A DNA stretch of 64,000 nucleotides, taken from Patescibacteria group bacterium. Lineage in GTDB: Bacteria; Patescibacteriota; UBA1384; JACPKC01. The notes beneath the pieces were generated by a model. The model was not told the origin of the DNA and did not search any database. It saw only the letters and a program-made list of their open reading frames with translations. Below are positions 1 to 64,000 of the stretch, one piece after another. Where the stretch lies: the NCBI GenBank assembly GCA_050944875.1, contig JBMNRW010000001.1:85436-149435 (forward strand), in the 5' to 3' direction. Position 1 is the first letter of the stretch; the number at the start of each line of letters is the position of its first letter. The position numbers and the translations under genes were made by a program.

Positions 1-134
1 ATAAGACGTTCGTCGTCGGCGTGTACTTCGGCGAACGCCTCCTCGCCAAGGGTACTGGCTCATCGAAGCAGCGAGCCGAGCAGGCAGCCGCGAGCGAAGC
101 GCTGAAGACCTGGGCGAATCCCTCAGCGAACTAG
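1..134 (+). CDS. rnc: ribonuclease III, C-terminal dsRBD fragment (5' end outside window)
   Basis: In-frame translation ...VGVYFGERLLAKGTGSSKQRAEQAAASEALKTWANPSAN*, matching the RNase III dsRBM signature (GxGxSKKxAxQxAA); TAG stop at 132-134. Confidence 0.7.
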   Translation, partial: KTFVVGVYFGERLLAKGTGSSKQRAEQAAASEALKTWANPSAN

Positions 135-154
135 ACTAGGACTTCTGCATAGAC

Positions 155-186
155 AAACGCCGCTACCGATTTGTAGCGGCGTTTGC
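155..186. terminator. bidirectional hairpin terminator between convergent rnc and PaaX-like gene
   Basis: AAACGCCGCTAC-CGATT-TGTAGCGGCGTTT perfect inverted repeat flanked by A/T runs. Confidence 0.5.
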
Positions 187-187
187 G

Positions 188-922
188 TTATTTCGCGTAG
201 CAGAAGGGCCGGAGTGATTCGTAGCGCCTATGAGCCAACTGCCTTGGGTAGTCCCGCGGCTCGAGCTCATATGGGAACTTTGGATCTTGCGAGAGTAGTT
301 TTGCGTACCGGTACACCAAAAGTCGGGCACGCAGTGAATTGTCGTGTGCGCGCTTGTCGTTTAGGTACTGGTCCGCTAGTTCAATGAATTGGTCGTACGC
401 TCGGGCAGGCGCTTTCCATTCCCACTCAAATGACCGAGCAAGCTCGCGAGCATCAGCGTTCGATAGCTGGGGCCGAAGTACGGTGACACGCTCGCGAATA
501 TGGCGTGAGTTTAGTACGTCTTCGAGCTCGAACTCAACGTCCCGGGCGGTCGCCCAGAGGCTGTTCTGTACACGCCCAAATCCTGCTTGGTTTAATCTGT
601 TGCGTAGGATATCCCGATACTTCCGTTGTCGCTCTGCGATATTGAATACCACGACGAGCCAAGTGCCCTCATGCGGTTCGACGCTGAGCTTCAGGTGTGA
701 GAGTGTTCGCGTCACCTTAGCTTGGCCATCTTGGGTGATCTGGTACCTTGTTTCCCCTGCCTTGCGGTCCCGGTTGGTTTTTACCCAGCCACGGCCAATG
801 AGACGGCCAAGTGTCGAGGATAACGTCTGCTTCGTCCGTCCCTCGAGCGCTGCTGTGCAGTCGTCAATCGCTCGTTCATCTTCATCATCAAGGAGCACCA
901 ACAATTCGTCGATGACCGTCAT
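188..922 (-). CDS. PaaX-family transcriptional regulator (N-terminal wHTH plus PaaX_C-like domain)
   Basis: Central WLVVVFNIAERQRKYRDILRNRLNQAGFGRVQNSLWA resembles the PaaX core; N-terminal winged helix; 244 aa. Confidence 0.5.
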   Translation of the reverse strand: MTVIDELLVLLDDEDERAIDDCTAALEGRTKQTLSSTLGRLIGRGWVKTNRDRKAGETRYQITQDGQAKVTRTLSHLKLSVEPHEGTWLVVVFNIAERQRKYRDILRNRLNQAGFGRVQNSLWATARDVEFELEDVLNSRHIRERVTVLRPQLSNADARELARSFEWEWKAPARAYDQFIELADQYLNDKRAHDNSLRARLLVYRYAKLLSQDPKFPYELEPRDYPRQLAHRRYESLRPFCYAK

Positions 923-1003
923 ACGTAATCCCCTACCTTAGATCGGCTACTCTTAACTGTAGCCTATCGACTTACGTCCGAACGTGTCAAATGTGGATGA
1001 GTA

Positions 1004-1960
1004 CTACTTCCAGGAAAACGAGTCGAATGCCCAGGTCAGGAGTTTGCGGCTTTCCTTCGCACTCGCCTCAACGGTCTGCTCGGTCGTGCCGAGTACAACA
1101 CTTACGACCGTATGACCATTCTTGACTGCGCTCGAAACCAAGCAATGGCCGGCGGCTGGGGTAAAGCCGGTCTTGAGACCGGTCGCATACTGGAAATATA
1201 ACGGGTGATCGACCTTCAATAAGCGGTTTGATGTTTCGAGTTCATGGACTTGCGACCCGTCGACCGCCGTGATGGTGACCCGCTCAAGTGCGACGATTTC
1301 CTGGACTTTTTCGTACCGGAGGGCGTACGCCGCCAACACCGCAAGGTCTCTGGCTGTTGAGTGGCCTTCGTCATCGAGTCCGGCTGGGTCGAGAAAGCGC
1401 GTGTTGGTTATACCAAGCTCGCTCGCCGTCTCGTTCATCCAGGTGACGAACTGGTCGCGTCCCCGGTGTTCCGCGAGCGCGAGCGCGGCGTCGTTTCCAG
1501 ATTTGATCAGCAATCCCTTGAGCAGGCTTTCGACGGTAATCTTCTCGCCAGTAACAAGGTTGATGTCGGAGCCAATTTGACTGGCCGCTGCCTGGCTCAC
1601 GGTCACGACCTCATCGAGCGCGTAGTGATCCAGGACGACTATGGCAGTCATGAGCTTGGTCGTCGAAGCGATCGGCACCACCTCCGTCTCGTTCTTCTCG
1701 TAGAGCGGGTACCCGCTCTCAACGTCGTAGACCGCCATCGCCCGCGCCGAAGCTGTGGGCAGCTTCATTGAATTTGTTGTCGGCGGCTGCGTGAATGCAG
1801 GGCTCGTAACGTTAAGTGCTGTTCGTCGGGCAGCGAGCTCTACGGGCCGTTCATCCGTCGCACGACCCCAGAGAAGACTGCCGACGCGCCATGCGCTCGT
1901 TACGGCAACGCCCACTACAAGTATGCCAAGGAGAATGCGTTCCCTCCTACGTAGCACCAT
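1004..1960 (-). CDS. D-alanyl-D-alanine carboxypeptidase (peptidase S11, PBP5/6-like)
   Basis: SxxK (ASTTK), SGN (KSGNDAA) and KTG (LKTGFTPAAG) motifs; N-terminal TM; start overlaps aspS stop (TAATG). Confidence 0.85.
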   Translation of the reverse strand: MVLRRRERILLGILVVGVAVTSAWRVGSLLWGRATDERPVELAARRTALNVTSPAFTQPPTTNSMKLPTASARAMAVYDVESGYPLYEKNETEVVPIASTTKLMTAIVVLDHYALDEVVTVSQAAASQIGSDINLVTGEKITVESLLKGLLIKSGNDAALALAEHRGRDQFVTWMNETASELGITNTRFLDPAGLDDEGHSTARDLAVLAAYALRYEKVQEIVALERVTITAVDGSQVHELETSNRLLKVDHPLYFQYATGLKTGFTPAAGHCLVSSAVKNGHTVVSVVLGTTEQTVEASAKESRKLLTWAFDSFSWK

Positions 1961-3348
1961 TACCCCTGCTTTGCCTCTCGTAGGCCAATATGCACATCGC
2001 GGAGTGATTTCTCTGAGAGTGGAGTGGGTGCGCCAGTTAGTGGTTCTCGAGCATCACCGGTCTTCGGGAATGCCATTACCTCGCGAATATTGGGTTCCCC
2101 GGCCAGGATCATGCACAATCGGTCGATACCAGGTGCCATACCGGCATGCGGCGGTGCGCCAAATTGAAATGCCTTAAGGAAGTGACCGAAGCGACGCTCG
2201 ATTTCGTCCTCGGGAATGCCGAGTAAATTGAATACCTTCCGCTGGAGTGCCTGATCATGTATGCGTACGCTCCCTGAAGCGAGTTCGAATCCGTTGCAGA
2301 CAAAATCATATGACCACGCGCGTACTTGTAGTGGATCTGATTCGAGTAAGTGCAGGTCATCTGGGTGTGGCATGCAGAACGGGTGGTGTGCGGCTGTGAG
2401 ATTCCCCTCAGAATCTTTTTCAAAAAGCGGAAAATCGACGACGTATGCGAACGCAATTTCGTTCGGATCGTTCTTGTCGCGTCGCAGATCAGGCTTATCG
2501 GTCCCGTACTTCTCCATTGCTTCAGCGTAGGTGAGTCGTGGCCACGGCGTACTCGTCAGTGTTTTTTCGGGGAATTCTTCCCTGACGAGCGATGTCATTA
2601 GGCTTTCAACCAAATTCAGCACTTCATCTTGACCCACAAAGCTCATCTCCAGATCCAGTTGAGTGTGTTCTGGCTGCCTGTCGCCCCGTTGATCCTCGTC
2701 ACGGAACGCACGAGCAATTTGGTAGTACCGATCGACGCCTGAGATCATGAGGAGTTGCTTGTACTGCTGTGGGGACTGTGGCAGTACATAAAATGCTCCT
2801 TCGTGAAGTCGTGACGGAACAATGAATTCACGAGCACCCTCGGGTGTGCCCTTGGTGAGGCAGGGTGTCTCGATCTCCACAAATTCTTGCTCGTTTAAGT
2901 ACGAACGGAGAAAGCTTACAACCCTGTGTCGCAGAAGTAGGTTTCTTGTCATTCGTTCCGACCGTAAATCGAGGTAGCGATATTCAAGGCGCAACTCTTC
3001 ATCTACCGGCGATGTATCCTTATCAAGTTCGAATGGCGGTGTGACTGCCTCGTTGAGTACTTCTATTGATTCGGCCTGTAATTCTACCGTTCCGCTGACG
3101 ATGTTCGGATTGACGAGCTTCTCGGGGCGCTTGGCGACGGTGCCGGTGATCGTGACGACGAACTCAGGGCGGATGTGTTTAACTGACTCAGCGAGCTCGC
3201 CAGCGATGACCACCTGCAACAGTCCCCAGCGGTCCCTTAGGTCGAAGAACGTGATCTTGCCGTGGTCACGACGCGTGTGGACCCAGCCGGCGACAGTGAT
3301 GCGTTCGCCGACTTTCTTCGGTGTCTCATGGGTACGGGTGCGTTGCAT
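1960..3348 (-). CDS. aspS: aspartate--tRNA ligase, short form lacking the GAD insertion domain
   Basis: Class II motif 2 FRDEDQRGDRQPEHTQLDLEMSF and C-terminal GIDRLCMILAGEPNIREVMAFPKT; only 462 aa. Confidence 0.85.
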   Translation of the reverse strand: MQRTRTHETPKKVGERITVAGWVHTRRDHGKITFFDLRDRWGLLQVVIAGELAESVKHIRPEFVVTITGTVAKRPEKLVNPNIVSGTVELQAESIEVLNEAVTPPFELDKDTSPVDEELRLEYRYLDLRSERMTRNLLLRHRVVSFLRSYLNEQEFVEIETPCLTKGTPEGAREFIVPSRLHEGAFYVLPQSPQQYKQLLMISGVDRYYQIARAFRDEDQRGDRQPEHTQLDLEMSFVGQDEVLNLVESLMTSLVREEFPEKTLTSTPWPRLTYAEAMEKYGTDKPDLRRDKNDPNEIAFAYVVDFPLFEKDSEGNLTAAHHPFCMPHPDDLHLLESDPLQVRAWSYDFVCNGFELASGSVRIHDQALQRKVFNLLGIPEDEIERRFGHFLKAFQFGAPPHAGMAPGIDRLCMILAGEPNIREVMAFPKTGDAREPLTGAPTPLSEKSLRDVHIGLREAKQG

Positions 3349-3356
3349 GGTAGCTC

Positions 3357-5324
3357 CTAGCGGATTTCTGCGCCGAACGATGCTGCGAGCGCCCGTTCGA
3401 GGCCTGTATGTACGTCGTTGATGTCGGTTTCGGTTAGGGTTCGTTCCGGGTGTGAGTAGTACACGTGGTACGCGATGCTCTTGCGGTCAGGGCCGAGCTT
3501 GTCGGAGCTGAACTCATCAAACAGCTCGACGAGTTCGATAGATTCGTGGAACCCTGCGATGAAGGTCCGCACTGCGGCCGCGTCCGTGGTCCGTGGTACG
3601 AGAAACGCGATATCGCGGGTAACTGGCGGGTACTTCGAGAGTGGTCGGTACGATTGAACGATGGACGGAATGAAGGGATTTGTAGGGATTCGACGGGCGG
3701 CAGTAAGTGCCGTGAGCGGGAGCTCAATGAGCGTGACGCGTTTCCGTCTGATCTTGTACTGCTGAAGGAGTTCGGCTGTGAGCTCGATGACGCTCGCCTG
3801 TGCTGTGAGTGCGCCGGAATCGAGGCCAATCCGGTCGGCGAACTGCGCAAGCCAGGCTTGGGCAGGCAGCGTGTTCCCGGCAAGGGCGATTGCGAGGTTT
3901 GTCGTTTCGCCGGCTGGCGTGAAGACGTGACCAATCTCGAATACCTGGACCGGGTCGAAGGCGCTGTTCGCCGCAATGACGCGCGTCAGGCCGGGGAGGA
4001 GTGAGGGGCGAAGGAAACGCAACGTCGGGTTGAGCGGGTTTGCAAGCTCACCGGTCACGGGCAGCCCAAATCGGCCAAGGTCAGACTGGCCAATGAAGCT
4101 GTACGTCTGTACCTCGGACAGTCCGAGCTCCACGAGGCGGTCTTTAATCCCCTCTGCCCATTCGTACTCCGAGCGGGGCTGGCTACCTTCCCATGTCCGG
4201 AGCCGTTTTGTTGGCACTGTATCGTTGAGACCGGCGAAGCGAGCAATCTCTTCGGCAACGTCTTGCCAGTAGGCGAGGTCGAACCGCCAGGACGGGGCAA
4301 TAACCTCGTAGGTATGCTTCGACACTGGCGTGACGGCGCAGCCGAGCGCCGCTAGGTGCGCACGCTGCGTATCGGCAGCTGTTGCGAAGCCGAGGAGGCG
4401 GTCAACCCGCTGGGCGTCGACAGGGAGTGGACTCTTTGGCGATGGCTTGGCACCTATGAGTAGTGCTCCGACAGCTTTCGCTCTGCCGAACGGTTTGGAG
4501 CCGAGAAGCGCGATCGCCTCCTCGAGGACTGCATAGGAGATGGTCGCGTCGACGCCGCGCTCGTACCGCGCTGAGGCGGGTGTGCGGTGGTTCAATGTGT
4601 TTGCCCCACGACGAATGCGCCCGGTGTCGAAGATTGCGGACTGCAGGAGGACGCGTGACGTCGTCAGCCGGACTTCTGAGTTTGCGCCGCCCTGGATGCC
4701 GGCCAGGTCAACGAGACCTTCCCGATCGGCGATGACGAGCGCGCCATCCGGCAACGTGTGCTCCGTGCCGTCGAGCGTGGTAAGGCTCTCGCCGGCACGC
4801 GATTCCCGAGCCGTCAGCGTCTCGCCAAGGAGGGCGTCGGCATCGAACGCGTGGAGCGGCTGTCCGTAAAGCTCCATGAGGTAATTCGTGACGTCGACGA
4901 TGTTCGAGATCGGTCGAATGCCGAGTAAGGTGAGTTCGCGCTGCAACCACTCCGGGCTCGGGCCAACGGAAACGTTTTCCAGGAGGACAAGGTGGTACTG
5001 CGTAACGAGTTCGGGCGGTTCGATCGCGAGCGCAGGAGTAGTGAGTGCAGGGAGCGCTTCGAGCGTGCCGGCAGCAGTGAGGTGCAAGGGCGCTGGCCGA
5101 CGGGCATGGGTACGCGTCCGGTACGCGACGAGCTCCCGGGCAAGGCCGAGGTGGCTCATGGCGTCGCCGCGGTTCGGGGTGATGCTGACGTCGAGCACGG
5201 GTGTCTCGCCGGGCAGTAGCTCAGTTTCGAAACCGAGGAGCGTCAGCGTCTCTGCGAGCAGGGCCGGGTCAACGTCGGCGAGCGACGGCGCGAGCTTGGT
5301 GAGGAGTGATGGGAGTACTCTCAT
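3357..5324 (-). CDS. pheT: phenylalanine--tRNA ligase beta subunit (no N-terminal tRNA-binding domain)
   Basis: LDVSITPNRGDAMSHLGLARE (B3/B4 region) and C-terminal FDX-ACB domain; 655 aa vs ~800 typical. Confidence 0.85.
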   Translation of the reverse strand: MRVLPSLLTKLAPSLADVDPALLAETLTLLGFETELLPGETPVLDVSITPNRGDAMSHLGLARELVAYRTRTHARRPAPLHLTAAGTLEALPALTTPALAIEPPELVTQYHLVLLENVSVGPSPEWLQRELTLLGIRPISNIVDVTNYLMELYGQPLHAFDADALLGETLTARESRAGESLTTLDGTEHTLPDGALVIADREGLVDLAGIQGGANSEVRLTTSRVLLQSAIFDTGRIRRGANTLNHRTPASARYERGVDATISYAVLEEAIALLGSKPFGRAKAVGALLIGAKPSPKSPLPVDAQRVDRLLGFATAADTQRAHLAALGCAVTPVSKHTYEVIAPSWRFDLAYWQDVAEEIARFAGLNDTVPTKRLRTWEGSQPRSEYEWAEGIKDRLVELGLSEVQTYSFIGQSDLGRFGLPVTGELANPLNPTLRFLRPSLLPGLTRVIAANSAFDPVQVFEIGHVFTPAGETTNLAIALAGNTLPAQAWLAQFADRIGLDSGALTAQASVIELTAELLQQYKIRRKRVTLIELPLTALTAARRIPTNPFIPSIVQSYRPLSKYPPVTRDIAFLVPRTTDAAAVRTFIAGFHESIELVELFDEFSSDKLGPDRKSIAYHVYYSHPERTLTETDINDVHTGLERALAASFGAEIR

Positions 5325-6013
5325 TGCTGCACCTCGAACTGCTTGAGGAACCGAAGGTTGCCGCTGTAGAAGTGACGGATATCGTCGATGCCGTGGCCGA
5401 GCATGACGAGGCGTTCGACGCCCATGCCAAAGGCAAAGCCCTGGTACCGCTCCGGGTCGACCCCCATCTTCTCGAGTACCTCAGGGTGAATCATGCCGGC
5501 GCCAAGAATTTCGAGCCAGGCGTCGCCTCGCCGCATGAAGACCTCGAGCCCAGGTTCGACGAACGGGAAGTAGCCAGGCACGAAGCGGACTTCAGTATCG
5601 GCGCCGTACATTGTCTGGAGGAAGCGCGTCAGGGTGTCTTTGAGGTGCGCGAGGCTCGTCGACTCGTCGATGACGAACCCCTCAAGTTGGTGGAACGTCG
5701 TCTCGTGCGTCGCATCGGTGGCTTCGTTGCGGAAGACGCGGCCGGGGACGAGGAAACGCACCGGCGGAGTCTGCCCCTGCATGCCGGGAACTTGGTGGGC
5801 AGAGGTCTGCGTCCGAGGTAGGCGTCCATCCTTGAGCCAGAATGTGTCCTGCATGCGGCGAGCTGGGTGGTCGGCGGCAACGCGCAGGTCATCAAAGTTG
5901 TGCTGCTCGGACACGATTTCGGGGCTGTCGAGAACTGTGAACCCCATACCTTTGAACACCGTAATTGCCCGCCTGAGGTACTGCGTGATCGGATGGAGGC
6001 TGCCGGCTGTCAT
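5321..6013 (-). CDS. pheS: phenylalanine--tRNA ligase alpha subunit, catalytic core only
   Basis: FRNEATDATHETTFHQLEGFVIDE motif 2. ORF runs to 6148, but the ATG at 6011-6013 overlaps the upstream gene's TGA (ATGA) and matches the start of the catalytic domain (MTAGSLHPITQYL...). The upstream 45 codons are Arg-rich and unlike a coiled coil. Confidence 0.75.
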   Translation of the reverse strand: MTAGSLHPITQYLRRAITVFKGMGFTVLDSPEIVSEQHNFDDLRVAADHPARRMQDTFWLKDGRLPRTQTSAHQVPGMQGQTPPVRFLVPGRVFRNEATDATHETTFHQLEGFVIDESTSLAHLKDTLTRFLQTMYGADTEVRFVPGYFPFVEPGLEVFMRRGDAWLEILGAGMIHPEVLEKMGVDPERYQGFAFGMGVERLVMLGHGIDDIRHFYSGNLRFLKQFEVQQ

Positions 6014-6399
6014 GCGTGGACCTCTCGTCGTTTGAACGATAGCGCGAGCTCGGCGAAGACGAGTGCGGTGCCGAGGAAGGCGATTTCCACCCAAGACGTG
6101 CTGCCAACCGCCCACAGTCCCGTTGCGCCGACCACGAAGATTGCACACTCGATTCCCTGTCGGAGCGCTGCCCGGGTCGCGTCGGCGAGTCGCTCTGGTC
6201 GCTGTCGAACCCGACGGACTTCAAGCCCGAGGAACGTCGCAAAAGAGGCGAGTGCGAGCGCGAGGCCGGCGCCCAAGGCAAGGTAACTCATCGCGTCGGC
6301 TTCGGGCTGCGGGGTCGCAGTGATAACCCAGAGCACAAGGAATGCTCCGAGGAAGAGCCCGGACGCCGTCCAGCTGTAGACTCTACCGTGCGTCGTCAT
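6010..6399 (-). CDS. hypothetical small integral membrane protein (4 predicted TM helices)
   Basis: 129-aa ORF with four hydrophobic segments; stop overlaps pheS start (ATGA) and start overlaps rbfA stop, suggesting translational coupling in an rbfA-x-pheS-pheT operon. Confidence 0.5.
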   Translation of the reverse strand: MTTHGRVYSWTASGLFLGAFLVLWVITATPQPEADAMSYLALGAGLALALASFATFLGLEVRRVRQRPERLADATRAALRQGIECAIFVVGATGLWAVGSTSWVEIAFLGTALVFAELALSFKRREVHA

Positions 6400-6737
6400 T
6401 CCTGCTCCCGCAGATCTTCGAGGAGCTCCTCGACGCGCGTAATCTCAGCTTGCTCCGCGTCATTGCGGAAGGTCAGCCGGGGAATCGCTTTAAAGTTGAG
6501 TTCAGGCTTCAGCGTGTCCTGGAGACGCGGGGCGAGCTGCTGGAGGGCGGCGACGTGCTCGTCAGTCCGGTCGCTCGCAACCAGGTAGACGTCTGCCTGG
6601 CGAAGATCACGCGTCGTTCGTACGCGCGAGACAGTGACAAGGTCGTTCCCCACGTCGTACTCTTCGGCGATAAGCTCGCCAAGTCGCCGCTGTAAGTGCG
6701 CGTCGACGCGTTCCATGCGGTGTGATTCGTGCTGCAT
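6396..6737 (-). CDS. rbfA: ribosome-binding factor A
   Basis: DLVTVSRVRTTRDLRQADVYLVAS resembles the RbfA KH-like core; start chosen at MQHESH (ORF extends to 6767). Confidence 0.7.
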   Translation of the reverse strand: MQHESHRMERVDAHLQRRLGELIAEEYDVGNDLVTVSRVRTTRDLRQADVYLVASDRTDEHVAALQQLAPRLQDTLKPELNFKAIPRLTFRNDAEQAEITRVEELLEDLREQE

Positions 6738-6827
6738 GGAGGCATCGTAGCACACGGGAGAGGTCATTCCAACCTGTTATTCGCTCGTGTGGCTGCGTAA
6801 GAACGGCCGGTCTGCCATACTGAATCC

Positions 6828-7466
6828 ATGCATGTGACGTTTACGTACGATCCGAGCCGCGAAGTCGTACCGCTCCGCTTTGGTATGACGTACACGGCCG
6901 GCGGACAGAGGCAGTTGACCGCGTTCGAGCAGCGGATCCTGGCGGCGCGGGTTGATCCGGCAGATGTAGGAGCAGTCGCATCGCTCGCACGGGTTGTGCT
7001 CGACGAGCACGGGGTGGATGTTGGAGCGGTGACTAGGCGGTACGAAGCGGCTTGGCTCCCGCACGAGGCGGAGGTGCTCCGTCGTTTTCAGCGCATGTTT
7101 GCAAATGACTGGGATCCTGGGCAGGTTGCGGCATACCTGACCGTCAGCAAGCGGTGCCCATACAACGTGGCGAACCGCCTATTCTTCGTCTCGTTCCTCC
7201 GGACGACGTACGTCGCGAACTCTCTTCACGAACTCCAGCACTTCTTCGTCCATGAGCTCTACGAGAACGACTTCGCGGCGCGCGGCTTAGGGAGTGAATT
7301 TCCTCACTTTAAGGAATCCCTCACCGTGCTCCTGAACGAGGCGTTCGCCGACATTATGGAAGCGCCGGATGCCGGGTACGAGATGCACGCAGAACGGCGC
7401 CAGCGGATTCTCGAGCGGTGGCGCGCTGGTGAAACAATCCGAGCAATCGCTGCCTCGTGGCAGTAG
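6828..7466 (+). CDS. hypothetical protein with HExxH motif (possible zinc-metallopeptidase-like)
   Basis: 212-aa ORF on the opposite strand between two minus-strand operons; contains LHELQHFFVHELYE (HExxH...E); no family recognised. Confidence 0.4.
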   Translation: MHVTFTYDPSREVVPLRFGMTYTAGGQRQLTAFEQRILAARVDPADVGAVASLARVVLDEHGVDVGAVTRRYEAAWLPHEAEVLRRFQRMFANDWDPGQVAAYLTVSKRCPYNVANRLFFVSFLRTTYVANSLHELQHFFVHELYENDFAARGLGSEFPHFKESLTVLLNEAFADIMEAPDAGYEMHAERRQRILERWRAGETIRAIAASWQ

Positions 7467-7478
7467 TCCTCCCTGCGT

Positions 7479-7513
7479 AAAAAAAACGTACGGCACCGAA
7501 AGGTGTCGTACGT
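7479..7513. terminator. rho-independent terminator (T8 on minus strand after rpsI; A8 on plus)
   Basis: ACGTACGGCACC-GAAA-GGTGTCGTACGT hairpin immediately preceded on plus by AAAAAAAA; on minus the hairpin is followed by TTTTTTTT, closing the rplM-rpsI transcript. Confidence 0.7.
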
Positions 7514-7539
7514 TCTGTTGCGTGATGTCTAGTTGAAGG

Positions 7540-7923
7540 TTACCGCTTTGCCCACTGCGGTGCGCGGCGGGCGCGCTTGAGGCCCGGTTTCTTCCGCTCC
7601 TTCTCGCGCGGATCGCGGGTCAGGAGGCCAGCCTTCTTGAGCGCTGACTTGAAATCAGCTTGGTACGCGACGAGTGCGCGGGCAATGCCGTGGCGGACTG
7701 CTTCGAGCTGTCCGTTTACACCACCGCCGAGGACTTTCGCAGAAACGTCCACCTTGTCGGCGACGCCGGCAAGCGTGAGCGGTTGGCGGACCACCGGTTG
7801 CTCGGCAGCGATCTCTTTGCCGTTGATCGTCACTTTACCGGTGCCGGTTGTGAGTCGGACTCGGGCGACGGCGCGCTTTCGGCGGCCGACCGCGGCAACG
7901 TAGGATGTCTTTCGTTCTGCCAT
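7540..7923 (-). CDS. rpsI: 30S ribosomal protein S9
   Basis: Typical S9 with C-terminal RRAPQWAKR. Confidence 0.95.
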   Translation of the reverse strand: MAERKTSYVAAVGRRKRAVARVRLTTGTGKVTINGKEIAAEQPVVRQPLTLAGVADKVDVSAKVLGGGVNGQLEAVRHGIARALVAYQADFKSALKKAGLLTRDPREKERKKPGLKRARRAPQWAKR

Positions 7924-7925
7924 GG

Positions 7926-8312
7926 TTACTCCTCAGCTCCGGTCGCGTGGATCGTCAGGCGCTTCATGAGCTCTTTCCGGAGCCGGTTGTCCGGGAGCAT
8001 GCCGTAGACGGCTCGTCGGATGACCTCTGCCGGATCGCGTTCCATAAGGTGCTTCAGTGTCTCCGACTTCAAGTTTCCGAGGTAGCCGGTGTGCTTGTAG
8101 TACACCTTGTCATCGAGCTTGCGACCCGTGACGCGCACCTTGGAAGCATTGATGACGGTGACGAGGTCGCCCGTGATCTTGTGCGGTGCGAACGCAACTT
8201 TGTCTTTGCCGCGGAGTGCGACGGCGATCTCGGTGGCGAGACGGCCGAGCACCTTGCCCGACGCATCAAACGTCCGGGTTGCGCTCTCAGTTGGGAGGTA
8301 CGTCTTCGCCAT
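7926..8312 (-). CDS. rplM: 50S ribosomal protein L13
   Basis: MAKTYLPTESATRTF..., L13 family. Confidence 0.95.
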   Translation of the reverse strand: MAKTYLPTESATRTFDASGKVLGRLATEIAVALRGKDKVAFAPHKITGDLVTVINASKVRVTGRKLDDKVYYKHTGYLGNLKSETLKHLMERDPAEVIRRAVYGMLPDNRLRKELMKRLTIHATGAEE

Positions 8313-8315
8313 AGG

Positions 8316-8756
8316 TTACTCCGTTGCCTTCGCTGTCGTGTTCTTTGCGGCTGGCGTCGCGGTGTTCTTCGCTGCCTTCTCAGGCTTCGCGGCCCGGTCG
8401 ACGAGGAGTACTATTGCCTTAGGTGCCGCGTCACCGACGCGGTGGCCGGTCTTTAGGATGCGGGTGTAGCCACCTGGACGGGTAACTGCTCGCTTGGCGA
8501 GGTCGTCGACGAGTTTCGTCACAGTGTCGTCGTGTCCCACGATCGCGATAAGGCGTCGTCGCTCTGCGAGCGAGGCCATGCCTTCGGCTGAAGCAACGCG
8601 CTTCGCCATGGTGATCCACCGCTCGACGATCGACCGGACCTCCTTGGCCTTCGGGAGTGTGGTTTCGAGCTTCTCCGCACGCACGAGCAGGCGCCCCATG
8701 TTTGTGAGGAGGTGTTCGCGGTGCGCTTTCGTGCGTCCGAACTTCCGGGTCATCAT
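8316..8756 (-). CDS. rplQ: 50S ribosomal protein L17
   Basis: MMTRKFGRTKAHREHLLTNM... plus an Ala/Lys-rich C-terminal tail. Confidence 0.95.
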   Translation of the reverse strand: MMTRKFGRTKAHREHLLTNMGRLLVRAEKLETTLPKAKEVRSIVERWITMAKRVASAEGMASLAERRRLIAIVGHDDTVTKLVDDLAKRAVTRPGGYTRILKTGHRVGDAAPKAIVLLVDRAAKPEKAAKNTATPAAKNTTAKATE

Positions 8757-8761
8757 CTGCC

Positions 8762-9541
8762 TTACTCGGCCGATTCGGCCGATTCCTTCTTCGTCTTCTT
8801 CGCTGCCTTCTTCGGCTTCACCGACTGGGTCGCTGCTGCGTCGACTGAGGCCTGAGTAGCGTCGCGGACGATCGTGAAGTGCTCGGTGAGGATCTGCGAG
8901 GCGTGCACCATCGCTTCAGCCGGCGTGACGGTCCCGTCCGTGGTGAGCTCGATAGAGAGCTTGTCGAAGTCGGTTCGGTCGCCGACACGGGTGTGCTCAA
9001 CGTCGTAGTGGACGCGCTTGATTGGCGTGAAGATCGAGTCGACGGCAATCGTGCCGATCGGCAGCTTCTCACGGTCTTTCTTCTCAGTCGGGAGGTAGCC
9101 CTGTCCCTTCTCGATGGTGACTTCCATGGAGAGCTTGCCATCCTTGTCGAGGGTAGCCAGGTAGTGCTCAGGATCGGCGATCGCTACATCGGCGTTCGGC
9201 GCAAAATCCGCAGCCGTGACTGTGCCGGCGCCCTTCTTCTCGAGCTTCAAGACCACTGGCGCGTCGCTCTCAGAGCGGACACGGAGCGTCTTGAGGTTCA
9301 AGATAAGGTCGACGACGTCTTCGCGCATGCCCTTGACCGTTGAGAACTCGTGATCGACGCCCTGGATCTTCACGTACGCGACCGCTGCGCCTTCGAGCGA
9401 GGTCAGGAGAACGCGTCGGAGCGAGTGCCCAACGGTCATGCCGTACCCTGGCGAGAGCGGTTCAATGACGAAGGTAGAGACCCGGTCGGATTCCGGCTGC
9501 TCGGTGATCGTCATGCGCTCGGTTTCAGGAAGTGTGTACAT
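8762..9541 (-). CDS. rpoA: DNA-directed RNA polymerase alpha subunit, NTD only (no alpha-CTD)
   Basis: 259 aa: alpha-NTD (dimerisation/assembly) followed by a Lys-rich tail (KPKKAAKKTKKESAESAE). rplQ starts 6 nt downstream, leaving no room for a CTD. Confidence 0.9.
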   Translation of the reverse strand: MYTLPETERMTITEQPESDRVSTFVIEPLSPGYGMTVGHSLRRVLLTSLEGAAVAYVKIQGVDHEFSTVKGMREDVVDLILNLKTLRVRSESDAPVVLKLEKKGAGTVTAADFAPNADVAIADPEHYLATLDKDGKLSMEVTIEKGQGYLPTEKKDREKLPIGTIAVDSIFTPIKRVHYDVEHTRVGDRTDFDKLSIELTTDGTVTPAEAMVHASQILTEHFTIVRDATQASVDAAATQSVKPKKAAKKTKKESAESAE

Positions 9542-9565
9542 TGGTGCCTCTCTTTCCCCTTAGTA

Positions 9566-10165
9566 CTACCGTGAGTAGAACTCAACGATGAGCTGCTCTT
9601 CGATTTCCGTTGGGATCTGCTCGCGTGACGGAATCTCGAGGAGCGTGCCTGTCAAACCAGTACCGCGCTTAAGCCAAACTGGTAGCTCGGCTGCTGACGG
9701 TTTTCGCTCGAGCTTCACGAGTTCAACAGTGTCGCCAGCATTCACCTGATAGGACGGGATGTTGACCTTCTTGCCATTGACGCGGACGTGGCCGTGTGTC
9801 ACGAACTGCCGTGCCTGTGGTCGTGAGTCGGCGAAGCCGAGGCGGAAGACGATGTTGTCGAGCCGGCGTTCGAGGAGCTGGAGGAGCGTGGTGCTCGTGT
9901 CTGTTGTCGCCCGGCTCGCGGTCTGGAAGTACCGGCGGAACTGGCGCTCGAGGATGCCGTAGATCGCCTTCATCTTCTGCTTTTCGCGGAGCTGTCGGCC
10001 GTACTCAGAGACTTTCCCTCGCCGTCGACGTGGGCCGTGCTGGCCTGGCGCGTAGGCGCGGCGGGTCATCGGGTTCTTCGGGCCAGCGCTGCGTTCACCT
10101 TTTAGGAAGAGGTTGACGCCGGCGCGGCGACTAATGCGGTCTGTTGGTCCGGTGTAGCGAGCCAT
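9566..10165 (-). CDS. rpsD: 30S ribosomal protein S4
   Basis: MARYTGPTDRISRRAGVNLFLKGER..., S4 family. Confidence 0.95.
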   Translation of the reverse strand: MARYTGPTDRISRRAGVNLFLKGERSAGPKNPMTRRAYAPGQHGPRRRRGKVSEYGRQLREKQKMKAIYGILERQFRRYFQTASRATTDTSTTLLQLLERRLDNIVFRLGFADSRPQARQFVTHGHVRVNGKKVNIPSYQVNAGDTVELVKLERKPSAAELPVWLKRGTGLTGTLLEIPSREQIPTEIEEQLIVEFYSR

Positions 10166-10173
10166 AGGGATCC

Positions 10174-10554
10174 TTACACGCGCCGGGGCTTCTTCGCCCG
10201 GACGCCGTTGTGTGCGATTGGGGTAACGTCGGTAATGCTCGTCACGGCGACGCCTGTTCCGGCGATCGATCGGACCGCTTGCTCGCGGCCAGAACCGACA
10301 CCGCTCACGAACACGTCAGCTTCCTGGAAGCCGCGGAGTTTCGCCTTGTCGAGTGCGGCGTGCATAGCAGTCTGCGCAGCGTACGGGGTCGCCTTGCGGG
10401 CGCCCTTAAATCCCTGGCCGCCGGCGCTCGCCCACGCGATAACGCCGCCCTGCGCGTCAGTGACGGAGATGATGGTATTGTTGAACGTGGCCTGGACGTA
10501 GATCCGGCCACGGGCCACTGGTGCCAGCTTCTTCGCTTTTCGTGTTACTGCCAT
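10174..10554 (-). CDS. rpsK: 30S ribosomal protein S11
   Basis: GRIYVQATFNNTIISVTD, S11 family. Confidence 0.95.
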   Translation of the reverse strand: MAVTRKAKKLAPVARGRIYVQATFNNTIISVTDAQGGVIAWASAGGQGFKGARKATPYAAQTAMHAALDKAKLRGFQEADVFVSGVGSGREQAVRSIAGTGVAVTSITDVTPIAHNGVRAKKPRRV

Positions 10555-10598
10555 GGTACCTCTCGCTTGCTCTGACTAGATGACGGGTGTTGTCGGGC

Positions 10599-10985
10599 TT
10601 ACGTCTTCGACGCGGTTGGCTTGCGGCCGCTGCCGACAGTGACCCGTTTACCGCGCTTCGTCCGGGCGTTCGTCTTCGTCCGCTGGCCACGGGCCGGCAG
10701 TCGCTTTGCGTGCCGGGTGCCACGGTAGGTGCCGATCTCGATGAGACGCTTCACGTTCTGCGTGGTCTGCATCCGGAGTTCGCCCTCAACGGTGTGCTGC
10801 TTTTCGATGAGTGCGCGAATGCGCTCGAGTTCGTCATCGGTAAGCTTCATCGTTCGGACGCCGCCATCGATCTTCGCCTGAGCGAGGATCTGCTCTGACT
10901 TCTTCCGGCCAATGCCAAAGATCGCGGTGAGTGCGATGACGATCGGCTTGTTGTTCGGGAGGTTGATCCCTGCGATGCGTGCCAT
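10599..10985 (-). CDS. rpsM: 30S ribosomal protein S13
   Basis: MARIAGINLPNNKPIVIALTAIFGIG, S13 family. Confidence 0.95.
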   Translation of the reverse strand: MARIAGINLPNNKPIVIALTAIFGIGRKKSEQILAQAKIDGGVRTMKLTDDELERIRALIEKQHTVEGELRMQTTQNVKRLIEIGTYRGTRHAKRLPARGQRTKTNARTKRGKRVTVGSGRKPTASKT

Positions 10986-10991
10986 AGCGTA

Positions 10992-11105
10992 CTACCCCTG
11001 GCGCTGCTTGTGCTTCTTATTCTGGCAAATGACCCAGACACGACCGTGGCGCCGAATGATGCGGCACTTCTGGCAACGGGGTTTTGCGGATGCGGAGACT
11101 TTCAT
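10992..11105 (-). CDS. rpmJ: 50S ribosomal protein L36 (not in ORF track)
   Basis: Minus-strand ATG at 11105 gives [37 protein letters not shown], the Zn-ribbon L36 signature; sits between infA and rpsM as expected. Confidence 0.9.
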
Positions 11106-11114
11106 GGCGACCTC

Positions 11115-11369
11115 TTAGCGACCTTGTGTTGGGTTCGTGTCGTGCGGGTTATACCGGTAACTGATACGGCCTCGGGTGAGGTCGTACGGAGAGAGCTCCA
11201 CCTTTACGCGGTCGCCCGGGAGGATGCGGATGCGGTGCATCCGAACTTTGCCGCCCAGTGTCGCGAGCACGGTGTGCTCACCCTGCTTCATCTCGAGGGT
11301 TACCCGAAACATAGCATTCGGTAACGCTTCCGTTACCGTTCCATCGAATTCAACAACGTTTTTTGACAT
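11115..11369 (-). CDS. infA: translation initiation factor IF-1
   Basis: [17 protein letters not shown]...[24 protein letters not shown]1-like OB fold. Confidence 0.95.
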
Positions 11370-11417
11370 GTGGAATTGCGTGAACTATCGGGAGTGTACT
11401 GGAAGTCTGGCTGACTG

Positions 11418-12188
11418 TCAACGGGTTTGCACCGCTTGCCGTGACCCTGTGAGGAGCTCGGCACCATCCGGGGTGACGAGCACCGTCTCCTCGACATGGG
11501 CGGCGCGCGTCCGATCGGCGGCGATAATTGTCCAGTCATCTGCTTCGGTTCTGACGTCTCCGCTCCCTCTCGTGAGCATCGGTTCAATACAGAACGTCAT
11601 GCCGGCCTGGAGCGAAAGGCCCGTTCCGCGGTTCCCGTAATTGGGGATATCCGGCGCCTCGTGAAGCGATCGCCCGATGCCGTGGCCGGTGAGGTCGCGG
11701 ACGAGCCCGTACCCATGCCGTTCGATGACAGTCTGGATTGCCGCTTGGACGTCGCCGAGCTTCACGCCTGGCCGGATCTGGCCGAAGCCGGCGTAGAACG
11801 CCTCCCACGCCGCCGCAACGAGCGCACTGTCGGCACTGTCGGCTGGCGGAACGACGAGTGAGCGAGCAGCATCAACGTGCCAGCCCTGGAGCTTGACGCC
11901 GAGATCGACGCTCACGAGGTCGCCAGGAGCGATCGGACGCTGGGAGGGAATGCCGTGCACTACCTCTTCGTTGATAGAGATGCACAGCGAGGCTGGGTAG
12001 CCGCGGTACCCCTTGAAGGCTGGTTCGGCGCCGTGGTCACGGATATAGGTTTCGGCAAGTCGATCAAGTGCCACGCCGGTTGCGTCCGGCTGGACAGCGT
12101 GCACGACAACGTCGAGCGCGCCAGCAAGGATTTCCCCTGCTCGGCGCATGCGTGCAATTTCTTCGGGCGTGCGGAGGTCAACAGCCAT
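11418..12188 (-). CDS. map: type I methionine aminopeptidase
   Basis: Catalytic core (HGIGRSLHE, metal ligands); start placed at MAVDLRTPEEIARMRRAG (ATG 12186-12188), directly after the adk stop. The ORF's extra 47 N-terminal codons overlap adk. Confidence 0.85.
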   Translation of the reverse strand: MAVDLRTPEEIARMRRAGEILAGALDVVVHAVQPDATGVALDRLAETYIRDHGAEPAFKGYRGYPASLCISINEEVVHGIPSQRPIAPGDLVSVDLGVKLQGWHVDAARSLVVPPADSADSALVAAAWEAFYAGFGQIRPGVKLGDVQAAIQTVIERHGYGLVRDLTGHGIGRSLHEAPDIPNYGNRGTGLSLQAGMTFCIEPMLTRGSGDVRTEADDWTIIAADRTRAAHVEETVLVTPDGAELLTGSRQAVQTR

Positions 12189-12190
12189 GA

Positions 12191-12772
12191 TTAGAGGATG
12201 CCGCGCTTGATGAGCGCCGCAACGATCGCTTCGTGCACGTGTTCTATCGTGTCGTCGCCGTTGATATCGATCACCCGGCCTTCCCTGCGAAAGTGGTCCA
12301 CGACCGGTCGGGTTTCGGCGTAGGACCATGCGAGCCGCTTCTCAATCATCTCTTTCGTATCGTCGTGCCGGCCACGCTTCAGGAGTCGCTCGACCGAGAT
12401 ATCGTGCGGGACTTCGAGGTTGATGACGATCGGTTCAGCGAGCTTGTGCTTCGCACGGATATTCGTGAAGGCCCGAGCGTTCTCCATCGAGCGGAGGACG
12501 CCGTCGAGAATCGCGCCATGCGACACATCGGTTTTTGCGAGGTGGTCGTCAAGGACATCCTGCCAAACGCCAATTGGGACAAGCTCACCTGCTGAAAGGA
12601 TCGCTTTGACGCGCTGCCCGAGTTCTGTCGGTTCGGCTGCAAGCGCACGGAACAGGTCGCCCATCGTGATGATTGGCACGTTGCCGAGCTCCTTTTTTAA
12701 GAGGTTCGCCTGCGTGCCCTTTCCGCTTCCGCTTGGACCGGTGAAGAGAAGAACAACCTTATGATCGCCCAC
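12191..12772 (-). CDS. adk: adenylate kinase
   Basis: P-loop LLFTGPSGSGKGTQANLL; a GTG start at 12770-12772 preceded by GAAGGAG gives a 193-aa protein. The ORF track's upstream ATG would overlap the preceding gene by 53 nt. Confidence 0.85.
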   Translation of the reverse strand: MGDHKVVLLFTGPSGSGKGTQANLLKKELGNVPIITMGDLFRALAAEPTELGQRVKAILSAGELVPIGVWQDVLDDHLAKTDVSHGAILDGVLRSMENARAFTNIRAKHKLAEPIVINLEVPHDISVERLLKRGRHDDTKEMIEKRLAWSYAETRPVVDHFRREGRVIDINGDDTIEHVHEAIVAALIKRGIL

Positions 12773-12785
12773 CCTGACTCCTTCG

Positions 12786-13829
12786 CTACTTCTGGATAGT
12801 AATGAGTTGGTTTGCCGCTCGTCGCTCGATTCGCGCACCAGTCACCAGGTCAACCAAGTGAATAGTACCGCTCGGCAGCTCATCCGACGTCGTCGGTGCG
12901 ACGAGTACCCCGAGCACACCGGCACCGACGCAGAGGCTCCGCTCGCGGCCAGGAATATCGATGAGCGGGGCTCGTGCGCCGTCAGTGAGAGAGAGACGCT
13001 CGACGACGGCTACTGCTGCGCCATCGGCGGTGCGGGGCTCGACGACGAGCGCCAACGCGTTCTCGTCGATCCACGCGACATCGACCACCGCTTGGGTGTT
13101 TGGCAGTGTTGCGCGATCAGTTGGTTTGCCGGATGCGTCCACCGTTGCAAGGACTGTCCCCCCGTCGGGACTGGTCTGTCCCCTTGCGAATGCAATCGTC
13201 TGTCCATCTGGTGACCAGGCAAGCGGTCCGATTCCCGCTGTGTCTGACGCGACGGTTTTGCTGCTTCCACCTTCGAGTGAATCTATGACCAAATTAAACC
13301 CGAAGTCGCGCTCGGCATTGTTGAAATACACTGCTGCAACTTTACCCGTTGCGGACACAACCGGCGTGGCACTGCTCATCGGGAACGTACTTCTGCGGAC
13401 GGCGAGATCGCCGGTTCCGTCAAGCTGGATCTCAACAAGCGAAGATTCGGCTGAGCCGTTCCGTCGAGCAATCGCGAAGACCCGGGTGCCATCTGTCGCG
13501 GTTCCGAGGACACGCTCGAGCTTCAGTTCCTCATCTGTGTCGGTAAAGAGGATGCGTTCAGTTCCGTCCGGTTCGGTGCGGACGATCGTCGTGACCATAC
13601 CGGTCTTTCGGAGGGTTACCGTGGCGACGGCGATCGATTCGGCGGTGTTCGTCGACGTGTCTTCGGTCGTCGTCTTGACAGCGGGTTCTGCCTCGTCAGA
13701 CTTCGGTTCGGTTGGCTCTGTTGGCAACGGCGCTGAAGCCTGGTCTGCGACGAGGAGGATACCCCCGAAGCCGAGCGCGAGGAGCGCCAGCGTAAAGAAC
13801 CCCTTCGCTGCGGACGACTTAGAACTCAT
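12786..13829 (-). CDS. secreted/membrane-anchored PD40 (TolB-like) beta-propeller repeat protein
   Basis: N-terminal hydrophobic anchor, Thr/Glu/Pro-rich linker, then LAWSPDGQTIAF-type PD40/WD40-like repeats; inserted between secY and adk. Confidence 0.6.
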   Translation of the reverse strand: MSSKSSAAKGFFTLALLALGFGGILLVADQASAPLPTEPTEPKSDEAEPAVKTTTEDTSTNTAESIAVATVTLRKTGMVTTIVRTEPDGTERILFTDTDEELKLERVLGTATDGTRVFAIARRNGSAESSLVEIQLDGTGDLAVRRSTFPMSSATPVVSATGKVAAVYFNNAERDFGFNLVIDSLEGGSSKTVASDTAGIGPLAWSPDGQTIAFARGQTSPDGGTVLATVDASGKPTDRATLPNTQAVVDVAWIDENALALVVEPRTADGAAVAVVERLSLTDGARAPLIDIPGRERSLCVGAGVLGVLVAPTTSDELPSGTIHLVDLVTGARIERRAANQLITIQK

Positions 13830-15081
13830 AGCGTCGGGTTTGCAGGTGGGCGCGGATCTGGCGCATCGTGTCGAGGACTACCGACACGATAATGAGCGTC
13901 GACGTTCCGCCAAGCACGAGCGTCTGGATGTTCGTGAGTGCCTGGACGATGAACGGCAGGACGGCGAGGAGGCCAAGGAAGAGCGCGCCGAAGAGCGTCA
14001 GCCGTGAGAGTACGGCGCCGAGGTAGTTCGCGGTTTCGCGGCCGGGGCGGACACCAGGGACGAAGCCGCCTTGGCGCTGGATGTTCTCAGCGACCTGCTC
14101 CGGCTGGAAGACGACGAACGTGTAGAAGTACGTGAAGATGATGACGAAGAGGAAGTACGCGATACCGTAGAACGTGTCGTTTCCGAAGAGGTCGATCGTT
14201 TTCTCGGCCGCGTCTTGAATCCAGGCGACGTCGACGGTCTGGAGGAACCGGGCGACCACCGGAGGGAAGAGCATGAGCGAGAGCGCGAAGATGATCGGGA
14301 TGACGCCGGCCATTGCGACTTTGAGCGGGAGGTTTGTCGAGACGCCACCCTGCCGGGCAAGGCCGCGGACGCGACGCGCATAGATGATCGGAATCTGCCG
14401 CTCGGCCTCGTTCACGAAGACGATCGCGACGGTAGCCAGGAGGGCGAGAACCGCGAAAATGATGACGCTCAAGTAGCCGGTCTGGTCGATTGTCGCGTAC
14501 GTCTGCGAGAGCGATACAGGAATCCCAGTCATAATGCCGAGCGCGATGAGGAGTGAGATGCCGTTCCCAATGCCGTACTCACTGATGAGCTCGCCAAACC
14601 ACATGACGAGGAGCGTTCCAGCGCTGATCGTGAGGAGAGTCGCGATGAGGTCGAAGCCGCCAGCGAGCTCAATGACGCCTTGGTTCCTAAGGAGGAGGAG
14701 TGTCGAGTAGCCCTGGAGGACAGCGAGCGGCACGGTGAGGAGTCGCGTGTACTGGTTGATCTGCTGGCGACCGGCTTCGCCCTCTTTCTGGAGCTCTTCA
14801 AGGCGTGGCACGATGACGACGAGGAGCTGGAAGATGATCGAGGCGGTAATGTACGGGCCGACGCCCATGAGGACGAGGGAGAAGTTCTCCATGGATCCAC
14901 CAGTGAACAGATTGAGAAGGCCGAAGAGCTCATTGCGCGCGAAGAACTCCCGGAGCGCCGACAGGTCGACGCCTGGCATCGGGATGTGCGCGAGAACGCG
15001 GAACAAGACGAGGAGCCCCATCGTCGTGAGGACTCGTCGTCTGAGGTCAGGATTCGCGAAGAGTGTGCGGAGCGTCGTCAT
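13819..15081 (-). CDS. secY: preprotein translocase subunit SecY
   Basis: 10-TM protein with SecY signatures (FTGGSMENFSL, IPIIYARR). Confidence 0.95.
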   Translation of the reverse strand: MTTLRTLFANPDLRRRVLTTMGLLVLFRVLAHIPMPGVDLSALREFFARNELFGLLNLFTGGSMENFSLVLMGVGPYITASIIFQLLVVIVPRLEELQKEGEAGRQQINQYTRLLTVPLAVLQGYSTLLLLRNQGVIELAGGFDLIATLLTISAGTLLVMWFGELISEYGIGNGISLLIALGIMTGIPVSLSQTYATIDQTGYLSVIIFAVLALLATVAIVFVNEAERQIPIIYARRVRGLARQGGVSTNLPLKVAMAGVIPIIFALSLMLFPPVVARFLQTVDVAWIQDAAEKTIDLFGNDTFYGIAYFLFVIIFTYFYTFVVFQPEQVAENIQRQGGFVPGVRPGRETANYLGAVLSRLTLFGALFLGLLAVLPFIVQALTNIQTLVLGGTSTLIIVSVVLDTMRQIRAHLQTRRYEF

Positions 15082-15124
15082 CGTCGTCTCTTTCTCCCCT
15101 TCCCCTTGGGGCGAGCGCCGCTAC

Positions 15125-15577
15125 TCAGGCGTCCGCAGTGGTTCGTTTGGTCGCGCGCTTCTTGCCGTACAGCGTCTCGTACACGGAAGCCGTGAACGAC
15201 AGGCCGCGGAACTTCAGTGTTTTCGTGAGCGTGCCAGTGCCGACGATACGTGCCGCCTGAGCACCGCCGTGCGCAAGACCCTTGGCCTTCAAGGTGTCAA
15301 GCGAGACGACATCGCCGTTGGCGAACATCTTATCGAGCTGGGCGAGCGTTACGGTCGCGCGAACGGTGCGCGGGTTATTCCCGAGACCACGGAGCTTCGG
15401 CAAGCGCATATAGAGCTTGCTCTGCCCACCTTCGAAGCCGGTCGGGATGTTCGCACCAGTGCGTGCCTTCTGGCCTTTAGTGCCGAGACCAGCGGTCTTT
15501 CCCTGGCCAGCGGCAATGCCACGGCCAACCCGCTTCGCGCGGTTCGTGGTACGTGGGAGGTTGTGTAGGTCTGCCAT
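15125..15577 (-). CDS. rplO: 50S ribosomal protein L15
   Basis: GRGIAAGQGKTAGLGTKGQKAR, L15 family; rpsE stop is 3 nt upstream, so there is no rpmD. Confidence 0.95.
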   Translation of the reverse strand: MADLHNLPRTTNRAKRVGRGIAAGQGKTAGLGTKGQKARTGANIPTGFEGGQSKLYMRLPKLRGLGNNPRTVRATVTLAQLDKMFANGDVVSLDTLKAKGLAHGGAQAARIVGTGTLTKTLKFRGLSFTASVYETLYGKKRATKRTTADA

Positions 15578-15579
15578 GG

Positions 15580-16101
15580 CTACTCCTTCGCTACCTTGAG
15601 CGATGCGAGCGTTTCAAGGGTAGCTCGGACGTTGTTGATCTTGTTTGAGCTCCCGATGATCTTCGAGAGGATGTTCCGGATACCAGCGAGCTCAATCACG
15701 GCACGAACTGGGCCACCAGCGATGATGGACGTTCCCGCTGCCGCTGGTTTTAGGAAGACTACTGCGCTGCCGTACTTGTGCGTCGTTTCGTGCGGGATGG
15801 TGTCGTTGACGATCGGCACGTCGATGAGGTGCTTCTTCGCCTGGTTGACCGCCTTCTGGATCGACGACTGTACGTCGCCGGCCTTGCCGACGCCCATGCC
15901 CACCTTCCCCTTCTTGTTCCCGATGACGACGAGCGCGCGGAACCGCATGCGCTTGCCACCCTTTACGGTGCGGGAGACACGGTCGATCTCGACGACGCGC
16001 TCTTCGAATTCCTCCTCGACGCGCTCTTCGCGTTCGCGGCTCGGCCGATTGTTCGGTCGGTTGCCACCTGGACGGTTGAATCGTTCTGGTCGGTCTGCCA
16101 T
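15580..16101 (-). CDS. rpsE: 30S ribosomal protein S5
   Basis: VVEIDRVSRTVKGGKRMRFRALVVIGN, S5 family. Confidence 0.95.
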   Translation of the reverse strand: MADRPERFNRPGGNRPNNRPSREREERVEEEFEERVVEIDRVSRTVKGGKRMRFRALVVIGNKKGKVGMGVGKAGDVQSSIQKAVNQAKKHLIDVPIVNDTIPHETTHKYGSAVVFLKPAAAGTSIIAGGPVRAVIELAGIRNILSKIIGSSNKINNVRATLETLASLKVAKE

Positions 16102-16109
16102 GTGTCTCC

Positions 16110-16457
16110 TTAGAGTGCGAGCCCTGCGGCGCGTGCGGCGTCCGCAAAGGCGGCGACGCGGCCATGGTACTGGTAGCCTCGGCGATCGAGCACGGCAGCC
16201 GTAATGCCAGCAGTGCTCGCTTTCTCAGCGATGAGCGTGCCCACGGCAGTCGCCTGCTCCATGCCGGCCGACGATCTCTTGAGCTCGCTGTCCGACGCGG
16301 CGACGAGCGTCTTCCCTGCCTCGTCATCGATGAGCTGAGCGCGGAAGTGCTTCGCGGTTCGTTCGATTGCGAGGCGCGGACGGTTCGCCGTACCGCGAAC
16401 CACGGCGCGGATGCGTCGGATGCGGGCGGCTCGTTGTGTGGTTCGTGTTGCGTGCAT
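16110..16457 (-). CDS. rplR: 50S ribosomal protein L18
   Basis: PRLAIERTAKHFRAQLIDD, L18 family. Confidence 0.95.
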   Translation of the reverse strand: MHATRTTQRAARIRRIRAVVRGTANRPRLAIERTAKHFRAQLIDDEAGKTLVAASDSELKRSSAGMEQATAVGTLIAEKASTAGITAAVLDRRGYQYHGRVAAFADAARAAGLAL

Positions 16458-16466
16458 GTGCTTCCT

Positions 16467-17009
16467 TTACGCGCCGGCTTTCGCGGCTTTCCCGGCCTTC
16501 CGCTGGACGATCTCATCGGAGTAGCGGATGCCTTTCCCCTTGTACGGCTCCGGCGGGCGGACGCGGCGGATGTTCGTCGCGACCTGGCCCACGAGTTGCT
16601 TGTCGATGCCGGTGACGGTGATGACGTTCTTCTGGACTGTGATCTCGATCCCCTCTGGTACGTCGAAGTTCACCGGGTGCGAGTAGCCGACGTTCAAGAC
16701 GAGCGTCTTCCCCTGCATCGCGGCCCGGTACCCGACGCCGTTAATCTCGAGCGATTTCGTATACCCGTTGGAGACGCCGGTGACGACGTTTGCGATGAGC
16801 CGAGTGCTTAGGCCGTGGAACGCCTTGGCGCGCTTGCCACCACCGCTCGTGGTGACGGTAATGACACTGTCCGCCTGTTCAACCACCGCGTACGGCGGCA
16901 GCGCCAAGCGGAGCTCGCCCTTCGGTCCTTTGGCAATGAGGTCTTTCCCGTCCACCGTTACGGTGACGTCGGCCGGAACGTGAATTGGTCGCTTACCAAT
17001 ACGGCTCAT
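16467..17009 (-). CDS. rplF: 50S ribosomal protein L6
   Basis: MSRIGKRPIHVPADVTVTV...; start ATG 17007-17009 overlaps the rpsH stop (ATGA). Confidence 0.95.
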   Translation of the reverse strand: MSRIGKRPIHVPADVTVTVDGKDLIAKGPKGELRLALPPYAVVEQADSVITVTTSGGGKRAKAFHGLSTRLIANVVTGVSNGYTKSLEINGVGYRAAMQGKTLVLNVGYSHPVNFDVPEGIEITVQKNVITVTGIDKQLVGQVATNIRRVRPPEPYKGKGIRYSDEIVQRKAGKAAKAGA

Positions 17010-17407
17010 GACAGTACCTCGCAAATGACTTCGCCGCCCATATGCCGTCGCTTCGCCTCGGCCCCGGTCATGAGACCGGCAGGCGTCGAGACAATCATGA
17101 GGCCGAAGTCGCCACGTGGCCGCGGAAGCTCTGCTGCGCCACGGTAGATCCGGAGCCCTGGGCGCGAGATGCGTCGGAGCGTTCGAATCGCCGGGATGCC
17201 GCCGTGGTACTTCAGCGTCACGATAAGCTGCTTCTTGACCCCGTCTTCAGCCGTCTCGGTGGCGACGTCCTCGATGTACTCCTTCTCTTTGAGGATCTCG
17301 AGGATGCCAGCCTTGAGGCGGGAGTGCGGGATCACGACCGTCGGCTTCTGGAGCGCGGCGGCGTTTCGGATTCGGGTGAGCATGTCTGCAATTGGGTCCA
17401 TACGCAC
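17006..17407 (-). CDS. rpsH: 30S ribosomal protein S8
   Basis: DPIADMLTRIRNA, S8 family. Confidence 0.95.
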   Translation of the reverse strand: MRMDPIADMLTRIRNAAALQKPTVVIPHSRLKAGILEILKEKEYIEDVATETAEDGVKKQLIVTLKYHGGIPAIRTLRRISRPGLRIYRGAAELPRPRGDFGLMIVSTPAGLMTGAEAKRRHMGGEVICEVLS

Positions 17408-17409
17408 TC

Positions 17410-17595
17410 CTACCAGGATGACTTTACGACGCCGGGGATCTCCCCGCGGCTTGCTCGTTCACGGAAGCAAATCCGGCACAGGCCGAACCGTCGAAGGTAG
17501 CCGTGACCGCGACCGCAGATCCCGCACCGGTTGACCCGGCGAGTCGAGAACTTCGGCCGTCGCTTCGATTTGGCAATCATTGACTTCTTCGCCAT
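17410..17595 (-). CDS. rpsN: 30S ribosomal protein S14, type Z (zinc-binding, 61 aa)
   Basis: [23 protein letters not shown] CxxC...CxxC motif. Confidence 0.95.
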
Positions 17596-17599
17596 AGCC

Positions 17600-18142
17600 T
17601 TAGCTCCGTTTCACGAGTGGGAACCCGAGCGCTCGTAGGAGCGACTCTGCGGCCCGATTGTCGGTTGCTGTTGTGGTAATCGTAATACCGACCCCGTAGA
17701 ACTCCCGGACGTTGTCCTGGTTGATCTCAGGGAAGACGGTGTGTTCGCGAACGCCGAAGCTGTAGTTTCCGCGCCCGTCAAACCCAGTGGTCGGGAGGCC
17801 GCGGAAGTCGCGGATGCGCGGGAGGACAACCGTCACGAGGCGCTGGAAGAAATCTTCCATCCGCTTACCCCGGAGCGTCACCGCGTACCCAACAACCTCA
17901 CCGGCGCGGAGCTTGAACCCGGCAATCGCCTTGCGGGCGGTGCGGGTCACTGGCTTCTGGCCCGTAATGAGCGCCAGGTCGCGGGTAACGATCTCCTCGA
18001 GCCCCTGCGTACCGCGTCGCGAACCCGTGCCGACGTTCACGCTGATCTTCGCGAGGCGTGGTACCGCGTGCGCGTTCTTCACGCCGAGCTCTTTCGTGAG
18101 CGCGGGCGCAACGGTCTTCGTGTACTGCTCTTTGAGGCTCAT
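17600..18142 (-). CDS. rplE: 50S ribosomal protein L5
   Basis: [20 protein letters not shown]..., L5 family. Confidence 0.95.
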
Positions 18143-18402
18143 GCGGTCCTCGCTTTACGGGTCGGTTTGCCGTCGGCGTCGACGCGGAGCACGTTGCTCG
18201 CGTGGACTGCGGCGTTGGTCGTCACGATGCCGCCGTGTGGCTGCTTCGGGGTCGGTTTCGTGTGCTTCTTCACTTCGCCCACGCCCTCAACGACGAGACG
18301 TGATTTCGACGGGAGGACGCGCAGGACCTTGCCGCGCTTCCCCTTGTCCTTGCCGGAGATGACGAGGACGGTGTCGCCGGTTTTGATCTTTAGGGTCGTC
18401 AT
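18139..18402 (-). CDS. rplX: 50S ribosomal protein L24
   Basis: [29 protein letters not shown] motif; start placed just after the rplN stop (ORF extends to 18513). Confidence 0.9.
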
Positions 18403-18403
18403 A

Positions 18404-18772
18404 CTACACCACCTCTGGCGCCAAGGAGACAATCTTCTGGTAGCCGCGGCCGCGAATTTCACGGGCAACCGGTCCGAGGACGCGAGTGCCGCGTGGCTGG
18501 CCGGCGTCGTCAATAATCACCACCGCGTTGTCGTCAAAGCGGATCGTCGAGCCGTCAAAGCGCTGAAATGGCGCGCGCTGGCGGACAATGACCGCCTTCA
18601 CGACCTCTTTGCGCTTCACGGTGCCGCGAGGTAGCGCCTCCTTGACGCTCGCGACGATGATATCGCCGAGCTGGGCAGCATCATGGCTGCGTCCGCCAAT
18701 GACCCGGATGCACTGGATAACCTTCGCGCCGGTGTTATCGGCGACATGGAGTCTGGAGTACGGCTGAATCAT
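18404..18772 (-). CDS. rplN: 50S ribosomal protein L14
   Basis: [25 protein letters not shown]14 family. Confidence 0.95.
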
Positions 18773-19032
18773 GCGAGCTCCTCAACGGTGCTCCCGCGGC
18801 TGACGACTCGCGTCAGCACGTGGCTCTTCCGCTTGCTCACCGGCCGGCACTCCGTGATTTCCACGGTGTCACCGAGGTTGACTGTCATGTCAGTTGGGAC
18901 GTGCACGAGGAACGAGCGCGTCACACGGTACGGCTTCTCGTAGATGGGGTGCCGACGCACGTCTTCGACCCGGACCCGGATGGTCGGGAGGTTGACGTGG
19001 ACGACAGTGCCTGTTTGCGCAGTTCGTGCCAT
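18769..19032 (-). CDS. rpsQ: 30S ribosomal protein S17
   Basis: [33 protein letters not shown]; start placed after the rpmC stop. Confidence 0.9.
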
Positions 19033-19034
19033 GG

Positions 19035-19271
19035 TTAGTTCGCTTTCTCTTTCGCACCCTCGGCGTCCCGGGTCAGTTTCTCCCCGAGAACAGTCCAAAG
19101 CTGCGCCAGTTCACGCTTCGCTGTGCGCAGCTCTTTGAGCGCGCTCACGGTACCAAACCCAACGTCGAATCGCAAGGAACGAATCTTCTCGTACCGGGTA
19201 TCGAGCTCCTTTCGGAGCCACGCCGCGTCCTTGTCGCGGATCGTCTTGAGGAAGTCAGTGTGCTTGGCCAT
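19035..19271 (-). CDS. rpmC: 50S ribosomal protein L29
   Basis: LRKELDTRYEKIRSLRFDVGFG, L29 family. Confidence 0.9.
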   Translation of the reverse strand: MAKHTDFLKTIRDKDAAWLRKELDTRYEKIRSLRFDVGFGTVSALKELRTAKRELAQLWTVLGEKLTRDAEGAKEKAN

Positions 19272-19272
19272 A

Positions 19273-19683
19273 TTAGCTCTCCCTCGTCACGAAGCGGGTC
19301 AGGACGGACAGCTTGTGGGCGCCGAGGCGGAGCGCTTCCTTCGCCTGAGCTTCAGTGACGCCGTCCATCTCGAAGATGATGTTGCCTGGGCGGATGACGG
19401 CGACGAAGTGGTCGAGTGCGCCCTTTCCGCTCCCCATCGGCTTTTCTGGTGAGCCGGCAGTGACTGGCTTATCGGGGAAAATGCGGATCCAGACTTTTCC
19501 ACCGCGCTGGATGTAGCGGGTGATTGCTCGCCGCGCAGCTTCGATCTCGCGTGAGCTCATCCAGCCGCGGGTCGTGGCCTTCAGGCCGAACTTTCCGAAC
19601 GCGACGCTGTTGCCGCGCAGGGCGTAGCCGCCGCGCTTGCCGCGGTGCTGCTTCCGGTGCTTGAGTTTCTTCGGCAGTAACAT
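19273..19683 (-). CDS. rplP: 50S ribosomal protein L16
   Basis: [20 protein letters not shown]16 family. Confidence 0.95.
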
Positions 19684-19692
19684 GCTCGCTCC

Positions 19693-20427
19693 TTACCGGC
19701 CCTGGCGGTCTTGCGTCGCTGTAGCTGGGGCGACTGGCCGCTCGCCGCGGTAGATCCAGACCTTCACCCCGATCGTGCCGTACGACGCGGTCTTCGCATC
19801 CACGTGCGCGTAGTCAATTTCATTTTTCAGGGTTGAGAGCGGGACGGTCCCTTCAGCGTACTTCTCGCGGCGGGCAATGTCCGAATCGTTCAAGCGACCG
19901 CTCACGGAGATCTTCATCCCCTGGGCGCCGCGCTGCATCGTCTTCTCGATGGCCTGGCGAACGGCGCGTCGGTACGGGAACCGGTTCTCAATCTGGCTCG
20001 CAATCGTCTGGGCGACGAGCATCGCGTAGAGTTCCGGCGCCTTGATCTCGACGATCTCAATCTTTAAGCCGGCCGGGAGCGACTTCTTCCGCTCGTTCTC
20101 GCTCCGGACGTACTGTCGGAGGTTCTTGTCTCGGAACGATTGCAGCGTGCGCGCCATTTTCTCGCGCATCGCCTTAATGCCAGCGCCGCCGCGACCAATC
20201 ACCACGCCCGGCTTCGCCGTGTGGATGATAATCTTGACGTCCTGCGGGCTTCGCTCGATCTCGACACGCTCGATCGCCGCGTTCTTGCCGTACGTCACGT
20301 CGATCAGGCTGCGGATCGCCGCGTCCTCAATGACGTTGTACGCGATCATATGGTTCGCGAACCACTTCGAGCGCCAGTTCTTCGTGAGCGGCAGGCGGTT
20401 CGAGATAGGGTTGGTCTTGTGGGTCAT
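19693..20427 (-). CDS. rpsC: 30S ribosomal protein S3
   Basis: KH domain and S3 C-terminal domain (GRGGAGIKAMRE). Confidence 0.95.
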   Translation of the reverse strand: MTHKTNPISNRLPLTKNWRSKWFANHMIAYNVIEDAAIRSLIDVTYGKNAAIERVEIERSPQDVKIIIHTAKPGVVIGRGGAGIKAMREKMARTLQSFRDKNLRQYVRSENERKKSLPAGLKIEIVEIKAPELYAMLVAQTIASQIENRFPYRRAVRQAIEKTMQRGAQGMKISVSGRLNDSDIARREKYAEGTVPLSTLKNEIDYAHVDAKTASYGTIGVKVWIYRGERPVAPATATQDRQGR

Positions 20428-20885
20428 GCCTGCTCCTTCTTCGTCGTGCGGCGCTTCGGGGTCGCGGCAGCCGTCTGCTCGGTCTTCGGTGTCTCAGCCT
20501 TCGCTTCGGCAGCCTTGGGCTCAGCCTTTGGCGCTGGAGCCTTTGGTGTCACGATCGGCTCAACCGAGAGCGTCAGGTGCGACCCGCGCTTCGCGAACCG
20601 GCCAGCCCGGCCCTTGCTCTTCCGGCGGGTGCGGTAGAGCCGCATCGCGTCGTTGCAGAATACCTCGGCCACCCGGAGGTCGGTGCCCTTGAGGTTTGGG
20701 TTCTTGTCTTGCGCCGCAGAGATTGAGGCGCGCAAGAGCTTGCGGAGCGGTTCAGCCGTAAGGCGTGGTGAGGCGTCGAGGCGAGCAATCGCGTTCGCAA
20801 CGACCGCGCCGCGGACATGGTGTAGTACCGCGCGGAGCTTGCGCGGAGGAATCGGGAGTCGGTTGTAGTGGACGGTAACGCGCAT
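20424..20885 (-). CDS. rplV: 50S ribosomal protein L22 with Ala/Pro/Lys-rich C-terminal extension
   Basis: L22 core plus ~45-aa low-complexity tail. Confidence 0.9.
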   Translation of the reverse strand: MRVTVHYNRLPIPPRKLRAVLHHVRGAVVANAIARLDASPRLTAEPLRKLLRASISAAQDKNPNLKGTDLRVAEVFCNDAMRLYRTRRKSKGRAGRFAKRGSHLTLSVEPIVTPKAPAPKAEPKAAEAKAETPKTEQTAAATPKRRTTKKEQA

Positions 20886-20893
20886 ACGTGTCC

Positions 20894-21172
20894 TTACTTC
20901 GCCGGCTCAGCAGCGGCTTTGCCACCGTGGCGTCGGAACTTCCGTGTCGGCGAGAACTCGCCGAGCTTGTGCCCGACCATATCCTCGACAACGAGGACGC
21001 TGATGAAGTCGCGGCCGTTGTGGACCTGGAACGTGAGACCCACCATCTCTGGTGTGATCGTCGACGAGCGTGCCCACGTCTTGATCGGCGACGGCTTTGA
21101 ACGGTCGGCCTGCTCCACCTTCTTCATGAGTTTCGGGTCTACGAACGGACCTTTTTTCAGTGATCGGCTCAT
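20894..21172 (-). CDS. rpsS: 30S ribosomal protein S19
   Basis: [20 protein letters not shown]19 family. Confidence 0.95.
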
Positions 21173-21177
21173 GGCTC

Positions 21178-22023
21178 CTACTTCCTGCGCCCGCTGTGGC
21201 GGCTATGGACGATGTAGACGTTCGTCCGTCGGTTCTTTCGCGTCTTGTACCCAAGCGCCGGCTTACCCCATGGGGTTTTCGGGTGCTTGAGACCGATCGG
21301 CGAGTGGCCTTCACCACCACCGTGCGGGTGGTCATTCGGGTTCATCGACTTCCCGAGCACTTCTGGTCGGCGGCCCATGTGGCGCTTACGACCAGCCTTC
21401 CCGATTACGACAGACGAGTGCTCTGGGTTCGAGACCGTGCCGAGCGAAGCGTACGCAGTCGTGAGGACGCGTCGGACTTCGCCACTCGGGAGCTTAACCT
21501 GGGCGTAGCGGCCGTCATCCTCATGGGCGACGAGCGTGGCGTGTGTGCCGGCGGATCGGACCATCTGGCCTTTGCGATTCGGGTCGATCGCGATCTCGTA
21601 GATCGTGAAGCCGCGAGGGATGTTCTTCAGCGGAAGGCGGTTGCCGGGTTCGAGCAGGGCTTCAGCGCCGTGCTCCAGCACCTGACCAACCTTCATCTCC
21701 TGGCCAGCAAGAATGTACGCCTTCGTGCCGTCTTCGTAGCTTACGAGGGCGATGTTCGCGCTGCGGTTCGGGTCGTACTCAAGCGCAATGATCGTGGCGG
21801 TCGCTGACGTGCCCCGCTCGAGCGTGGAGATGATACGGTACTTGCGCTTGTTGCCGCCGCCCCGGTGGCGGATAGAGATGTGGCCAAACCGGTCACGACC
21901 GGCGTGCTTCTTGAGCGCCTCGGTGAGGGATTTCTCCGGCCGCTTCTTCGTGAGATGCGTCTGCTTGTTGACGGTCATCCCACGCTGGCCAGGGGTAGTC
22001 GACTTGCGTTCAATGATAGGCAT
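21178..22023 (-). CDS. rplB: 50S ribosomal protein L2
   Basis: L2 signature region and HPHGGGEG motif. Confidence 0.95.
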
Positions 22024-22025
22024 GG

Positions 22026-22361
22026 CTACTTCTTCTCCACTGCGTCGTGCGCGTGGTCGTGCTCATGGGTGTGGTCGTGGTCGTCCGCGGTCGGGACAGA
22101 GAGCTCGAAACCCGCGATCTTCTCGCCGGCCTTGAGGCGGACAATTGCCTTCGCTCGCTCCTGCGTGGCGCCGCGGCGCTTCGGCTTACTCGGACGCTTC
22201 GCGATGTTCACGTCTTCGACAGTCACCTTGTACGCCTGGCGGACTGCCTGGGCGATACCGAGCTTCGTCGCCCAGCGTGGGACGATGAAGGTGTACACGC
22301 CGCCTTCGGCGGACCGGAGCGACTTCTCGGTCACGAGTGGGAGGAGGGAGATTGTTCTCAT
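22026..22361 (-). CDS. rplW: 50S ribosomal protein L23 with His/Asp-rich C-terminal tail
   Basis: MRTISLLPLVTEKSLRS...; start placed after the rplD stop; C-terminus ...ADDHDHTHEHDHAHDAVEKK. Confidence 0.9.
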   Translation of the reverse strand: MRTISLLPLVTEKSLRSAEGGVYTFIVPRWATKLGIAQAVRQAYKVTVEDVNIAKRPSKPKRRGATQERAKAIVRLKAGEKIAGFELSVPTADDHDHTHEHDHAHDAVEKK

Positions 22362-23011
22362 TTCGCCGCCTTTGGCGCTGGGTTCTTCGCTGCTTTCGGA
22401 GCTGCCGGCTTCACGCCAATCCGATTCGCGAGCACGGTCCATGCGGCATCGTCAGCGACGATTTGCCCGGCACGGAGGATGTCACGGACGGTAGCGCGGT
22501 GCGCCGATTGGACGGTCACGCCCTCGAGGTTCTGGCTAGCGCGCGCGAGGAGCGGGGCGCTCATCTCACCGTGGAGGATGAGGAGTTGCTTCGCCGTAAT
22601 TACATCGTCCCGGAGCGCGTCGATCACCGACTTCGCTTTGCCGTCGGTTGGCCAGGCGTTCACCGTGAAGAGGCGCTTTGTCGCCGCGGCGTCAGCGAGC
22701 GCCGCTTTGAGCACTGCCTGCTTCGTGCGCTCGTTCACTGCTTGGGTGTAGTTCCGCTCTTTCTTCGGGCCGTGGGCAACGCCACCGGTCCGCCAGACAG
22801 GGTTACGTGACGAACCAACGCGGGCGTGTCCAGTACCCTTCTGTCGCCAGGGCTTCTTGCCGCCACCGCGGATGTCGCCGCGGGTGAGCGTGTGCGAACG
22901 GGCAACGCGCTCGTTCGCCTCGTACGCCTTCACGACGAGCGCGACAGCGACCGGCGAGACGTCGGTCGTGCCGACGAGTGCATCGAACTGCGTGGCCTGG
23001 GTGACGCTCAT
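22358..23011 (-). CDS. rplD: 50S ribosomal protein L4
   Basis: GGGKKPWRQKGTGHAR, L4 family. Confidence 0.95.
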   Translation of the reverse strand: MSVTQATQFDALVGTTDVSPVAVALVVKAYEANERVARSHTLTRGDIRGGGKKPWRQKGTGHARVGSSRNPVWRTGGVAHGPKKERNYTQAVNERTKQAVLKAALADAAATKRLFTVNAWPTDGKAKSVIDALRDDVITAKQLLILHGEMSAPLLARASQNLEGVTVQSAHRATVRDILRAGQIVADDAAWTVLANRIGVKPAAPKAAKNPAPKAAK

Positions 23012-23649
23012 GCTACCTCACCTTCTAGGTGGCGCGGCGAAATCGAGAGTTCGACGAGCGCACCCTTAATGCCTGGTACGGCGCCCTTGATCACGAGGAG
23101 GTGGTCCGAGGCAATGACGTCGAGCACCTCGAGGTGCTTCACCGTCACGCGCTCGTCACCCATGTGGCCAGCCATACGCTTGCCAGGAATGACGCGCTGC
23201 GGCTGCTGCGCACCGATCGAGCCCGGCCGGTTCACGTTCATCGAGCCGTGGCTCCGTGGCCCCTGGGCGAAGTTGTGTCGCTTCACTGTACCAGTGAACC
23301 CGTGCCCCTTGCTCGTCGCAACGGCGTTCACGATGTCGCCGCGCTTGAACACGTCCACCGTGATCTCGCTGCCGAGCTCTGGGAGCGTGGCAGCGGTGTC
23401 GGCAGGGCGAACCTCACGAAAGACATGGCCGGTCTCGGTCTTTGCCTTCTTCGCGTGGCCCTGCTGCGGCTTCTTCGCCTTCGTGGCGTCGCCAAAGCCG
23501 ACCTGTACGGCGACGTAGCCGTCCGTGTCGGTCGTCTTCACCTGCGTGACCACGTTGGGCGTGGCCTGGATAACGGTCGCACTGACGAGGTTACCCTCGC
23601 GGTCGAGCGCGCGCGTCATCCCAACTTTTCGTCCGAGTATGAACTGCAT
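23008..23649 (-). CDS. rplC: 50S ribosomal protein L3
   Basis: MQFILGRKVGMTRALDREGN, L3 family; separated from rpsJ by a 3.4-kb insertion. Confidence 0.95.
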   Translation of the reverse strand: MQFILGRKVGMTRALDREGNLVSATVIQATPNVVTQVKTTDTDGYVAVQVGFGDATKAKKPQQGHAKKAKTETGHVFREVRPADTAATLPELGSEITVDVFKRGDIVNAVATSKGHGFTGTVKRHNFAQGPRSHGSMNVNRPGSIGAQQPQRVIPGKRMAGHMGDERVTVKHLEVLDVIASDHLLVIKGAVPGIKGALVELSISPRHLEGEVA

Positions 23650-23808
23650 ACACCCTCATTTATGGGCACGTACGAAAAAGGGCCGGGATCTGTCCACCTT
23701 GGGCGGCGATTTCCCGACTCACCCTGCTCGCACTGTTAGGGGTTCGCTGAACTTCTTGGGGCAGTGTACGTGTTTAGAGACACCTTGTCAACGGCTACGT
23801 GCCGGCGG

Positions 23809-23837
23809 TTGACCAGAGTGGCACTACCCGTTACGGT
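23809..23837 (+). promoter_or_regulatory. candidate sigma70-type promoter for dut (TTGACC-N17-TACGGT)
   Basis: -35 TTGACC (23809-23814), 17-nt spacer, -10 TACGGT (23832-23837), ~50 nt upstream of the SD/ATG. Confidence 0.3.
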
Positions 23838-23886
23838 CGCACCGAGCTTTGCCCTTTTCCATTTTCTCGATTGGAGAACACCAATA

Positions 23887-24579
23887 ATGGAGAGTCTTTC
23901 GGTAGCAACGCAATCGACCCCGCGTTCTAACACTCCGCCGTACCCGCCGATCCGCGTCTTTCTCCTGCCAGGCGGCATGTTGCCGCAACGGATGAGCGCC
24001 GGAGCTGCCGGGTTTGATGTCTACGTCCGGGCAGTAGTGTCGGCAACGGGACTCGACGGGGAAGGACGGTTTCGCAGAACGCTCTTCGACTTCGAATCGC
24101 TGCGGGATCCGAACGTGGATCTGTACACGTACTACCGGGTAATTCGGAAACCGGACGGTTCGCTTGCGTATCGGCTCAATGCGGGTGAGCGCGTGACGCT
24201 CGGCATCGGCTTCGCCACGGAGTTTCCCTCCCCTGAGTTCTTCTGGGTGTCGCCGCGCTCCGGCCTGGCGTCGAAGCAAGGGGTTACGATTGGCAACGCG
24301 CCTGGGACGATTGACGCCGACTATCGGGGCGAAGCATGCGTCGTCCTTATTAACGGCAATGTACCGTCGCCACACGCTAACCTACCCTACGTCCGCAGTC
24401 GTGGTACCCGGATTGATTTCGCATTCGACATCACGCGAGGGATGCGGGTTGCGCAAGCGCTCTTTGGACGAGCTGGCGTTCCTGAGCTCCAGCTCGTTGA
24501 GCACTACGATGCGCTCACAGCAAGTGAACGTGGTTCCGGCGGCCTGGGTTCGACCGGACTCATTGATCATTGCGAGTAG
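23887..24579 (+). CDS. dut: divergent dUTP diphosphatase (all five dUTPase motifs, with insertions)
   Basis: Motif I AGFDV, II PRSG, III GTIDADYRGE, IV RVAQAL, V ERGSGGLGSTG; ~55-aa insertion between motifs I and II and ~12 aa between III and IV; start at ATG 23887 with GGAGAA SD (ORF track starts earlier at 23764). Confidence 0.7.
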   Translation: MESLSVATQSTPRSNTPPYPPIRVFLLPGGMLPQRMSAGAAGFDVYVRAVVSATGLDGEGRFRRTLFDFESLRDPNVDLYTYYRVIRKPDGSLAYRLNAGERVTLGIGFATEFPSPEFFWVSPRSGLASKQGVTIGNAPGTIDADYRGEACVVLINGNVPSPHANLPYVRSRGTRIDFAFDITRGMRVAQALFGRAGVPELQLVEHYDALTASERGSGGLGSTGLIDHCE

Positions 24580-24610
24580 CGACAAGTGAAGGCAGTAAAC
24601 GCAGCAATTT

Positions 24611-24638
24611 GACGGCGCGAAAGCGCCGTCTTCTTTTA
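24611..24638. terminator. terminator shared by convergent dut and TerC-like gene
   Basis: GACGGCGC-GAAA-GCGCCGTC hairpin followed by TTCTTTTAT on plus. Confidence 0.6.
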
Positions 24639-25562
24639 TGTAAGAGCAGGTGTTCGGGCCTGCTCCCGAACCGACCGCCAGAAGAAGTAGCTAATGATAA
24701 GAATCGTGACAATCGGCGAGAACCAGTGTGGTACGTGAACACCGAACGCATCGGCGAGCATGACGCCGCCAAGGACGAGCACGGAGTACATAGCTCCGTT
24801 CTTTAAGTACGCGTACCGCTTAATGCGCTCTACGTTGCCGACCGTAAGCTGGCGTACAACGATTGCGCCAATGCCATTACCAAGGAGGATGAGTGGCACA
24901 GAGAGCGTAAATGCGAATGCGCCCAGTACGCCGTCAATGGAAAACGTCGCGTCGATCGCTTCGAGACACAAGATTTTCGACAGGTCTGACAGATGGCCCG
25001 TTCCCGCTACGAGGTCTGCCTCTGCTCTCTCCGCCTGCGCTTTGAAGCCATGGGTAATGAAGAAGGCAGTGGAGCCGACGACGGCGCCGAATGCGAGGAG
25101 TGGATCCACTCGGAGCGCAAACCAGACAAGCGCAGAGAGGAGGATTGACACGACGGCGTAGAACCAAATACCTGTTCGCTGGAACAGTCGCTCGTGGCGG
25201 AGGCCAAAGTTCTTCTGCTCCAAGAAGAGCCAGTGGAAGAAGAGGAAGACGAGGAACGTCCCGCCGCCGGCGAGGAGGACGGGCGCAGCGGCCTCGATCG
25301 CCTCAATGACGTGCGGGTCGTTTGAGAAGGTCGCAGTTATCGCTTCGATCGGTCCAAGGCCAGGCGTGGCGAGTCAGACGATCAGCCATGGCAAGAGGCC
25401 GCGGATCAAGAAGACCGCAATGAGTATGCCCCAGACAAGAAACCAGCGCCGAGCCTTTTCCTTCATTGTAGAGAGTACTTCGGCGTTGATGATCGCGTTG
25501 TCGATACTCGAGACGGTCTCGAAGAGTCCGAGTACAATGAGTAGAGAGGACCAAATATCCAT
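24636..25562 (-). pseudogene. TerC-family integral membrane protein interrupted by an in-frame TGA (pseudogene, sequencing error or readthrough)
   Basis: N-terminal part (ATG 25560-25562, MDIWSSLLIVLGLFETVSSIDNAIINA) carries TerC motif 1; after TGA at 25374-25376 the same frame continues without ATG/GTG through motif 2 (LEAIDATFSIDGVLGAFAFT) to the stop at 24636. The ORF track's upstream extension (MAWKRSLVRIQYGPP) is the translated tRNA-Ala. Confidence 0.65.
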
Positions 25563-25589
25563 GGCGCAAGCGTAACGCGCGCAGTACAA

Positions 25590-25612
25590 CAAAATAACGC
25601 CGGGCGGCGTTG
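25590..25612 (-). terminator. terminator downstream of tRNA-Ala
   Basis: Minus strand AACGCC-GCCC-GGCGTT followed by ATTTTGTTG. Confidence 0.45.
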
Positions 25613-25628
25613 TTCGGTAGGTATGCAG

Positions 25629-25704
25629 TGGTGGACCGTACTGGATTCGAACCAGCGACCTCTTCCATGCCATGGAAGCGCTCTACCAACTGAGCTAACG
25701 GCCC
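25629..25704 (-). tRNA. tRNA-Ala (anticodon GGC)
   Basis: GGGCCGTTAGCTCAGTTGGTAGAGCGCTTCCATGGCATGGAAGAGGTCGCTGGTTCGAATCCAGTACGGTCCACCA: cloverleaf with G3:U70, A73, anticodon loop AU-GGC-AU, encoded CCA. Confidence 0.9.
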
Positions 25705-25762
25705 AAGTGCGCGTGACGTCGGTATTCTACCCTGGAGGTCGACGGAGAGCAAGACTGCGGGT

Positions 25763-26266
25763 ATGCTTGACCTTGTGACTATAGCGCTTATTCTCCACAT
25801 TATCGGTGCGGTACTCGGCGTAGGCGGCGCAACATACAACGACCTCCTGCTGGTGCGTGCAATCGGCGACCGTGAGCTTGGGCCGGCGTACCAGAAGAAC
25901 GCCGCAGCATTCTCACTTGTCATCTGGACGGCGATCGCGCTCCTCGTCGCGACGGGACTATTCTTCGTCGTCAATGACACCTCGCTGCTGGCGAACCAAA
26001 AGTTCCTGACAAAGCTCAGCCTCGTCGTGCTTCTCGTCGTGAACGGCGGACTCATGAATTCGCTGTTTCAGCCGCCACTCGAGCGACTTCGCGCCATCGA
26101 CTGGGCCGAACGAACACCCGCGCTCTGCCGACTCGTCCGAGGCGCACTCCCCTTCGCGAGCATCTCCATTGTGACGTGGTACACCGTGCTGATTTTCGGA
26201 GCGCAGGCACGCAGCCGTGGACGACAGCACAGATTCTTCCTTGGTACGTCGGCGCTATCGTGGTAA
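25763..26266 (+). CDS. hypothetical integral membrane protein (4 TM)
   Basis: 167-aa ORF with four hydrophobic helices; no recognisable family. Confidence 0.5.
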   Translation: MLDLVTIALILHIIGAVLGVGGATYNDLLLVRAIGDRELGPAYQKNAAAFSLVIWTAIALLVATGLFFVVNDTSLLANQKFLTKLSLVVLLVVNGGLMNSLFQPPLERLRAIDWAERTPALCRLVRGALPFASISIVTWYTVLIFGAQARSRGRQHRFFLGTSALSW

Positions 26267-26400
26267 ACTACCTCGTCGCGCTCTTCGTACTCGAACAGCG
26301 CCTCGGCGCGGTCCGCTAGCGATCGCGCTCTTGCTTCATACCTGTTCTCCAGGTACGTTTTCTATACTCTTTTCAAACCCGAATGCCGGAGGATAGCTGT

Positions 26401-26994
26401 ATGCAACGCGGACACGCAATCCGACCCCTCGAGCGCGCTGAGGACAGTCAGGAACCCTGGGTGTTCCTCGCGGGCCCGATTCAGGGCGCGGCCGACTGGC
26501 AGGCCCAGGCGATCGAGCTCCTGCACGCAATTGACCCAGTGCTCAACATCGCGAACCCGCGCTCAGCTGAACCATTTCACGGGAACTGGCGCGCGCAGGT
26601 GCACTGGGAATCATACTACCTTCGACTCGCCGCTTTGACCGGCTGTATACTCTTCTGGGGCGCGGAAGAGCAGAAACACACCTGCAATCGTGCGTACGCA
26701 CAGACGACGAGATTCGAACTCGGTGAGTGGTTCGCCCTTCATCAGTTCCTCCACTGCCAAGTCGTGATTGGTTGCCACACAAGATTTACCGGTATGCGTT
26801 ATCTGTGTGAGCGGTACTTCTTCACACCAACCGAATCGGTTCGCGTCCACCATAACCTCGAGGCCGTCTGCACTGAGGCTGCCGCCCGGGCGCGAATGCA
26901 CACTGAGCGCGGCACACGTCGGGAAAGCGCATTTAAGGACTCGCCGCTCAATCTCAATTACTACAGGCAATTTCTCGAAAACTTGCTTTCGTAA
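26401..26994 (+). CDS. nucleoside 2-deoxyribosyltransferase / DNPH1 (Rcl)-like protein
   Basis: WVFLAGPIQGAADW resembles the N-terminal YF(A/C)G(P/S) nucleotide-binding motif and TTRFELGEW the catalytic xELG motif of the NDT/DNPH1 fold; start at the second ATG (GGAGGA SD). Confidence 0.45.
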   Translation: MQRGHAIRPLERAEDSQEPWVFLAGPIQGAADWQAQAIELLHAIDPVLNIANPRSAEPFHGNWRAQVHWESYYLRLAALTGCILFWGAEEQKHTCNRAYAQTTRFELGEWFALHQFLHCQVVIGCHTRFTGMRYLCERYFFTPTESVRVHHNLEAVCTEAAARARMHTERGTRRESAFKDSPLNLNYYRQFLENLLS

Positions 26995-27001
26995 AACAAA
27001 T

Positions 27002-27033
27002 AAAAGAGCGGACCCCATTCGGGATCCGCTCTT
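27002..27033. terminator. strong rho-independent terminator after rpsJ (minus) and the NDT-like gene (plus)
   Basis: AAGAGCGGACCCCATTCGGGATCCGCTCTT hairpin; on minus followed by TTTATTTGTTTT. Confidence 0.7.
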
Positions 27034-27051
27034 CTTCTGTACCAAGCCGAG

Positions 27052-27387
27052 TTAGCCAGTCTTCACTTCGACGTCGACGCCAGCCGGAAGGTCGAGGCTC
27101 ATGAGTGCGTCAATCGTTTTCGAGGTCGGCGAGAGCACGTCGATGAGTCGCTTATGAATCCGCTGCTCGAACTGCTCGCGTGCGTCCTTGTGCTTGAAGG
27201 TGGAACGGAGCACCGTCACCTTCTTCACTTCCGTCGGGAGCGGGATCGGCCCGTTCACGGTTGCGCCCGTGCGCTTCGTCGTATCGAGGATCTTCCGTGC
27301 CGACTGGTCGATGACGCGGTAGTCGTACGCCTTGAGGCGGATGCGGATCCGCTGCGAGGCTGAAGTTGGAGTGCTCTTCGCTGACAT
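27052..27387 (-). CDS. rpsJ: 30S ribosomal protein S10
   Basis: [23 protein letters not shown]10 family. Confidence 0.95.
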
Positions 27388-27421
27388 AAGGTGCTAGCTC
27401 GCTTGCTCTGCTGGTACTTGG

Positions 27422-28606
27422 TTACTTCTCGATCGAGGTGACGACGCCGGCACCGACGGTCTTACCGCCCTCGCGGATGGCGAATCGCATACCCTGCTCG
27501 ATGGCAACCGGGACGAGAAGCTTCACCTTGAAGGTGATCGTATCGCCAGGCATGACCATCTCAGTGCCCTCTGGGAGCTCGACTTCGCCGGTCACGTCCG
27601 TGGTGCGGATGTAGAACTGCGGCTTGTAACCCTTGAAGAATGGGGTGTGTCGTCCACCTTCTTCTTTGGTGAGGATGTACACTTCAGCGGTGAACTCGGT
27701 GTGCGGGGTAATTGAACCCGGCTTCGCGAGAATCTGGCCGCGCTCGATGTCATCGCGCTCGACACCGCGGAGGAGGACGCCGACGTTATCGCCAGCCTGT
27801 CCCTGGTCGAGTTCTCTGCGGAACATCTCGACGCCAGTGACAGTGGTCTTGCGGGTGTCCTTGAGACCGACGATTTCGATTTCTTCGCCGACCTTGACGA
27901 CGCCACGGTCGATACGGCCGGTCGCAACGGTGCCGCGACCCTTGATCGAGAAAACATCTTCGACGGCCATGAGGAACGGCTTGTCCGTCTCACGAGCTGG
28001 CTCAGGGATCGCTTCGTCGAGCGCCTTGATGAGCTCCATGATCTGGTCCTGGTAATGCGCATCGCCCTCGAGCGCCTTGAGCGACGAGCCGCGGATGATC
28101 TTCGCATTGTCGCCGTCGTACTCGTACTTCGAGAGGAGCTCGCGGATTTCCATCTCAACGAGGTCGAGGAGTTCTGGGTCGTCAACCATGTCACACTTGT
28201 TCAGGTAGACGACGATCTCTGGAACGCCAACCTGGTGTGCGAGGAGGATGTGCTCGCGGGTCTGCGGCATTGGACCGTCAGCGGCCGAAACGACGAGAAT
28301 CGCGCCGTCCATCTGCGCCGCACCCGTGATCATGTTCTTCACGTAGTCGGCGTGACCTGGACAGTCGACGTGCGCGTAGTGGCGCTTCTCGCTCTCGTAC
28401 TCGACGTGCGCGACCGCGATCGTAATTCCACGCTCTTTTTCCTCTGGCGCAGTGTCGATCTGGTCAACAGCCTTATCGTCGGCCGTAAAGCCCTTATCTT
28501 TGAGGGTCTTGAGGATTGCAGCCGTCGTCGTGGTCTTACCGTGGTCGACGTGACCGATGGTGCCGACGTTGACGTGCGGCTTTGTCCGCTGGAACTTCTC
28601 AGCCAT
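27422..28606 (-). CDS. tuf: elongation factor Tu
   Basis: [21 protein letters not shown] motifs; 394 aa. Confidence 0.98.
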
Positions 28607-28691
28607 GCGTACTCCTTCTCTTGTACTTGCCCCTTATAACGGGGGTGATTTTACCTGTACTATACCCGAACGTCAAGTTCGGTGAACAGTC

Positions 28692-30809
28692 CTACTTCTT
28701 CCGGCCAGCAATGATCTCTTCCTGGACGTTGCGCGGCACTTCCTCGTACCGGTAGAACTCCATGGAGTAGGCTGCCCGGCCCTGCGTCATCGAGCGGAGG
28801 CTCGTCGCGTACCCGAACATGTTCGAGAGCGGCACCTTCGCCGTGATAACCTTCGCGTTCCCGCGCTCCGTATTCCCTTCGATCCGGCCCCGCTTCGCGT
28901 TTAAGTCGCCCATGACGTCGCCAAGGAAGTCTTCTGGCGTTGTCACCTCGACCGACATAATCGGCTCGAGGATGATCGGGTCAGCCTTCTTCACTGCGTC
29001 CTGGAGCGCCATTGAACCGGCGACCTGGAACGCCATTTCCGAGGAGTCGACGTCGTGGTACGACCCGTCGAAGAGCCGCGCCTTGATGTCGATGAGCGGG
29101 TAGCCAGCGATCACACCACGCGTGAGCGCTTCCTTGATCCCCTTCTCGATCGGGTTGATGAACTCCTTCGGAATGACACCACCGACGATCGCGTTCTCAA
29201 AGAGGAACGTTTCGTCTGGGTGCTCGGTGCGGTCTTCCTCGGAGAGCGGGAAGATCTCGATGACCGCGTGGCCGTACTGACCGCGTCCACCGGTTTGCCG
29301 AACGAACTTACCCTCGCCCTTTGCGTCTTTGCGAATCGTTTCGCGGTACGCAACCTGCGGCGCGCCAACGGTCGCCTCAACCTTGAACTCGCGCTTCATG
29401 CGGTCGACGATAATCTCGAGGTGGAGCTCACCCATGCCAGCGATGATCGTCTGGCCGGTTTCCTCGTCCGTGCGAACGCGGAACGTCGGGTCTTCTTCGG
29501 CGAGGCGCGACAGAGCGACGCCCATCTTCTCCTGGTCGGCCTTGCTCTTTGGTTCGACTGCGACGTGGATGACTGGCTCTGGGAAGGTAATTGACTCGAG
29601 CTTTACCGGGTGGTCGAGGTCGCAAAGCGTGTCGCCGGTCATGCCGTCGAGACCGACGACCGCTGCGATGTCGCCGGCGTAGAGCTCTTTCACTTCCTCG
29701 CGCTGGTTCGCGTGCATGCGGAGGATGCGCCCGATGCGCTCTTTCTTGCCGGTGTTGGCGTTCAGGACGTACGTCCCAGCGTTCAGCTGGCCCGAATAGA
29801 CGCGGATGAACGCGAGCTTGCCGACGAACGGGTCGGCCGCGATCTTGAAGAGGAGCGCGCTAAACGGCTCAGCGTCGTCGGCGTGTCGCTCGATCTTCTC
29901 TTCCTCGTTCTTCGGGTTCGTGCCCTGGATCGCGGGAATATCGAGCGGGCTCGGCAGGAAGTACGTCACCGCGTCGAGGAGGAGTTGGACGCCTTTGTTC
30001 TTCAAGGCAGAGCCGGTGAACACCGGAACGATCCGGTTAGAGACGACGCCCTTGCGGAGCGTGGTAATAAGCTCATCAACGGTCAGGGCTTCGCCGCCGA
30101 GGTACTTCTCAAGCATCGCGTCGTCGAGCTCCGCGATCTTCTCAACGAGCTTGTCGCGCCACTCCTTGGCCTGCTCAGCGTACTCGGCCGGAATGTCGGT
30201 CTCCTGCACGTCGGTCCCGAGCTCATTTGTGTAGATGTAGGCGCGCTCCCGAATGAGGTCGATGAGGCCGGTGAAGTCGCCTTCGGCGCCGATCGGCAGC
30301 TGGGCCGGAATCGCGTTCGCGCCGAGGCGGTCGAGGATCGAATCGTACGAACGGAAGAAGTCCGCGCCGGTGCGGTCGAGCTTGTTGATGAAGCAGATGC
30401 GCGGGACTTCGTACTTGTCAGCTTGGCGCCAGACGGTCTCGGACTGCGGTTCAACGCCAGCGACGCCGTCGAACACGACGACAGCGCCGTCGAGCACACG
30501 GAGCGACCGCTCGACTTCGACGGTGAAGTCGACGTGGCCTGGGGTGTCAATGATGTTGATCCGGTGCTTGTCCGACGGATTCGTCGTCGGCGCCCAGAAC
30601 GCGGTGGTCGCAGCTGAGGTGATCGTGATGCCGCGTTCGCGCTCCTGTTCCATCCAGTCCATCTCGGCTGCGCCCTCGTGGACCTCGCCGATCTTGTACT
30701 TCTTCCCGGTGTAGAAGAGGATGCGCTCCGTTACGGTTGTCTTCCCCGCATCGATGTGCGCGGCAATACCGATGTTGCGCGTCTTCTCCAGGCTGTACTC
30801 TCGTGGCAT
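28692..30809 (-). CDS. fusA: elongation factor G
   Basis: [17 protein letters not shown]; 705 aa. Confidence 0.98.
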
Positions 30810-30865
30810 GGTTCTTCCCGCCTCGTACTTTAAGCTCTTGGCTACTCGTAGAGCCGTTGGCGCCC

Positions 30866-30894
30866 ACTGTACCAGGAGAAGTAGATAGGGTCAA
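30866..30894 (-). promoter_or_regulatory. candidate sigma70-type promoter for fusA-tuf-rpsJ (TTGACC-N17-TACAGT)
   Basis: Minus strand TTGACCCTATCTACTTCTCCTGGTACAGT, ~55 nt upstream of the fusA ATG and downstream of a GC hairpin following the CYTH gene. Confidence 0.35.
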
Positions 30895-30942
30895 CGGAAC
30901 GAGAAAGGGCCGCCCAGTAATAGGTCGGCCCCGTGAAGCAAT

Positions 30943-31515
30943 CTAGAACATCTCGAACTCGCTCGGAGGACGAGCAACCGCCCAGCGAACCGCCCGACCG
31001 ATCTGCTGCTTCGTGAATAAATTCTGGCTACTGCGGAGAAACACTTGCGCAGCCTCACCAGAGAGCTTTCCGAGATGGACATTCTGGTACTCTCGATTGT
31101 CGGTCACTTCGATCGCACCTTGTGCCCAGGCCGGTAGTACATACACCTCTGCGTCCTCTGTCGTCGGGAATTCCCGTTCCATCAGCACAAGGCCGTCGAG
31201 CTCACCGGCAAAGACATCAATCTCTTCACCCGTCTCCGTAACTCGGCGCGACTTCATGATTGCATCAGTCGAGATTCCCCAGAGCTCCTCAAAGAGCCAC
31301 TCTGGAATCTTGACCTCCCACTCGTTGCGCGCCCGAAGTCCTGCGCCTTTTGCTATGAGGGTGAACTGCTCACCGTCGCGACGAGTGGCAGTCCGACGAA
31401 CGCGCAGCACCACGCCTGGGTGCTCCGCGACGTAGGCTTGGAAGATCGCAGTCTGTGAGTGAACCGGCGCGTCGCTCGGTAAGTGCGGCAGAAGCCACTT
31501 GCGCTCAATTTCCAT
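30943..31515 (-). CDS. CYTH-domain protein (triphosphate tunnel metalloenzyme; class IV adenylyl cyclase / triphosphatase-like)
   Basis: N-terminal MEIERKWLL (ExExK CYTH signature) plus downstream acidic residues; ATG at 31513-31515 preceded by AGGAGG; inserted between rpsG and fusA. Confidence 0.65.
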   Translation of the reverse strand: MEIERKWLLPHLPSDAPVHSQTAIFQAYVAEHPGVVLRVRRTATRRDGEQFTLIAKGAGLRARNEWEVKIPEWLFEELWGISTDAIMKSRRVTETGEEIDVFAGELDGLVLMEREFPTTEDAEVYVLPAWAQGAIEVTDNREYQNVHLGKLSGEAAQVFLRSSQNLFTKQQIGRAVRWAVARPPSEFEMF

Positions 31516-31586
31516 CACTGCCTCCTGATTGGATAGGATCGTTCCCTGAAGGACTTGCTTCAAGGTGCTGCATTACTACAAAATAG

Positions 31587-31618
31587 AAAGGAGCGCCGAA
31601 GCGCTCCTTTCTTTTTTG
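31587..31618. terminator. strong bidirectional terminator after rpsG
   Basis: AAAGGAGCGC-CGAA-GCGCTCCTTT perfect hairpin followed by CTTTTTTGTG; the mirror-image A-tract on minus closes the rpsL-rpsG transcript. Confidence 0.75.
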
Positions 31619-31632
31619 TGTGCTGGTTGTCG

Positions 31633-32106
31633 TTAGAGCCGGGCGTAGTGGGCGAAGGCCTTGTTCGCCTCGGCCATCCGGTGCATGGCATCGCGCTGGG
31701 CGATTGCCGAACCCTGGTTCTCGAACGCGAGCTGGATCTCACTGGCGAGCTTGTCCTGCATCGGCTTCCCCTTGCCTTTGCGGGCCGCGTCGATGATCCA
31801 CCGCATCGCGAGCGCGAGCTTGCGGGTTGGCCGGACTTCCATCGGCACCTGGTACGTTGCACCGCCGACACGCTTCGAGCGGACTTCGACGAGCGGTGAC
31901 ACGTTCTTGAGCGCCGTCTCAAAGATCTCTAGCGCCGGCTTCTCGAGCGCCGACTCCGCGCTATCGAGCGCATTGTAGACGATCTCGCGGGCCGTGAGCT
32001 TCTGGCCGTCGAGCATCACCTTGTTGATGAACTGCGCAACGACGACGGAGTTGTACTTGTAGTCCGGGGTAATCTCCCGGCGGGTAGTGGTTCGCTTGCC
32101 TCGCAT
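31633..32106 (-). CDS. rpsG: 30S ribosomal protein S7
   Basis: S7 family. Confidence 0.95.
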   Translation of the reverse strand: MRGKRTTTRREITPDYKYNSVVVAQFINKVMLDGQKLTAREIVYNALDSAESALEKPALEIFETALKNVSPLVEVRSKRVGGATYQVPMEVRPTRKLALAMRWIIDAARKGKGKPMQDKLASEIQLAFENQGSAIAQRDAMHRMAEANKAFAHYARL

Positions 32107-32115
32107 TGGGGCCTC

Positions 32116-32526
32116 TTACTTCTTCGCGCCGTACTTCGAGCGGGACTGCTTGCGCCCTTCGACGCCAGACGTGTCGAGGAGGCCACGGACGATGTGGTAC
32201 CGGACACCTGGCAAGTCCTTCACGCGTCCGCCACGAATCATGACGACCGAGTGCTCCTGGAGGTTGTGACCCTCACCGGGAATGTACGCGGTGACTTCTT
32301 GTCCGCTCGTCAATCGGACGCGAGCGATCTTCCGGAGTGCGGAGTTCGGCTTCTTCGGCGTCATCGTCTTCACCTGGAGGCAGACGCCACGCTTCAGCGG
32401 CGCGCCCTTCCGAGAATCGGTCGGCCGGTTCTTAATGAAGTTGAACCCGTGGTGCAAGGCTGGTGCCTTCGACTTCGACGTGCGAAGCGATCGGCCCTTG
32501 CGGATGAGTTGGTTTGCTGTAGGCAT
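32116..32526 (-). CDS. rpsL: 30S ribosomal protein S12
   Basis: [10 protein letters not shown]...VRYHIVRG, S12 family. Confidence 0.95.
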
Positions 32527-32572
32527 AGTGACTGGCGTAGTGTAGCGAGATTTCCCCGAGGGGTCAACCCGT

Positions 32573-35500
32573 TTACTTCCGCCCCTTCCTGAAGCCCGTC
32601 CCGGCTGGGATCAGGCGGCCAATAATGACGTTCTCCTTCAATCCCTTGAGGTGGTCGACCGCACCCCGGATCGCGGCGCCGATGAGGACGCTCGTCGTCT
32701 CCTGGAAGGAGGCTGCCGAGAGGAAGCTCGGCGTCGTGAGCGCGACGCGCGTAACACCAAGGAGTACCGGTTCGACGGTTGCCTCGTTCTTCCCCTTGCG
32801 GAGCTTGCGGTGCGCCTGCGCAAGCGCTCGTCGGTCGACGAGTTCGCCTGGTAAGAAGCGCGTGCCACCACCGTCGACCACGTGGACCTTCGAGAGTAGC
32901 TGTCCGACAATAATTTCAATGTGTTTGTCGTTCAGATCTTGGCCCTGAGAGGTGTAGATCTCTTGGATCTCTCGGATAATGTACGACTGCACTGCATCCT
33001 TGCCCTGGTACTTGAGGAGCTTTTGGAGGTCCAGGTGTCCTTCGGTCAATGCTGCACCGCGAACGACGCGCTCGCCGTCCTTGATGCGCGGTGTCTGCGT
33101 CGTGTCGAGCGGGTATTCGACGCTCATCGGCTCGAGGGCCTCGACGACGATCGTGCGATCTTTCACCGTCGCATTGCCACCGATGTTCGTTCGGATCGCC
33201 TTCTTACCCGGCGCCGAGGCAATTGCCTGCTTCGCCTTCACGCTCTCACCGTTCTTCACGAGGAGCTCGTAGCCCTCTGGTACTTCGACCGTGGTCTGGT
33301 CGATCGCATCCGCGATGACCTCGATCACGCGGCCGCTCTTCCGATCTCGGATCCGAGCCGTACCCTCGAGGTCAGCCATGATGGCTGGCGTCTTCGGCGA
33401 CCGCGCCTCGAGGAGCTCTTCAACGCGCGGGAGACCGCTCGTTGCGTCCGAACCGGCGACACCACCGGCGTGGAAGGTGTCGAGCGTGAGCTGGGTCGAG
33501 GGCTCACCGATCGCTTGCGCTGCGGTAATCCCGACGACTTCGCCGAGCTCAACGAGCTGCCCGGTTGCGAGGTCGCGGCCGTAGCACGCCTGACAGATCC
33601 CCCACTCGGTCTCGCAGTTCATTGGCGTGCGGACGGTGACTTCGGTAATCGTCGCGTCAGCCTCGATCGCCTGCGCAGCCTCGGGGCTAATGAGTTCGCC
33701 CGCGGCAACAGCTTCACTGTCCGCTGTCACAGCAGTAAGTGCGACACGTCCGTTCAGACGGTCACCGAAGGCGGTACCGCGCTCCTCGGACTCGGCGCGC
33801 GTTACCGTTACCCCGCGCTCGGTGCCACAGTCGGCCGTCGTGATAATCACGTCCTGCGCGACGTCGACGAGGCGACGGGTAAGGTAACCAGCGTCTGCCG
33901 TACGGAGCGCCGTGTCAGTCTTACCCTTACGACCAGCGTGCGTCGCTGTGAAGTACTCGAGCTCGGTCAGACCTTCTTTGAAGTTCGAGGTGATCGCGGT
34001 CTCGATAATCTCACCGGCCGGGTTAACAACGAGCCCCTTGAGGCCAGCCATCTGGTTGAGCTGCGTCTTCGAACCTCGGGCTCCAGATGCAACTGCAATG
34101 TGGACGGGGCTGTTCTTATCGAACTGCTCAATCATGTCCTTCATGATCGCGTCACGGGCCTGCTCCCAGCGTCGGATGATCTGCAGTCGGCGTTCGCTGT
34201 CGGAGATGAGACCCTGCTGATAGAGATCCTGGAGCTTCTCCACGTCCTTCTCACTCTGCTCGATGATCCCGTACTTTGTCTTCGGTGCGTGGACGTCGCT
34301 CATCGCGAAGCTCATGCCCGAGCGGAGCGCGTGCTCGTAGCCCAAGACCTTGATCTGGTCGACGGTCTCCGCTGCGGCGGCTTGGCCGAGCTTCGTGATC
34401 GTCTCGAAGATAATCCGCTTCAACGCCTTGCTGTCCATCGCGTCATTGCGGAACCGGAGTTCCTTTGGAATGACGTTGTTGAAGAGAATGCGACCGACGG
34501 TCGTTTCGACGAGCTCGTCTGCCGCCCCGTCTCGGGGGCTCATGCGAACCTTAATCTTCGCCCGAACGTGCAGGTCACCCATCTGGTACGCGAGGATCGC
34601 TTCGTTCTTCCCAGAGAAGATCTTGCCCTCACCCTTCACGCCATCCTGGAAACTCGTGAGGTAGTAGCAACCGTACACCATGTCGAGGTTTGGCGAGACG
34701 ACCGGCTCACCCGAGCTCGGCTTGAGGAGGTTCTTCGCCGATTCCATGATCTCGCGTGCTTCCCAGATTGCCTGGGCCGAGAGCGGGACGTGGACGGCCA
34801 TCTGGTCACCGTCGAAGTCTGCGTTGTACGCGTAGCAGACGAGCGGGTGCAGCTGAATCGCCTTCCCTTCAATGAGGACCGGCTTGAACGCCTGGATGCC
34901 GAGGCGGTGCAGGGTTGGAGCACGGTTCAAGAGGACATACTTCTCAGCGGTCACCTTCTCGAGCGCGTCCCAGACTTCTGGCGCGCGCTTCTCGATGAGG
35001 CGTGACGCGTTCTTGACGTTCTGAATGTGCCCTTCGGCAATGAGCTGGGCAATGACGAACGGCTTGAAGAGCTCGAGCGCCATCGTTTTCGGAATGCCGC
35101 ACTGGTTGAGCTTGAGCTCAGGACCAACGACGATGACCGACCGCCCAGAGTAGTCAACGCGCTTACCGAGGAGGTTCTGACGGAATCGCCCCTGCTTCCC
35201 GCGCAGCATGTCCGAGAGCGACTTCAGGCGTCGCTGAGTCGCACCGGCAGACACAGCGCGGCCGCGGCGGGCAGAGTTATCGATGAGCGCGTCCACCGCC
35301 TCCTGGAGCATGCGCTTCTCGTTCCGGCAGATCACCTCCGGCGCACCTTGGGAGAGGAGCTTCTTCAGCCGGTTGTTGCGGTTCAGAACACGGCGGTAGA
35401 GGTCGTTCAGGTCGCTTGCCGCGAACCGACCACCGTCGAGCTGGACCATCGGCCGCAGGTCTGGCGGAATGACTGGCAGGCGCGTCATGACGAGCCACTC

Positions 35501-36334
35501 AGGTGAAATCTTCGCCTCGCGCATCTGCGAGAGGAGTTGTAGTCGGCGCAGGAGCTTGCGACGCAAGGCGTCGCCAGCATCCTCAGCGCGCGCTTCGAGC
35601 TCTTTGACCTCGGTGTCGATGTCGATCGACTTAAGGAGCTCAAGTACTGCTTCTGCACCGATGCCAACGCGGATAACGTTGCCGTACCGGAGTGAGATCT
35701 CCTGGTAGCGCGCCTCGGAGAGAATGAGCTTACGCTTCAGCGCTTGGAGTTCTTGCTTCGTCTCGCGGTACGCCGCTTCGACGTCAGCTGCTGGCGCAGC
35801 GTTCTCGCCCGCTTCTGCGGTGAGCTCGGCGTACTCTTCTTCAAGTTGCTTTAGGAGGTCGTCACGGAGCTCGGTGTCGACGTCGAGAACAATGAAGCCC
35901 GCGAAGTAAATCACCTTCTCAATGTCTGCCACGGACATATCGAGGAGCTGTGACAAGACAGATGGAATGCCACGGACGAACCAGATGTGGGCGACCGGTG
36001 CCGCGAGCTCGATGTGTCCCATGCGCTCGCGCCGGACGGACGACCGGGTGACCTCAACGCCACACTTGTCGCAGACGACGCCCTTGTACCGGATCTTCTT
36101 GTACTTCCCGCAGTAGCACTCCCAGTCCTTCGTCGGACCGAAGATTCGCTCGTCGAAGAGTCCGTCGCGTTCCGGCTTCTGAGTCCGGTAGTTAATGGTC
36201 TCTGGTTTCAGGACCTCGCCGTAGGACCACTGGAGGACTTTCTCCGGGCTCGCGACCGCAATGCGGACGGCGTCGAAGTCAGTCAGGCGGATCCCCTCTC
36301 GGTCAGTTCGCTGTTTCGGTTGCTGTGCGCTCAT
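32573..36334 (-). CDS. rpoC: DNA-directed RNA polymerase beta' subunit
   Basis: Zn-finger [30 protein letters not shown] active site; 1253 aa. Confidence 0.98.
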
Positions 36335-36343
36335 GCTGACTCC

Positions 36344-39300
36344 TTACTCCTCACCCATCACTTCGTCCGGGCTCGCTTCCGGCGGGTTCTCCTCCTGTCC
36401 GGCCAGGAACTCGGTCGCCTCAATGTCACTCTGCTCGTCGCTCGGCGTCTCCTCGGTACCTTCCGCTGGCACTGGAGCCGGCTTCTTGCCGCCGTGGATG
36501 CTCGGGTCGACGAGTTCACCTGAGTTCGTCACGAGCTCGATGTCGAGCCCGAGGCTCTGCAACTCGCGAATGAGTACGTAGAACGAGGCAGGGATACTCG
36601 GTCGCTGAATCTCTTCTGAACGGATAATCGACTCGTATGCTTTCGATCGTCCAACGACGTCGTCGGATTTGATTGTCAGCATCTCTTGCAGCGTGTGCGC
36701 AGCACCGTACGCTTCGAGCGCCCAGACTTCCATCTCGCCGAATCGCTGGCCGCCGAACTGCGCCTTACCGCCGAGCGGCTGCTGAGTGACCATGGAGTAC
36801 GGCCCGATCGAACGCGCGTGCATCTTGTCATCGACGAGGTGGATGAGCTTCAGGATGTACGTGTACCCGACAGTCGTTTCCTGGTCGAACTCGTTCCCCG
36901 TACGGCCGTCACGGAGCTTCACCTTGCCGTTCGCAGGCAACCCGGCCTCGACGAGGAGTTCACGGATCTTCTCTTCCTTCAACCCTTCGAAGACCGGCGA
37001 TGCCATCGTCTTCCCGAGCTTCTGCGCCGCCCAGCCGAGGTGCGTCTCGAGCACCTGGCCGAGGTTCATACGCGACACGACGCCGAGCGGGTTCAGAATA
37101 ATGTCGACTGGCGTCCCGTCCGGCAGGTACGGCATCTCCGCCTGCGGGAGGATCGCCGCAATGACGCCCTTGTTCCCGTGTCGACCGGCGAGCTTGTCAC
37201 CGACCGAAATCTTGCGGAGCTGGGCAATCGAGACCTCGACGAGCTGGTACACGCCGGTCGGGAGCTCGTCGCCCGCGTCTTTCGAGAAGATCTTGACGTC
37301 GACGACCTTCCCGCGCTCGCCGTGTGGCAAGCGGAGCGAAGTATCCTTCACGTCTTTCGCCTTCTCGCCGAAGATCGCGCGGAGAAGCTTCTCCTCGGCG
37401 GAAAGCTCGGTCTCGCCCTTCGGCGTGATCTTCCCGACGAGGATGTCACCAGCCGACACCTCGGCACCAAGCCGAATGATGCCCTGGTCGTCGAGGTTTG
37501 ACAGCGCATCCTCGCCGACGTTTGGAATGTCGCGGGTAATGACTTCTGGGCCGAGCTTCGTATCGCGGACTTCGATCGGGTACTTCTCGATGTGAATCGA
37601 GGTTAAGAGGTCTTCCCGGACGAGCCGGTCAGAGATGACGATCGCATCCTCGTAGTTGAGACCCTTGTACGACATGTACGCGACGAGGAGGTTCTGGCCG
37701 AGCGCGAGCTCGCCGCCGTCGGTGGCCGGGCCGTCAGCGAGAACATCGCCCCGCTTCACCTTCTGGCCGACCTTCACGAGGGCGCGCTGGTTGATCGACG
37801 TCGCCTGGTTTGAGCGGATGAACTTGTGGAGCTGGTACCGGTCCTCAACATCTTTCCCGCCTTCCTTGCTCGTTACGACGATCTCAGCAGCGCTGACGTA
37901 CGTGACTTCGCCGGCACGGCGAGCCATGACCATTGAGCCTGAGTGCTCAGCTGCGTCCTTCTCCATACCAGTGCCGACGAGCGGCGCCGACGGCTTGATG
38001 AGCGGGACTGCCTGTCGCTGCATGTTCGATGCCATGAGCGCGCGGACGATATCGTCGTTCTCGACGAATGGAACGAGCGACGGCGAGATAGCGACGATCT
38101 GCTTCGGTGAAACGGACATGTAGTCGATCTCGGAGACGTCGACTGTCACTGGCTTTCCGTTGCGCCGCGCGAGCACCTGCGCCTCAGCAAAGGAACCGTC
38201 TGGGTTCGTCGGCGTCGAGGCAGGAGCGATCGTCGATACTTCCTCAACGGCAGCGTCGAGGTGGACGAGCTCGTCGGTCACGACGCGCTTCCCACCCTTC
38301 GTCGCAACCTTGAAGTACGGGGTCTCGATGAACCCGTACGGGTTGACGTACCCGTAGCTCGCGAGATAACCGACGAGACCGATGTTCGGGCCTTCCGGCG
38401 TTTCAATCGGGCAGATTCGGCCGAAGTGTGACGCGTGCACGTCACGAACTTCGAACCCGGCGCGTTCGCGTGAGAGACCGCCTGGACCCGTCGCGTTGAG
38501 CGTCCGCTTGTGCTCGAGCTCTGCGAGCGGGTTGGTCTGGTTCATGAACTGAGAAAGCTGCGAGCTCGCGAAGAACTCTTGGAGGATCGCCTGCACCGGC
38601 CGGTTGTTGATGAGGCTGGCTGGGGTGACGAGCGCAGGGTCGGCAACGCTCATGCGATCTTTGACGATTCGCTCCATGCGCAAGAGGCCGACGCGTAGTC
38701 GCCCTTGCATGAGTTCACCGACCGCCCGGACACGCCGGTTCTTCAAGTGGTCAACGTCGTCAGCGGTCGCCATCGGGTCATTGTTGAGCCGGATGATCTC
38801 CTTGATGACCTCGATAACGTCTTCGACGCGCAGCACGCGGAACTCCGGCGTCTCCGGGTGGTTCACGCCAAGGCGCTGGTTCATCTTGTACCGGCCAACC
38901 TTGCCAAGGTCGTAGCGCTTCGGGTTGAAGAGCATGGTCTGGAGGAAGGTCTTCGCGGTGTCAGGTGTTACGAGGTCGCCTGGTCGAATGCGCTTGTACA
39001 CCTCGATGAGCGCGTCTTCGTACGACTCAGCTGGGTCGCGCTCGAGCGTGCGTTCGATGAAATTGTGTTCTTCGTCGAGGTCAACGCCGGCGAACGCCTG
39101 ACGGATCTGGTCGGTGGAGAGGTTGCCGATTGCGCGCAGGAACGTCGTGACCGGGATCTTCCGCTTCCGGTCGATCTTTACCGAGATCACGTCTCGGCCG
39201 CTCGTCTCGAACTCAAGCCAAGCACCGCGGGAAGGGATGATCTTTGCACCGAAGAGCTTTCGGCCGGCGCTCATCTCGTCCATGAAGAGGACGCCGTAGC

Positions 39301-39691
39301 TCCGGACAATCTGTGAGACGACGACACGCTCGACGCCGTTGATGATGAACGTGCCACGGTCGGTCATAACGGGGAAATCACCGAAGTAGACTTCTCCCTT
39401 CTTCGTCTTCTTTGTGACCTTGTTCTCGAGGGTCACCTTCACGTGGAGCGGCGCCTTGTAGGTGAGGTTCCGCGCCCGCGCCGTCGTCTCAGAGATCTTC
39501 GGCTGACCAAGCTCGTACTCACCGAAGGCCAATGTGTAGTTCTGATTCGTGAAGTCCTCAATCGGGGAAATCTCCGCCAGGAGCTCCCGCATCCCCTCGG
39601 TGAAGAACCATTCGTAACTCGCGGTCTGGATCTCCGTGAGATCCGGCAACGGCACGTGCCGTGCTGCTTTCGTGAACCGAACTCGCTCCAT
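36344..39691 (-). CDS. rpoB: DNA-directed RNA polymerase beta subunit
   Basis: Full beta-subunit signatures; start at [11 protein letters not shown] (ORF extends to 39712). Confidence 0.98.
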
Positions 39692-39847
39692 GCCGACTCC
39701 TCTCTGCCACACCCCGGTGCTAGGGGTGGGAACAAGAAACGCAAAAAACGCCCAAACTAGGGCCCTCTCCAGATCCTATGTTCTGGCGGTTCGCTCTTCC
39801 ACTTGGTGACTCACCCTGCTGCGCTACGGGTTGATACCGGGATCGTA

Positions 39848-40867
39848 TCACTCCCCAGGAGTACCGTCAAGGGGTTGCCGCGTCTCCATGACGCCGCTCT
39901 TCATTGCACCGAGGAGCTCGTCAACCCCTTCATTCGTCGCAGACGAGATGAAGAACGGACGAAGCGCAGCGAGCGTGGTACGAAGCTCGTTTTGACGTGT
40001 CGCATCCACAGCGTCGATGCGCGACACAACAACGAGCTCTGGCCGCGCACTGAGCGAGGGGTCAAATGCCTCGAGTTCTGCGCGGACTGTGCGGTAGTCA
40101 GCAAGCGGGTCTTTAGCGAGCGCATCAATGAAGTGCGCAAGGAGACGAGTTCGTCGGATGTGCTTCAGGAAGGCGTCACCCAAGCCCTTACCCTCGGACG
40201 CGCCAGCAATGAGGCCTGGGATATCCGCCGCCACCCAACGCGCGCCATCTCGCTCAATGACGCCGAGGTGCGGTTCGAGCGTGGTGAACGGGTAGTTCGC
40301 AACTTTCGGCTTCGCCGAGGAAACGCGGGCGAGAAAGGTTGACTTCCCAACGTTGGGCAAACCGATAATCCCGACATCGGCAATGTGCTGGACGATGAGC
40401 TCAAGTTCCTTGCGCTCGCCCGGTGTCCCGCGTGTGAACTCCCGCGGCGCCTGGTTGGTCGCCGACGCGAAGTGGACGTTCCCCAAGCCGCCCTTGCCGC
40501 CGCGGGCAATACGGACGAGTTCAGTTGGCTTCGTCGCCATGTCGACGAGGAGCGTGCGCGTTCCGTCTGGTCGCCGCTCGTAGACGAGCGTGCCTGGTGG
40601 CACGTCAATTGTAATATCTTTCCCTTTCCGGCCGTACATCTTCTTGCCCATGCCGTTTTCCCCGTTCTCGGCAGCAAAGCGATGCGTCGCCGCCAATCGC
40701 GCGAGACCGTGAATGCTTTCTTTCACGCGCAAGTAGACGTGCCCGCCGTACCCGCCGTCGCCGCCGTCTGGGCCGCCCCGCGGGATGAATTTCTCACGAC
40801 GAAACGAGGCTGAGCCATCGCCGCCTCTTCCTGCCTGGACACTAATTCGCGCTTCGTCGAGGAACAT
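39848..40867 (-). CDS. obg: GTPase Obg/CgtA
   Basis: Gly-rich Obg fold (GGDGGYGGHV) and G domain (GLPNVGKSTF). Confidence 0.9.
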   Translation of the reverse strand: MFLDEARISVQAGRGGDGSASFRREKFIPRGGPDGGDGGYGGHVYLRVKESIHGLARLAATHRFAAENGENGMGKKMYGRKGKDITIDVPPGTLVYERRPDGTRTLLVDMATKPTELVRIARGGKGGLGNVHFASATNQAPREFTRGTPGERKELELIVQHIADVGIIGLPNVGKSTFLARVSSAKPKVANYPFTTLEPHLGVIERDGARWVAADIPGLIAGASEGKGLGDAFLKHIRRTRLLAHFIDALAKDPLADYRTVRAELEAFDPSLSARPELVVVSRIDAVDATRQNELRTTLAALRPFFISSATNEGVDELLGAMKSGVMETRQPLDGTPGE

Positions 40868-40918
40868 GACTGCACAGCGTAGCACAGTACATGCTTGTTG
40901 TCACGACGGCCGCGACGC

Positions 40919-41935
40919 TTAGAACGGGTCAACCGCCCGACCGCCAGCCCGAGTTTCGAAGTGCAAGTGCGGGCCAGTCGAGTAGCCGGTGTTTCCCGAC
41001 CAGCCAATTGTCTCTCCTTGGCCTACGGTCTGCCCTGGCGCAACGCCAATGCGCGAGAGGTGCGCGTAGCGGGTCGTCAGGCCGCCGCCATGATCGACGA
41101 GAATCGAGATGCCAAACCCGCCAGCCCAGCCGCTCGTCGTCTCAATGACCCGGCCTTCCTGCGCTGCACGGACCGGCGTTCCCTCGGGCGCCCGGTAATC
41201 GTAGCCCATGTGGTAGCTCGAAAGCCCACGAGAGATACCATTGTGGCTAATCGGCACGACAAAGTTCATACCTGCGACACCGGCGTACTCGCCGTTCGCT
41301 CGCTGCCTCGACGTCGCCTTGCTCCGACTCGCTGCCTTCGACTGCGCAACCGCTTTCGCGCGCTTCGCAGCCTCAGCGAGCGCACGTTGACGCTCTTCTT
41401 CCTTCTTCTGGTTAAGCTGGACTAGCCACTCTTTCGAGTTAGACGTATCTTCCGCAGGAATAACGAGCTCCGTACCAGGCTTGATGCGCTCAATCTCCTC
41501 AATGCCGATCTGGTTGCGCTCAGCAATGGTCGCGACGTGTAGCCCAAACTTATCGGCAATGCCGGTAATCGTGTCCCCTTTTTGCACGACGTACGTCTCT
41601 TCGAGTTTCGTGCCGGTTGTTACGTACGGATGTTCAGTAGCTGTCGCCGCGACGAAGCCACCAATGTCTGAGCCGCCGAGCACGACGTCAATGTCAACGC
41701 TCTGCTCACTGAGGAGCGGTGTGTACTGGTCAATGGCGGCGAGGAGCGCACCAGCGCGAGAAGGGTCAACGTCTATGTAGCGCTGCTGGGGTGCCGAGGC
41801 AAATGCGAGGCGATCTTGATCTGCCTGGAGGACGTTCCACCCTAGCACAAGCGCAACGAGAGTAAGGAATGCGATATGACGCTGCGCAACGGATACCGTT
41901 GCATGCGTTGTTCGATGAGCGTGCTGTACATGCAA
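40919..41935 (-). CDS. M23-family peptidoglycan endopeptidase with LysM domain
   Basis: LysM (YVVQKGDTITGIADKFG) plus M23 motifs (HLHFETR, GYDYRAPEGTPV); N-terminal TM. Confidence 0.8.
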   Translation of the reverse strand: MHVQHAHRTTHATVSVAQRHIAFLTLVALVLGWNVLQADQDRLAFASAPQQRYIDVDPSRAGALLAAIDQYTPLLSEQSVDIDVVLGGSDIGGFVAATATEHPYVTTGTKLEETYVVQKGDTITGIADKFGLHVATIAERNQIGIEEIERIKPGTELVIPAEDTSNSKEWLVQLNQKKEEERQRALAEAAKRAKAVAQSKAASRSKATSRQRANGEYAGVAGMNFVVPISHNGISRGLSSYHMGYDYRAPEGTPVRAAQEGRVIETTSGWAGGFGISILVDHGGGLTTRYAHLSRIGVAPGQTVGQGETIGWSGNTGYSTGPHLHFETRAGGRAVDPF

Positions 41936-42052
41936 GAAATAGCCACGCCACCAGTCATGTAGACGTTTGATATCTCCTCCTGCAACGAATCTATCCTACC
42001 TGAACCGAGGAGTGCGTCAAATGACAGGTTTGAACGTGGACGTATCCACAAG

Positions 42053-43273
42053 CTACTGAGCCGGCGCAAGCGTGACGACGACTTCTTGTGGCTCGACCCC
42101 ATCGACGGTAAGTGGCTCGCTTCGTCGGAATGATGCAGCAGTAAGTGGAAATCGGTTCTCGCCGGCGCTCAACGTGGCTGCGGACAGCGACAGACCAAGG
42201 TTGCCGCCAGGCAAATCAGGCAAGAGGGAGAGCGGCCCTTCAACGTTAACGATCACAGTTGGCGGATTCACTGCAACAAGCCGTAGCGAACGAGGCAGAT
42301 CGATCACTTGCACAGGCACCTGCACCGATCGCCTCGCTGTCGCTTCGCCAATCCGAACAGTAACTGAGACAGTACTCCCTGCTGGTTCGATGAGCCGAAT
42401 TCCATCGGGAATCTGAAGTGGGAGCTGAGCCGTCGTGTCCATAGACAAGTCCGCAAGAGAAAACGGTACTGTCTTCAGTGCATCTAAACCTGACAGTAGC
42501 TGTGCCTGTCCCGTAATCGTCGCGACCACTGGCGCCACCTCCACTGCCCGCACAACGAGACCTCGCTTCGGCTCACCGATGGTTGGCACTGTAATTCCCA
42601 CCGTTCTCGTGTTGCTTGCCCGCGTAACCGGAACTCTCGCGCGCACAGTTGCCGGCTCGAAGCTCACCGCAGCAGTGAGTTCAACCTCCGGTAAAGCCCG
42701 TACAGTTGCTGTCGCAGTGACGTCTTCCCGCTCGCCAGTTAATTCTACTCGCGCAACAGCTCGGTCGATTAAACTGAGTACGCTTCGCGGACCACGGACG
42801 ACTACGGTCTCGGGTTGCGACTCAGCTTCACCTGGCGCAAATCCCGCTGCCACCTCTCCGCCGACTTCCACGTCCACAGTCACCTGTTTCTGCTCTATCG
42901 GCTCCAGGCGCACCAACACCCGTGCTGGCGTTACACGGACAACACGGGTATCAGTACGAGTTGAGCGCACAGAAACATCCCGATCAACAACCCCCTCGAG
43001 CGCGCCAAGTAGGTCCACGGTTGCGATGAACTGTTCCGCCTGGAAGGACTGCCAAGCGGGTCGGGCCGCAGCCAGAATGACCTCTACTCGCTGCGGAGCG
43101 CCCACAGGCACGAGCCCTTCGGGAACGTTCACGTACTCAACCGTCACGCCGCCAGGGTACGTGCTCATCCGCTGCGCATCAGATGATGCCACTAACCACA
43201 AGCCAATCGACACGACGAGCGCCATAACCTTGACTGGCCAATTCCGCAAGAGGAGTCGAAGTACCGCCCTCAT
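42053..43273 (-). CDS. cdaR: YbbR-repeat protein CdaR-like (regulator of diadenylate cyclase)
   Basis: N-terminal TM plus repeated YbbR-like beta domains; start overlaps cdaA stop (ATGA). Confidence 0.7.
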   Translation of the reverse strand: MRAVLRLLLRNWPVKVMALVVSIGLWLVASSDAQRMSTYPGGVTVEYVNVPEGLVPVGAPQRVEVILAAARPAWQSFQAEQFIATVDLLGALEGVVDRDVSVRSTRTDTRVVRVTPARVLVRLEPIEQKQVTVDVEVGGEVAAGFAPGEAESQPETVVVRGPRSVLSLIDRAVARVELTGEREDVTATATVRALPEVELTAAVSFEPATVRARVPVTRASNTRTVGITVPTIGEPKRGLVVRAVEVAPVVATITGQAQLLSGLDALKTVPFSLADLSMDTTAQLPLQIPDGIRLIEPAGSTVSVTVRIGEATARRSVQVPVQVIDLPRSLRLVAVNPPTVIVNVEGPLSLLPDLPGGNLGLSLSAATLSAGENRFPLTAASFRRSEPLTVDGVEPQEVVVTLAPAQ

Positions 43274-44091
43274 ACCGGCCTTGCCTCACTGCGGAGATAA
43301 CTCGCAAGACGCTGCTCGAGTCGCTCAAGTGGAGTTCGAGTCAACTTCCCATCGACGACGAGCGATACTCGTCCGGTTTCTTCGGAAACCACAAGAACCA
43401 CTGCATCAGTCTCTTTCGAAATACCAAGTGCTGCGCGATGCCTCGTGCCAAGGGAGATATCCTGGGCTTCATCTGTAAGTGGCAGGAATACGCTTGCGGC
43501 GACAATGCGACTATTCCGCACGATCACCGCACCGTCATGTAGCGGTGACTTCGGGGTGAAGATCGTAATGAGCGCCTCAGGTGAGAAGAGTGCATCGAGC
43601 GCAACGCCGGTCGTTGCAAAGTCCCTGAGCCCTGTCTGACGCTCGATAACAATGAGCGCGCCAATCCGTTGCTCGGAGAGGACCTGTGCCGTTTTTACGA
43701 GATCAGCGATGAACCCACTGCGAGTGGAGCGGTTTCCCGAGCGGAACGATTGGACGAAATCCCCCCTACCGATTCGCTCAAGCGCAGCCCGTAGCTCCGG
43801 CTGAAACACAACGGGAATGGCGACGACGATAATCGCCACGGCGGACTCGAGCACGAATTTAAGTGCTAGGAGATTAAGCCAGCGAGCCAAGAGGTAGACA
43901 GCGCCGAGCACGAGAAAGCCATAGAGAATACGCAGTGCACGCGTCTCTTGGATGAGGCGGTAGACACCGTACACGATGAACGCGACGAGAAAGATATCGA
44001 GAATGTCGGCCCAGTGGAGCGGGAGAAATGCAAGGGCTGCCGCATCCGCGAGCCGCCGCAGTATCTCAGCGAAACCACTCCCCTCAGTCAC
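43270..44091 (-). CDS. cdaA: diadenylate cyclase CdaA (c-di-AMP synthase)
   Basis: 3 N-terminal TM helices plus DAC domain (DGAVII...TRHRAALGISKETDAVVLVVSEETGRVS). Confidence 0.85.
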   Translation of the reverse strand: MTEGSGFAEILRRLADAAALAFLPLHWADILDIFLVAFIVYGVYRLIQETRALRILYGFLVLGAVYLLARWLNLLALKFVLESAVAIIVVAIPVVFQPELRAALERIGRGDFVQSFRSGNRSTRSGFIADLVKTAQVLSEQRIGALIVIERQTGLRDFATTGVALDALFSPEALITIFTPKSPLHDGAVIVRNSRIVAASVFLPLTDEAQDISLGTRHRAALGISKETDAVVLVVSEETGRVSLVVDGKLTRTPLERLEQRLASYLRSEARPV

Positions 44092-44117
44092 TACCCCTCC
44101 TCCGTATGCTTACCGTA

Positions 44118-45950
44118 TCACTGCGTCTCGTCGACGTGAATGACCAAGACGTCACCAACAGCAGCCGGGGTCGTTGTTGCGAGCGAGAGTCCACACTCCT
44201 CACCTTCGCGAACAAGGTCGGCAGGCGTCTGTCCGCGCTGGACTGATCGAATCGTCCCGGTACCTACTTCTTCCCCGTCACGCATAATCGTAGCGACCGC
44301 ACCAGTTCGAACGTCACCCTGCTCCACCCGGCCACCGACGATCTGCTCGGTCTTTGTCGTGCGGAACACGCCGAGAATCTCCAGTCGCCCTGTTTCGACC
44401 CGAAGTACAGTCGGTTCACGCAGCGCCTTAGCCTGCGTTTCAACGTGCTCAATGAGTTCGTAGATCACCTGGAAGCTGTAAATAGGCAGATTGTTGAGCT
44501 TTGCGAGGTTCTTCGCAGCCGCCGTGACATTTGTACGAAACGCAAGGAGGAGCGGATGTCGGGATGCCATGGCAAGGTGGACGTCCGACTCAGTAAGATC
44601 ACCAACCGCATCGTGAATCAATCGAACCTCAACCCCTTCGGGCTGCAAGTTGGCGAGTGATGAGCGAATCGCCTCAACAGAGCCGCCAACATCAGCCTTC
44701 AGTACAACAGATAGGTGCGGCGTTTCGTCAGACTCTTCGTAATTCACGAAACGAGCTCCCGAGCGATCGGCGGCTTGTTGTGCAGCTGCTCGCGCAGCCT
44801 TCTCGCTGGTCATTACCGCGAGCTGAGTGCCGAAGACCGCAACGCTAGACAGACCAGCTACGCGTACCGGCGTTGATGGCTTCGCAGTGAGGTGTCGGGT
44901 TCCGTACTCATCCTCCATGAATCGAACGCGGCCCCAGGCAGTACCAGCTACAACCATGTCACCAACGCGCAGTTCGCCACGCTGGACGAGCACAGTTGCC
45001 ACTGGGCCGACGCCCGGCTGCATGTGCGACTCAATGATTACGCCCCGAGCTAAACCGTCTGGACGAGCTGTCAGTTCGCCCAGATCTGCAACGAGGAGCA
45101 CAGTGTCGAGAAGGTCATCGATCCCGGTCCCTGCTTTTGCGGACACCGGAACTACTGGGGTTTTTCCGCCCCAATCCTCTGGGTTAAGCCCAAGTTCTAC
45201 AAGCTGCCCCTTCACTCGGTCGACATTCGCGCCAGGCTTATCCATTTTATTGATTGCAACGATCACCGGGACGTTTGCGGCACGAGCGTGCGAAAGCGCT
45301 TCCTTCGTCTGCGGTTTTACCCCATCGTCTGCGGCGACGACGAGAATTACGATATCCGTAATGCTGGCGCCGTGCGCTCGTAGTGCCGAGAATGCTTCGT
45401 GGCCGGGCGTATCAACGAACGTGATCCGGCGTTCCGGCAAGTTTCCATCGCTTCCGCGCCAGACCACCTGGTACGCGCCGATATGCTGCGTAATACCGCC
45501 AGACTCCGATGATGCTACGTTCGCTTGACGGATCGAGTCGAGTAACGAGGTTTTCCCATGGTCGACGTGTCCCATTACCGTTACGACCGGAGGCCGTGGA
45601 ACAAGCTCGCTCTCTACGTCTGCGTCAGTAGTTTCGGCGGCCGCCACTTCGTCAATCACCCGGATACCGAGCTCCTCCCCGATGATCTCTACGGTTTCGC
45701 GGTCGACAGAGTCATTGACCGTCGCAATGACACCGTTCCCGAGCAGGGCGCCAACGATCTCAGCGGACGTTCGGCCAGAGCGACGTGCAAGGTCGGCAAC
45801 CATAATGGTCGATCCGACTGGAACGTCGACCGTTGTCCGAGCTGGCTTCTGCGGCGCAACGTCTTCAGTGCGCTTCGGCGCTGCATCAACCTTACGCTGC
45901 GCCTTGAGCTGCTTCTTTGAGAGTTTCTTTTTCTGGGGACGTCGTGCCAT
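44118..45950 (-). CDS. infB: translation initiation factor IF-2 (short N-terminus)
   Basis: G domain [24 protein letters not shown]; 610 aa. Confidence 0.95.
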   Translation of the reverse strand: MARRPQKKKLSKKQLKAQRKVDAAPKRTEDVAPQKPARTTVDVPVGSTIMVADLARRSGRTSAEIVGALLGNGVIATVNDSVDRETVEIIGEELGIRVIDEVAAAETTDADVESELVPRPPVVTVMGHVDHGKTSLLDSIRQANVASSESGGITQHIGAYQVVWRGSDGNLPERRITFVDTPGHEAFSALRAHGASITDIVILVVAADDGVKPQTKEALSHARAANVPVIVAINKMDKPGANVDRVKGQLVELGLNPEDWGGKTPVVPVSAKAGTGIDDLLDTVLLVADLGELTARPDGLARGVIIESHMQPGVGPVATVLVQRGELRVGDMVVAGTAWGRVRFMEDEYGTRHLTAKPSTPVRVAGLSSVAVFGTQLAVMTSEKAARAAAQQAADRSGARFVNYEESDETPHLSVVLKADVGGSVEAIRSSLANLQPEGVEVRLIHDAVGDLTESDVHLAMASRHPLLLAFRTNVTAAAKNLAKLNNLPIYSFQVIYELIEHVETQAKALREPTVLRVETGRLEILGVFRTTKTEQIVGGRVEQGDVRTGAVATIMRDGEEVGTGTIRSVQRGQTPADLVREGEECGLSLATTTPAAVGDVLVIHVDETQ

Positions 45951-46018
45951 TGAGCTCCTTCGGTAAACGGAAGTAGCCTACCAGAAGGAATGCTTCCGGG
46001 CAATGCAAACCGTGTGCG

Positions 46019-48577
46019 CTACGCGTCAGCCACGCCCTCAAGCTCAGTTGGGATAACAATCCCATCAGCTTCATCAGAGACCTTGAGTAAGGCAATTGAC
46101 GCGACAGCATCGTCCGAATCCCTAAACCGCATCAGTGTCACGCCTTGCGTGTCACGACCGAGCCGCTTCACCGACTTCAGCGGGAGTCGGATCGTCTGCC
46201 CGTGCTGCGAGATCATCACGACATCTGCCTCATCGCCCTCGACGATCTGCGCCCCGACGACAATGCCTGTTTTGTCCGTTACTTTGGCCGCCCGAACTCC
46301 GAGTCCGCCGCGTTTCTGCAGGCCGAAGAGATCCACTTTCGTCCGCTTACCAAAGCCGTTTTCGAGCACAATGAGGAGATCAGCGTCTTGGTTAGGTACG
46401 ACGTCCATCGCCATCACCTGGTCACCGTGCCTGAGCTTCATGCCGCGAACACCGGCTGCACTGCGCCCCATTGGCCGGACATCTCGCTCGTGGAACTGAA
46501 TTGCCTGGCCGTGCTTCGAAGCCATCATGAGCGTGCTATTACCGTTCGTCACCCTGACCCAGAGCAGCTCATCGCCGTCGCGAAGCCCGATTGCAATAAT
46601 GCCGCTCTTGCGGACGTTCTTATACTTCTCGATCTCGGTTTTCTTCACGACTCCGTCTTTTGTACCCATGAAGAAGTGTGTCCCTGCTGGCTGCTTAGCG
46701 TTCAGCGTAATCATGGCGGTAACGTGCTCATCCGGCGCGATCTGCACAATATTCACGACCGGCGTACCTTTTGCCTGACGCGACGCCGCAGGAAGCTCGT
46801 ACACCTTGGTGGCGAAGAGTCGACCTCGCGAGGTGAAGAACAGAATATCGTCATGGGTACTCGCGACCGCCAGCTGCGCAACGCTATCCTCTTCTTTCGT
46901 TGTCATGCCAACGATCCCTTTGCCGCCCCGCTGCTGAGACTTGTATGCAGATACCGGAACCCGCTTTACATAATTTTCGTTCGTGACTGTGATCACGACC
47001 TGCTCGTTCGGAATCAGGTCTTCCGCGGAGAACTCGCCGAGGGCGGTTGGCACGATTTCGGTCCGCCGGTCGTCGCCGTACTTCTCGGACACTTCGTCAA
47101 GTTCTGCCTTGATAATCTCGCGAACGCGCTCTTCGGACGACAGAATTGCCTTCAGTTCCGCAATGAGCGCTTCCTTCTCAGCGATCTCGTCGAGGACCTT
47201 CTGACGCTCAAGGCCGGCAAGCGCAGCGAGCCGCATGTCGAGAATCGCGTGCGCTTGACGATCAGAGAGCGAGAAGCGATTCATGAGCTCATCGTGCGCC
47301 ACCTCACGGTTCGCAGACTCACGGATGAGCGTGATAATTTCGTCGATGTGGTCGAGCGCCGTCCGGAGGCCCAAGAGGATGTGAAGCCGATCCTCTGCGC
47401 GCTTAAGGTCATACGCTGTCCGTCGCCGCACAACGGTAATGCGGTGCGCAATAAACTCAGTCAACACGTCTTTAAGCGAGAGTACTCGCGGCTGAATACC
47501 GTCAACGAGTGCGAGCATGTTCACGTGGAACGCAGTCTGCATCGCCGTCAAGTCGTAGAGCCGGTTCAAAACCTTCTTCGGGTAAGCGTTCTGCTTGAGC
47601 TCAATGACGATCCGGACCTTCTCCTCTCGGTCTGACTCATCTCTCAGGTCGGAGATGCCCTCGATTTTCTTGAGCTTCACCAGCGTTGCGATCTTCGCGA
47701 CGAGGTCAGCCTTGTTCACCTGGTACGGGATTTGCGACACGATGATCTGGTGTCCATTTTTCTTTTCCTGGATCTCTGCCACCGCGCGCATGACGATCCT
47801 ACCCTTGCCCGTCGAGTACGCGGTCCGGATATCTTCCTTCCCGTAGACGACAGCGCCAGTTGGGAAGTCTGGCCCTGGAATATGTTCCATGAGCTCGTCG
47901 ATCGTGATATCGGGATTATCAATTTGCGCCTTCGTCCCCGCAACGATCTCGCGAAGATTGTGCGGCGGAATGCTCGTCATCATGCCAACCGCAATACCAA
48001 GTGATCCGTTTAGGAGGAGGTTCGGCGCCTTTGCTGGCAGGTACCTCGGCTCCTTTAGGCTTGAGTCGTAGTTCGGCACGAAGTCGACGGTGTCCTTCTC
48101 GATATCGACAAGCATCTCCTCGGCAATCGACGTCATTCGCGCTTCGGTGTACCGCATTGCCGCCGGCGCGTCGCCGTCCATAGAACCGAAGTTCCCTTGT
48201 CCGTCGATGAGTGGGTATCGGTAGGCAAAATCCTGAGCCATCCGTGCGAGCGTGTCGTACGCGGCCTGGTCTCCGTGCGGGTGAAACTTCGCAAGCACTT
48301 CGCCCACGATCTTCGCCGACTTCACGTAGCGTCCCCGCGCCCGAAGGCCCATCTGGTACGCGGCATACAGCACGCGGCGGTGCACAGGCTTCATGCCGTC
48401 ACGGACATCCGGAAGTGCGCGCGACACGATGACGCTCATCGCGTAGTCGAGGAAGCTCTTCGACATCTCCTCCGTAATCGCTCGGGCTTGGATGAGGCCG
48501 ATGCCCTCTTCGTGCACGGGCACGTTCTCCGTTGCAGGAGTCTCGTTCTCTGGTTGTGGTGGGATTTGGTCGTCCAT
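46019..48577 (-). CDS. gyrA: DNA gyrase subunit A
   Basis: Active-site region [24 protein letters not shown]; 852 aa. Confidence 0.97.
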
Positions 48578-48589
48578 GGTGCTCCCTCG

Positions 48590-50605
<2,016 letters not shown>

Positions 50606-50679
50606 TCAAGACAAAACAATGTCGCCTAGCGGCGTAGTCCCACTCTACCAAGCGCCCTATCCGGCGAGAAGGGGACAAC

Positions 50680-52011
50680 TCACTCGATCGTGAACGTCCT
50701 ATCGGTCGTGACCGTACCAGAGAATACCGGAATGCCGTATGCGGTAATTCCCAGCTGGTCAGCGAGCACGCCAGGCTGCTTTATGTACGTCACCGTAGCC
50801 GTGGGCTTGGGCAACGTGTATTCGATACGGATTTGACTGCTCTGCTGTGGCAGCGTCGTCACCCACGCACCGACAGCGGTCAATCCGTGTTCTTCGCTCA
50901 CGTGTTCCGAAACCGGCAACGTCGCGTCGTTGAGCGTGATCCGCAGAATATTCGACCCAGCTGGAAGTAGTGCGCGGAGATAGTTCGTATTCTCTCCGTC
51001 TGGCCAATGGCCATCACCTCTATGCGTTCGGGTCACCGCCAATTCGTGCACAGCGCCCGACTGATCCCGCCGAACTGACAGTTCGACCCGTTGGGCGACG
51101 TTCAAACTGCTCTTCTGCCCACCGACATTCGCGTTCACGATCGCAATGGGGTGCTCGGCCGCAGGAAGGGCTCCGGCCCAACCACGTTCGACGATACTCG
51201 CCTGCACCGCTTCGTCGGTGTGGTACAGCAGGATATGCTTTTCATCGAGCTCTTGTGCCAGGAGACGCGGAAGCTGTGCTGCGACCGCAGGCGAAAGTGC
51301 TCGGTATGCCAGTGTCCGGTAGAGGTCGCGGAGTACAGACTTTGGCTCATTCTCCCGCTGACGATCGGCATCGTAGAAGTACTCTTTCTCCACTTTGTAA
51401 TGGAGCACGTCAAAGAAGGATGCTGCGGTAACCGAAGTACCGTCAGATAACGGCACTTCACCGATAAGCTCCACAAAGTCGCGGATCACGCTCGCATTGA
51501 CTGCGATCACCCCATCTACTGGTTCGCCACCTTCTTGTTCGTAGAACCAGAGCACCTGCGTGGCGGCATCTCGGAAGTCCGCTGCCCAGTTACTATCTCG
51601 CAGTGCCCAGCGTTCAGTGACCCGCTGAAGCGGGGCTGGTGGCGTTACTGCGTGACGAGCCGTAAACGCGTGATCACGCTTGTAGATATTCGTGTCGAAC
51701 GCCAGGCTGCGCGGACCATAGGCGCTCAGCTCCACTGTTGCAATCGTACCAATGAAGCCACCGCTTGGCCGGAGTTCGGCGTTGTTCTGGAGGAGTACGA
51801 GGTATCTGCCAGAAGGGAGTACGTCGCGGAAGGCCCAGACCGTCTTTGTTTGCGCCGCGACGACGCTCACGAGTGCGAGTATCCCTGCAACGAACACGGT
51901 CGCCGCCAAGCCAGTTGAGATCACCCAACGAAACCGCGGCAACGCGATCCAACCCCAGCCCTTCCGAGCCGGAGCATTTGCGAGCCGACGAATGCCGTCG
52001 ACTGTCCGCAT
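50680..52011 (-). CDS. DUF4012-family membrane-anchored protein (polysaccharide-cluster associated)
   Basis: N-terminal TM then VLLQNNAELRPSGGFIGT, characteristic of DUF4012. Confidence 0.55.
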   Translation of the reverse strand: MRTVDGIRRLANAPARKGWGWIALPRFRWVISTGLAATVFVAGILALVSVVAAQTKTVWAFRDVLPSGRYLVLLQNNAELRPSGGFIGTIATVELSAYGPRSLAFDTNIYKRDHAFTARHAVTPPAPLQRVTERWALRDSNWAADFRDAATQVLWFYEQEGGEPVDGVIAVNASVIRDFVELIGEVPLSDGTSVTAASFFDVLHYKVEKEYFYDADRQRENEPKSVLRDLYRTLAYRALSPAVAAQLPRLLAQELDEKHILLYHTDEAVQASIVERGWAGALPAAEHPIAIVNANVGGQKSSLNVAQRVELSVRRDQSGAVHELAVTRTHRGDGHWPDGENTNYLRALLPAGSNILRITLNDATLPVSEHVSEEHGLTAVGAWVTTLPQQSSQIRIEYTLPKPTATVTYIKQPGVLADQLGITAYGIPVFSGTVTTDRTFTIE

Positions 52012-52014
52012 CCG

Positions 52015-52644
52015 CTACTCGTGACGTCGTGGCTGCGCAGGTAAGCCGAGCGAAAGGATAAGCAGCACGATGAAGCCGAGCACGGTACCGGCAATTGCAC
52101 TGAGCGCCAGGACAACAGGCAAGCTACGCGACTCTGCCTCGCGAACAACTACTTCGCCGCCGGTTACCCCAAAATCACGGTAGAACCCCTGTTGCTGCAG
52201 TGCTTCGAGCTGGCGAGACGCTACGGTCCGCGTCGCGACGAGTAGGCGCTCCGCCTGCCATGCATCCGCATGCGTGAGCTCAGCGAGGAGCGCTGCGTTC
52301 CCCTGCGCCGTCAACTTCACCACGCCGCTAAGCTGCTCCAGCGAGTATCCGCTCGAATCAACGCCCGCCTCGCGCAGGATAGTAGTACCCGCAGCAGGAT
52401 CGAGAAGCCACCCGCGGAGCTGCTCCGTTAACAAACTACTAGCCTGAAGGTTGTAGTACTCCCCGTATTGGTACTCCGTGACCGCTGATGGCGGGCGTTG
52501 GACAACCGACAAGAGCACACTTCCCTCGTACGAGGTCGGTTCGCGCAGCACGAGGAGGAGTGTGCCTACAACTGCCACAACGATAACCGCGACAAACACG
52601 AGCCAGTAGCGGCGAAACAGCGCTGCGTACATTGCAAGATCCAT
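52015..52644 (-). CDS. Wzz/YveK-like polysaccharide chain-length determinant domain protein
   Basis: Two terminal TM helices bracketing a ~150-aa extracytoplasmic domain; sits between DUF4012 and GT4. Confidence 0.4.
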   Translation of the reverse strand: MDLAMYAALFRRYWLVFVAVIVVAVVGTLLLVLREPTSYEGSVLLSVVQRPPSAVTEYQYGEYYNLQASSLLTEQLRGWLLDPAAGTTILREAGVDSSGYSLEQLSGVVKLTAQGNAALLAELTHADAWQAERLLVATRTVASRQLEALQQQGFYRDFGVTGGEVVVREAESRSLPVVLALSAIAGTVLGFIVLLILSLGLPAQPRRHE

Positions 52645-52652
52645 GCGAACTC

Positions 52653-53783
52653 CTATCTGCCGACGCGCGGGTTCGCCCGCACCTCGTCAATTACTTGTAG
52701 GATGTGCTCTGAGAATACCGTCACGTCGAACTTCGACACGTGGTTTCTAATCTCGGTCGCATTATACCGCGACCAGTCGTGTGCCGTGAGCGCCTCAGTG
52801 AGCGATGCGACCGTCTGCTCAGCAAAGAACTCGCCGCTCACGCCAGGCTGGACCGACTCAAGCGCCCCGCCTTTCCCGTACGCTAGCACCGGACGACCGC
52901 TCGCCATTGCCTCTAGTGGCACCATCCCTGCATCCTCCTCGGGCGGAAAGATAAACGCACGGCAGTGTGCGTAAAGGTCTGAAAGCTCGTCGTCACTCAC
53001 GCGACCAAGGAAAGAAATATTCGGGTACTTCGCAAACTGTTCTCGGTACTGTGCGAGCCGCGTGCCGCTGCCGGCGATCTTCAGTGGCCAACCGAGCTCG
53101 GCGAACGCCTGGGCGACGAGATCAACCTGCTTGTACGGCTCAATCCGCGACAGCACCAAGAAGTAGTCGCTCGGTGCGGGACTTGGCGCAAATCGTCGGA
53201 GATCAACGAAGGGGAAGATCGTCGCAAGCGCTTCGCGATCATAGTAACGCTTGAGCTGCCCTGCGACGTTGTTCGAGTTTGCGACGTACGCATCTGGCCG
53301 CTGCGCAGCCAGGTAATCCCAGCGCTTGAGCCGATCGAGGACCGGACCGACGAATGGACGCACCGCAGCAGGAATCGGCGCGTTCTCAACGTACGACTCG
53401 CGGACCGACCACAAGTATCGCGTTGGCGTATGCAGGTAGCACAGGTGCGGGATACCAGGTGGCACACGCACACCTTTCGCAAACGCCGATGCATCCGAAA
53501 GCACGAGGTCAACATCATTGGGAATCTGGAGCGACTCCGTCGCCCAGGGCATGAGCGCGAGGTACCACTTGTAGTGCGTCCGCGCCCGTGGAAACCACTG
53601 CAGCGACGAGACCCGGACTCGGTGGGCCGGGAATGCCTTCCCCATTCGTTTCTCATCGTACACGAGCGTGTACACGAGTGCGTCCGGGAACATGGACATA
53701 AAGTGCTCGAGCACGCGCTCAGCACCGCCATACTGGGCGAGGAACTCGTGGACGAGCGCAACCTTGAGCTGTCGCTGGCTCAC
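52653..53783 (-). CDS. GT4-family glycosyltransferase
   Basis: GT-B fold with EX7E region (FPPEEDAGMVPLEAMASGRPVLA). Confidence 0.85.
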   Translation of the reverse strand: MSQRQLKVALVHEFLAQYGGAERVLEHFMSMFPDALVYTLVYDEKRMGKAFPAHRVRVSSLQWFPRARTHYKWYLALMPWATESLQIPNDVDLVLSDASAFAKGVRVPPGIPHLCYLHTPTRYLWSVRESYVENAPIPAAVRPFVGPVLDRLKRWDYLAAQRPDAYVANSNNVAGQLKRYYDREALATIFPFVDLRRFAPSPAPSDYFLVLSRIEPYKQVDLVAQAFAELGWPLKIAGSGTRLAQYREQFAKYPNISFLGRVSDDELSDLYAHCRAFIFPPEEDAGMVPLEAMASGRPVLAYGKGGALESVQPGVSGEFFAEQTVASLTEALTAHDWSRYNATEIRNHVSKFDVTVFSEHILQVIDEVRANPRVGR

Positions 53784-55225
53784 GCTGCCTTCCTCGAGCG
53801 AGACTGAATAATCGAAATCGGCGTCTTCAAGATAATCCGGACATCCTGCCAGAAGGACCAGTGCTCGATGTAGCTGATGTCGAGTCGGGCCTCCTCCTCG
53901 AAATCAAGGTCAGACCGTCCGGAGATCTGCGCGAGTCCGGTGATGCCAGGCTTCACAGTAAAGAGCTTCTCCTGCCACGGCTCGTACTTCTCGACCTCGC
54001 GCGGCTGGTGTGGGCGAGGACCGACGAGGCTCATGTGGCCGAACAGTACGTTAAAGAACTGCGGAAGCTCATCGAGGCTCGACTTGCGCAAGAACTCGCC
54101 AATCGGTGTAAGACGTGGATCGTTGCCGACTTTATAGATCGCACCCTGTCGTGTGTTCTGCTTCGCAATGAGTTCCTGTTCAAACGCCATCGCTTTCGCG
54201 CCGCCATAGCCATCACCCGTACAGTACTCCTGGCGCATCGTGCGGAACTTGTAGGTCCAAAAGTGCCGCTTATCCTGTCCTACGCGTTCGTTGTAGTAAA
54301 TGATCGGGCCAGCGGAGGTGAGTCGCACGGCCAGAGCAGTGAGGAGCATGAAGGGGCTGAACAGAAGAATCCCAACCACTGCCCCAATGGCGTCAACAGC
54401 ACGCTTCACGATCCTACCCCAGCCCTGGAGCTTGGTACGCTGGAACTCAACGAGCGGTACGCCCGCCATCGAGGAGAACGTCACATGGGTCGTCTGGATT
54501 CCTACAAGGTTCGGCGTGATGCGCAGGTCGACGCGCTGTTGGTTCGTCAAGGCCAGGAGCGCAAGGAACTGCTCATCTGGCAGCTGGGGATCGGCAAGAA
54601 TTATCTCGTCCGGGCGATGCGTTTCCACGATGCGTGCGAGCTCACTGAATGCACCGAGCTTCCGTCCGAGCTCTGACGAGGAAGCGCGACTTGTCGCGGT
54701 CGCGACGTACCCGAGGTACACGCAGCCAAGCGCAGGTTTGTGCGTCATCTCTCGGGCGAGCTGATACGCTGTATCGTTAGCACCGAGAATAATAACTCGC
54801 CGCGTACCCACCCCGTACTGGTAGAGCGAACGCTGTACCTGGCGGAGAAGCCAACGACCTAAGAGGACGAAAAGAAAAGCGAAGAGGTACGCGTAGAGAA
54901 GGACGATACGGGAGCTAATCTGCGTATTTGTGAGGAAGATTGCCGCAGTCACCAGGAGGACGCCAAGTGACACGGAGATAAAGATCGACGCGAGCTCGTC
55001 AAACCCACGACGCATCGAACGGATGGCGTATAAGCCCTCAAGGCCGAAGACGAGAATCCAGACTGGGAGCAAGGAAAGGACGAAACGCAGGTAGTCCGCG
55101 AGCGGAAGAATATAGATAACTTCCGCGTTCGTGCGGATCTCGTACGCCAAGAGAAAGGCGAGCACGACCATCGCGGCGTCAACCGGGATCGCGAGCAGGC
55201 TAAAGACTAGTTCGGATTTCTTCAT
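53780..55225 (-). CDS. undecaprenyl-phosphate sugar phosphotransferase (WbaP/bacterial sugar transferase)
   Basis: N-terminal TM block plus C-terminal catalytic domain ([20 protein letters not shown]...KPGITGLAQ). Confidence 0.85.
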
Positions 55226-55290
55226 ATGGTATCCCCCTTTCGGAGTGAATCATCATACCAGATGAACTCATGGCGCGTACCGACGAAACC

Positions 55291-55316
55291 AAAAATTCCG
55301 CCGAAGCGGAATTTTT
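55291..55316. terminator. bidirectional rho-independent terminator
   Basis: AAAAATTCCGC-CGAA-GCGGAATTTTT perfect hairpin with A5/T5 flanks. Confidence 0.7.
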
Positions 55317-55332
55317 GGAAGGCCATGCAGGC

Positions 55333-55548
55333 CTAGTTGCTCATGCGCTTGAGCATCGGGAGACCCGTGCGAGAGTTCTCCATGACCTCGTATCCGTCTG
55401 GCAACTGCTCAACAGGCGTGCCCTTCGCGTTCTTCGCATCGCGCGAGAAGTAGAAAATCCGCTGTTTGCGTCCACCGCGGAGCGTCACTTCCTTCGTGTA
55501 CAGGTAGTACGTTTCCCCTGTCTTCTTTGACTGCGCTGCGTATGGCAT
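55333..55548 (-). CDS. small hypothetical protein (71 aa)
   Basis: ATG at 55546-55548 preceded by GGAGGAGAGGAGG; MPYAAQSKKTGETYYLYTKEVTLRGGRKQRIFYFSR...; no family recognised. The ORF track's 44-codon upstream extension is unlikely to be real. Confidence 0.4.
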   Translation of the reverse strand: MPYAAQSKKTGETYYLYTKEVTLRGGRKQRIFYFSRDAKNAKGTPVEQLPDGYEVMENSRTGLPMLKRMSN

Positions 55549-55687
55549 ACCGTTCACCTCCTCTCCTCCTTGATTGTTCTGCGACTCAACTCTACCAACG
55601 GCTCCAGGAGAGTCAATCGAGTGACCAGGAGACTTTTCCACACGAACCTGTTCTGACCGAGAGAATTCAGCGATAAGCAAGACGACA

Positions 55688-55712
55688 AATGCAGCCGGGA
55701 TGGCTGCATTTG
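55688..55712. terminator. hairpin terminator downstream of tRNA-Gln
   Basis: AAATGCAGCC-GGGA-TGGCTGCATTT. Confidence 0.5.
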
Positions 55713-55725
55713 CTCTACGGTATCG

Positions 55726-55799
55726 TGGCTCCGGGACTAGGATTCGAACCTAGATTCACGGCTTCAAAGGCCGCTGTCCTGCCATTAGACGATCCCGGA
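55726..55799 (-). tRNA. tRNA-Gln (anticodon UUG)
   Basis: TCCGGGATCGTCTAATGGCAGGACAGCGGCCTTTGAAGCCGTGAATCTAGGTTCGAATCCTAGTCCCGGAGCCA: U1:A72, G73, anticodon loop CU-UUG-AA, encoded CCA. Confidence 0.9.
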
Positions 55800-55840
55800 T
55801 CACCGCGGCAATGGTACCAAAAACCCCGAAGGATCGGGGT

Positions 55841-56180
55841 ATCTGGTGCGAACGTACTCATAAGCCGGGTTCTGTCTTCGCATGAAGCGAAGGGTGGTAT
55901 CTCTCTCAGCGTCCGGACCCAGGGACGTCCCCCGAGCAGGGGTTGACGACGAGTGGGTCCACCGGACTTGCACGACGTAAGTGTTTTGCACTGCGACACC
56001 TTCCAGTGCCGCACTGTGAGCTCTTACCTCACCGCTTTTCACCCTTGCCCGCACTCTTTCGAGCCGCTGGCGGTATGGTCTCTGCGCCACTCTCTCTGGC
56101 CTCACGGCCGCCCAGCTTGCACTGGGTACGCTGCTCTACCGTGCCCGGACTTTCCTCTCGTTGTTACACGAGCACCAACC
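55841..56180 (-). ncRNA. rnpB: RNase P RNA, bacterial type A
   Basis: Minus strand carries CGAGAGGAAAGTCCGGGC (P4 5' strand), GGGCAAGGGTGAAAAGCGGTGAGGTAAGAGCTCAC (P10-12 region; cf. E. coli GGGCAAGGGUGAAAGGGUGCGGUAAGAGCGCAC) and GACAGAACCCGGCTTAT (P4 3' strand), followed by hairpin CCCCGATCCTTCGGGG+TTTTT. Only spurious ORFs occupy this span. Confidence 0.85.
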
Positions 56181-56257
56181 ACGGTGCGTTCGCGACAATA
56201 TCCTACTGATTTCCGCCAGGAGCGTCAATCAGTGCTCACTGTATCTGTGCTGTTACC

Positions 56258-57064
56258 CTAGCCCTGCGAAGATGGCACAGGCTCAGGGTTTACGCCGCCG
56301 GCGCGTTGGTTGTTTGGATTCGCGTCGATCCGCTCCCCATTGATCGCTCTGTTTGCTGGCGTGCGCTGGATGCTACCCGTTCCGGTCGCAGTCGCACCCT
56401 CCGCACCGCTCTGTACGCTTGTCGGAGTATTAGATACACCCGGGACATACGGCGTGGGATTCCTGTCGAGGCCCAGTGCCTGGACGATAAGCGGAATCAA
56501 CAATAAAAGTGCAAGCCCGGTCACGACACTCACGAGGAGTTCTGCCGACGACTTCACTTTATCCGGACTCCCCAATGAGGTGATGTACTGGTAGCCCGCG
56601 TACACGATCATGAGAAAAACCAAGAGAAACGCGAGCGGGATTGCTTTCTGATAAATGTTTTTCAAGTTGACCGTGATATCGCAATTAGGATCGATTAACT
56701 CAAAACGCTCAAATACAGGATCACAAGGTACGTCGGATACAGGATTACTTACTGGCGGAACGTAGTTGTAGGTCCCATCCGGATTTACAGTAAGCGTACC
56801 ACCATTAGCAATATATTTATCCTTTACTTCCTTGGGTACCTTCTCGTAAATTTTTCCTTGTACTTCAGTTTTTCTGTCAGTGACTGGTCGAAGATTCTCC
56901 TGCTGCTTCTCTGACACCTGCCTCGGAGGATCTTCTGCGCTTGCGTTCCATGGCCACCACTGCGTGTTCGCGGTCACAGCGACGCCGAGCGTTGCCAGCG
57001 CAAAGAGGACGGCTGCCAAGTGAGCACGCATCGAGAACGATTTGAAGTAGCGAGTAAGCCGCAT
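56258..57064 (-). CDS. hypothetical secreted/membrane protein with AT-rich core (possible horizontally acquired; two adjacent TM helices reminiscent of a pilin-like topology)
   Basis: Signal-peptide-like N-terminus, Lys/Asn/Tyr-rich domain encoded by a ~300-bp stretch of ~42% GC (56600-56900), two hydrophobic helices, Gly/Asn/Pro-rich tail. Confidence 0.5.
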   Translation of the reverse strand: MRLTRYFKSFSMRAHLAAVLFALATLGVAVTANTQWWPWNASAEDPPRQVSEKQQENLRPVTDRKTEVQGKIYEKVPKEVKDKYIANGGTLTVNPDGTYNYVPPVSNPVSDVPCDPVFERFELIDPNCDITVNLKNIYQKAIPLAFLLVFLMIVYAGYQYITSLGSPDKVKSSAELLVSVVTGLALLLLIPLIVQALGLDRNPTPYVPGVSNTPTSVQSGAEGATATGTGSIQRTPANRAINGERIDANPNNQRAGGVNPEPVPSSQG

Positions 57065-57092
57065 CGTACCCTCCTTCTATCAATTACACAGT

Positions 57093-57118
57093 ATAGCAGT
57101 GCCGAATAGCAGTGCCGA
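57093..57118. repeat. 13-bp perfect tandem direct repeat (ATAGCAGTGCCGA x2) next to a 9-bp-stem hairpin spanning the uvrA stop
   Basis: ATAGCAGTGCCGA-ATAGCAGTGCCGA directly followed by CTACCGCAC-CAATGTTA-GTGCGGTAG; lies between the uvrA stop and the SD (GAAGGAGGG) of the downstream gene. Confidence 0.6.
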
Positions 57119-57132
57119 CTACCGCACCAATG

Positions 57133-59637
57133 TTAGTGCGGTAGTAAGGTCTTGAGGTACTGTCCAGTCACCGAACGCTCAACAGCTGAGACCTGCTCAG
57201 GCGTACCTTGCGCAACAATCTCACCGCCGCCTGCGCCCCCATCTGGCCCAAGGTCAACGAGCCAGTCGGCAGACTTAATCACGTCGAGGTTGTGCTCGAT
57301 GACGAGCACGGTATTCCCCTTGTCCACGAGCGCCTGGAGTACTTCGAGCAGGTGTCGGACATCTTCGAAGTGCAATCCTGTCGTCGGCTCATCAAGAATA
57401 TAGAGCGTATTGCCCGTTGATGCCCGAGAGAGCTCAGTCGCGAGCTTCACGCGCTGCGCCTCACCACCTGACAAGGTAGTGGCCGGCTGTCCAAGCTCTA
57501 GGTAGCCAAGCCCGACGGCAACGAGCACCTGGAGCTTTGTGGCGATGGGTGGTTGGTCTGCGAAGAACTCATTCGCTTCCGTGATGGACATACTGAGCAC
57601 GTCAGCAACGGTCTTCCCGAGGTATGTAACATCCAGAATGCTCGGGTTATACCGCGTGCCGCCACACGCTTCACACGTGACGTACACATCAGGCAAGAAG
57701 TGCATCTCGTGCTTAATGACCCCGTCGCCGCGACAGACCTCACAACGTCCGCCACGGACGTTGAAGCTGAAATGACCAGCGTCGTACTTTCGCTCGATCG
57801 CAAGCGGGGTAGCAGCGAACAAGTCTCGGATTCCTCCGAACACATTTGTATACGTCGCAGGGTTTGAACGGGGGGTGCGACCAATTGCCGATTGGTCAAC
57901 GTTAATGACTTTGTCGATATGCTCGAGGCCGCGCACTGCCTTGTATGGACCAGGCTCGGCTTTTGCGCGATAGAAGTGCTTGGCGAGTACCTTTGCAAGT
58001 ACATCTCTCACGAGCGTTGACTTTCCTGAACCGGATACGCCCGACACGCAGAGGAGCGTCTGTAGTGGAAATGTCGCAGTGACATTACGGAGGTTTCGAC
58101 TTGTCACGCCCTCGAGGATGAGCGACTTGCCACTCCCCTTGCGACGAGCAGCTGGCACAGTTATCTCACGTTCGCCGCGAAGATATTGGGCAGTTAGGGA
58201 TCGCTTCGACTCTCGGACGGCCTCAGGCTTCCCTTCGGCCACAACTTTACCGCCTGCTACGCCTGCGCCTGGACCAATATCGATGAGGTAGTCAGCCGCC
58301 TCGATCATCTGCGTGTCGTGCTCGACGACGATAAGTGTATTCTCAAGATCACGAAGCTCAAGGACAGCCTCAATAAGCTTATCGAGATCGCGCGGATGCA
58401 AACCGATCGAAGGTTCGTCGAGGACGTATAGCACACCGGTAAGTCCTGATCCAAGTTGCGTCGCGAGCCGAATTCGCTGTGCCTCTCCCCCGGCGAGCGT
58501 ATCTGCGCTACGGTCGAGCGTCAGGTAGTGCAACCCCACGCGCTCAAGGTATGACAAGCGCGATAGGACGTCTTTGCAAATCGGCGCTGCAAGTTCGTGT
58601 GCGGTTCCCTCAAACTGGGTGGGTAGCTGCGCAAAGAACCCTTCTGCTTCTTCGATCGTGAGTGATGTAACGTCGACAATCGATTTGCCAGCAACTCGGA
58701 CTGCGAGCGCCTCTGGCTTTAACCGCTGCCCATTACAGCGCCCACAAACACGCTCCACCATGTATCGCTCAATTTCTGTGCGAACGTACGGTGAGTCAGT
58801 ATCTTGGTACCGTCGGTTAAGGTGGGGCACTACCCCCTCAAAACCGCGCTCAGGATCACCGTACAGCAGCCGTTGTCGTTCAGTAGGATCGAATTGCCCA
58901 ACTGGAGTATCAACGCTTCCGCCGGCGCGACTGAACTCATCGAGTAGCCGCTGGACAACCTGCCCCTGGTTCCCGAGCCGTGACAGTGGCCGGATCGCCC
59001 CCTCGCTGAGCGTCAGCCTTGGATTAGGCAAGATGAGACTCGGTTCAATCTCCCACCGAGTACCGAGTCCGTGACAGTGCTGACAAGCGCCTTGCGGACT
59101 GTTGAACGAAAATGTGCCGAGTGAGAGTTCATCGTACGTCGCATCACAGGCCGGGCAGTAGAGCTGCTTCGATGTTCGCCGCTTCTGGCTCTGTGGACGA
59201 GCTCGTGATGGCTTTACTGCCTTCGTCACTGCCTGAACAATTAGCACGGCATCGCAGGTCGGACAATGCGGCGTACCAACCCGGGCAAAGAGCAGTCGGA
59301 GGTAGTCGTAGATCTCACTCATCGTGCCAACCGTGGACCGGGGAGTCTGCGCTGCACTGCGTTGATCGATGGAAATAGCCGGCGCCAAGCCTTCAATTAA
59401 GTCGACGTCTGGCTTCTGGAGCGTGCCAAGAAACTGGCGTGCGTAGGGGGAAAGCGATTCGACGTAGCGTCGCTGCCCTTCGGCGTAAATCGTATCGAAG
59501 GCGAGCGATGACTTTCCAGAGCCAGAGAGCCCTGTGATTACTGTCAGTTTGTTCCGCGGGATACTCACGGACACATTCTTCAGGTTGTGGACCCGGGCAC
59601 CTCGGACCATGAGGTGTGTGCGCCGCGGTTGGCTCAT
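57133..59637 (-). CDS. uvrA: excinuclease ABC subunit A
   Basis: Two ABC ATPase modules and Zn-finger cysteines ([24 protein letters not shown]); start uncertain (MSQPRR vs MVRGARVHN; ORF extends to 59688). Confidence 0.95.
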
Positions 59638-59794
59638 AGTGGGATTCTCCATTCGGCTACCCGTCAAAGACGGGAGGAGTATAGCCACTCAGTCCACTCC
59701 TTGCAACCCTACCAGCGCTCTGTTAGGCTCCGGTCGAAGTACACGATTCGGCGGCAAACCGTTGGGGGCGGGGCCGAAGCAATGGAGGTCAGGC

Positions 59795-60313
59795 ATGTTT
59801 GAGGGAAATGGTCAGGACACAATGAGCGGCCCTGGCACTGTTGTTGGCGCAAACGTCAAACTCACTGGCACGATCAGTGACGTGAACGATATTACTGTCC
59901 ATGGCACCGTCGATGGCGAAGTGCGGTCGGACAAGACCGTCACGATCTCAGAAACTGCTTCTGTTAAGGGGCCGGTCACTGCCCAGATGGTCAGCGTCTC
60001 CGGCCGGGTAAACGGCTCAATTGTCGCCCAGCAGAAGCTCGAGCTTCAGCCGACCGCAGTTGTGAGCGGCTCGATCACGACCGCCGAGCTCAACATCAAG
60101 CCAGGCGCCGTCTTCAACGGCAAGAGCACGATGGCGAAGGGCGACGAGCAACTCCTGCGCGACTCGAAGGCACACGGAAACGAAACAGCACACAGCAATC
60201 CAACCCCCATTCGGACCGAGCCGGATCCAGTCCCAGAACCTGAGCCGAAGCAGCCTGAATCGAAGGCCCGAGAAACGGTGCCAGCGACACAGGGCGTCGA
60301 ACTCGAAGACTAA
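59795..60313 (+). CDS. bactofilin-family cytoskeletal protein
   Basis: Beta-helical repeats ([23 protein letters not shown]...VSGRVNGSI...VSGSI) and Pro/Glu-rich tail; ATG 59795 preceded by GGAGGT (ORF track starts at 59534 inside uvrA). Confidence 0.75.
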
Positions 60314-60340
60314 CCCAAGAGAGCACACCTGGGACGGTGG

Positions 60341-61129
60341 ATGTACTACTACATCAGTGAAGCTCCCCGATCCCGCGACGAGCAACGCAGCCTCGAGCAC
60401 GTTCGAACACTCCTGACGAACTACGGCATTGCCGGTGAATTCGTCACTACCTCTCCTGCGAGGACGATTGAAGAGCTCGCCGAGCTCGGCGTGGCAAAGA
60501 AGTACTCGACCATCGTCGGGGTTGGTTCGGATATGCTCATCAACCGCTTGGCGTCTCTCCTCGCTGGAACGCCGTACGTGTTCGGCGCGCTCCCGCTCAC
60601 GAACCCCCGAGCGCTCGAGCTGATTACTGGCGTCACGACCATCGAGGAAGCGGCCGAGGCACTGAAGTACCGACGCATCTACACTGTCCCGATTACCCGC
60701 ATTGAGCCGAATAAGTTCCTCCTGACCGAAGCTGTCATCCACCTCCCCCGCCCCGCAGTAGCCCGCCTAGAAATTGATGGGGCGAAGATCGAGGCGACCT
60801 GCACTGACATCCGGATCGCCGGAAACGGTCGCGTCATCATTGAGCACAAGGATACTGCGACGAGCACCCTCGGCAGCGTGTGGCAGTGGATGCGGGGCCA
60901 CGTCGCGACCGACCCAGCGCCATCGCACTTCGTCGGCACCCACATTACGCTCGAACTCGACACCACCTGCCCGGCCTACGTTGGTACTGACATCATCGCG
61001 AAGACGCCGCTTGCGGCGACGGTGCTGCCAGGAGTATTGAAAATCATTGCGAAGCGTGGTAGGCTCACGCAAGCACAAGAGCAAACTGAACCCGCCGGGA
61101 GGCAGCAATACGCACTGACAAACGGGTAA
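60341..61129 (+). CDS. DAGK_cat/NAD-kinase-fold protein with degenerate GGDG motif (GVGSD); function unknown
   Basis: YYYISEAP...[44 protein letters not shown] aligns with the lipid-kinase core (..VVAAGGDGTVNEV..LGILPLGTGND..) but lacks the glycine-rich catalytic loop. Confidence 0.4.
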
Positions 61130-61602
61130 ACGAGGCAATTTCTGCCCGCGAACTTCGACTCATTGACGAGCAGGGAAACCAGCTCGGCGTCGTCAGTCGC
61201 GAACAGGCGTTCTACCTCGCCGGCGAAGCTGCGCTTGACTTAATGGAGCTCTCGTCGCCAGGCACCGTCCCACCGGTGGTTCGAATCCTCGACATTGGGA
61301 AGTACCAGTACGAGGAAGAGAAGCGAGCCAGGAAGCAGCGCGTGCAGAACCGCGGGGGCGAAATGAAGGAAGTGAAGCTCTCGTACAAGATCGACGAGCA
61401 TGACTTCCAAACGAAACTCCGTCGCGCCCAGCAGTTCCTTGCCAAAGGCGACCGCGTCAAGGTATACATACAGCTGCGCGGCCGCGAGAACATCTTTGCA
61501 GAACAAGCGAAGGACAACGTTGTCCGATTCGCCACTGAACTTGGCAGCGCAATCGAATCAATGAGCAAGCAGGGAAACCGCATTACTGCAATACTGAAGT
61601 GA
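61108..61602 (+). CDS. infC: translation initiation factor IF-3 with non-AUG (ATA) start
   Basis: Frame gives ...[62 protein letters not shown]...; in-frame TGA 21 nt upstream of ATA (61108), GGGAGG SD 6 nt upstream. The ORF track only catches the internal Met at 61243. Confidence 0.8.
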
Positions 61603-61610
61603 GGAACGGC

Positions 61611-61814
61611 ATGAGCAAGCGCAAAACCCACCACTCCGCATCGAAGCGTATCCAGAAGCGAACGAAAGCAGGCGCGTTCATTGGCCGTGCCATGAGCGCA
61701 CAGCACCGCACGACCGGCAAGTCATCGCGTGTTCAGCAGCGGTCACGGAAGACGCAATCGCTGTCGAGCGCGAATGTAAGTCGGCTTGAAAAGCTCCTGC
61801 CGTACAGCGGGTAA
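61611..61814 (+). CDS. rpmI: 50S ribosomal protein L35
   Basis: MSKRKTHHSASKRIQKRTKAGAF...LLPY; GAGGAA SD. Confidence 0.9.
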   Translation: MSKRKTHHSASKRIQKRTKAGAFIGRAMSAQHRTTGKSSRVQQRSRKTQSLSSANVSRLEKLLPYSG

Positions 61815-61825
61815 AGAGGACTACT

Positions 61826-62176
61826 ATGCCACGAGTCAAACGCGGAACCCAGGCGCGCAAGCGTCACAGCAATCTCCTTCGACGGACCAAGGGCTTTCTC
61901 CACGGGCGAAAGAACCTCATCAAGCTCGCCCACCAGGCGGTCGTTCGCTCGATGCACAATGCGTACCGGGATCGACGAACAAAGAAGCGGACGTTCCGAT
62001 CACTCTGGATTGTACGCCTGAACGCAGCGCTCCGAGAACACGAACTGACGTACTCAACCTTTATGCCGCTCATGAAGCAAGCAAACGTCACCCTAAATCG
62101 CAAGGTCCTCTCTGAGCTCGCCGCTGACTATCCTGAGCAATTCGCAACACTGGTTCAGCGCATCGCGAAGAAGTAG
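61826..62176 (+). CDS. rplT: 50S ribosomal protein L20
   Basis: MPRVKRGTQARKRHSNLLRRTKGF, L20 family. Confidence 0.95.
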   Translation: MPRVKRGTQARKRHSNLLRRTKGFLHGRKNLIKLAHQAVVRSMHNAYRDRRTKKRTFRSLWIVRLNAALREHELTYSTFMPLMKQANVTLNRKVLSELAADYPEQFATLVQRIAKK

Positions 62177-62199
62177 TCACTACTCAAGCAGATCAGACT

Positions 62200-62225
62200 G
62201 TAGCACCGCCACCGGGCGGTGCTAC
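62200..62225. terminator. hairpin between convergent rplT and lspA
   Basis: GTAGCACCGCC-ACCG-GGCGGTGCTAC; no strong T-tract. Confidence 0.4.
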
Positions 62226-62605
62226 TTCGTGGTACGGGAGAAACCAACGAGCAGCAAGACGCCGGTCACAATGGCAATGTCAGCAATGTTGAAGTCAGGG
62301 AACCACTGGGCGAGGTGGATCGGATCAATCACTGCGCCCACGCGGATTCGATCAATGAGATTGCCTGCTACGCCAGCTAGAATAAGTGCCCAAGCGAATC
62401 TCCCTCTCGGCAGTGCGCGCTCGCGCCCGGTCTGCTGCCAGAGTAGCGCCAGTACCAGTAGGCCGAGCGCAATAAACGCTACCCGAGCACCGGGAATACT
62501 CCCCCCTAAGCCGAACGCCAACCCAGCGTTCTCCGTACTGGGTCCAGCCTGCCACTTGTGCACCTGGTCGAGCACAAGGACGACAATGAATACAATTGGT
62601 TGCAC
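62222..62605 (-). CDS. lspA: lipoprotein signal peptidase II (short)
   Basis: GNLIDRIRVGAVIDPIHLAQWFPDFNIADIAI, conserved LspA motifs. Confidence 0.85.
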   Translation of the reverse strand: MQPIVFIVVLVLDQVHKWQAGPSTENAGLAFGLGGSIPGARVAFIALGLLVLALLWQQTGRERALPRGRFAWALILAGVAGNLIDRIRVGAVIDPIHLAQWFPDFNIADIAIVTGVLLLVGFSRTTK

Positions 62606-62641
62606 GAAACCTACGCTACCGGGTACAATACCCGGCGTCCA

Positions 62642-62718
62642 GGTCGTATAGCTCAGTTGGTTAGAGCGCTTCGTTCACATCGAAGAGGCCCCTGGTTCGA
62701 GTCCAGGTACGACCACCA
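62642..62718 (+). tRNA. tRNA-Val (anticodon CAC)
   Basis: GGTCGTATAGCTCAGTTGGTTAGAGCGCTTCGTTCACATCGAAGAGGCCCCTGGTTCGAGTCCAGGTACGACCACCA: cloverleaf, anticodon loop UU-CAC-AU, encoded CCA. Confidence 0.9.
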
Positions 62719-62744
62719 CGACGACCACGCACGGGAGTGCTATA

Positions 62745-63332
62745 GTGCGAGCAATGACGAACCAAACCCCCTATACCGGCAAAGCACCTGAGTCAGCGTA
62801 TGAGACGCTGCGGTTCATCGTGCTCGCGCTCATCGCTGCGCTAGCAGTGCGCGCCTTCATTGCGCAGCCGTTCGTTGTTCAGGGACAGAGCATGGAGCCA
62901 ACCTTTCACAGCCAGGACTACCTGGTCGTCGACAAGGTGAGCTACCGCATCGGCGAACCGGCCCGCGGCGACATCGTCGTGTTCAAGTCACCCGAGGACA
63001 TGTCGCAGAATTATATTAAGCGGGTGATTGGCCTCCCGGGTGAGACGATTCGTATCGAGAACCAGCGGGTCTCGGTTAATGGGACGCCGCTCGACGAGCA
63101 GTACCTCTCGATCGAAGACCAGAAACGTATCTTCGGTAGCAATGGCACGTTCTCGATGGAGCAGCAGCTTGGCAAGAGCGAGTACTTCGTGCTCGGAGAT
63201 AACCGTCAGCACTCGTCTGACTCCCGCCGGTGGGGACCGCTCCCACGTCAAAACATCCTCGGCCGAGCGATTCTCACGGTATTTCCCTTCGCGAGCTTCG
63301 GTCCGATCGAGCGGCCTCTATACACAGAGTAG
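62745..63332 (+). CDS. lepB: signal peptidase I (S26)
   Basis: QGQSMEPTF (Ser box), NYIKRVIGLPGE (Lys box), VLGDNRQHSSDSRRWG. Confidence 0.9.
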   Translation: MRAMTNQTPYTGKAPESAYETLRFIVLALIAALAVRAFIAQPFVVQGQSMEPTFHSQDYLVVDKVSYRIGEPARGDIVVFKSPEDMSQNYIKRVIGLPGETIRIENQRVSVNGTPLDEQYLSIEDQKRIFGSNGTFSMEQQLGKSEYFVLGDNRQHSSDSRRWGPLPRQNILGRAILTVFPFASFGPIERPLYTE

Positions 63333-63370
63333 ACGACAGCACGTGACCGACGTGCAATACTGCAGTGTAC

Positions 63371-64000
63371 ATGGTGTACGCTGATATTGTTATTGACGCG
63401 CCGTCGCCCAAGATCCTTAGCTACGGAATCACGCCTGAGCACCTGCCGTCAGTCGTGCCGGGGCAGCTCGTCGAGGTTCCGCTTGGGAACAGGGCCGTCA
63501 TGGGAATCGTGTGGGCACTCCGCAAGCGCCTGAATCAGGCCGTCGCACCGACCTCAATCCGCCCGCTCAATCGGGTCCTCTCCAATGGCCCCTGGGCAGA
63601 CCCCTCTACCCGGAAACTCGCCGAGCTCATTGCCCACGAGACAGACGAACCGATTGGCACCTGCCTCTTTCGCCTTCTCCCTCCGCCAGGCAAGCGCAGC
63701 ATCCCTACACTTACTGGCGAACTAACGCCATCCAGCAGGCGAGGAACCACGTACCACGTCATTGCAGCGAGTCGTCTCCGGACCAAAACGTACGTCGACC
63801 TCATTGTGCGCGCCCACCGCTCAGGCGAGCAGTCACTCATCGTCGCACCGCTCCACCGGTTTGGCGATCTTCAGAATCAACTCTCGTCAACCGAACTCCT
63901 CGTCACGTCGGTCTCCGCTGCCGACGCACCTACCAGCCAACGACGGACAGCAAGCGCGTTCGCAAAGGGGGAAATCGACGTACTCATCGCCACGCGCCAC
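63371..64000 (+). CDS. priA: primosomal protein N' (PriA), N-terminal part (3' end outside window)
   Basis: Open frame from ATG 63371 to the window edge: ...VVPGQLVEVPLGNRAVMGIVWAL... resembles the PriA N-terminal DNA-binding region. Confidence 0.6.
   Translation, partial: MVYADIVIDAPSPKILSYGITPEHLPSVVPGQLVEVPLGNRAVMGIVWALRKRLNQAVAPTSIRPLNRVLSNGPWADPSTRKLAELIAHETDEPIGTCLFRLLPPPGKRSIPTLTGELTPSSRRGTTYHVIAASRLRTKTYVDLIVRAHRSGEQSLIVAPLHRFGDLQNQLSSTELLVTSVSAADAPTSQRRTASAFAKGEIDVLIATRH

Follow-up and report, generated by a model that had tools for sequence, protein, structure and literature searches.

Does a stretch of bacterial DNA that has no gene for ribosomal protein uL30 (rpmD) and encodes shortened PheS, PheT, and AspRS proteins record damage, an artefact of assembly, or the inherited state of a reduced lineage, and which lineage would that be? 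The whole stretch that was analysed (the window, 64 kb) has a GC content of about 60%, which is high for the Candidate Phyla Radiation (CPR; Patescibacteria), the kind of reduced lineage to which a first-pass annotation had likened it.

Gene Organization of the Region

The genes described for the region are all on the minus strand and are listed here with the basis of each assignment.

1960..3348, minus strand: aspS, 462 aa, bacterial type, GAD insertion replaced by a 13-residue linker (Pfam tRNA_anti-codon and tRNA-synt_2)
3357..5324, minus strand: pheT, 655 aa, B2 (EMAP-like OB fold, Pfam tRNA_bind) excised (Pfam, alignment, and HMM)
5321..6013, minus strand: pheS, 230 aa, class II catalytic module only, no N-terminal coiled coil (PF01409 covers the protein, E 2.4e-85)
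6010-6399, minus strand: 129-aa hydrophobic ORF, probably a membrane protein (membrane assignment from reading the sequence)
6396-6767, minus strand: rbfA (Pfam RBFA on Logan contig L081)
7540..15081, minus strand: secY, a PD40-like ORF, adk, map, infA, rpmJ (10992-11105), rpsM, rpsK, rpsD, rpoA, rplQ, rplM, and rpsI (in agreement with the L081 gene calls)
8762..9541, minus strand: rpoA, 259 aa, alpha N-terminal domain and Lys-rich tail, no alpha C-terminal domain (Pfam, TIGR02027)
15125..23649, minus strand: S10/spc ribosomal-protein cluster L3-L4-L23-L2-S19-L22-S3-L16-L29-S17-L14-L24-L5-S14(61 aa)-S8-L6-L18-S5-L15 (ORF translations)
15125..15577, minus strand: rplO (uL15), 150 aa, ATG at 15577 (TIGR01071 115 bits, cut-off 78; Pfam Ribosomal_L27A)
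15578..15579, minus strand: 2-nt spacer (CC) from the rpsE stop to the rplO ATG, the usual rpmD (uL30) site (direct read)
15580..16101, minus strand: rpsE (uS5), 173 aa (Pfam S5 N and C domains; TIGR01021 194.3 bits, cut-off 164)

Members of the S10/spc cluster, which served as tree markers, were mostly named from reading their translations rather than by profile search. The rbfA gene and the 129-aa ORF (6010..6767) open a tightly packed run, rbfA-ORF-pheS-pheT-aspS, and ATGA overlaps join the upstream ORF to pheS and pheS to pheT, which indicates that the run is intact. The pheT and aspS genes sit to the left of 5321-17595, the range within which the first-pass annotation had described the reduced translation genes. 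An exact-protein look-up identified an overlapping 34-kb Logan contig, L081, an independent assembly with identical sequence and proteins.

Absence of uL30

The rpsE gene ends in a TAG stop at 15582-15580, read directly from the sequence, and the spacer that follows, being only 2 nt long, leaves no room for rpmD. It had been claimed that rpmD is absent and that rpsE ends 3 nt before rplO; the absence stands, and the spacer is one nucleotide shorter, which is immaterial. Fusion of L30 into S5 or L15 was ruled out, neither protein (L15, 150 aa) having spare length. An L30 HMM matched nothing across the 64 kb of the window, nor in any of 77 related CPR loci, whereas in the Chloroflexota control loci L072, L079, and L080 it detected L30 between S5 and L15 (E 1e-23 to 3e-25); with filters off, the best value in the window was E 0.64, which is noise.

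Published surveys agree with the earlier statement that loss of L30 is described for CPR bacteria. [quoted passage not shown] Ribosomes lacking uL30 in CPR are credited to Brown et al. 2015 in the citing text of Tsurumaki et al. 2022 (bioRxiv 10.1101/2022.01.07.475337). L30 is a surface protein that is often lost, including in Mollicutes, Halanaerobiales, and several endosymbionts (bioRxiv 10.1101/2021.01.31.429008), and because the loss recurs in those groups it is not by itself diagnostic of CPR. The window shares with the CPR ribosomes lacking uL30 the adjacency of S5 and L15, the missing rpmD, a 61-aa S14, and placement in the radiation; there is no substantive difference, its genome simply being a high-GC member. 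The loss of L30 with S5-L15 adjacency is already published for all CPR, and its finding here is correct and largely ordinary.

L30 might instead be encoded elsewhere in the genome or be too divergent for recognition, given that our search covered 64 kb and that a divergent copy of so short a protein (about 60 aa) could escape detection. This is very unlikely in view of the CPR surveys above and of the gap between the filters-off value in the window and controls at E 1e-23 or better. We draw the genome-wide absence of rpmD from the literature on the lineage, this genome itself having been seen over 64 kb. On that basis, the organism would build its ribosome without uL30, a late-assembling surface protein absent in all CPR and lost repeatedly in other bacteria.

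Lineage of the Window

SecY was compared with one genome per GTDB species. The top match was a MAG labelled Candidatus Berkelbacteria (76% identity, 62% GC) and the second a MAG labelled Candidatus Saccharibacteria (71% identity, 63% GC); none of the GTDB species representatives is the window's own genome, 76% being the best SecY identity among them. The next matches were MAGs of named candidate phyla and of the Patescibacteria group, mixed with MAGs labelled Gammaproteobacteria, a label that several close relatives carry, MAG labels among these relatives often being unreliable. Chloroflexota matches were the most distant, at only 49-50% identity. The gene order of the window is kept in the high-GC relatives L001 and L002. 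The check proposed in the first-pass annotation, a ribosomal-protein phylogeny, was run by neighbour joining on 13 concatenated proteins, with Chloroflexota as the root and without bootstrap support values; the resulting tree nests the window in the CPR set, together with L002, L006, L007, and L005, inside the CPR radiation. SecY relatives, gene order, and tree together bear out the earlier suggestion of a CPR/Patescibacteria-like reduced lineage. Submitters have given the window's clade the labels Candidatus Berkelbacteria or Saccharibacteria, and it has members of 62-63% GC; the high GC of the window does not contradict a CPR placement, because the closest relatives are also high in GC.

The segment could instead come from a reduced lineage outside the CPR (for example an endosymbiont, a Mollicute, or a streamlined member of the Chloroflexota) in which the losses of L30 and of the accessory domains were independent events, and a proponent could point to the known L30 losses outside CPR, to the rarity of high GC in CPR in general, and to the Chloroflexota among the SecY matches. 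However, those Chloroflexota are the furthest matches, retain L30, and have an RpoA of 361-373 aa, whereas the nearest relatives, with the same gene order and a similarly high GC, are CPR-labelled MAGs, and in the tree the window groups inside the CPR set. An origin outside the CPR is accordingly very unlikely.

A Minimal Phenylalanyl-tRNA Synthetase

The three synthetase proteins had been described as a PheS of about 230 aa reduced to its catalytic core, a PheT without the N-terminal tRNA-binding domain, and an AspRS without the GAD insertion domain, and the domain searches and alignments upheld each description. PheS is 230 aa long, as in an independent gene call on the identical contig L081. 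A GTG at 6148 opens the longest ORF at this position (275 aa), which was rejected as pheS; the ATG at 6013 forms an ATGA overlap with the stop codon of the preceding ORF. PheS scored 273.9 bits against TIGR00468 (cut-off 237.45), matching profile positions 67-323 of 324 and leaving 1-66 unmatched, and the part of E. coli PheS to which it aligns spans roughly residues 101-327; there was no Pfam match to the PheS N-terminal domain PF02912. All of the best 120 PheS homologues are 177-272 aa long, and most fall in the range 225-232 aa; their main domain is PF01409, and PF02912 was found in none of these 120.

PheT keeps B1, the B3/4 editing module, B5, B6/7, and B8, with Pfam matches to B3_4, B5, tRNA_synthFbeta, and FDX-ACB and none to tRNA_bind (PF01588), and it passes TIGR00472 at 414.3 bits (cut-off 402.65). 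In the alignment with the Thermus protein, residue 38 is joined straight to Thermus residue 151, and an HMM for B2, trained on 52 canonical representatives, had no match in the window's PheT. The PheT proteins of relatives L001, L002, L006, and L007 are 615-657 aa long, and B2 is missing from 98 of the best 150 PheT cluster representatives.

In comparison with the canonical (alpha-beta)2 PheRS of Thermus thermophilus and E. coli (PDB 1b70, 3pco), the enzyme of the window has in common the alpha catalytic module and B1, B3/4, B5, B6/7, and B8 of beta, but its alpha subunit is missing the ~100-residue N-terminal coiled coil, which contributes to tRNA-Phe binding, and its beta subunit lacks the ~113-residue B2 OB-fold domain. 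The editing-site His is invariant, and the equivalent of Thermus beta-Glu334 in the editing site is Gln. Because the catalytic module and the B6/7 module, which together form the subunit interface, are retained, the protein most likely retains the (alpha-beta)2 form. Alpha would consist of the catalytic module alone, and beta would keep the B3/4 editing site with its invariant His and the anticodon-binding B8, without B2. Deletion of the alpha coiled coil in the Thermus enzyme reportedly abolishes tRNA binding. Binding of tRNA-Phe by the window's enzyme may depend chiefly on B8 and the catalytic core, in the manner of the minimal mitochondrial PheRS, which is described together with the PheRS domain roles in PMC3275996. 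In that minimal human mitochondrial monomer, a catalytic module and a B8-like anticodon-binding domain suffice to recognise and charge tRNA-Phe (PMC3275996); it likewise has neither coiled coil nor B2, but it consists of one chain and has no editing domain, whereas the window encodes two subunits and an editing module.

AspRS Without the GAD Domain

The AspRS passes NF001750 at 638.6 bits (cut-off 443) and TIGR00459 at 593.5 bits (cut-off 373.85), with no Pfam match to the GAD domain (PF02938). Its alignment to Thermus AspRS-1 is split: the first part extends to residue 290 (Thermus 296) and the well-aligned part resumes at about residue 300 (Thermus ~405), such that ~110 Thermus residues are swapped for the 13-residue linker, which lies in the context KPDLR-RDKNDPNEIAFAY-VVDFPL. 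GAD is absent in all of the best 120 AspRS homologues, CPR names among these, and 99 of them have a linker of exactly the same length. The archaeal-type enzyme (AspRS2, about 430 aa; PDB 1n9w, 1b8a) is of similar size and likewise has no GAD insertion. An archaeal-type identity was rejected, the score being 483 bits to the bacterial-type Thermus AspRS-1 vs 152 bits to the archaeal-type AspRS in PDB; judged by these scores, the window's protein is clearly a bacterial AspRS with the insertion deleted. It would be a homodimeric class IIb enzyme of the bacterial type, with its OB-fold anticodon domain and all catalytic regions intact, in which the GAD insertion beside the active site was presumably deleted once and replaced by the conserved linker. 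No AsnRS, GatCAB, or tRNA-Asn was found in the 64-kb window.

RpoA Without the Alpha C-terminal Domain

The truncation of RpoA, which had gone unmentioned, follows the same pattern of reduction. The only Pfam matches were RNA_pol_L and RNA_pol_A_bac (PF01193, PF01000), and TIGR02027 was passed at 265.7 bits (cut-off 227.8) with profile positions 2-233 of 298 matched. The alpha C-terminal domain PF03118 had no Pfam match in the protein and is also absent by alignment; an alpha-CTD HMM matched 36 other loci and nothing in the 64-kb window. PF03118 is missing from 119 of the best 120 RpoA homologues. In E. coli, RNA polymerase has been reconstituted with an alpha subunit truncated at its C terminus, and the N-terminal domain alone reportedly suffices there for core assembly and basal transcription; the truncation in the window differs in being natural, conserved in its clade, and accompanied by a Lys-rich tail.

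Order of the Losses

The sister locus L082 encodes a PheS of 227 aa and a 477-aa AspRS without GAD, together with a 756-aa PheT that has tRNA_bind and a 310-aa RpoA that has the CTD. AspRS also lacks GAD in a complete Uhrbacteria genome and, more widely, in Uhr-, Sung-, Magasanik-, and Parcubacteria. By these sequence comparisons, the losses came in steps: those behind the short PheS and the AspRS without GAD are older, broader, and common to the sister lineage, and those of PheT-B2 and the RpoA alpha-CTD are confined to the window's own clade, the sister lineage keeping both.

The shortened synthetases are lineage-typical, because the best 120 PheS and AspRS homologues all have the same architecture. 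That the short PheS, PheT, and AspRS are pseudogenes or artefacts of assembly or gene calling, with functional full-length copies elsewhere, is very unlikely, having nothing specific in its favour beyond a real start-site ambiguity (longest PheS ORF 275 aa vs gene of 230 aa), against more than 100 independent homologues of the same architecture each for PheS and AspRS, the majority of the best 150 PheT cluster representatives without B2, clean deletion boundaries at domain borders with conserved linkers, passage of every NCBIfam equivalog cut-off, retention of catalytic and editing motifs, and the identical sequence in the independent Logan assembly. The window is very probably a chromosomal segment of an uncultured CPR bacterium, with its translation genes in an inherited, lineage-typical reduced state rather than damaged or artefactual.

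Implications

The finding mainly confirms the identity of the window and helps in reading its remaining features, apparent defects being the normal state of the lineage. Our literature search found no paper describing the shortened PheS, PheT, and AspRS or the loss of the RpoA CTD. It is possible, and we put it forward tentatively, that the Berkelbacteria-like clade has gone beyond other CPR, adding to the losses of uL30, the PheS coiled coil, and GAD those of PheT-B2 and of the whole alpha-CTD, with a Lys-rich tail in place of the latter. A map of naturally dispensable domains and the order of their loss (uL30, PheS coiled coil, PheT-B2, AspRS-GAD, and RNA polymerase alpha-CTD) is of modest added value. 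Such natural minimal enzymes could be templates for minimal-cell or synthetase engineering and for testing the roles of GAD and B2. If these genes are the only copies and their products are active, they would be natural proof that a bacterial PheRS charges tRNA-Phe without the coiled coil, and they would show that transcription in a free-standing bacterial lineage can do without UP-element recognition and alpha-CTD-dependent activation.

Gene Organization of the Translation Region

In the window's left 40 kb, every gene lies on the minus strand, with one opposite-strand open reading frame (ORF) listed separately. In order of transcription, the genes are as follows:

Minus strand: S10/spc cluster, L3-L4-L23-L2-S19-L22-S3-L16-L29-S17-L14-L24-L5-S14-S8-L6-L18-S5-L15
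Minus strand: secY, followed by an ORF of 347 aa that weakly matches the PD40 repeat
Minus strand: adk, map, infA, rpmJ (10992-11105), rpsM, rpsK, rpsD, rpoA, rplQ, rplM, and rpsI
Opposite strand: an unannotated ORF between rpsI and rbfA
Minus strand: rbfA, an ORF for a hydrophobic 129-aa protein (probably a membrane protein), pheS, pheT, and aspS
Downstream of aspS: genes for a D-Ala-D-Ala carboxypeptidase and a PaaX-like protein

Packing is tight in the pheS-pheT-aspS run, where ATGA overlaps occur along with a spacer of 8 nt. A 34-kb contig from an independent Logan assembly (SRR23967303) encodes AspRS and RpoA identical to those of the window, and gene calling on it returns the same genes with the same lengths. 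An exact-match search with AspRS led to this contig but to no longer genome, and one with SecY gave no hit.

Several further features of the region were recorded. The 129-aa ORF (6010-6399, minus strand) shares an ATGA between its stop and the pheS start, and, judging from the coordinates, its first 4 nt are also the last 4 of rbfA. The 347-aa ORF between secY and adk (12786-13829, minus strand) has an N-terminal hydrophobic segment ahead of the weak match to PD40, a β-propeller repeat, and its position is kept in the related loci L001-L007 at 23-37% identity. An insertion of 3.4 kb (23650-27051) splits the S10 gene (27052-27387) from L3 (23008-23649); it contains an opposite-strand dUTPase-like gene, a gene for a TerC/DUF475 membrane protein, tRNA-Ala(GGC), and a gene resembling those for nucleoside deoxyribosyltransferases. 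The 820-nt gap between rpsG and fusA (30810-31632) contains nothing but an ORF of 206 aa (30943-31563) that starts with TTG, is unannotated, and has no Pfam match. Farther along, a bacterial class A RNase P RNA (55845-56192, minus strand, 160 bits) adjoins tRNA-Gln(TTG), and close to it lie UvrA and a protein (56258-57064) containing a domain like that of type IV secretion pilins.

Absence of the L30 Gene

The first-pass annotation, made from sequence alone, held that the gene for L30 (uL30, rpmD) is missing from its spc position, and this was borne out, although the spacer between rpsE and rplO is 2 nt and not the 3 nt that it gave, a difference without effect on the claim. Read directly, rpsE (15580-16101) ends in AAG GAG TAG, followed by CC and the rplO ATG at 15577, and the domains of S5 (173 aa) and L15 (150 aa) cover the full length of each protein. 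An L30 profile made from the E. coli, B. subtilis, and Thermus proteins matched L30 between S5 and L15 in three Chloroflexota/Dehalococcoidia control loci obtained from the SecY search (E values of 1e-23 to 3e-25) but gave no match in the window or in 77 other loci. A second-round profile with the control sequences added, run against every reading frame of 20 aa or more in the window, produced only noise (best E value 0.64), and no hidden L30 was found with the L30 HMM in loci of the Candidate Phyla Radiation (CPR, or Patescibacteria) that have wider S5-L15 gaps (up to 413 nt). The genes for L1 and L9 usually lie elsewhere in the genome, so that the failure to find either within the window is uninformative. 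The absence of uL30 from all CPR, with S5 abutting L15, has been published (bioRxiv 10.1101/2022.01.07.475337; PMC6744442), in line with the L30 loss in CPR mentioned by the first-pass annotation, and uL30 is a surface, late-assembling ribosomal protein that has been repeatedly lost in other lineages (bioRxiv 10.1101/2021.01.31.429008).

Lineage Placement

In a SecY search covering one genome per GTDB species, the best match (L001; 76% identity, 62% GC) was a metagenome-assembled genome (MAG) labeled Candidatus Berkelbacteria with "62_29" in its isolate name, followed by one labeled Candidatus Saccharibacteria (L002; 71% identity, 63% GC). Both have the whole S5-to-aspS gene order in common with the window, including the PD40-like ORF after secY. 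Further matches were MAGs labeled Magasanik-, Uhr-, Ames-, Levy-, Gottesman-, Woese-, and Woykebacteria or "Patescibacteria group," interleaved with MAGs labeled Gammaproteobacteria, and Chloroflexota appeared only at the bottom of the list. Many close relatives by CPR-type SecY, with L008, L009, L013, and L016 among these loci, are deposited as "uncultured Gammaproteobacteria bacterium" and one as "Nanoarchaeia archaeon"; these records look like mislabeled MAGs.

A neighbor-joining tree was constructed from 13 concatenated proteins (2333 columns, 63 taxa, no support values) and rooted on two Chloroflexota that passed the marker filter. In this tree the window is found beside L002, then L006 and L007, then L005 (all close relative loci), within the CPR set, in agreement with the CPR/Patescibacteria-like lineage first proposed for it. 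The CPR signal is consistent across every protein examined, despite several plainly unreliable MAG labels, such as "Gammaproteobacteria," and the support-free tree. High GC is no argument against this placement because it is common to the window's subclade and several other CPR loci (58-61% GC). The window adds a high-GC member to an already known clade and lies outside the GTDB species representatives, with a best SecY identity of 76%.

Phenylalanyl- and Aspartyl-tRNA Synthetases

PheS had been described as only a catalytic core of ~230 aa, and its sole Pfam domain is indeed the tRNA-synt_2d core. The ATG at 6013, sharing an ATGA with the stop of the upstream ORF, is the correct start and yields a protein of 230 aa that aligns to E. 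coli PheS from approximately residue 101 to the end. The match to the pheS equivalog profile begins at position 67 of 324 and passes the cutoff (273.9 against 237.45). All of the 120 best homologs, with identity down to 54%, are core-only proteins (177-272 aa, most 225-232 aa). No separately encoded PheS N-terminal domain was found within the window, and the ORF upstream of pheS was rejected as a split-off coiled coil, being hydrophobic and probably a membrane protein. Thermus PheRS without the coiled coil loses tRNA binding. In the canonical enzyme the PheS coiled coil and the β-subunit participate in binding tRNA-Phe and domain B8 reads the anticodon, and mitochondrial PheRS makes do with a catalytic module and a B8-like domain (PMC3275996).

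The 655-aa PheT retains B3_4, B5, the catalytic-like module, and FDX-ACB (B8), and the tRNA_bind domain (B2) is absent by Pfam, as the first-pass annotation had it, although both PheT and AspRS fall outside the coordinate range it gave. In the alignment with Thermus PheT, residues 6-38 pair weakly with Thermus 6-36, and residue 38 then continues at Thermus 151; by the domain scheme of PMC3275996, the EMAP-like B2 has been cleanly excised with B1 left intact. Of the best 150 PheT representatives of clusters at 50% identity, B2 is missing from 98 (median 674 aa) and present in 52 (median 800 aa). Thermus β-His261 and β-Glu334 are editing-site residues: the His is invariant in all full-length representatives, and at the position of the Glu (PheT residue 228) the window and the B2-less relatives closest to it have Gln, as against Glu in B2-containing PheT. 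Deletion of B2 from E. coli PheRS is tolerated with reduced editing.

AspRS is a bacterial-type enzyme of 462 aa (483 bits to Thermus AspRS-1 vs. 152 bits to archaeal-type enzymes; NF001750 score 638.6 vs. a cutoff of 443) that lacks the GAD insertion domain, as previously noted; some 110 residues are replaced by 13. Its alignment to Thermus AspRS-1 stops after KPDLR (Thermus 296) and picks up again at approximately Thermus 405, just before VVDFPL. GAD is also missing from each of the 120 best homologs (454-493 aa), whose source names include Berkel-, Uhr-, Sung-, and Parcubacteria and "Patescibacteria group," and from the AspRS of a complete Uhrbacteria genome. Since the linker has exactly 13 residues with a conserved pattern in the 99 homologs in which both flanking motifs could be matched, its sequence suggests a single ancestral deletion under selection. 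In AspRS, the GAD domain adjoins the active site, and it may affect the dynamics of the transamidosome (PMC3367201).

The shortened synthetases are beyond chance or artifact: the translation genes are intact, conserved, and above family cutoffs, and the deletions lie at domain borders.

RNA Polymerase α-Subunit and the Order of Losses

A feature not flagged in the first-pass annotation is that RpoA (8762-9541, minus strand, 259 aa) consists only of the N-terminal assembly domain and a Lys-rich tail of ~35 residues. The C-terminal domain (α-CTD, PF03118) is absent in 119 of the 120 best RpoA homologs, several of them named Berkelbacteria, and likewise throughout the window's clade (L001, L002, and L005-L007). 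Other CPR loci encode an RpoA of 303-313 aa in which the CTD is recognizable, and the Chloroflexota RpoA is 361-373 aa. No separate α-CTD gene was found in the window or in the relatives' flanks. RNA polymerase with α truncated after the N-terminal domain still assembles and is active on activator-independent promoters. Lys/Ala/Pro-rich low-complexity C-terminal tails, as on RpoA, are also present on L17 (8316-8756), L22 (20424-20885), and L4 (22358-23011), all on the minus strand.

A more distant sister locus, L082 (PheS 56% identical, 45% GC), has the same gene order as the window; judged from seven proteins of the ribosome and RNA polymerase, its nearest loci are L005-L007 and the window.

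Domain content of the window and sister locus L082
PheS: window 230 aa, core only; L082 227 aa, core only
AspRS: window 462 aa, no GAD; L082 477 aa, no GAD
PheT: window 655 aa, no tRNA_bind; L082 756 aa, with tRNA_bind
RpoA: window 259 aa, no α-CTD; L082 310 aa, with α-CTD

From this comparison and the GAD-less Uhrbacteria AspRS, the coiled-coil and GAD losses are older and broader, and the B2 and α-CTD losses are derived in the window's clade.

Significance

The initial reading of a CPR-like genome without L30 is right, and for this lineage it has been published before; the shortened synthetases are ordinary in the lineage and routinely annotated in public databases. Literature searches on shortened CPR synthetases, GAD-less bacterial AspRS, and CTD-less RpoA, covering few articles from subscription journals, returned nothing relevant, which is weak evidence of novelty. 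The ribosome would simply be assembled without uL30, and AspRS would function as a GAD-less dimer. PheRS would remain a heterotetramer that holds tRNA-Phe via B8 and the core, with editing kept. The only part that may interest specialists is that the PheS coiled coil and the RNA polymerase α-CTD have been lost in nature.

Follow-up and report, generated by a model that had tools for sequence, protein, structure and literature searches.

An RNA polymerase alpha subunit without a C-terminal domain and with a lysine-rich tail in a Berkelbacteria-like member of the Patescibacteria

Results

The rpoA locus

The window, by which we mean the whole 64-kb stretch of DNA analyzed here, carries rpoA between rpsD and rplQ in the alpha operon, within the gene order S13-S11-S4-rpoA-L17. 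The same order was found in L001, L002, and other loci, and synteny was also seen in L089 and L090. The gene content of the window fits a patescibacterium (L30 is missing between S5 and L15, and a T4SS pilin-like protein, DUF4012, and CdaA are encoded), and the lineage is Berkelbacteria-like, with a G+C content of ~60%. The features on which the analysis bears are the following.

8762..9541, minus strand: rpoA coding sequence, 259 codons plus a TAA stop at 8762-8764 (ORF list, NCBIfam)
8825..9511, minus strand: folded alpha N-terminal domain (alpha-NTD), residues ~11-239, made of the dimerization domain, the insert domain, and a long terminal helix at residues 207-239 (Pfam, AlphaFold2, Foldseek)
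8765..8824, minus strand: disordered C-terminal tail, residues 240-259 (AlphaFold2 pLDDT)
8786-8818, minus strand: Lys-rich core of the tail, KPKKAAKKTKK, residues 242-252 of RpoA
8757..8761, minus strand: 5-nt spacer from the rpoA stop to the rplQ start (sequence)
8316..8756, minus strand: rplQ, ribosomal protein L17, with a Lys/Ala-rich tail at its end (PF01196, E=2.8e-27)
9566..10165, minus strand: rpsD, ribosomal protein S4, upstream of rpoA (PF00163 and PF01479)
36344..39712, minus strand: rpoB, beta subunit of 1122 aa, partner of the alpha-NTD in assembly (only Rpb2 Pfam domains)
32573..36334, minus strand: rpoC, beta' subunit of 1253 aa, partner of the alpha-NTD in assembly (only Rpb1 Pfam domains)

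The ATG of rplQ lies at 8754-8756, so that its start codon begins with the sixth base past the rpoA TAA, and a second ATG follows at 8751-8753. Given that only 5 nt separate the rpoA stop from the rplQ start, the alpha C-terminal domain (alpha-CTD) cannot be encoded there. The original prediction had described rpoA as a gene of 259 aa, consisting of the alpha-NTD and a short Lys-rich tail, with rplQ starting 6 nt downstream and no space for an alpha-CTD at the locus. This description was borne out, the first part by the ORF, Pfam, and AlphaFold2, the second by the five intergenic bases with an ATG from the sixth, and the third by the rplQ junction together with the lack of a PF03118 match (see below).

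Domain content and predicted fold of RpoA

RpoA of Escherichia coli has 329 aa, arranged as alpha-NTD, flexible linker, and alpha-CTD. In the window RpoA, Pfam identified the insert domain (PF01000, residues 57-172, E=1.4e-33) and the dimerization domain (PF01193, residues 27-222, E=1.6e-18), but the search gave no match to the alpha-CTD family PF03118, even at E<=1. The rpoA equivalogs of NCBIfam, whose models are 298 to 344 positions long, covered the protein over their N-terminal ~235-250 positions only; in NF003519, for instance, the aligned positions were 6-252 of 320. Curated cut-offs were exceeded for NF003519 (288.3 versus 277) and TIGR02027 (265.7 versus 227.8), and the scores for six other rpoA submodels fell below theirs. 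Archaeal RpoD and eukaryotic Rpb3 are alpha-like assembly platforms that also lack a bacterial-type alpha-CTD. Unlike them, the window RpoA is bacterial in sequence, scoring 19.5 bits on the archaeal subunit D model NF001988, for which the cut-off is 153.

Alignments to known alpha subunits stopped at the same place. Sixty alpha chains from the PDB aligned from residue ~5 to about residue 225-245 of the target and not beyond. The alignment with RpoA of model bacteria that had been proposed along with the original prediction matched E. coli over the NTD only: by BLASTP against E. coli RpoA, residues 26-233 corresponded to E. coli 28-242 (43% identity), and no alignment was obtained past E. coli residue 242.

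An AlphaFold2 model built on 40 homologs had a mean pLDDT of 89.7, which rose to about 95 for residues 11-230. Residues 11-239 were folded, and from residue 240 onward there was no secondary structure, with mean pLDDT values of 58 (residues 241-250) and 49 (residues 251-259). When the model was compared by Foldseek with the alpha-NTD of solved RNA polymerases (RNAPs), ~218 residues superimposed with an rmsd of about 1.5 A and a target-normalized TM score of up to 0.94. Within the LRR motif, R42 and R43 were invariant in the 40 homologs, R43 being aligned with R45 of E. coli.

These results confirm that RpoA is a complete alpha-NTD followed by a disordered Lys-rich tail and that the alpha-CTD is absent. 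With canonical E. coli RpoA, the protein shares the dimerization and insert domains, the LRR motif with the equivalent of R45, and the position within S13-S11-S4-rpoA-L17. It differs in the absence of the ~80-aa helix-hairpin-helix alpha-CTD and in carrying a Lys-rich tail where the canonical protein has an acidic or neutral linker. It has no Fe-S or zinc domain and is presumably a homodimer. Assembly as alpha2 with beta and beta' is predicted, given that rpoB and rpoC are both in the window and that the beta-binding Arg is conserved. [quoted passage not shown]

Reproducibility and spread among Patescibacteria

The control for the absence of a domain is its reproducibility rather than a chance expectation, and the same architecture was found in >230 homologs. 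At the shortest evolutionary distance, an identical 259-aa RpoA is present in independent read sets, including Logan contig L088, with the same 5-nt gap to rplQ. A 75%-identical ortholog of 261 aa (P0003) was found both in a 293-kb contig of an NCBI genome and in an independent Logan assembly. In both of these assemblies, the gene order is the one seen in the window, namely, S4, rpoA, L17, L13, S9, RbfA, an additional gene, PheS, PheT, AsxRS, peptidase S11, and PaaX, and the rpoA-rplQ gap in the P0003 loci is 3 nt (L089). The NCBI genome with P0003 is GCA_964423885.1, a close relative of the organism from which the window derives.

Among the best 120 database matches to RpoA, 119 were proteins of 248 to 317 aa without PF03118, and the named sources were “Candidatus Berkelbacteria” or “Patescibacteria group.” The sole exception (P0106, 412 aa, with PF03118) has an internal duplication, is most likely an assembly artifact, and was not used. 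Among the 150 best of a set of representatives at 50% identity, the short, Lys-tailed form occurred in about twenty different clusters. A profile built from 14 of these distant short forms retrieved another 119 proteins, 117 of them without an alpha-CTD, from sources named Candidatus Uhrbacteria, Candidatus Parcubacteria, and Patescibacteria group. Across these short-form lineages, the alpha-NTDs are only ~40% identical. Alpha subunits with the CTD also occur in the radiation, as in L002, a metagenome-assembled genome labeled Berkelbacteria with an alpha of 310 aa. This genome came, together with L001 (a short form) and the material for an alpha-CTD HMM, from an RpoA scan of genome contigs in which most matches belonged to Bacteroidota and other phyla.

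The survey of related lineages that the original prediction had called for thus gave the same truncation in 119 of the 120 best and 117 of the 119 distant homologs. What had been put forward as the peculiarity of one gene is the norm across large parts of the Patescibacteria (>230 homologs), and it is mentioned in print as well (PMC8321222; see below). On the evidence of these homologs, the alpha-CTD truncation is fixed in the lineage and not sporadic. In single-gene neighbor-joining trees of the alpha-NTD, CTD-less and CTD-bearing forms were mixed, and the support of deep nodes was 0 to 30% in 100 bootstraps, so that these trees give no count of independent alpha-CTD losses. The highest support for a CTD-less alpha paired with a CTD-bearing one was 68% (P0253/P0192).

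Composition and possible roles of the Lys-rich tail

Seven of the last 20 residues of RpoA are Lys; proteins encoded in the window average 4.9% Lys (62 ORFs), and the most Lys-rich final 25 residues among the 62 ORFs checked are those of RpoA. Across the 119 CTD-less close homologs, the tail past the alpha-NTD had a median length of 37 aa (range, 19 to 81) and a median net charge of +6. At least four Lys were found in the last 20 residues in 117 of the 119, and the median Lys fraction of these 20 residues was 0.45. The Parcubacteria/Uhrbacteria-type set behaved similarly, with at least four Lys in the last 20 residues for 115 of 117 proteins and a median of 8 Lys. The interdomain linkers of 78 CTD-bearing alphas, by comparison, had a median net charge of -2 and 3.6% Lys. 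Exceptions exist, given that the tail charge was zero or negative in 10 of the 119 close homologs (-8 in P0064). Among the close homologs, then, the composition of the tail is conserved, and its sequence and length vary.

Lys-rich linkers were present in 7 of 28 CPR-like CTD-bearing alphas versus none of 18 from other phyla, suggesting that the linker was retained as the tail. Most likely, on these compositional grounds, it would be the former interdomain linker, selected for composition. As to what it may do, the RpoA tail fits the description of H1-like tails as disordered, Lys-rich (>25-30% K), and of low complexity (7/20 Lys; pLDDT, 58/49). The C-terminal tail of histone H1, the tail of mycobacterial HupB, and chlamydial Hc1 have a similar disordered, low-complexity composition rich in KK, AKK, and PKK. 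The RpoA-type tail is much shorter (about 11-40 residues), and the likeness does not imply homology; DNA binding is hypothetical here. Since the tail emerges at the point from which the linker normally runs toward upstream DNA, the most economical function would be a weak, sequence-independent electrostatic contact with DNA, a possibility that is speculative and to which we give a minority share of our belief; it is the strong conservation of composition that points to such contact.

We also considered that the loss of the domain is real but that the tail has no function, being either a leftover Lys-rich linker or the outcome of a tendency to basic, low-complexity termini throughout these proteomes. 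In favor of this reading, 7 of 28 CPR-like CTD-bearing alphas already have Lys-rich linkers, and neither the length (19 to 81 aa) nor the sequence of the tails is conserved, some of them being acidic overall. Moreover, Lys/Ala-rich C termini are found in the window on L17, L4, and L22 as well, and a Lys/Ala-rich C-terminal tail has been described for uS19 of Parcubacteria (PMC9297842), so that the RpoA tail may reflect a general habit of nucleic acid-associated proteins and not a specific substitute for the alpha-CTD. However, 117 of 119 and 115 of 117 homologs retain the basic terminus, across lineages whose alpha-NTDs have diverged to ~40% identity. It has also been kept in a genome of 60% G+C, with 4.9% Lys in its proteins, where the AAA and AAG codons oppose the compositional bias, and in such compact genomes a remnant without function should erode or be cut back. 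We hold a functionless tail to be rather unlikely.

Like the basic tails of ribosomal proteins, the tail could instead bind RNA or the ribosome and not DNA, and would then serve, for example, in transcription-translation coupling or in the localization of RNAP. The closest composition in the window is indeed found in the tails of ribosomal proteins of the same operon. Nevertheless, in the architecture of RNAP, the C terminus of the alpha-NTD faces the upstream side, where the linker of the alpha-CTD leads to upstream DNA, and this geometry makes an RNA- or ribosome-binding tail improbable.

Search for an alpha-CTD encoded elsewhere

The alpha-CTD might still be made, either from a separate gene (a split alpha) or fused to another RNAP-associated protein, in which case its contacts would be reorganized and not lost. 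We built one alpha-CTD HMM from diverse phyla and another from CPR sequences, and both detected the positive controls at E values of 1e-18 to 1e-30. In six-frame searches of the window and of L001, L088, L089, and L090, that is, the 64-kb window plus ~57 kb from related CTD-less loci (~121 kb), neither HMM gave a match at E<1. No alpha-CTD-like domain was fused to beta or beta' either, as judged by Pfam and the six-frame HMM search of rpoB and rpoC of the window. The alpha gene of the window ends after the alpha-NTD, and no separate alpha-CTD was found in these ~121 kb.

The CPR alpha-CTD profile did retrieve 23 short proteins of 39 to 109 aa from the database, 22 of them with PF03118, which would favor a split alpha. 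Six of these short PF03118 ORFs were inspected in their contigs, and all six sat at the 3' end of rpoA itself, after the part that codes for the alpha-NTD and before rplQ. None was at a separate locus, and none came from a genome in which rpoA abuts rplQ. As stand-alone genes, these candidates were rejected. The ORFs in L081 and L082 had been cut from the alpha-NTD by a frameshift, in one case with a run of N in the alpha-NTD as well; the one in L083 was on a long-read contig with most genes broken and rpoA in pieces; that of L084 was preceded by a 100-N gap; and that of L087 came from a fragmented NCBI record, the protein being marked partial. In L085/L086, a 245-aa alpha-NTD ORF ends at an in-frame TAA in the linker, and a 59-aa alpha-CTD ORF, intact and beginning with an ATG, starts 15 nt on; this case, too, we rejected as a trans-encoded domain.

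A separately encoded alpha-CTD elsewhere in the genome had been named at the outset as a finding that would overturn the original prediction. Over the window, ~57 kb of related loci, and the beta and beta' subunits, the prediction stands; the search applies to these ~121 kb, and the sequence visible amounts to ~6% or so of a typical genome of ~1 Mb, which leaves some room for a split alpha. Still, it is hard to see how an alpha-CTD without a tether could bring its contacts to RNAP. Taken with the position of all six inspected ORFs and the lack of any alpha-CTD-like sequence in 121 kb of CTD-less genomes or on beta and beta', this makes a split or fused alpha-CTD very improbable.

Finally, the idea that the short rpoA is an artifact, namely, a two-domain gene cut by a frameshift, a premature stop, or misassembly, can be discarded with near certainty: public data do hold alpha-NTD-only ORFs of this kind (L081 to L084 and L087), but here rplQ lies 5 nt past the stop and leaves no downstream sequence to encode the domain, the identical RpoA occurs in independent read sets, the architecture is shared by >230 homologs from many assemblies, and the gene junction is the same in relatives at 75% identity. 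This reading is already refuted by the sequence itself, and the second route by which the original prediction could have failed, a frameshift or assembly error, is excluded by the identical ORF in independent read sets and the 75%-identical syntenic ORF in two further assemblies.

Discussion

Relation to known CTD-less alpha subunits

Alpha subunits without the CTD are on record from Hodgkinia, Tremblaya, and the chloroplasts of Euglena, and one sentence of a paper published in 2021 (PMC8321222) states that the domain has also been lost in Parcubacteria. The window RpoA resembles the Hodgkinia, Tremblaya, Euglena plastid, and Parcubacteria alphas in consisting of the NTD only and in belonging to a small genome with few regulators. 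It differs from those cases in coming from a Berkelbacteria-like lineage with 60% G+C. The Parcubacteria/Uhrbacteria-type short forms described above are the same phenomenon, in the same radiation, as the Parcubacteria of PMC8321222. The main text of PMC4508563, which that paper cites for Parcubacteria, makes no mention of RNA polymerase.

The literature on CPR groups together with the alpha-CTD, RNA polymerase, or UP elements yielded only PMC8321222 as a paper linking both topics. In the literature searched, we found no analysis of patescibacterial alpha-CTD loss or of a conserved Lys-rich RpoA tail, and a CPR ribosome paper (PMC9297842), a CPR protein-family paper, a promoter survey from 2025, and a review of the alpha subunit from 2026 are silent on alpha-CTD loss. 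The feature is thus real and lineage-wide, and it has one passing mention in print, being otherwise unstudied in the literature searched. The rpoA of the window is a further case, Berkelbacteria-like, of known but barely documented CTD-less alphas. Given that the short form is a lineage-wide norm and has been mentioned in passing in PMC8321222, it is less novel than the original prediction implied.

Consequences for transcription

In E. coli, the alpha-NTD is enough for alpha2-beta-beta' assembly and basal transcription, and the alpha-CTD is required for recognition of UP elements and for contact with the activators CRP, IHF, and Fis (PMC8321222). From this biochemistry, we infer that the RNAP of the lineage would work without UP-element recognition and class I activation. 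The closest experimental counterparts are the E. coli truncations alpha-235 and alpha-256 (PMC8321222), in which the NTD alone assembles RNAP and supports basal transcription without contact with UP elements or activators, and, by analogy, the same would be expected for the window RpoA. Unlike these laboratory constructs, however, the window RpoA is natural, lineage-fixed, the sole alpha known in the sequence searched, and provided with a basic tail.

We propose the following course of events. In an ancestor of the lineage, the 3' part of rpoA would have been deleted and the alpha-CTD lost with it. The short alpha is now the normal form both in this Berkelbacteria-like clade and in further large clades of the Patescibacteria. 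The alpha-NTD would dimerize and nucleate the assembly of beta and beta', followed by a disordered Lys-rich tail of ~20 residues. Such an RNAP would lack alpha-CTD contacts with UP elements or class I-type activators, and promoter recognition would rest on sigma and on factors touching other surfaces of RNAP. Through its basic charge, the tail may touch upstream DNA, or some other nucleic acid, weakly and irrespective of sequence. We are fairly confident in the core of this explanation taken as a whole, that is, an intact NTD-only alpha whose CTD was lost by deletion across the clade, with UP-element and class I contacts gone and the tail retained from the linker.

A bolder version joins these elements into one picture. 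The alpha-CTD would have been replaced by a selected polylysine-type tail acting as a sequence-independent clamp on upstream DNA, with promoters devoid of UP elements and class I activation. The losses would have been multiple, starting from ancestors with Lys-rich linkers, the in-frame stop of L085 would represent a living intermediate, and a large share of the Patescibacteria would be concerned. We hold this combined version to be doubtful and offer it tentatively.

In model bacteria, the alpha-CTD is the part of RNAP through which UP elements are read and which many activators contact, and textbooks treat it as universal in the bacterial enzyme. The alpha subunits of a Berkelbacteria-like lineage and of other large clades of the Patescibacteria have a basic tail in place of the alpha-CTD, and these clades account for a considerable share of bacterial diversity. 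The gene is ordinary for its lineage, and the feature is underappreciated for bacteria as a whole. If the absence is genome-wide, promoter prediction, regulator annotation, and activation models based on E. coli would not be transferable to these organisms, which offer a natural experiment on the minimal requirements of a bacterial RNAP. Regulation is not absent, since a PaaX-like regulator is encoded at 188..922 of the window. As a separate observation, one promoter-like site was seen upstream of infA in the window.

An rpoA with an in-frame stop, and Lys-rich linkers in other alphas

Two records of the rpoA locus, L085 and L086, carry an in-frame TAA within the interdomain linker of the gene.

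L085 (ENA ERZ27315384 k141_188413), 3475-4407: rpoA with in-frame TAA
L086 (JGI 3300011187 Ga0136596_1011664), 360-1292: rpoA with in-frame TAA

The ORF ending at this stop encodes the alpha-NTD (245 aa), and 15 nt past it, in the same frame, lies an intact alpha-CTD ORF of 59 aa with its own ATG. The gene could have been caught in the course of losing its alpha-CTD; alternatively, the alpha could be genuinely split, or the stop codon could be subject to readthrough. The two records are identical over all 933 nt and may come from a single sample.

Among RpoA homologues, the CTD-bearing CPR-like alphas P0143, P0159, P0167, P0176, P0184, P0201, and P0248 have Lys-rich interdomain linkers (24 to 45% K, net charge as high as +17). 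Alpha linkers in non-CPR phyla were acidic, with none of 18 being Lys-rich. Within the window, low-complexity Lys/Ala/Pro-rich C-terminal tails were also found on three ribosomal proteins.

8316-8390 (-): tail of L17
20424-20500 (-): tail of L22
22358-22430 (-): tail of L4, for example, ...KPAAPKAAKNPAPKAAK

Basic C-terminal extensions may be a general trait of the nucleic-acid-binding proteins of this organism.

PheT may be a further shortened housekeeping protein.

3357-5324 (-): PheT, 655 aa

B3_4, the first of its Pfam domains, begins at residue 109, and a tRNA-binding domain was not detected at the N-terminus. The size is matched by the PheT (657 aa) of L089, the locus of a relative with a CTD-less rpoA.

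Gene order in the ribosomal protein and rpoB regions

15125-16101 (-): rpsE (S5)/rplO (L15) junction
12786-13829 (-): 347-aa ORF in the spc operon, between secY (13819-15081) and adk (12191-12838)

Only 2 nt separate the end of rpsE from rplO, which leaves no rpmD (L30) gene in the interval. CPR bacteria have been reported to show this arrangement, and its presence here supports the taxonomic placement of the window. The sole match of the 347-aa ORF was a weak one to the PD40 repeat. Since L089 has a 296-aa ORF (no matches in a Pfam search) in the equivalent place, the insertion between secY and adk seems to be conserved within the clade.

The S10 operon is, as a rule, contiguous. In the window, a gap of about 3.4 kb splits rpsJ (S10; 27052-27387) from rplC (L3; 23008-23649).

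23650-27051: insert between rpsJ and rplC
24636-25223: TerC/DUF475-like membrane protein
25629-25704: tRNA-Ala
26383-26994 (opposite strand): nucleoside 2-deoxyribosyltransferase-like gene

Two further ORFs within the insert had no matches.

The window departs from the usual L10-L7/L12-rpoB-rpoC arrangement: obg, rather than rplJ-rplL, lies upstream of rpoB.

39848-40885 (-): obg, directly upstream of rpoB (domains GTP1_OBG and MMR_HSR1)

A single strong sigma-70-like site was predicted in the range 7400-11500. It falls within map, at the 3' end of that gene, immediately upstream of infA, and may act as an internal promoter for the alpha-operon region.

11393-11421 (-): TTGACA-17-TACACT, 10/12 matches

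What the first reader, a model, noticed from the sequence alone, without database searches (positions are those of the whole stretch)
23650..27051. 3.4-kb non-ribosomal island splits rpsJ from rplC and carries a nucleotide-sanitation gene pair, tRNA-Ala and a TGA-interrupted TerC gene
rpsJ directly precedes rplC in nearly all bacteria. Here the two are 3.4 kb apart, and the rpsJ side ends with its own strong terminator (27002-27033). The insert encodes a divergent dUTPase with extra insertions (23887-24579). It also encodes a DNPH1/nucleoside-2-deoxyribosyltransferase-like protein (26401-26994). Both act on deoxynucleotides, so they could form a small dUTP/dNMP sanitation or salvage module. 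The insert further holds an unknown 4-TM protein, a TerC-family gene with an in-frame stop, and tRNA-Ala(GGC). No integrase or terminal repeats were seen, so it looks like a fixed insertion rather than an active mobile element.
Basis: partly seen in the sequence, partly recalled or inferred. Interest (0 to 1): 0.6.

Follow-up and report, generated by a model that had tools for sequence, protein, structure and literature searches.

The report
Old variable spacer between rpsJ and rplC
The 3.4 kb of non-ribosomal DNA between rpsJ and rplC is real, but it is an old, clade-wide gap with turning-over content in a Berkelbacteria-like bacterium, not a recent island or a nucleotide-cleaning module, so it is mostly ordinary genome evolution.

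Summary
rpsJ (27052-27387, -) and rplC (23008-23649, -) lie 3,402 nt apart. Between them are a long-type dUTPase, a DUF475/TerC-family gene with an in-frame TGA, tRNA-Ala(GGC), a small membrane-protein gene and a PF15891 NDT-like gene.

- The genome is a Patescibacteria MAG near Candidatus Berkelbacteria. In every relative I could examine, rpsJ ends the fusA-tuf-rpsJ unit and rplC starts a separate cluster.
- Two relatives keep the same core after rpsJ: a membrane-protein ortholog followed by tRNA-Ala(GGC). One also keeps a DUF475 relic before rplC. The split and this core are therefore ancestral.
- Only the NDT-like gene and the dut position are lineage-specific.
- dut and the NDT-like gene are probably functional enzymes by motifs and predicted fold. 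They are separate transcription units and never co-localise in 122 other NDT-like loci.
- The TGA is a strain-specific TGG-to-TGA mutation; the sister strain's gene is intact. The membrane-protein gene is also frameshifted here.
- In the sister strain the sequence diverges at the tRNA-Ala 3' end into at least 6.7 kb of defence-like genes. The 3' two-thirds of its NDT-like gene is a recombination-imported allele (dS about 3 versus 0.01-0.03 in flanking genes).

Interest is low to moderate.

The parts
27052..27387 (-). rpsJ (S10), the last gene of the fusA-tuf-rpsJ unit
   Evidence: Pfam PF00338 E 4e-35. It starts 34 nt after the tuf stop. The same tuf-rpsJ end of the unit is seen in relatives L178 and L179.
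27002..27035 (.). Two-way intrinsic terminator shared by rpsJ (-) and the NDT-like gene (+)
   Evidence: 15-bp stem. On the - strand it folds at -29.6 kcal/mol (z -5.3) and is followed by UUUUAUUUGUUUUA. On the + strand it folds at -20.7 kcal/mol (z -4.6) with a weaker U tract.
26401..26994 (+). NDT-like gene (PF15891 family, 197 aa), convergent with rpsJ; a lineage-specific addition
   Evidence: PF15891 scores 29.7 bits against a gathering score of 30. All 19 invariant residues of a 54-sequence family alignment are present. AlphaFold2 pLDDT is 86.5, and the best Foldseek match is 4mcj at E 4e-6, followed by DNPH1 and 1s2l. The gene is absent from the equivalent position in L178 and L179.
25763..26319 (+). 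Membrane-protein gene, ancestral neighbour of rpsJ. In this strain a 1-nt deletion after 26202 shifts the frame, so the ORF as read ends at 26266.
   Evidence: The sister strain encodes 185 aa with an extra C-terminal hydrophobic helix. Orthologs of 179-180 aa (39-47% identity) lie downstream of rpsJ on the opposite strand in L178 and L179 and align up to residue 181. Only weak CopD and DUF2269 Pfam hits were found.
25629..25704 (-). tRNA-Ala(GGC) with encoded CCA; a conserved landmark of the spacer and the point where the sister strain diverges
   Evidence: Found by ARAGORN and Rfam at 66.6 bits. tRNA-Ala(GGC) sits at the equivalent place in L178 and L179. L083 shares only the last 9 nt, GGTCCACCA, and is then unrelated.
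24636..25562 (-). DUF475 (TerC-family) membrane-protein gene, inactivated in this strain by TGG-to-TGA at 25374-25376 and carrying a 6-nt in-frame deletion
   Evidence: Pfam DUF475 matches on both sides of the stop. The sister strain L083 has an intact 310-aa gene with TGG (Trp) at that codon, and the 84%-L3 relative also has Trp. NCBIfam NF010612 scores 454 bits against a cutoff of 386 for the intact allele. TGA ends 17 of 67 long ORFs in the window.
24611..24630 (+). Terminator-like hairpin after dut
   Evidence: 8-bp stem with 7 G-C pairs, followed by UCUUCUUUUAUG; -18.5 kcal/mol, z -3.4.
23887..24579 (+). dut, a long-type trimeric dUTPase (230 aa), divergent from rplC
   Evidence: Pfam PF00692 scores 47.1 bits. 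The best PDB sequence match is 3mbq at E 1.3e-17, with motifs II-V aligned. Motif I and a ~45-aa insert after it are shared with a small 'long dUTPase' subfamily, while an 18-aa insert between motifs III and IV is private to this protein. AlphaFold2 pLDDT is 86.3, with target-normalised TM-scores of 0.88-0.90 to dUTPases.
23763..23791 (-). Promoter-like site upstream of rplC (TTGACA, 17 nt, TACACT)
   Evidence: 10 of 12 consensus matches, 114-142 nt upstream of the rplC start. This is a consensus match only, not evidence of function.
23008..23649 (-). rplC (L3), the first gene of the rplC-rplD-rplW-rplB... cluster
   Evidence: Pfam L3. It is 99% identical to the sister strain and 54-84% identical to relatives whose rplC also lacks an adjacent rpsJ.

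Best explanation
The interval is the lineage-typical spacer between two separately transcribed translation-gene units in a Berkelbacteria-related Patescibacteria genome. The units are ...fusA-tuf-rpsJ, closed by a strong terminator, and rplC-rplD-..., preceded by its own promoter-like site.

The break between rpsJ and rplC predates this species. Its ancestral core is a small membrane-protein gene lying tail-to-tail with rpsJ, then tRNA-Ala(GGC), then a DUF475/TerC-family gene upstream of rplC.

Content around that core turns over. This lineage gained a PF15891 NDT-like gene between rpsJ and the membrane-protein gene, and it has a long-type dUTPase next to rplC. Relatives carry CYTH, PNPOx, redox or NAD-salvage genes instead. 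In a sister strain the sequence diverges exactly at the tRNA-Ala 3' end into at least 6.7 kb of defence-like genes.

In the sequenced strain two core genes are newly broken: DUF475 by TGG-to-TGA, and the membrane-protein gene by a 1-nt deletion.

dut most likely works as an ordinary dUTP diphosphatase. The NDT-like protein is most likely an N-glycosidase or transferase acting on deoxynucleosides or deoxynucleotides in salvage. The two act independently, not as a module.

Shown: the gene identities, the synteny in relatives, the strain differences and the folds. Inferred: the transcription units, the enzyme activities and integration at the tRNA.
For: Taxonomy:
- The NCBI name for the NDT-like protein is 'Patescibacteria group bacterium'.
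- The nearest named L3 and S10 proteins are from Candidatus Berkelbacteria.

Synteny:
- L178: fusA-tuf-rpsJ-[CYTH, membrane-protein ortholog, tRNA-Ala(GGC), two further genes, a 36-codon DUF475 relic]-rplC. The gap is 3,544 nt.
- L179: rpoBC-rpsLG-fusA-tuf-rpsJ-[membrane-protein ortholog, Pyr_redox_2, tRNA-Ala(GGC)...], with no rplC within 10 kb.
- L085 and L086 (L3 84% identical): DUF475 lies directly upstream of rplC.
- L087, L088, L089 and L091 have no rpsJ within 5-8 kb upstream of rplC. L091 has a 226-aa long dUTPase about 1.5 kb upstream of rplC.

Strain comparison:
- L083 is 99.5% identical to the window over 13008-25640. It is then unrelated from the last 9 nt of the tRNA onward.
- That extra DNA encodes a HEC-05/GmrSD-like protein (E 7e-47), a PLD nuclease, a C-protein-type HTH protein and a TnsA-like N-terminal domain.
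- L083 has an intact DUF475 gene with TGG where the window has TGA.
- The membrane-protein gene is frameshifted in the window.

Enzymes.

Transcription signals.

The arrangement is not an assembly artefact. L081, from a separate Logan assembly, is 100% identical to the window over 25656-27938.
Against: - Only a few relatives could be examined, and most are short metagenomic contigs. 'Ancestral core' rests on three lineages: the window, L178 and L179.
- In the sister strain the defence segment and the rpsJ side sit on two different contigs (L083 and L082). Insertion at the tRNA is therefore inferred, not read through. No integrase or full att repeat was seen.
- Promoters and terminators are consensus or folding predictions.
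- No enzyme activity was tested. The NDT-like protein scores just below Pfam's gathering score, and its substrate is unknown.
- No second assembly covers the TGA, so a sequencing error in the MAG cannot be excluded.
Confidence: 0.8

Rival explanations
1. One reading: a 3.4-kb block was inserted into a formerly adjacent rpsJ-rplC pair and became fixed. Its dut and NDT-like genes form a small dUTP/dNMP sanitation or salvage module.
For: Both enzymes are real and both act on deoxynucleotide-type substrates by family. Both appear to be lineage-specific additions in the positions they occupy here.
Against: The split, the membrane-protein gene, the tRNA and DUF475 are shared with relatives. dut and the NDT-like gene lie at opposite ends of the spacer, 1.8 kb apart, and dut has its own terminator. 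No dUTPase lies near an NDT-like gene in any of 122 loci. L091 has the long dut near rplC with no NDT-like gene in the 6 kb upstream. The only recurrent NDT-like neighbour is an HD-domain gene.
Confidence: 0.08
2. The spacer, or its rpsJ-proximal part (the NDT-like gene), is the decayed remnant of a mobile element or phage that integrated at tRNA-Ala. The NDT-like gene would be phage-derived cargo.
For: The PF15891 family occurs in 36 IMG/VR viral contigs, many of them 100-430 kb. Its closest homolog outside the species sits in a phage-like 106-kb contig. The 3' two-thirds of the gene was exchanged by recombination between strains. The adjacent tRNA is where the sister strain diverges.
Against: The spacer has no integrase and no att-like repeat of the tRNA 3' end. 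The NDT-like gene lies on the 5' side of the tRNA, beyond the conserved membrane-protein gene, not at the 3' end where the sister strain diverges. GC content is only mildly lower than in the flanks, 0.55-0.61 against 0.59-0.66. Cellular homologs are as close to it as viral ones.
Confidence: 0.1
3. The arrangement is an assembly or binning artefact (a chimeric MAG contig), and the TGA and the frameshift are sequencing errors.
For: The window comes from a metagenome-assembled genome. The TGA region is covered by only one assembly of this strain.
Against: Independent Logan assemblies reproduce 25656-27938 exactly (L081) and 13008-25640 at 99.5% identity (L083). L178 shows the same rpsJ...rplC architecture on a single contig. 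The 1-nt deletion in the membrane-protein gene is present in L081.
Confidence: 0.02

Closest known systems
Breaks and small insertions at operon boundaries of the conserved rpoBC-str-S10-spc-alpha cluster (Brandis 2021, PMC8046335)
   Same: A few unrelated genes sit between translation-gene units. After such an insertion the gene order decays further in descendants, up to full disconnection. The same pattern appears here: L178 has a 3.5-kb gap and L179 has more than 10 kb.
   Different: The published Gammaproteobacteria and Bacilli cases lie between tuf and rpsJ (str|S10). Here the break is one gene later, between rpsJ and rplC, so rpsJ belongs to the str-type unit. It is also anchored by a tRNA gene.
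The rpsJ-with-tuf arrangement of archaea, cyanobacteria and plastids (from my own knowledge; not checked with the tools) and of Coriobacteriia (seen here)
   Same: rpsJ follows the elongation-factor genes and is separated from rplC. In my genome sample, 20 of 74 informative loci, mostly Coriobacteriia, have rpsJ 2-8 kb from rplC or absent within at least 5 kb.
   Different: This is a different lineage (Patescibacteria) with different intervening genes. Independent origin is likely but was not tested.
Trimeric dUTPase (Dut, PF00692)
   Same: All five catalytic motifs are present, and the fold matches M. tuberculosis, R. prowazekii and human dUTPases with target-normalised TM-scores of 0.88-0.90.
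   Different: It is 230 aa rather than about 150. A ~45-aa structured insert after motif I is shared by a small subfamily (14 cluster representatives at E<=1e-30 out of 10,925 dUTPase-like hits). A private 18-aa loop of low model confidence lies between motifs III and IV. Motif V has Leu in place of the usual Phe. It scores below NCBIfam's equivalog cutoffs, 92.6 against 103.
PF15891 'nucleoside 2-deoxyribosyltransferase like' proteins (structure 4mcj, BDI_0649) and, more distantly, DNPH1/Rcl and nucleoside 2-deoxyribosyltransferases
   Same: The fold matches (Foldseek probability 1.0, target-normalised TM-score about 0.70 to 4mcj and 0.67 to DNPH1). The N-terminal FLAGPIQG and QVxWE motifs align to 4mcj. 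The family's invariant RFELGE glutamate is present.
   Different: No member of PF15891 has a tested activity that I could find. Sequence similarity to DNPH1 is not significant. This protein has a ~35-aa C-terminal extension absent from most homologs.
tRNA-adjacent genomic islands and defence islands
   Same: In the sister strain the unrelated DNA starts at the 3' end of tRNA-Ala and encodes GmrSD-like/HEC-05, PLD-nuclease and C-protein-like genes.
   Different: The window itself carries no such island, no integrase and no att repeat. The far end of the island was not recovered in the sister strain.

Membership tests
Trimeric dUTPase (PF00692) | Pfam model score above the gathering threshold | tested here: met
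   47.1 bits against a threshold of 22, E 2.6e-12.
Trimeric dUTPase (PF00692) | Five conserved motifs (I AGxD, II PRSG, III GxIDxDYRGE, IV RxAQ, V RGxGGxGSTG) | tested here: met
   The motifs read AAGFDV, SPRSGL, GTIDADYRGE, MRVAQ and ERGSGGLGSTG. They align with solved dUTPases and with 24 homologs. Motif V has Leu where Phe is usual.
Trimeric dUTPase (PF00692) | dUTPase beta-barrel fold | tested here: met
   AlphaFold2 pLDDT 86.3. Foldseek E 6e-13, target-normalised TM-scores 0.88-0.90, rmsd about 2 A to 7n6s, 8xhm and 1slh.
Trimeric dUTPase (PF00692) | NCBIfam equivalog-level score (dUTP diphosphatase) | tested here: not met
   NF001862 scores 92.6 against a cutoff of 103. TIGR00576 scores 87.4 against 102.55. 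The insertions split the match.
Trimeric dUTPase (PF00692) | Hydrolysis of dUTP to dUMP + PPi; homotrimer | not testable with these tools
   Needs an enzyme assay and an oligomer analysis.
PF15891 Nuc_deoxyri_tr2 | Pfam model score above the gathering threshold | tested here: inconclusive
   29.7 bits against 30, E 8.4e-7. Nearly all of its 120 listed homologs carry the precomputed PF15891 label.
PF15891 Nuc_deoxyri_tr2 | Family-invariant residues | tested here: met
   All 19 invariant columns of the 54-sequence alignment are present, including G25-P26-I27, W69-E70 and R104-F105-E106.
PF15891 Nuc_deoxyri_tr2 | Fold of the family's solved member (4mcj) | tested here: met
   Foldseek E 4e-6, probability 1.0, target-normalised TM-score 0.69-0.71. 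The family profile matches the 4mcj sequence at E 1.1e-6.
DNPH1 / nucleoside 2-deoxyribosyltransferase (PF05014-type) | Significant sequence similarity | tested here: not met
   No PDB sequence hit other than 4mcj.
DNPH1 / nucleoside 2-deoxyribosyltransferase (PF05014-type) | Catalytic glutamate nucleophile in the equivalent structural position | not tested
   Invariant E106 in RFELGE is the candidate. No residue-level superposition was available.
DUF475 / TerC family membrane protein | Intact full-length ORF matching the family model | tested here: not met
   The window copy has TGA at codon 63. Pfam matches on both sides of the stop. The sister-strain copy meets the test: NF010612 scores 454.5 against a cutoff of 386.
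Integrated mobile element / genomic island | Integrase or recombinase gene | tested here: not met
   None of the four protein genes in 23650-27051 matches one.
Integrated mobile element / genomic island | Flanking direct repeats (att), typically a copy of the tRNA 3' end | tested here: not met
   Searches find only the tRNA itself.
Integrated mobile element / genomic island | Absent from the same site in close relatives | tested here: not met
   The core genes are present at the same site in L178, L179 and L085/L086. Only the NDT-like gene is absent there.
Diversity-generating retroelement target (considered for the variable NDT-like 3' part) | Adenine-specific substitutions and a nearby template repeat | tested here: not met
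   All 12 substitution types occur and third codon positions dominate (100 against 46 and 41). No repeat of the region was found.

The most novel reading that the evidence does not exclude
In this Patescibacteria clade the rpsJ|rplC spacer, in the middle of the most conserved gene cluster of bacteria, is a tRNA-Ala-anchored hot spot where flexible, conflict-related genes are exchanged. One strain holds a GmrSD/PLD defence segment there. The neighbouring PF15891 NDT-like gene belongs to a family shared with large phages and exists as two deeply diverged alleles in otherwise 99%-identical strains. It could be a nucleotide-directed defence or counter-defence enzyme, for example one that cleaves modified phage deoxynucleotides, rather than a housekeeping salvage enzyme.
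Probability: 0.1. Interest if true: 0.55.

Novelty: new member of a known kind. Interest (0 to 1): 0.22.

Why it matters
Mostly as a correction. An apparent 'island' inside the ribosomal super-operon is the normal state of a whole candidate-phyla-radiation lineage. Gene-order expectations taken from model bacteria should not be used to call insertions in such genomes.

Smaller points may be useful to specialists:
- rpsJ travels with tuf in this clade.
- A tRNA-Ala inside the cluster marks a site of strain-level variation.
- A 'long' dUTPase subfamily exists.
- The uncharacterised PF15891 family is widespread in cells and large phages, and it repeatedly neighbours an HD-domain gene.

None of these opens a long-standing question.

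Tried and rejected
It served as a background sample but not for close synteny.
- Recoded TGA (genetic code 4 or 25) was rejected. TGA ends 17 of 67 long ORFs in the window, and the sister strain has TGG at that codon.
- A diversity-generating retroelement as the cause of the variable NDT-like 3' part was rejected on the substitution spectrum and the lack of a template repeat. In-situ diversifying selection was rejected because dN/dS is about 0.1 with saturated dS.
- PADLOC gave no hit for dut, the NDT-like protein or the membrane protein.
- NCBIfam gave no hit for the NDT-like protein or the membrane protein.
- Rfam found nothing in the spacer beyond the tRNA. Two sub-threshold L20-leader matches simply overlie the terminator.
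- A literature search for PF15891 / Nuc_deoxyri_tr2 returned no papers.
- hhalign of the NDT-like family against DNPH1 was not significant.
- A search for att-like copies of the tRNA 3' end was negative.
- Pfam found nothing for the ORF between rpsG and fusA, even at E<=5.
- Neighbour-gene profiling of 80 NDT-like loci found only an HD-domain gene as a recurrent partner (8 of 65 upstream neighbours).

Full report
**1. What is in the sequence**

The ribosomal cluster runs on the minus strand. Its order is rpsL, rpsG, an unassigned ORF, fusA (28692-30809), tuf (27422-28606), rpsJ (27052-27387), then a gap of 3,402 nt, then rplC (23008-23649), rplD, rplW, rplB and onward.

The gap holds the following, in order from rplC to rpsJ:
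- dut, 23887-24579 (+)
- a DUF475/TerC-family gene, 24636-25562 (-), in one frame with a single TGA at 25374-25376
- tRNA-Ala(GGC), 25629-25704 (-)
- a small membrane-protein ORF, 25763-26266 (+)
- a PF15891 NDT-like gene, 26401-26994 (+)

A 15-bp hairpin at 27002-27035 follows rpsJ. It folds at -29.6 kcal/mol (z -5.3) and has a U-rich tail. The opposite strand also folds, so it can serve the convergent NDT-like gene as well. dut has its own hairpin at 24611-24630. A 10-of-12 sigma-70-like site lies 114-142 nt upstream of rplC.

There are no terminal repeats, and no second copy of the tRNA 3' end exists in the window. GC content in the gap is 0.55-0.61, against 0.59-0.66 in the flanks, which is only a mild dip.

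**2. Whose genome it is, and which genetic code**

NCBI lists the NDT-like protein as coming from a 'Patescibacteria group bacterium' MAG with a 175-kb contig. The nearest named L3 proteins (54-64% identity) and S10 proteins (86-88%) are from Candidatus Berkelbacteria. TGA terminates 17 of 67 long ORFs in the window, so the standard bacterial code applies.

**3. Is the gap an insertion? Synteny in relatives**

No examined relative has rpsJ next to rplC.
- L178 is a Berkelbacteria MAG contig (S10 86%, L3 62% identical). It reads fusA-tuf-rpsJ, then CYTH, a 180-aa gene on the opposite strand, tRNA-Ala(GGC), a 296-aa gene, PNPOx and a 76-aa gene, then rplC. Its gap is 3,544 nt.
- L179 (S10 88% identical) reads rpoB-rpoC-rpsL-rpsG-fusA-tuf-rpsJ. 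A 179-aa gene on the opposite strand, Pyr_redox_2, tRNA-Ala(GGC) and at least 8 kb of other genes follow, with no rplC.
- The 179-180-aa genes are orthologs of the window's membrane protein, at 39-47% identity.
- L178 also keeps a 36-codon relic of the DUF475 N-terminus about 530 nt upstream of rplC. The aligned stretch is 77% identical to the window protein over 35 residues.
- In the relative with 84% L3 identity, DUF475 lies directly upstream of rplC.
- Four further relatives (L3 62-68% identical) have unrelated genes and no rpsJ for 5-8 kb upstream of rplC. One of them, L091, has a 226-aa long-type dUTPase (48% identical) about 1.5 kb upstream of rplC.

The break is therefore clade-wide. 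The trio of membrane-protein gene, tRNA-Ala(GGC) and DUF475 is its old core. The NDT-like gene, and the exact position of dut, are additions in this lineage.

The break also occurs outside this clade. Among 74 informative loci from other genomes, rpsJ and rplC were adjacent in 54. They were 2-8 kb apart in 10, and rpsJ was absent within at least 5 kb in another 10. Nearly all the non-adjacent cases are Coriobacteriia, and the sample is biased. Published work documents comparable small insertions, followed by loss of linkage, at the neighbouring str|S10 boundary (PMC8046335).

**4. Strain-level differences**

A Logan assembly of a second sample, SRR23967303, contains a sister strain.
- Contig L083 is 99.5% identical to window 13008-25640. 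Upstream of that it shares only the last 9 nt of the tRNA (GGTCCACCA) and then continues for 6.7 kb of unrelated DNA.
- That DNA encodes a HEC-05/GmrSD-like protein (PADLOC E 7e-47), DUF2779, a PLD nuclease, a C-protein-type HTH protein and, at the contig end, a TnsA-like N-terminal domain.
- Contig L082 from the same sample carries tuf, rpsJ, the NDT-like gene, the membrane-protein gene and the 5' half of the tRNA, and it stops inside the tRNA.

The simplest reading is that a defence-type segment is inserted at the 3' end of tRNA-Ala. This is inferred, because the two contigs are not joined.

The sister strain's DUF475 gene is intact at 310 aa. It has TGG (Trp) where the window has TGA, and the 84%-L3 relative also has Trp there. 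The window copy additionally lacks 6 nt. The sister strain's membrane-protein gene encodes 185 aa. The window has a 1-nt deletion after 26202 that replaces the last hydrophobic helix, and the L178 and L179 orthologs align to the 185-aa form. A separate assembly, L081, is 100% identical to window 25656-27938, so the frameshift is reproduced there. The TGA has no such second witness.

**5. The NDT-like allele**

Between the two strains the flanking DNA is 96-100% identical. Window 26500-27000, the 3' two-thirds of the NDT-like gene, is only 39-80% identical at the nucleotide level, and the whole protein is 67% identical.
- Substitutions are of all types and are concentrated at third codon positions.
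- For codons 34-197, dN is 0.32 and dS is 3.2 (saturated). In the neighbouring genes dS is 0.01-0.03.
- By my reading of the pairwise alignment, both alleles keep the family-invariant residues.

This is replacement by recombination with a distant allele. It is not a retroelement-driven or in-situ hypervariable region.

**6. The two enzymes**

dut:
- It has all five dUTPase motifs and matches solved dUTPases by sequence (3mbq, E 1.3e-17).
- Its predicted structure (pLDDT 86.3) matches dUTPases with target-normalised TM-scores of 0.88-0.90.
- It belongs to a small 'long' subfamily with a structured ~45-aa insert after motif I. That subfamily has 14 cluster representatives at E<=1e-30, out of 10,925 dUTPase-like hits.
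- It also has a private 18-aa loop of low model confidence between motifs III and IV.

The NDT-like protein:
- It sits just under the PF15891 threshold, at 29.7 against 30 bits.
- It has 457 homologs at E<=0.001 and retains all 19 invariant residues of the family alignment.
- Its model has pLDDT 86.5. The best structural matches are 4mcj (a structural-genomics 'putative nucleoside deoxyribosyltransferase'), then human DNPH1, then a purine deoxyribosyltransferase.
- Sequence similarity to DNPH1 is not significant. I found no paper on the family.

**7. Are they a pair?**

No dUTPase lies within 4-5 kb of an NDT-like gene in 86 metagenomic loci (426 kb in total), nor within 3 kb in 36 viral loci. 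The only recurrent neighbour is an HD-domain gene immediately upstream, in 8 of 65 loci and also in a Parcubacteria genome. That fits a role in deoxynucleotide or deoxynucleoside salvage, without any link to dut.

The family is also present in large phage genomes, and its closest homolog outside this species lies in a phage-like contig. Genome-wide co-occurrence of the two genes could not be tested.

**8. Verdict**

The stretch is a real but ordinary feature. It is an ancient, variable spacer between two translation-gene units in a candidate-phyla-radiation lineage, with a conserved core, lineage-specific additions, a tRNA-linked variable site and two freshly broken genes in this strain. It is not a recent island and not a demonstrated functional module.

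The least ordinary aspects are the defence-type segment at the tRNA inside the ribosomal super-cluster and the deep allelic replacement in the uncharacterised NDT-like gene. Both are leads rather than findings.

Noticed in passing
window 30943-31563 (-), likely start ATG at 31515: A ~190-aa ORF of unknown family sits between rpsG and fusA, preceded by a terminator-like hairpin after rpsG. In relative L179 rpsG and fusA are 25 nt apart. The ORF begins MEIERKWL, which resembles the ExExK start of CYTH proteins. It aligns weakly (E 0.009) with the CYTH gene that follows rpsJ in L178, but Pfam gives no hit even at E<=5.
   Followed up: partly
L083 1-6729 (sister strain, Logan SRR23967303): A defence-like segment abuts the 3' end of tRNA-Ala. 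It encodes a TnsA-like N-terminal domain (partial ORF), a HEC-05/GmrSD_N+SLFN_AlbA_2 protein of 711 aa, DUF2779 (489 aa), a 354-aa unknown protein, a PLDc_2 nuclease and a C-protein-like HTH protein. Its far end and any integrase were not recovered.
   Followed up: partly
window 26500-27000 versus L082 835-1330: The 3' two-thirds of the NDT-like gene is a deeply diverged allele (dS about 3.2, dN 0.32) between strains whose flanking DNA is 96-100% identical. The breakpoints lie near 26500 inside the gene and at the terminator.
   Followed up: yes
window 25374-25376 and 26202: Both membrane-protein genes of the spacer are disrupted in this strain: DUF475 by a nonsense codon and the CopD-like small protein by a frameshift. 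Both are intact in the sister strain. DUF475 is also reduced to a 36-codon relic in L178 (5189-5293). This may be repeated loss of the same function.
   Followed up: partly
L095-L097 and 8 of 65 metagenomic loci (L098-L177): PF15891 NDT-like genes are repeatedly preceded by an HD-domain phosphohydrolase gene, with stop and start nearly overlapping in a Parcubacteria genome. This looks like a possible two-gene operon.
   Followed up: partly
L180-L215 (IMG/VR) and L092: The PF15891 family occurs in 36 viral contigs, many of them 100-430 kb, and in a phage-like 106-kb JGI contig.
   Followed up: no
L179 14192-17166: In this Berkelbacteria relative the DNA after tRNA-Ala carries a LOG-like gene (LDcluster4), NAPRTase and a PRPP-synthetase-like gene. 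So nucleotide and NAD salvage genes occupy the analogous variable region.
   Followed up: no
window 55845-56192 (-): Bacterial RNase P RNA class A (160 bits) lies next to tRNA-Gln (55726-55799). tRNA-Val is at 62642-62718.
   Followed up: no
window 22026-22442 (-): The longest ORF for rplW (L23) has a ~27-codon N-terminal extension. It also ends in a His/Asp-rich tail (DHDHTHEHDHAHD). The sister-strain gene call is 111 aa, so the true start is probably the internal ATG.
   Followed up: no

Follow-up and report, generated by a model that had tools for sequence, protein, structure and literature searches.

In-frame UGA at a conserved tryptophan codon of a DUF475 gene from a CPR bacterium: a probable young pseudogene

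TerC proteins are polytopic membrane proteins that have been implicated in manganese export and in the metalation of secreted enzymes (PMC10550928, PMC12096827, PMC13274385). For the DUF475 family, which belongs to the TerC clan, a literature search for functional studies returned incidental mentions only. The DUF475 gene considered here carries an in-frame UGA, a codon that has been reassigned in some CPR lineages and is translated as glycine (code 25) in some Gracilibacteria and Absconditabacteria. Where UGA acts as a stop, it is the most readthrough-prone of the stop codons, with poor termination in bacteria if the following (+4) base is C (PMC5289835), and its near-cognate decoding by tRNA-Trp is expected to insert Trp (PMC5289835, PMC13092985).

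The gene lies within a window of 64,000 nucleotides, this being the whole stretch of DNA that was analysed, from a Patescibacteria group bacterium. Its reading frame is made up of the following parts.

24636..25562, minus strand: the whole DUF475 (TerC-clan) reading frame, from the ATG at 25562 through 308 sense codons and one internal TGA to the TAA at 24638..24636
25374..25376, minus strand: the in-frame TGA, codon 63, where a conserved Trp (TGG) would be expected; the exchanged base lies at 25374 and reads A on the coding strand
25377..25562, minus strand: an N-terminal stub of 62 codons, comprising the TM1-TM2 hairpin with the ExxSxDNA motif, the sole product if the stop is obeyed
24636..25373, minus strand: the remaining 245 codons, still fully family-like, with invariant residues kept except Tyr199 and without a usable restart

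The locus is best explained as a very young pseudogene or null allele, created by a single G>A transition that converted Trp63 from TGG to TGA, with the UGA being obeyed as a stop; a probability of roughly three in four is assigned to this reading.

The reading frame, its family, and its surroundings

A reading made earlier from the sequence alone (the sequence-only reading) had labelled the gene as TerC-family. At the level of the clan this is correct, PF03741 (TerC) being matched with 66.9 bits, which is above the gathering score and secondary to DUF475; the label DUF475 (PF04332/NF010612) is more precise. PF04332 scores 162.1 bits (cut-off 27) over residues 20-302, which align to profile positions 1-291 of 293, and the NCBIfam model NF010612 scores 438.3 bits (cut-off 386) over its positions 10-303 of 307, while the scores for the YkoY/Alx/YjbE subfamily models TIGR03716, TIGR03718, and TIGR03717 are 43.6, 17.4, and 17.2 bits at cut-offs of 138.5, 246.4, and 134.8, respectively. 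Since the family profile is matched straight across the TGA, the interrupted frame is not a chance pattern.

Both conserved motifs had been placed in one frame, split only by the TGA at 25374-25376, and sequence and translation bear this out: ETVSSIDNA corresponds to residues 15-23 of the DUF475 frame and IDATFSIDGVLGAFAFT to residues 203-219. The remainder of the ORF after the TGA is free of frameshifts. In alignment A1, the window copy keeps every one of the more than 100 invariant columns; among sites with a conservation of at least 95% it deviates in two positions, a number that lies in the range observed for homologs, the exceptions being a Leu-Gly deletion in TM1 and the replacement Y199C described below. 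The listed homologs are, without exception, single ORFs of 300-335 amino acids (full-length homologs typically have 300-315), in line with a single-ORF gene family and not with one that is normally encoded by two separate ORFs, which the sequence-only reading had named as an outcome that would speak against an interruption. The window copy departs from the uninterrupted DUF475 frame by the TGA at codon 63. Judged by sequence, the orthologous gene normally encodes, without interruption, a DUF475 polytopic membrane protein of about 310 amino acids; its counterpart here belongs to a high-GC, groundwater-type CPR bacterium.

The gene is flanked by the following elements.

25629..25704, minus strand: tRNA-Ala(GGC), directly upstream of the gene, a strain-variable boundary
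25596..25611, minus strand: terminator-like hairpin and T-run between the tRNA-Ala and the ATG of the gene, leaving about 28 nt upstream of the start
24611..24630, no strand assigned: GC-rich hairpin that separates the DUF475 gene from the dUTPase-like gene convergent to it, likely a bidirectional terminator

No sigma-70-like promoter was found in the approximately 28 nt between hairpin and DUF475 start, and an Rfam E-value scan of positions 24300-26400 for a yybP-ykoY Mn riboswitch returned only the tRNA-Ala. Homology to the sister strain discussed in the next section ends at 25640, inside the tRNA-Ala.

Codon 63 in relatives and further derived changes

Position 63 is occupied by Trp in 104, by Tyr in nine, and by Phe in seven of 120 homologs. 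At the level of the codon, 72 of the 80 representative genomes checked have TGG, seven encode Tyr or Phe, and one is another copy with the same TGA lesion. The best DUF475 match among GTDB representative genomes is 75%; closer relatives, at 90% and 79%, have TGG at codon 63. Most informative is a conspecific strain (L096; SRR23967303), which shares 99.51% nucleotide identity over 8,639 nt with the window in the same gene order and possesses an intact gene of 310 amino acids with TGG at the site. As L096 and the 90% and 79% relatives all carry TGG, the TGA is shown, within the sequences compared, to be derived by a TGG>TGA transition (single G>A). The inspection of orthologous genes for a sense codon, which had been proposed as a check, thus returned Trp, a residue that had been listed among the expected ones. 

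The G>A exchange at 25374 would turn Trp63 from TGG into TGA. Because this genome uses UGA as a stop, translation would end after 62 residues (TM1-TM2), and the remaining helices together with the second conserved motif would not be made. The DUF475 product would probably be non-functional. Full-length protein of wild-type sequence could be formed in traces only, via near-cognate decoding by tRNA-Trp, as an incidental rather than a programmed leak. 

Besides the TGA, three derived changes are found in the window copy.

25524..25535, minus strand: 6-nt in-frame deletion by which one tandem CTCGGA copy is lost and Leu-Gly is gone from TM1; the placement within the repeat is ambiguous
24966..24968, minus strand: TGT (Cys199), for TAT in the sister strain and Tyr in 117/120 homologs; a derived amino-acid replacement where the family is almost invariant
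25173..25175, minus strand: ACA (Thr130), for Ala in the sister strain and in the homologs P0001 and P0002; a derived amino-acid replacement at a position that varies

For two of these three, at least 97% of homologs agree at the affected site. The missing Leu and Gly are present in 120/120 homologs each, P0001 and P0002 hold both extra codons, and the sister strain reads CTCGGACTCGGA at the TM1 repeat. The option "recent pseudogene" of the sequence-only reading is therefore the best supported one, with TGG in an intact gene of the sister strain and further derived lesions in the window copy.

Within the gene, window and sister strain differ by four nonsynonymous and no synonymous substitutions; compared with 16:13 in the flanking ribosomal-protein genes, this ratio of 4:0 is not significant (Fisher p = 0.12), and gene-specific relaxed selection is not demonstrated. 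Lineage-specific amino-acid changes relative to P0001 number 9 versus 13, that is, there is no long-term rate acceleration, from which a very recent inactivation follows. The differences between window and sister strain are mainly GC>AT transitions (23 versus 11), one of them at a conserved Pro of ribosomal protein L2, and this excess could reflect either real accumulation of mutations or an imperfect consensus.

The latter leads to the reading that the lesion is an assembly, base-call, or consensus artefact, either because the organism truly has TGG or because a minority or erroneous base was chosen from a mixed population, in which case the gene would be intact. This is regarded as unlikely. 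In the Logan assembly of SRR31066179, contigs L006 and L007 are 100% identical to the window, over 8.2 kb plus 2.3 kb, and end at 25254 and 25656, respectively, so that a 401-nt segment (25255-25655) is without a contig. The TGA and the 6-nt deletion both fall into this segment, and the break of an independent assembly of the same population on both sides leaves these two features uncorroborated. TGG in the sister strain and the directional GC>AT excess (23:11), which affects some conserved ribosomal-protein residues, would likewise be compatible with an artefact, as would the result of an N-terminal-only protein search, in which no same-species fragment covering site 63 was found in the protein collection; exact look-ups in that collection of the putative 62-aa, 99-aa, and 195-aa products and of the 203-aa neighbour gave no match, either. 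Against an artefact stands the complete identity of the second assembly wherever it covers the window, including the bases of both derived missense changes of the same gene, Cys199 and Thr130, which are reproduced by L006. Several independent derived lesions in one gene also go beyond one miscalled base, and equivalent alleles recur across independent samples elsewhere (L064 and L089; P0220 in 12 contigs; P0127 in two runs). In consensus assemblies, single-base substitution errors are rare. The lesion is, thus, probably real rather than a consensus error. The "assembly error" considered in the sequence-only reading keeps some weight because the independent contigs stop on both sides of the site.

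UGA as a stop codon: genetic code, readthrough, and restart

The statement, made from overlapping genes, that other genes of the window use UGA as a genuine stop is borne out by the family ends of conserved genes. TGA terminates PheS, RbfA, IF-2 (infB), S17 (rpsQ), and a sugar transferase at most 13 residues from the ends of their Pfam profiles, and CdaA within 23 residues of its profile end; several of the TGA ends are ATGA or GTGA overlaps. Throughout about 19,500 codons of candidate genes, with about 180 in-frame TGG codons, there is no other interrupting TGA, and no other split gene was found in the window. A composition-based screen for split genes gives weak support only, as it is noisy, with antisense frames of high-GC genes looking coding. 

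A change of the genetic code or a suppressor in this organism, by which UGA would be read as Trp (code 4-like), Gly (code 25), or selenocysteine, has a negligible probability. It could draw on the membership in the CPR, which includes lineages with reassigned UGA, on the TGA stops of only 16 out of 65 candidate ORFs, a somewhat low usage for a genome of 60% GC, and on the presence of only three tRNAs (tRNA-Ala, tRNA-Gln, and tRNA-Val) within the window. No release-factor gene was found among the subset of window ORFs that was scanned against Pfam. But conserved genes stop at TGA exactly where their families end; rpoB, rpoC, fusA, tuf, gyrA, and gyrB are intact and have no in-frame TGA; the sister strain has TGG at the site, and the homologs have Trp, Tyr, or Phe there, never Cys or Gly. 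In addition, the nearest relatives of the organism's ribosomal protein L3 are found in Candidatus Berkelbacteria, away from the code-25 lineages. A selenoprotein was considered separately and rejected, there being no significant downstream hairpin and no homolog with Cys at the site. Within the window, a code change is effectively refuted, in accordance with the earlier judgement that genome-wide reassignment is unlikely. 

The stop context is GTC TGA CTC, which confirms the reported C after the stop. A leaky stop, either tolerated or selected, at which tRNA-Trp would read UGA-C at a few per cent to give a low-expression, still-functional transporter-like protein, is nevertheless very unlikely. 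The UGA-C context is indeed readthrough-prone (PMC5289835), near-cognate reading by tRNA-Trp would restore the very residue that is conserved, and the remaining ORF is intact and not frameshifted; furthermore, two other lineages have each independently acquired a TGA in place of this Trp codon, and some further lineages carry single Trp>stop alleles that persist from sample to sample. Yet the TGA is missing from the sister strain and from every close relative, and rbfA and rplV, two further genes of the window, are ordinarily terminated by TGA-C. When the stop and the following 80 nt were folded in search of a stimulatory RNA structure or SECIS hairpin, none was found (z = -0.5). The loss of two TM1 residues and of a nearly invariant Tyr from the same copy resembles decay rather than tuning. 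The programmed readthrough that the sequence-only reading had left open is, for reasons of the unconserved stop within the species, the lacking RNA structure, and the ordinary use of TGA-C, not borne out.

Nor does the wider family argue for a recoding device. At least six lineages (CPR, DPANN, or methanogen-associated), independent of each other, have single Trp>stop lesions in otherwise intact DUF475 genes, namely W63-TGA three times and W111-TGA, W133-TGA, and W133-TAG once each. The three W63-TGA carriers are phylogenetically independent, and some of the lesions are stable across several independent samples. At the +4 position, the independent TGA cases vary (C, G, G, C, and T), which, like the one TAG case, speaks against a leaky stop, and the W63-TGA copy L088 is also frameshifted. 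In a truncation-position control, which is rough because it is based on N-terminal-only protein search results, an enrichment of fragment ends was seen ahead of Trp codons, and of several different ones (p = 6e-4), as fits a mutational route rather than one specific site. The recurrence at W63, W111, and W133, as TGA as well as TAG, points to the ordinary G>A nonsense route and not to a site-specific device, and from the recurrence of the same lesion class, with a frameshift in L088 and one TAG, it follows that null alleles of this kind do occur naturally. Two matches were obtained when metagenome contigs were scanned for the TGA-bearing pattern; as this number relates to TGA alone, it yields no lesion frequency, and a W63 hotspot is not claimed. 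Little credence is given to the idea that the recurrence stems from recurrent selection, be it for switching the protein off or for "leaky null" alleles, instead of mutational noise in a very large family. 

The pieces on either side of the stop might, in principle, also constitute a functional split gene, in which a working protein is put together from the N-terminal 62 residues and a C-terminal part with a start of its own; this can hardly be entertained. Gene callers do find a 195-aa ORF starting from TTG 25223, and a restart is located just six codons past the stop in some other lineages. But this TTG, correctly recognized as such behind the 'M' of the ORF track and the first in-frame start-type codon after the TGA, lies 51 codons downstream, and the preceding 20 nt contain no purine-rich ribosome-binding sequence. 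Starting there would delete residues 64-113, comprising the invariant P67, G70, and GGG99-101 and most of F-H-W 108-111, and the gene of the sister strain is unsplit. The assertion that ATG or GTG restarts are absent does not hold to the letter, in-frame GTG/ATG codons being present further downstream at 25151, 25109, 24899, 24791, 24782, and 24761; it stands in substance, none of them being able to rescue the protein because TM3 and the conserved GGG/FHW region would go.

Significance and comparison with known systems

Recoding or programmed readthrough readily comes to mind when a UGA is met in frame in a CPR genome; the chief value of the present case is that of a clean negative, in which both ideas are set aside by means of the window's own genes and a conspecific strain. 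For annotation, the locus should be entered as a DUF475 pseudogene or be flagged for read-level verification; it should be presented neither as two small ORFs nor as evidence on the genetic code. Should the allele be real, gene loss in progress in a reduced-genome bacterium would have been caught here, with zero synonymous divergence from the intact allele within the gene.

The locus resembles DUF475 (PF04332; NF010612 / PRK14013.1-2) in its full-length match above the equivalog cut-off, in both acidic/Ser-Asp-Asn motifs, and in an identity of 70-90% to homologs from CPR, DPANN, and methanogens, and differs from it by the TGA at Trp63, the absence of two TM1 residues that every homolog possesses, and Cys in place of Tyr199. 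With the TerC metal proteins MeeF/MeeY of B. subtilis, Alx of E. coli, and TerC of V. parahaemolyticus it shares the Pfam clan, whereas it is unlike the YkoY, Alx, and YjbE subfamilies in that its scores are far below the cut-offs of their models and no yybP-ykoY Mn riboswitch is located upstream. A metal-related role for DUF475 would be an extrapolation.

With programmed or leaky UGA readthrough the locus has in common the UGA-C tetranucleotide and the Trp that is expected from near-cognate decoding, but stop and context are unconserved, a downstream structure is lacking, and UGA-C ends normal genes. Compared with ordinary Trp nonsense pseudogenes (TGG>TGA/TAG), there is agreement in the derived stop, in the single transition that separates it from the ancestral codon, and in the presence of other derived lesions; no substantive difference is seen, and the case is unusual only in its youth. 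The in-frame UGA at this locus marks an ordinary, very young pseudogene (or else a miscalled base) and is not a recoding signal.

The DUF475 reading frame and its flanks

The gene lies on the minus strand; as the sequence-only reading had described, it occupies a single frame that is interrupted once. The elements of the locus are as follows.

Features of the DUF475 locus (window positions)
25704..25629, minus strand: tRNA-Ala(GGC), directly upstream of the DUF475 gene
25611..25596, minus strand: terminator-like hairpin between tRNA-Ala and the DUF475 ATG
25562..24636, minus strand: DUF475 frame, ATG at 25562 to TAA at 24638..24636 (translated sequence)
25376..25374, minus strand: internal TGA, codon 63, the only in-frame stop before the terminal TAA
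24611-24630: GC-rich hairpin between the DUF475 gene and the convergent dUTPase-like gene

Once the TGA is masked, the translation product of 308 residues scores 162 bits with PF04332 (DUF475), its residues 20-302 aligning to profile positions 1-291 of 293, and 438 bits with the NCBIfam equivalog NF010612 (cut-off, 386 bits; model positions 10-303 of 307); both alignments are continuous across the TGA. PF03741 (TerC) is a weaker secondary match of 67 bits, and the YkoY, Alx, and YjbE subfamily models score far under their own cut-offs; by this pattern the protein is a DUF475 member of the TerC clan. The earlier label "TerC-family" thus holds at the level of the TerC clan and fails for TerC proper. 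A large protein collection yielded full-length homologs of about 300-335 amino acids in Patescibacteria (CPR) and in uncultured lineages related to them, the best of which (P0001 and P0002) are 90% and 79% identical; the nearest named sequences of the window's ribosomal protein L3 are from Candidatus Berkelbacteria. DUF475 copies 65-75% identical to the CPR copy (loci L008-L087) lie in metagenome-assembled genomes (MAGs) whose labels include methanogens (Methanosarcinales, Methanoregula, Methanotrichaceae), DPANN archaea, Chloroflexota, and Acidobacteriota, among others. Conservation this strong between domains is unusual and suggests that genes were transferred horizontally, that bins were contaminated, or both. 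The literature yielded only incidental mentions of DUF475 and no tested function. TerC-family proteins are implicated in manganese export and in the metalation of secreted enzymes (PMC10550928, PMC12096827), and a corresponding role of DUF475 would be an extension from that family.

The gap between the tRNA-Ala hairpin and the DUF475 ATG measures only about 28 nt. It contains no match to a sigma-70-like promoter on the DUF475 strand, and no Shine-Dalgarno sequence is obvious ahead of the start (25563-25628). Transcription may depend on terminator readthrough from tRNA-Ala or on a leaderless or atypical promoter; the arrangement ahead of the start codon is the same in a sister strain with an intact gene. 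Among Rfam families, tRNA alone was found near the gene, with no yybP-ykoY riboswitch. The usually neighbouring genes rpsJ (S10, 27052-27387) and rplC (L3, 23008-23649) lie about 3.4 kb apart, so that the S10 operon is interrupted in an unusual way. The interval (23650-27390) carries, on mixed strands, a nucleoside-deoxyribosyltransferase-like gene, a gene for a 167-amino acid membrane protein, tRNA-Ala, DUF475, and the dUTPase-like gene.

Origin of the internal stop

Across 120 aligned homologs, the position of the TGA is occupied by Trp in 104, Tyr in nine, and Phe in seven sequences. The comparison proposed earlier, a search of orthologs for a sense codon here, gave a clear result at the DNA level: the genes of P0001 and P0002 have TGG, and the corresponding codon in the 80 species-representative genomes that encode a homolog is TGG in 72, TAT/TAC in five, TTT/TTC in two, and TGA in one. 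Since TGG prevails in the closest relatives and in these genomes, the stop differs from the ancestral Trp codon by a single G>A transition.

A sister strain was reached via its L3 protein (P0241, 99% identical) on a 34-kb Logan contig, L096, of the separate run SRR23967303. Window positions 25640..17008 align with L096:4004-12642 at 99.51% identity over 8,639 nt, and DUF475, dUTPase-like, L3, L4, L23, and the following genes are in the same order. The L096 gene is an intact ORF of 310 amino acids, and it differs from the window copy in five respects.

Differences between the DUF475 genes of the window and L096
25374: window TGA (stop); L096 TGG (Trp)
about 25524-25535: window one CTCGGA repeat; L096 two CTCGGA repeats (extra Leu-Gly)
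25175: window ACA (Thr); L096 GCA (Ala)
25007: window GCG (Ala); L096 ACG (Thr)
24967: window TGT (Cys); L096 TAT (Tyr)

Judged against P0001, P0002, and the 120 homologs, four of the changes (the CTCGGA deletion, the stop, Thr130, and Cys199) arose in the window lineage, and the change at 25007 alone arose in L096. None of the 120 homologs lacks the deleted Leu-Gly, and 117 of them have Tyr199. The window copy thus combines a nonsense lesion with an in-frame deletion in TM1 and a missense change at a site that hardly varies. A recent pseudogene, one of three explanations offered by the sequence-only reading, is the best supported: the feature is probably (a chance of about three in four) a nonsense allele of the DUF475 gene derived by TGG>TGA, i.e., a pseudogene or null allele of very recent origin.

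The homology with L096 ends at 25640, within the 3′ end of tRNA-Ala (25629-25704; L096:3900-4015). Of the tRNA, L096 retains just the 3′-terminal ~10 nt (GGTCCACCA); the DNA beyond is unrelated and codes for HTH_31 (XRE-type), PLDc_2, and DUF2779 proteins, an arrangement that looks like a strain-variable island integrated at this end of the tRNA.

The most serious alternative, that the TGA is an unverified base or a strain-consensus artefact, is possible, though clearly less probable than a genuine nonsense allele. Two Logan contigs of run SRR31066179, L006 (25254..17008) and L007 (25656..27938), are 100% identical to the window, and neither spans 25255-25655, the segment holding the TGA and the 6-nt deletion. 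The lower break falls within the coding stretch GGGTFLVFLFFHW; the upper one falls in tRNA-Ala at the strain-variable junction, which would break a de Bruijn assembly. Of the 36 substitution sites between window 17008-25640 and L096, 23 are GC>AT and 11 AT>GC in the direction from L096 to the window; this excess, along with the replacement Pro8>Ser at a conserved L2 residue, could stem either from mutations accumulated recently or from an imperfect consensus. Against an artefact stand the identity of all cross-checkable sequence, including the two derived missense changes in the DUF475 gene, the several independent lesions in that gene, and the reproducibility across samples of comparable alleles in other lineages.

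The DUF475 gene shows no synonymous difference from the intact allele; its ratio of nonsynonymous to synonymous differences, 4:0, versus 16:13 in the flanking dUTPase-like and ribosomal-protein genes, is not significant (Fisher p = 0.12). A share of 16 against 13 is itself high for ribosomal-protein genes and may likewise be due to a recent mutation load or to the quality of the consensus. On the longer branch to P0001 no rate acceleration of the window gene is seen (nine versus 13 unique amino acid changes; 37 versus 42 unique synonymous codon states), and therefore the inactivation, if real, would be very recent.

Termination and readthrough at UGA

Ten genes that end in TGA were compared with Pfam profiles. 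In those of PheS, RbfA, IF-2, S17, and a sugar transferase, TGA lies at most 13 residues from the profile end, and in that of CdaA within 23; several overlap the next gene as ATGA or GTGA, and translation past these stops would extend the proteins by 7 to 200 unrelated codons. A crude screen found no other TGA-separated same-frame coding pairs on the minus (main coding) strand, the remaining matches there being TAA or TAG junctions. About 65 candidate genes of the window comprise ~19,500 codons with ~180 TGG, and rpoB, rpoC, fusA, tuf, infB, gyrA, gyrB, and uvrA are all open. UGA thus acts as a stop in this organism. Codes 4 and 25 and selenocysteine were rejected within the window because TGA ends conserved genes at their profile ends, large genes are open, and no other TGA-split genes occur on the minus strand; neither Cys nor Gly occurs at the stop column among the 120 homologs. 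The doubt expressed earlier about genome-wide reassignment was well placed, and recoding is hardly credible. In stop usage of the 65 candidate ORFs, TGA (16) is in the minority beside TAA (24) and TAG (25) for a genome of 60% GC.

The TGA is indeed followed by C (ATC GTC TGA CTC GCC), and the remark on the leakiness of UGA-C agrees with the literature: UGA is the stop most prone to readthrough, and C at +4 weakens bacterial termination (PMC5289835). As tRNA-Trp(CCA) is able to decode UGA (PMC13092985), an incidental leak yielding some wild-type protein is plausible. Programmed readthrough, one of the options left open earlier, is not supported: the conspecific strain lacks the stop, rbfA and rplV end in the same TGA-C tetranucleotide, the 89-nt segment spanning and following the TGA is no more stably folded than shuffled sequence (z = -0.5), and the window copy has gained other damaging changes. 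Functional leaky expression is accordingly improbable.

Restart of translation had been excluded. This is correct for the first 50 codons past the TGA, TTG at 25223 being the earliest in-frame start-type codon; beyond, GTG/ATG codons occur at 25151, 25109, 24899, 24791, 24782, and 24761. No functional protein could arise from any of these downstream starts, and a split gene that still works has next to no likelihood.

Trp-to-stop alleles in other lineages

The one representative genome with TGA at codon 63 (W63) is labelled Nanoarchaeota H51-bin340_1 and has 43% GC; the genes next to its DUF475 copy are intact and use TGG 35 times. Scanning a metagenome collection with a 47-bit pattern for the TGA form of codon 63 only returned two contigs, namely, the same organism in another assembly (100% identical; 101-kb versus 44.7-kb contig) and a third lineage, nearest to methanogen-MAG homologs, with a frameshift ~40 codons downstream. 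Each carrier is nearer to relatives with Trp (or Tyr) than to other carriers, and hence the three W63 events are independent. Among 120 short family fragments, 12 end directly before a conserved Trp (W111, four; W133, seven; W147, one; binomial p = 6e-4 versus uniform expectation), and the DNA behind three of these has a single in-frame stop each in otherwise intact genes.

Trp-to-stop alleles of DUF475 outside the window
W133-TAG: L090:2501-3439 (= L091, L092); 12 contigs from JGI, ENA, and Logan samples
W133-TGA: L094:1377-2294 (= L095); two Logan runs
W111-TGA: L093:2501-3439; NCBI MAG
W63-TGA: L064:3001-3903 (= L089); otherwise intact gene
W63-TGA plus frameshift: L088:254-1170; third lineage

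The locus should be annotated as a pseudogene, for which read-level verification is appropriate. Because the lesions affect several Trp codons and involve both TGA and TAG, they point to a mutational G>A route, and such a spread is what this common transition would predict for a Trp-rich membrane protein of a very large family; inactivation by a Trp-to-stop change is a known kind of event.
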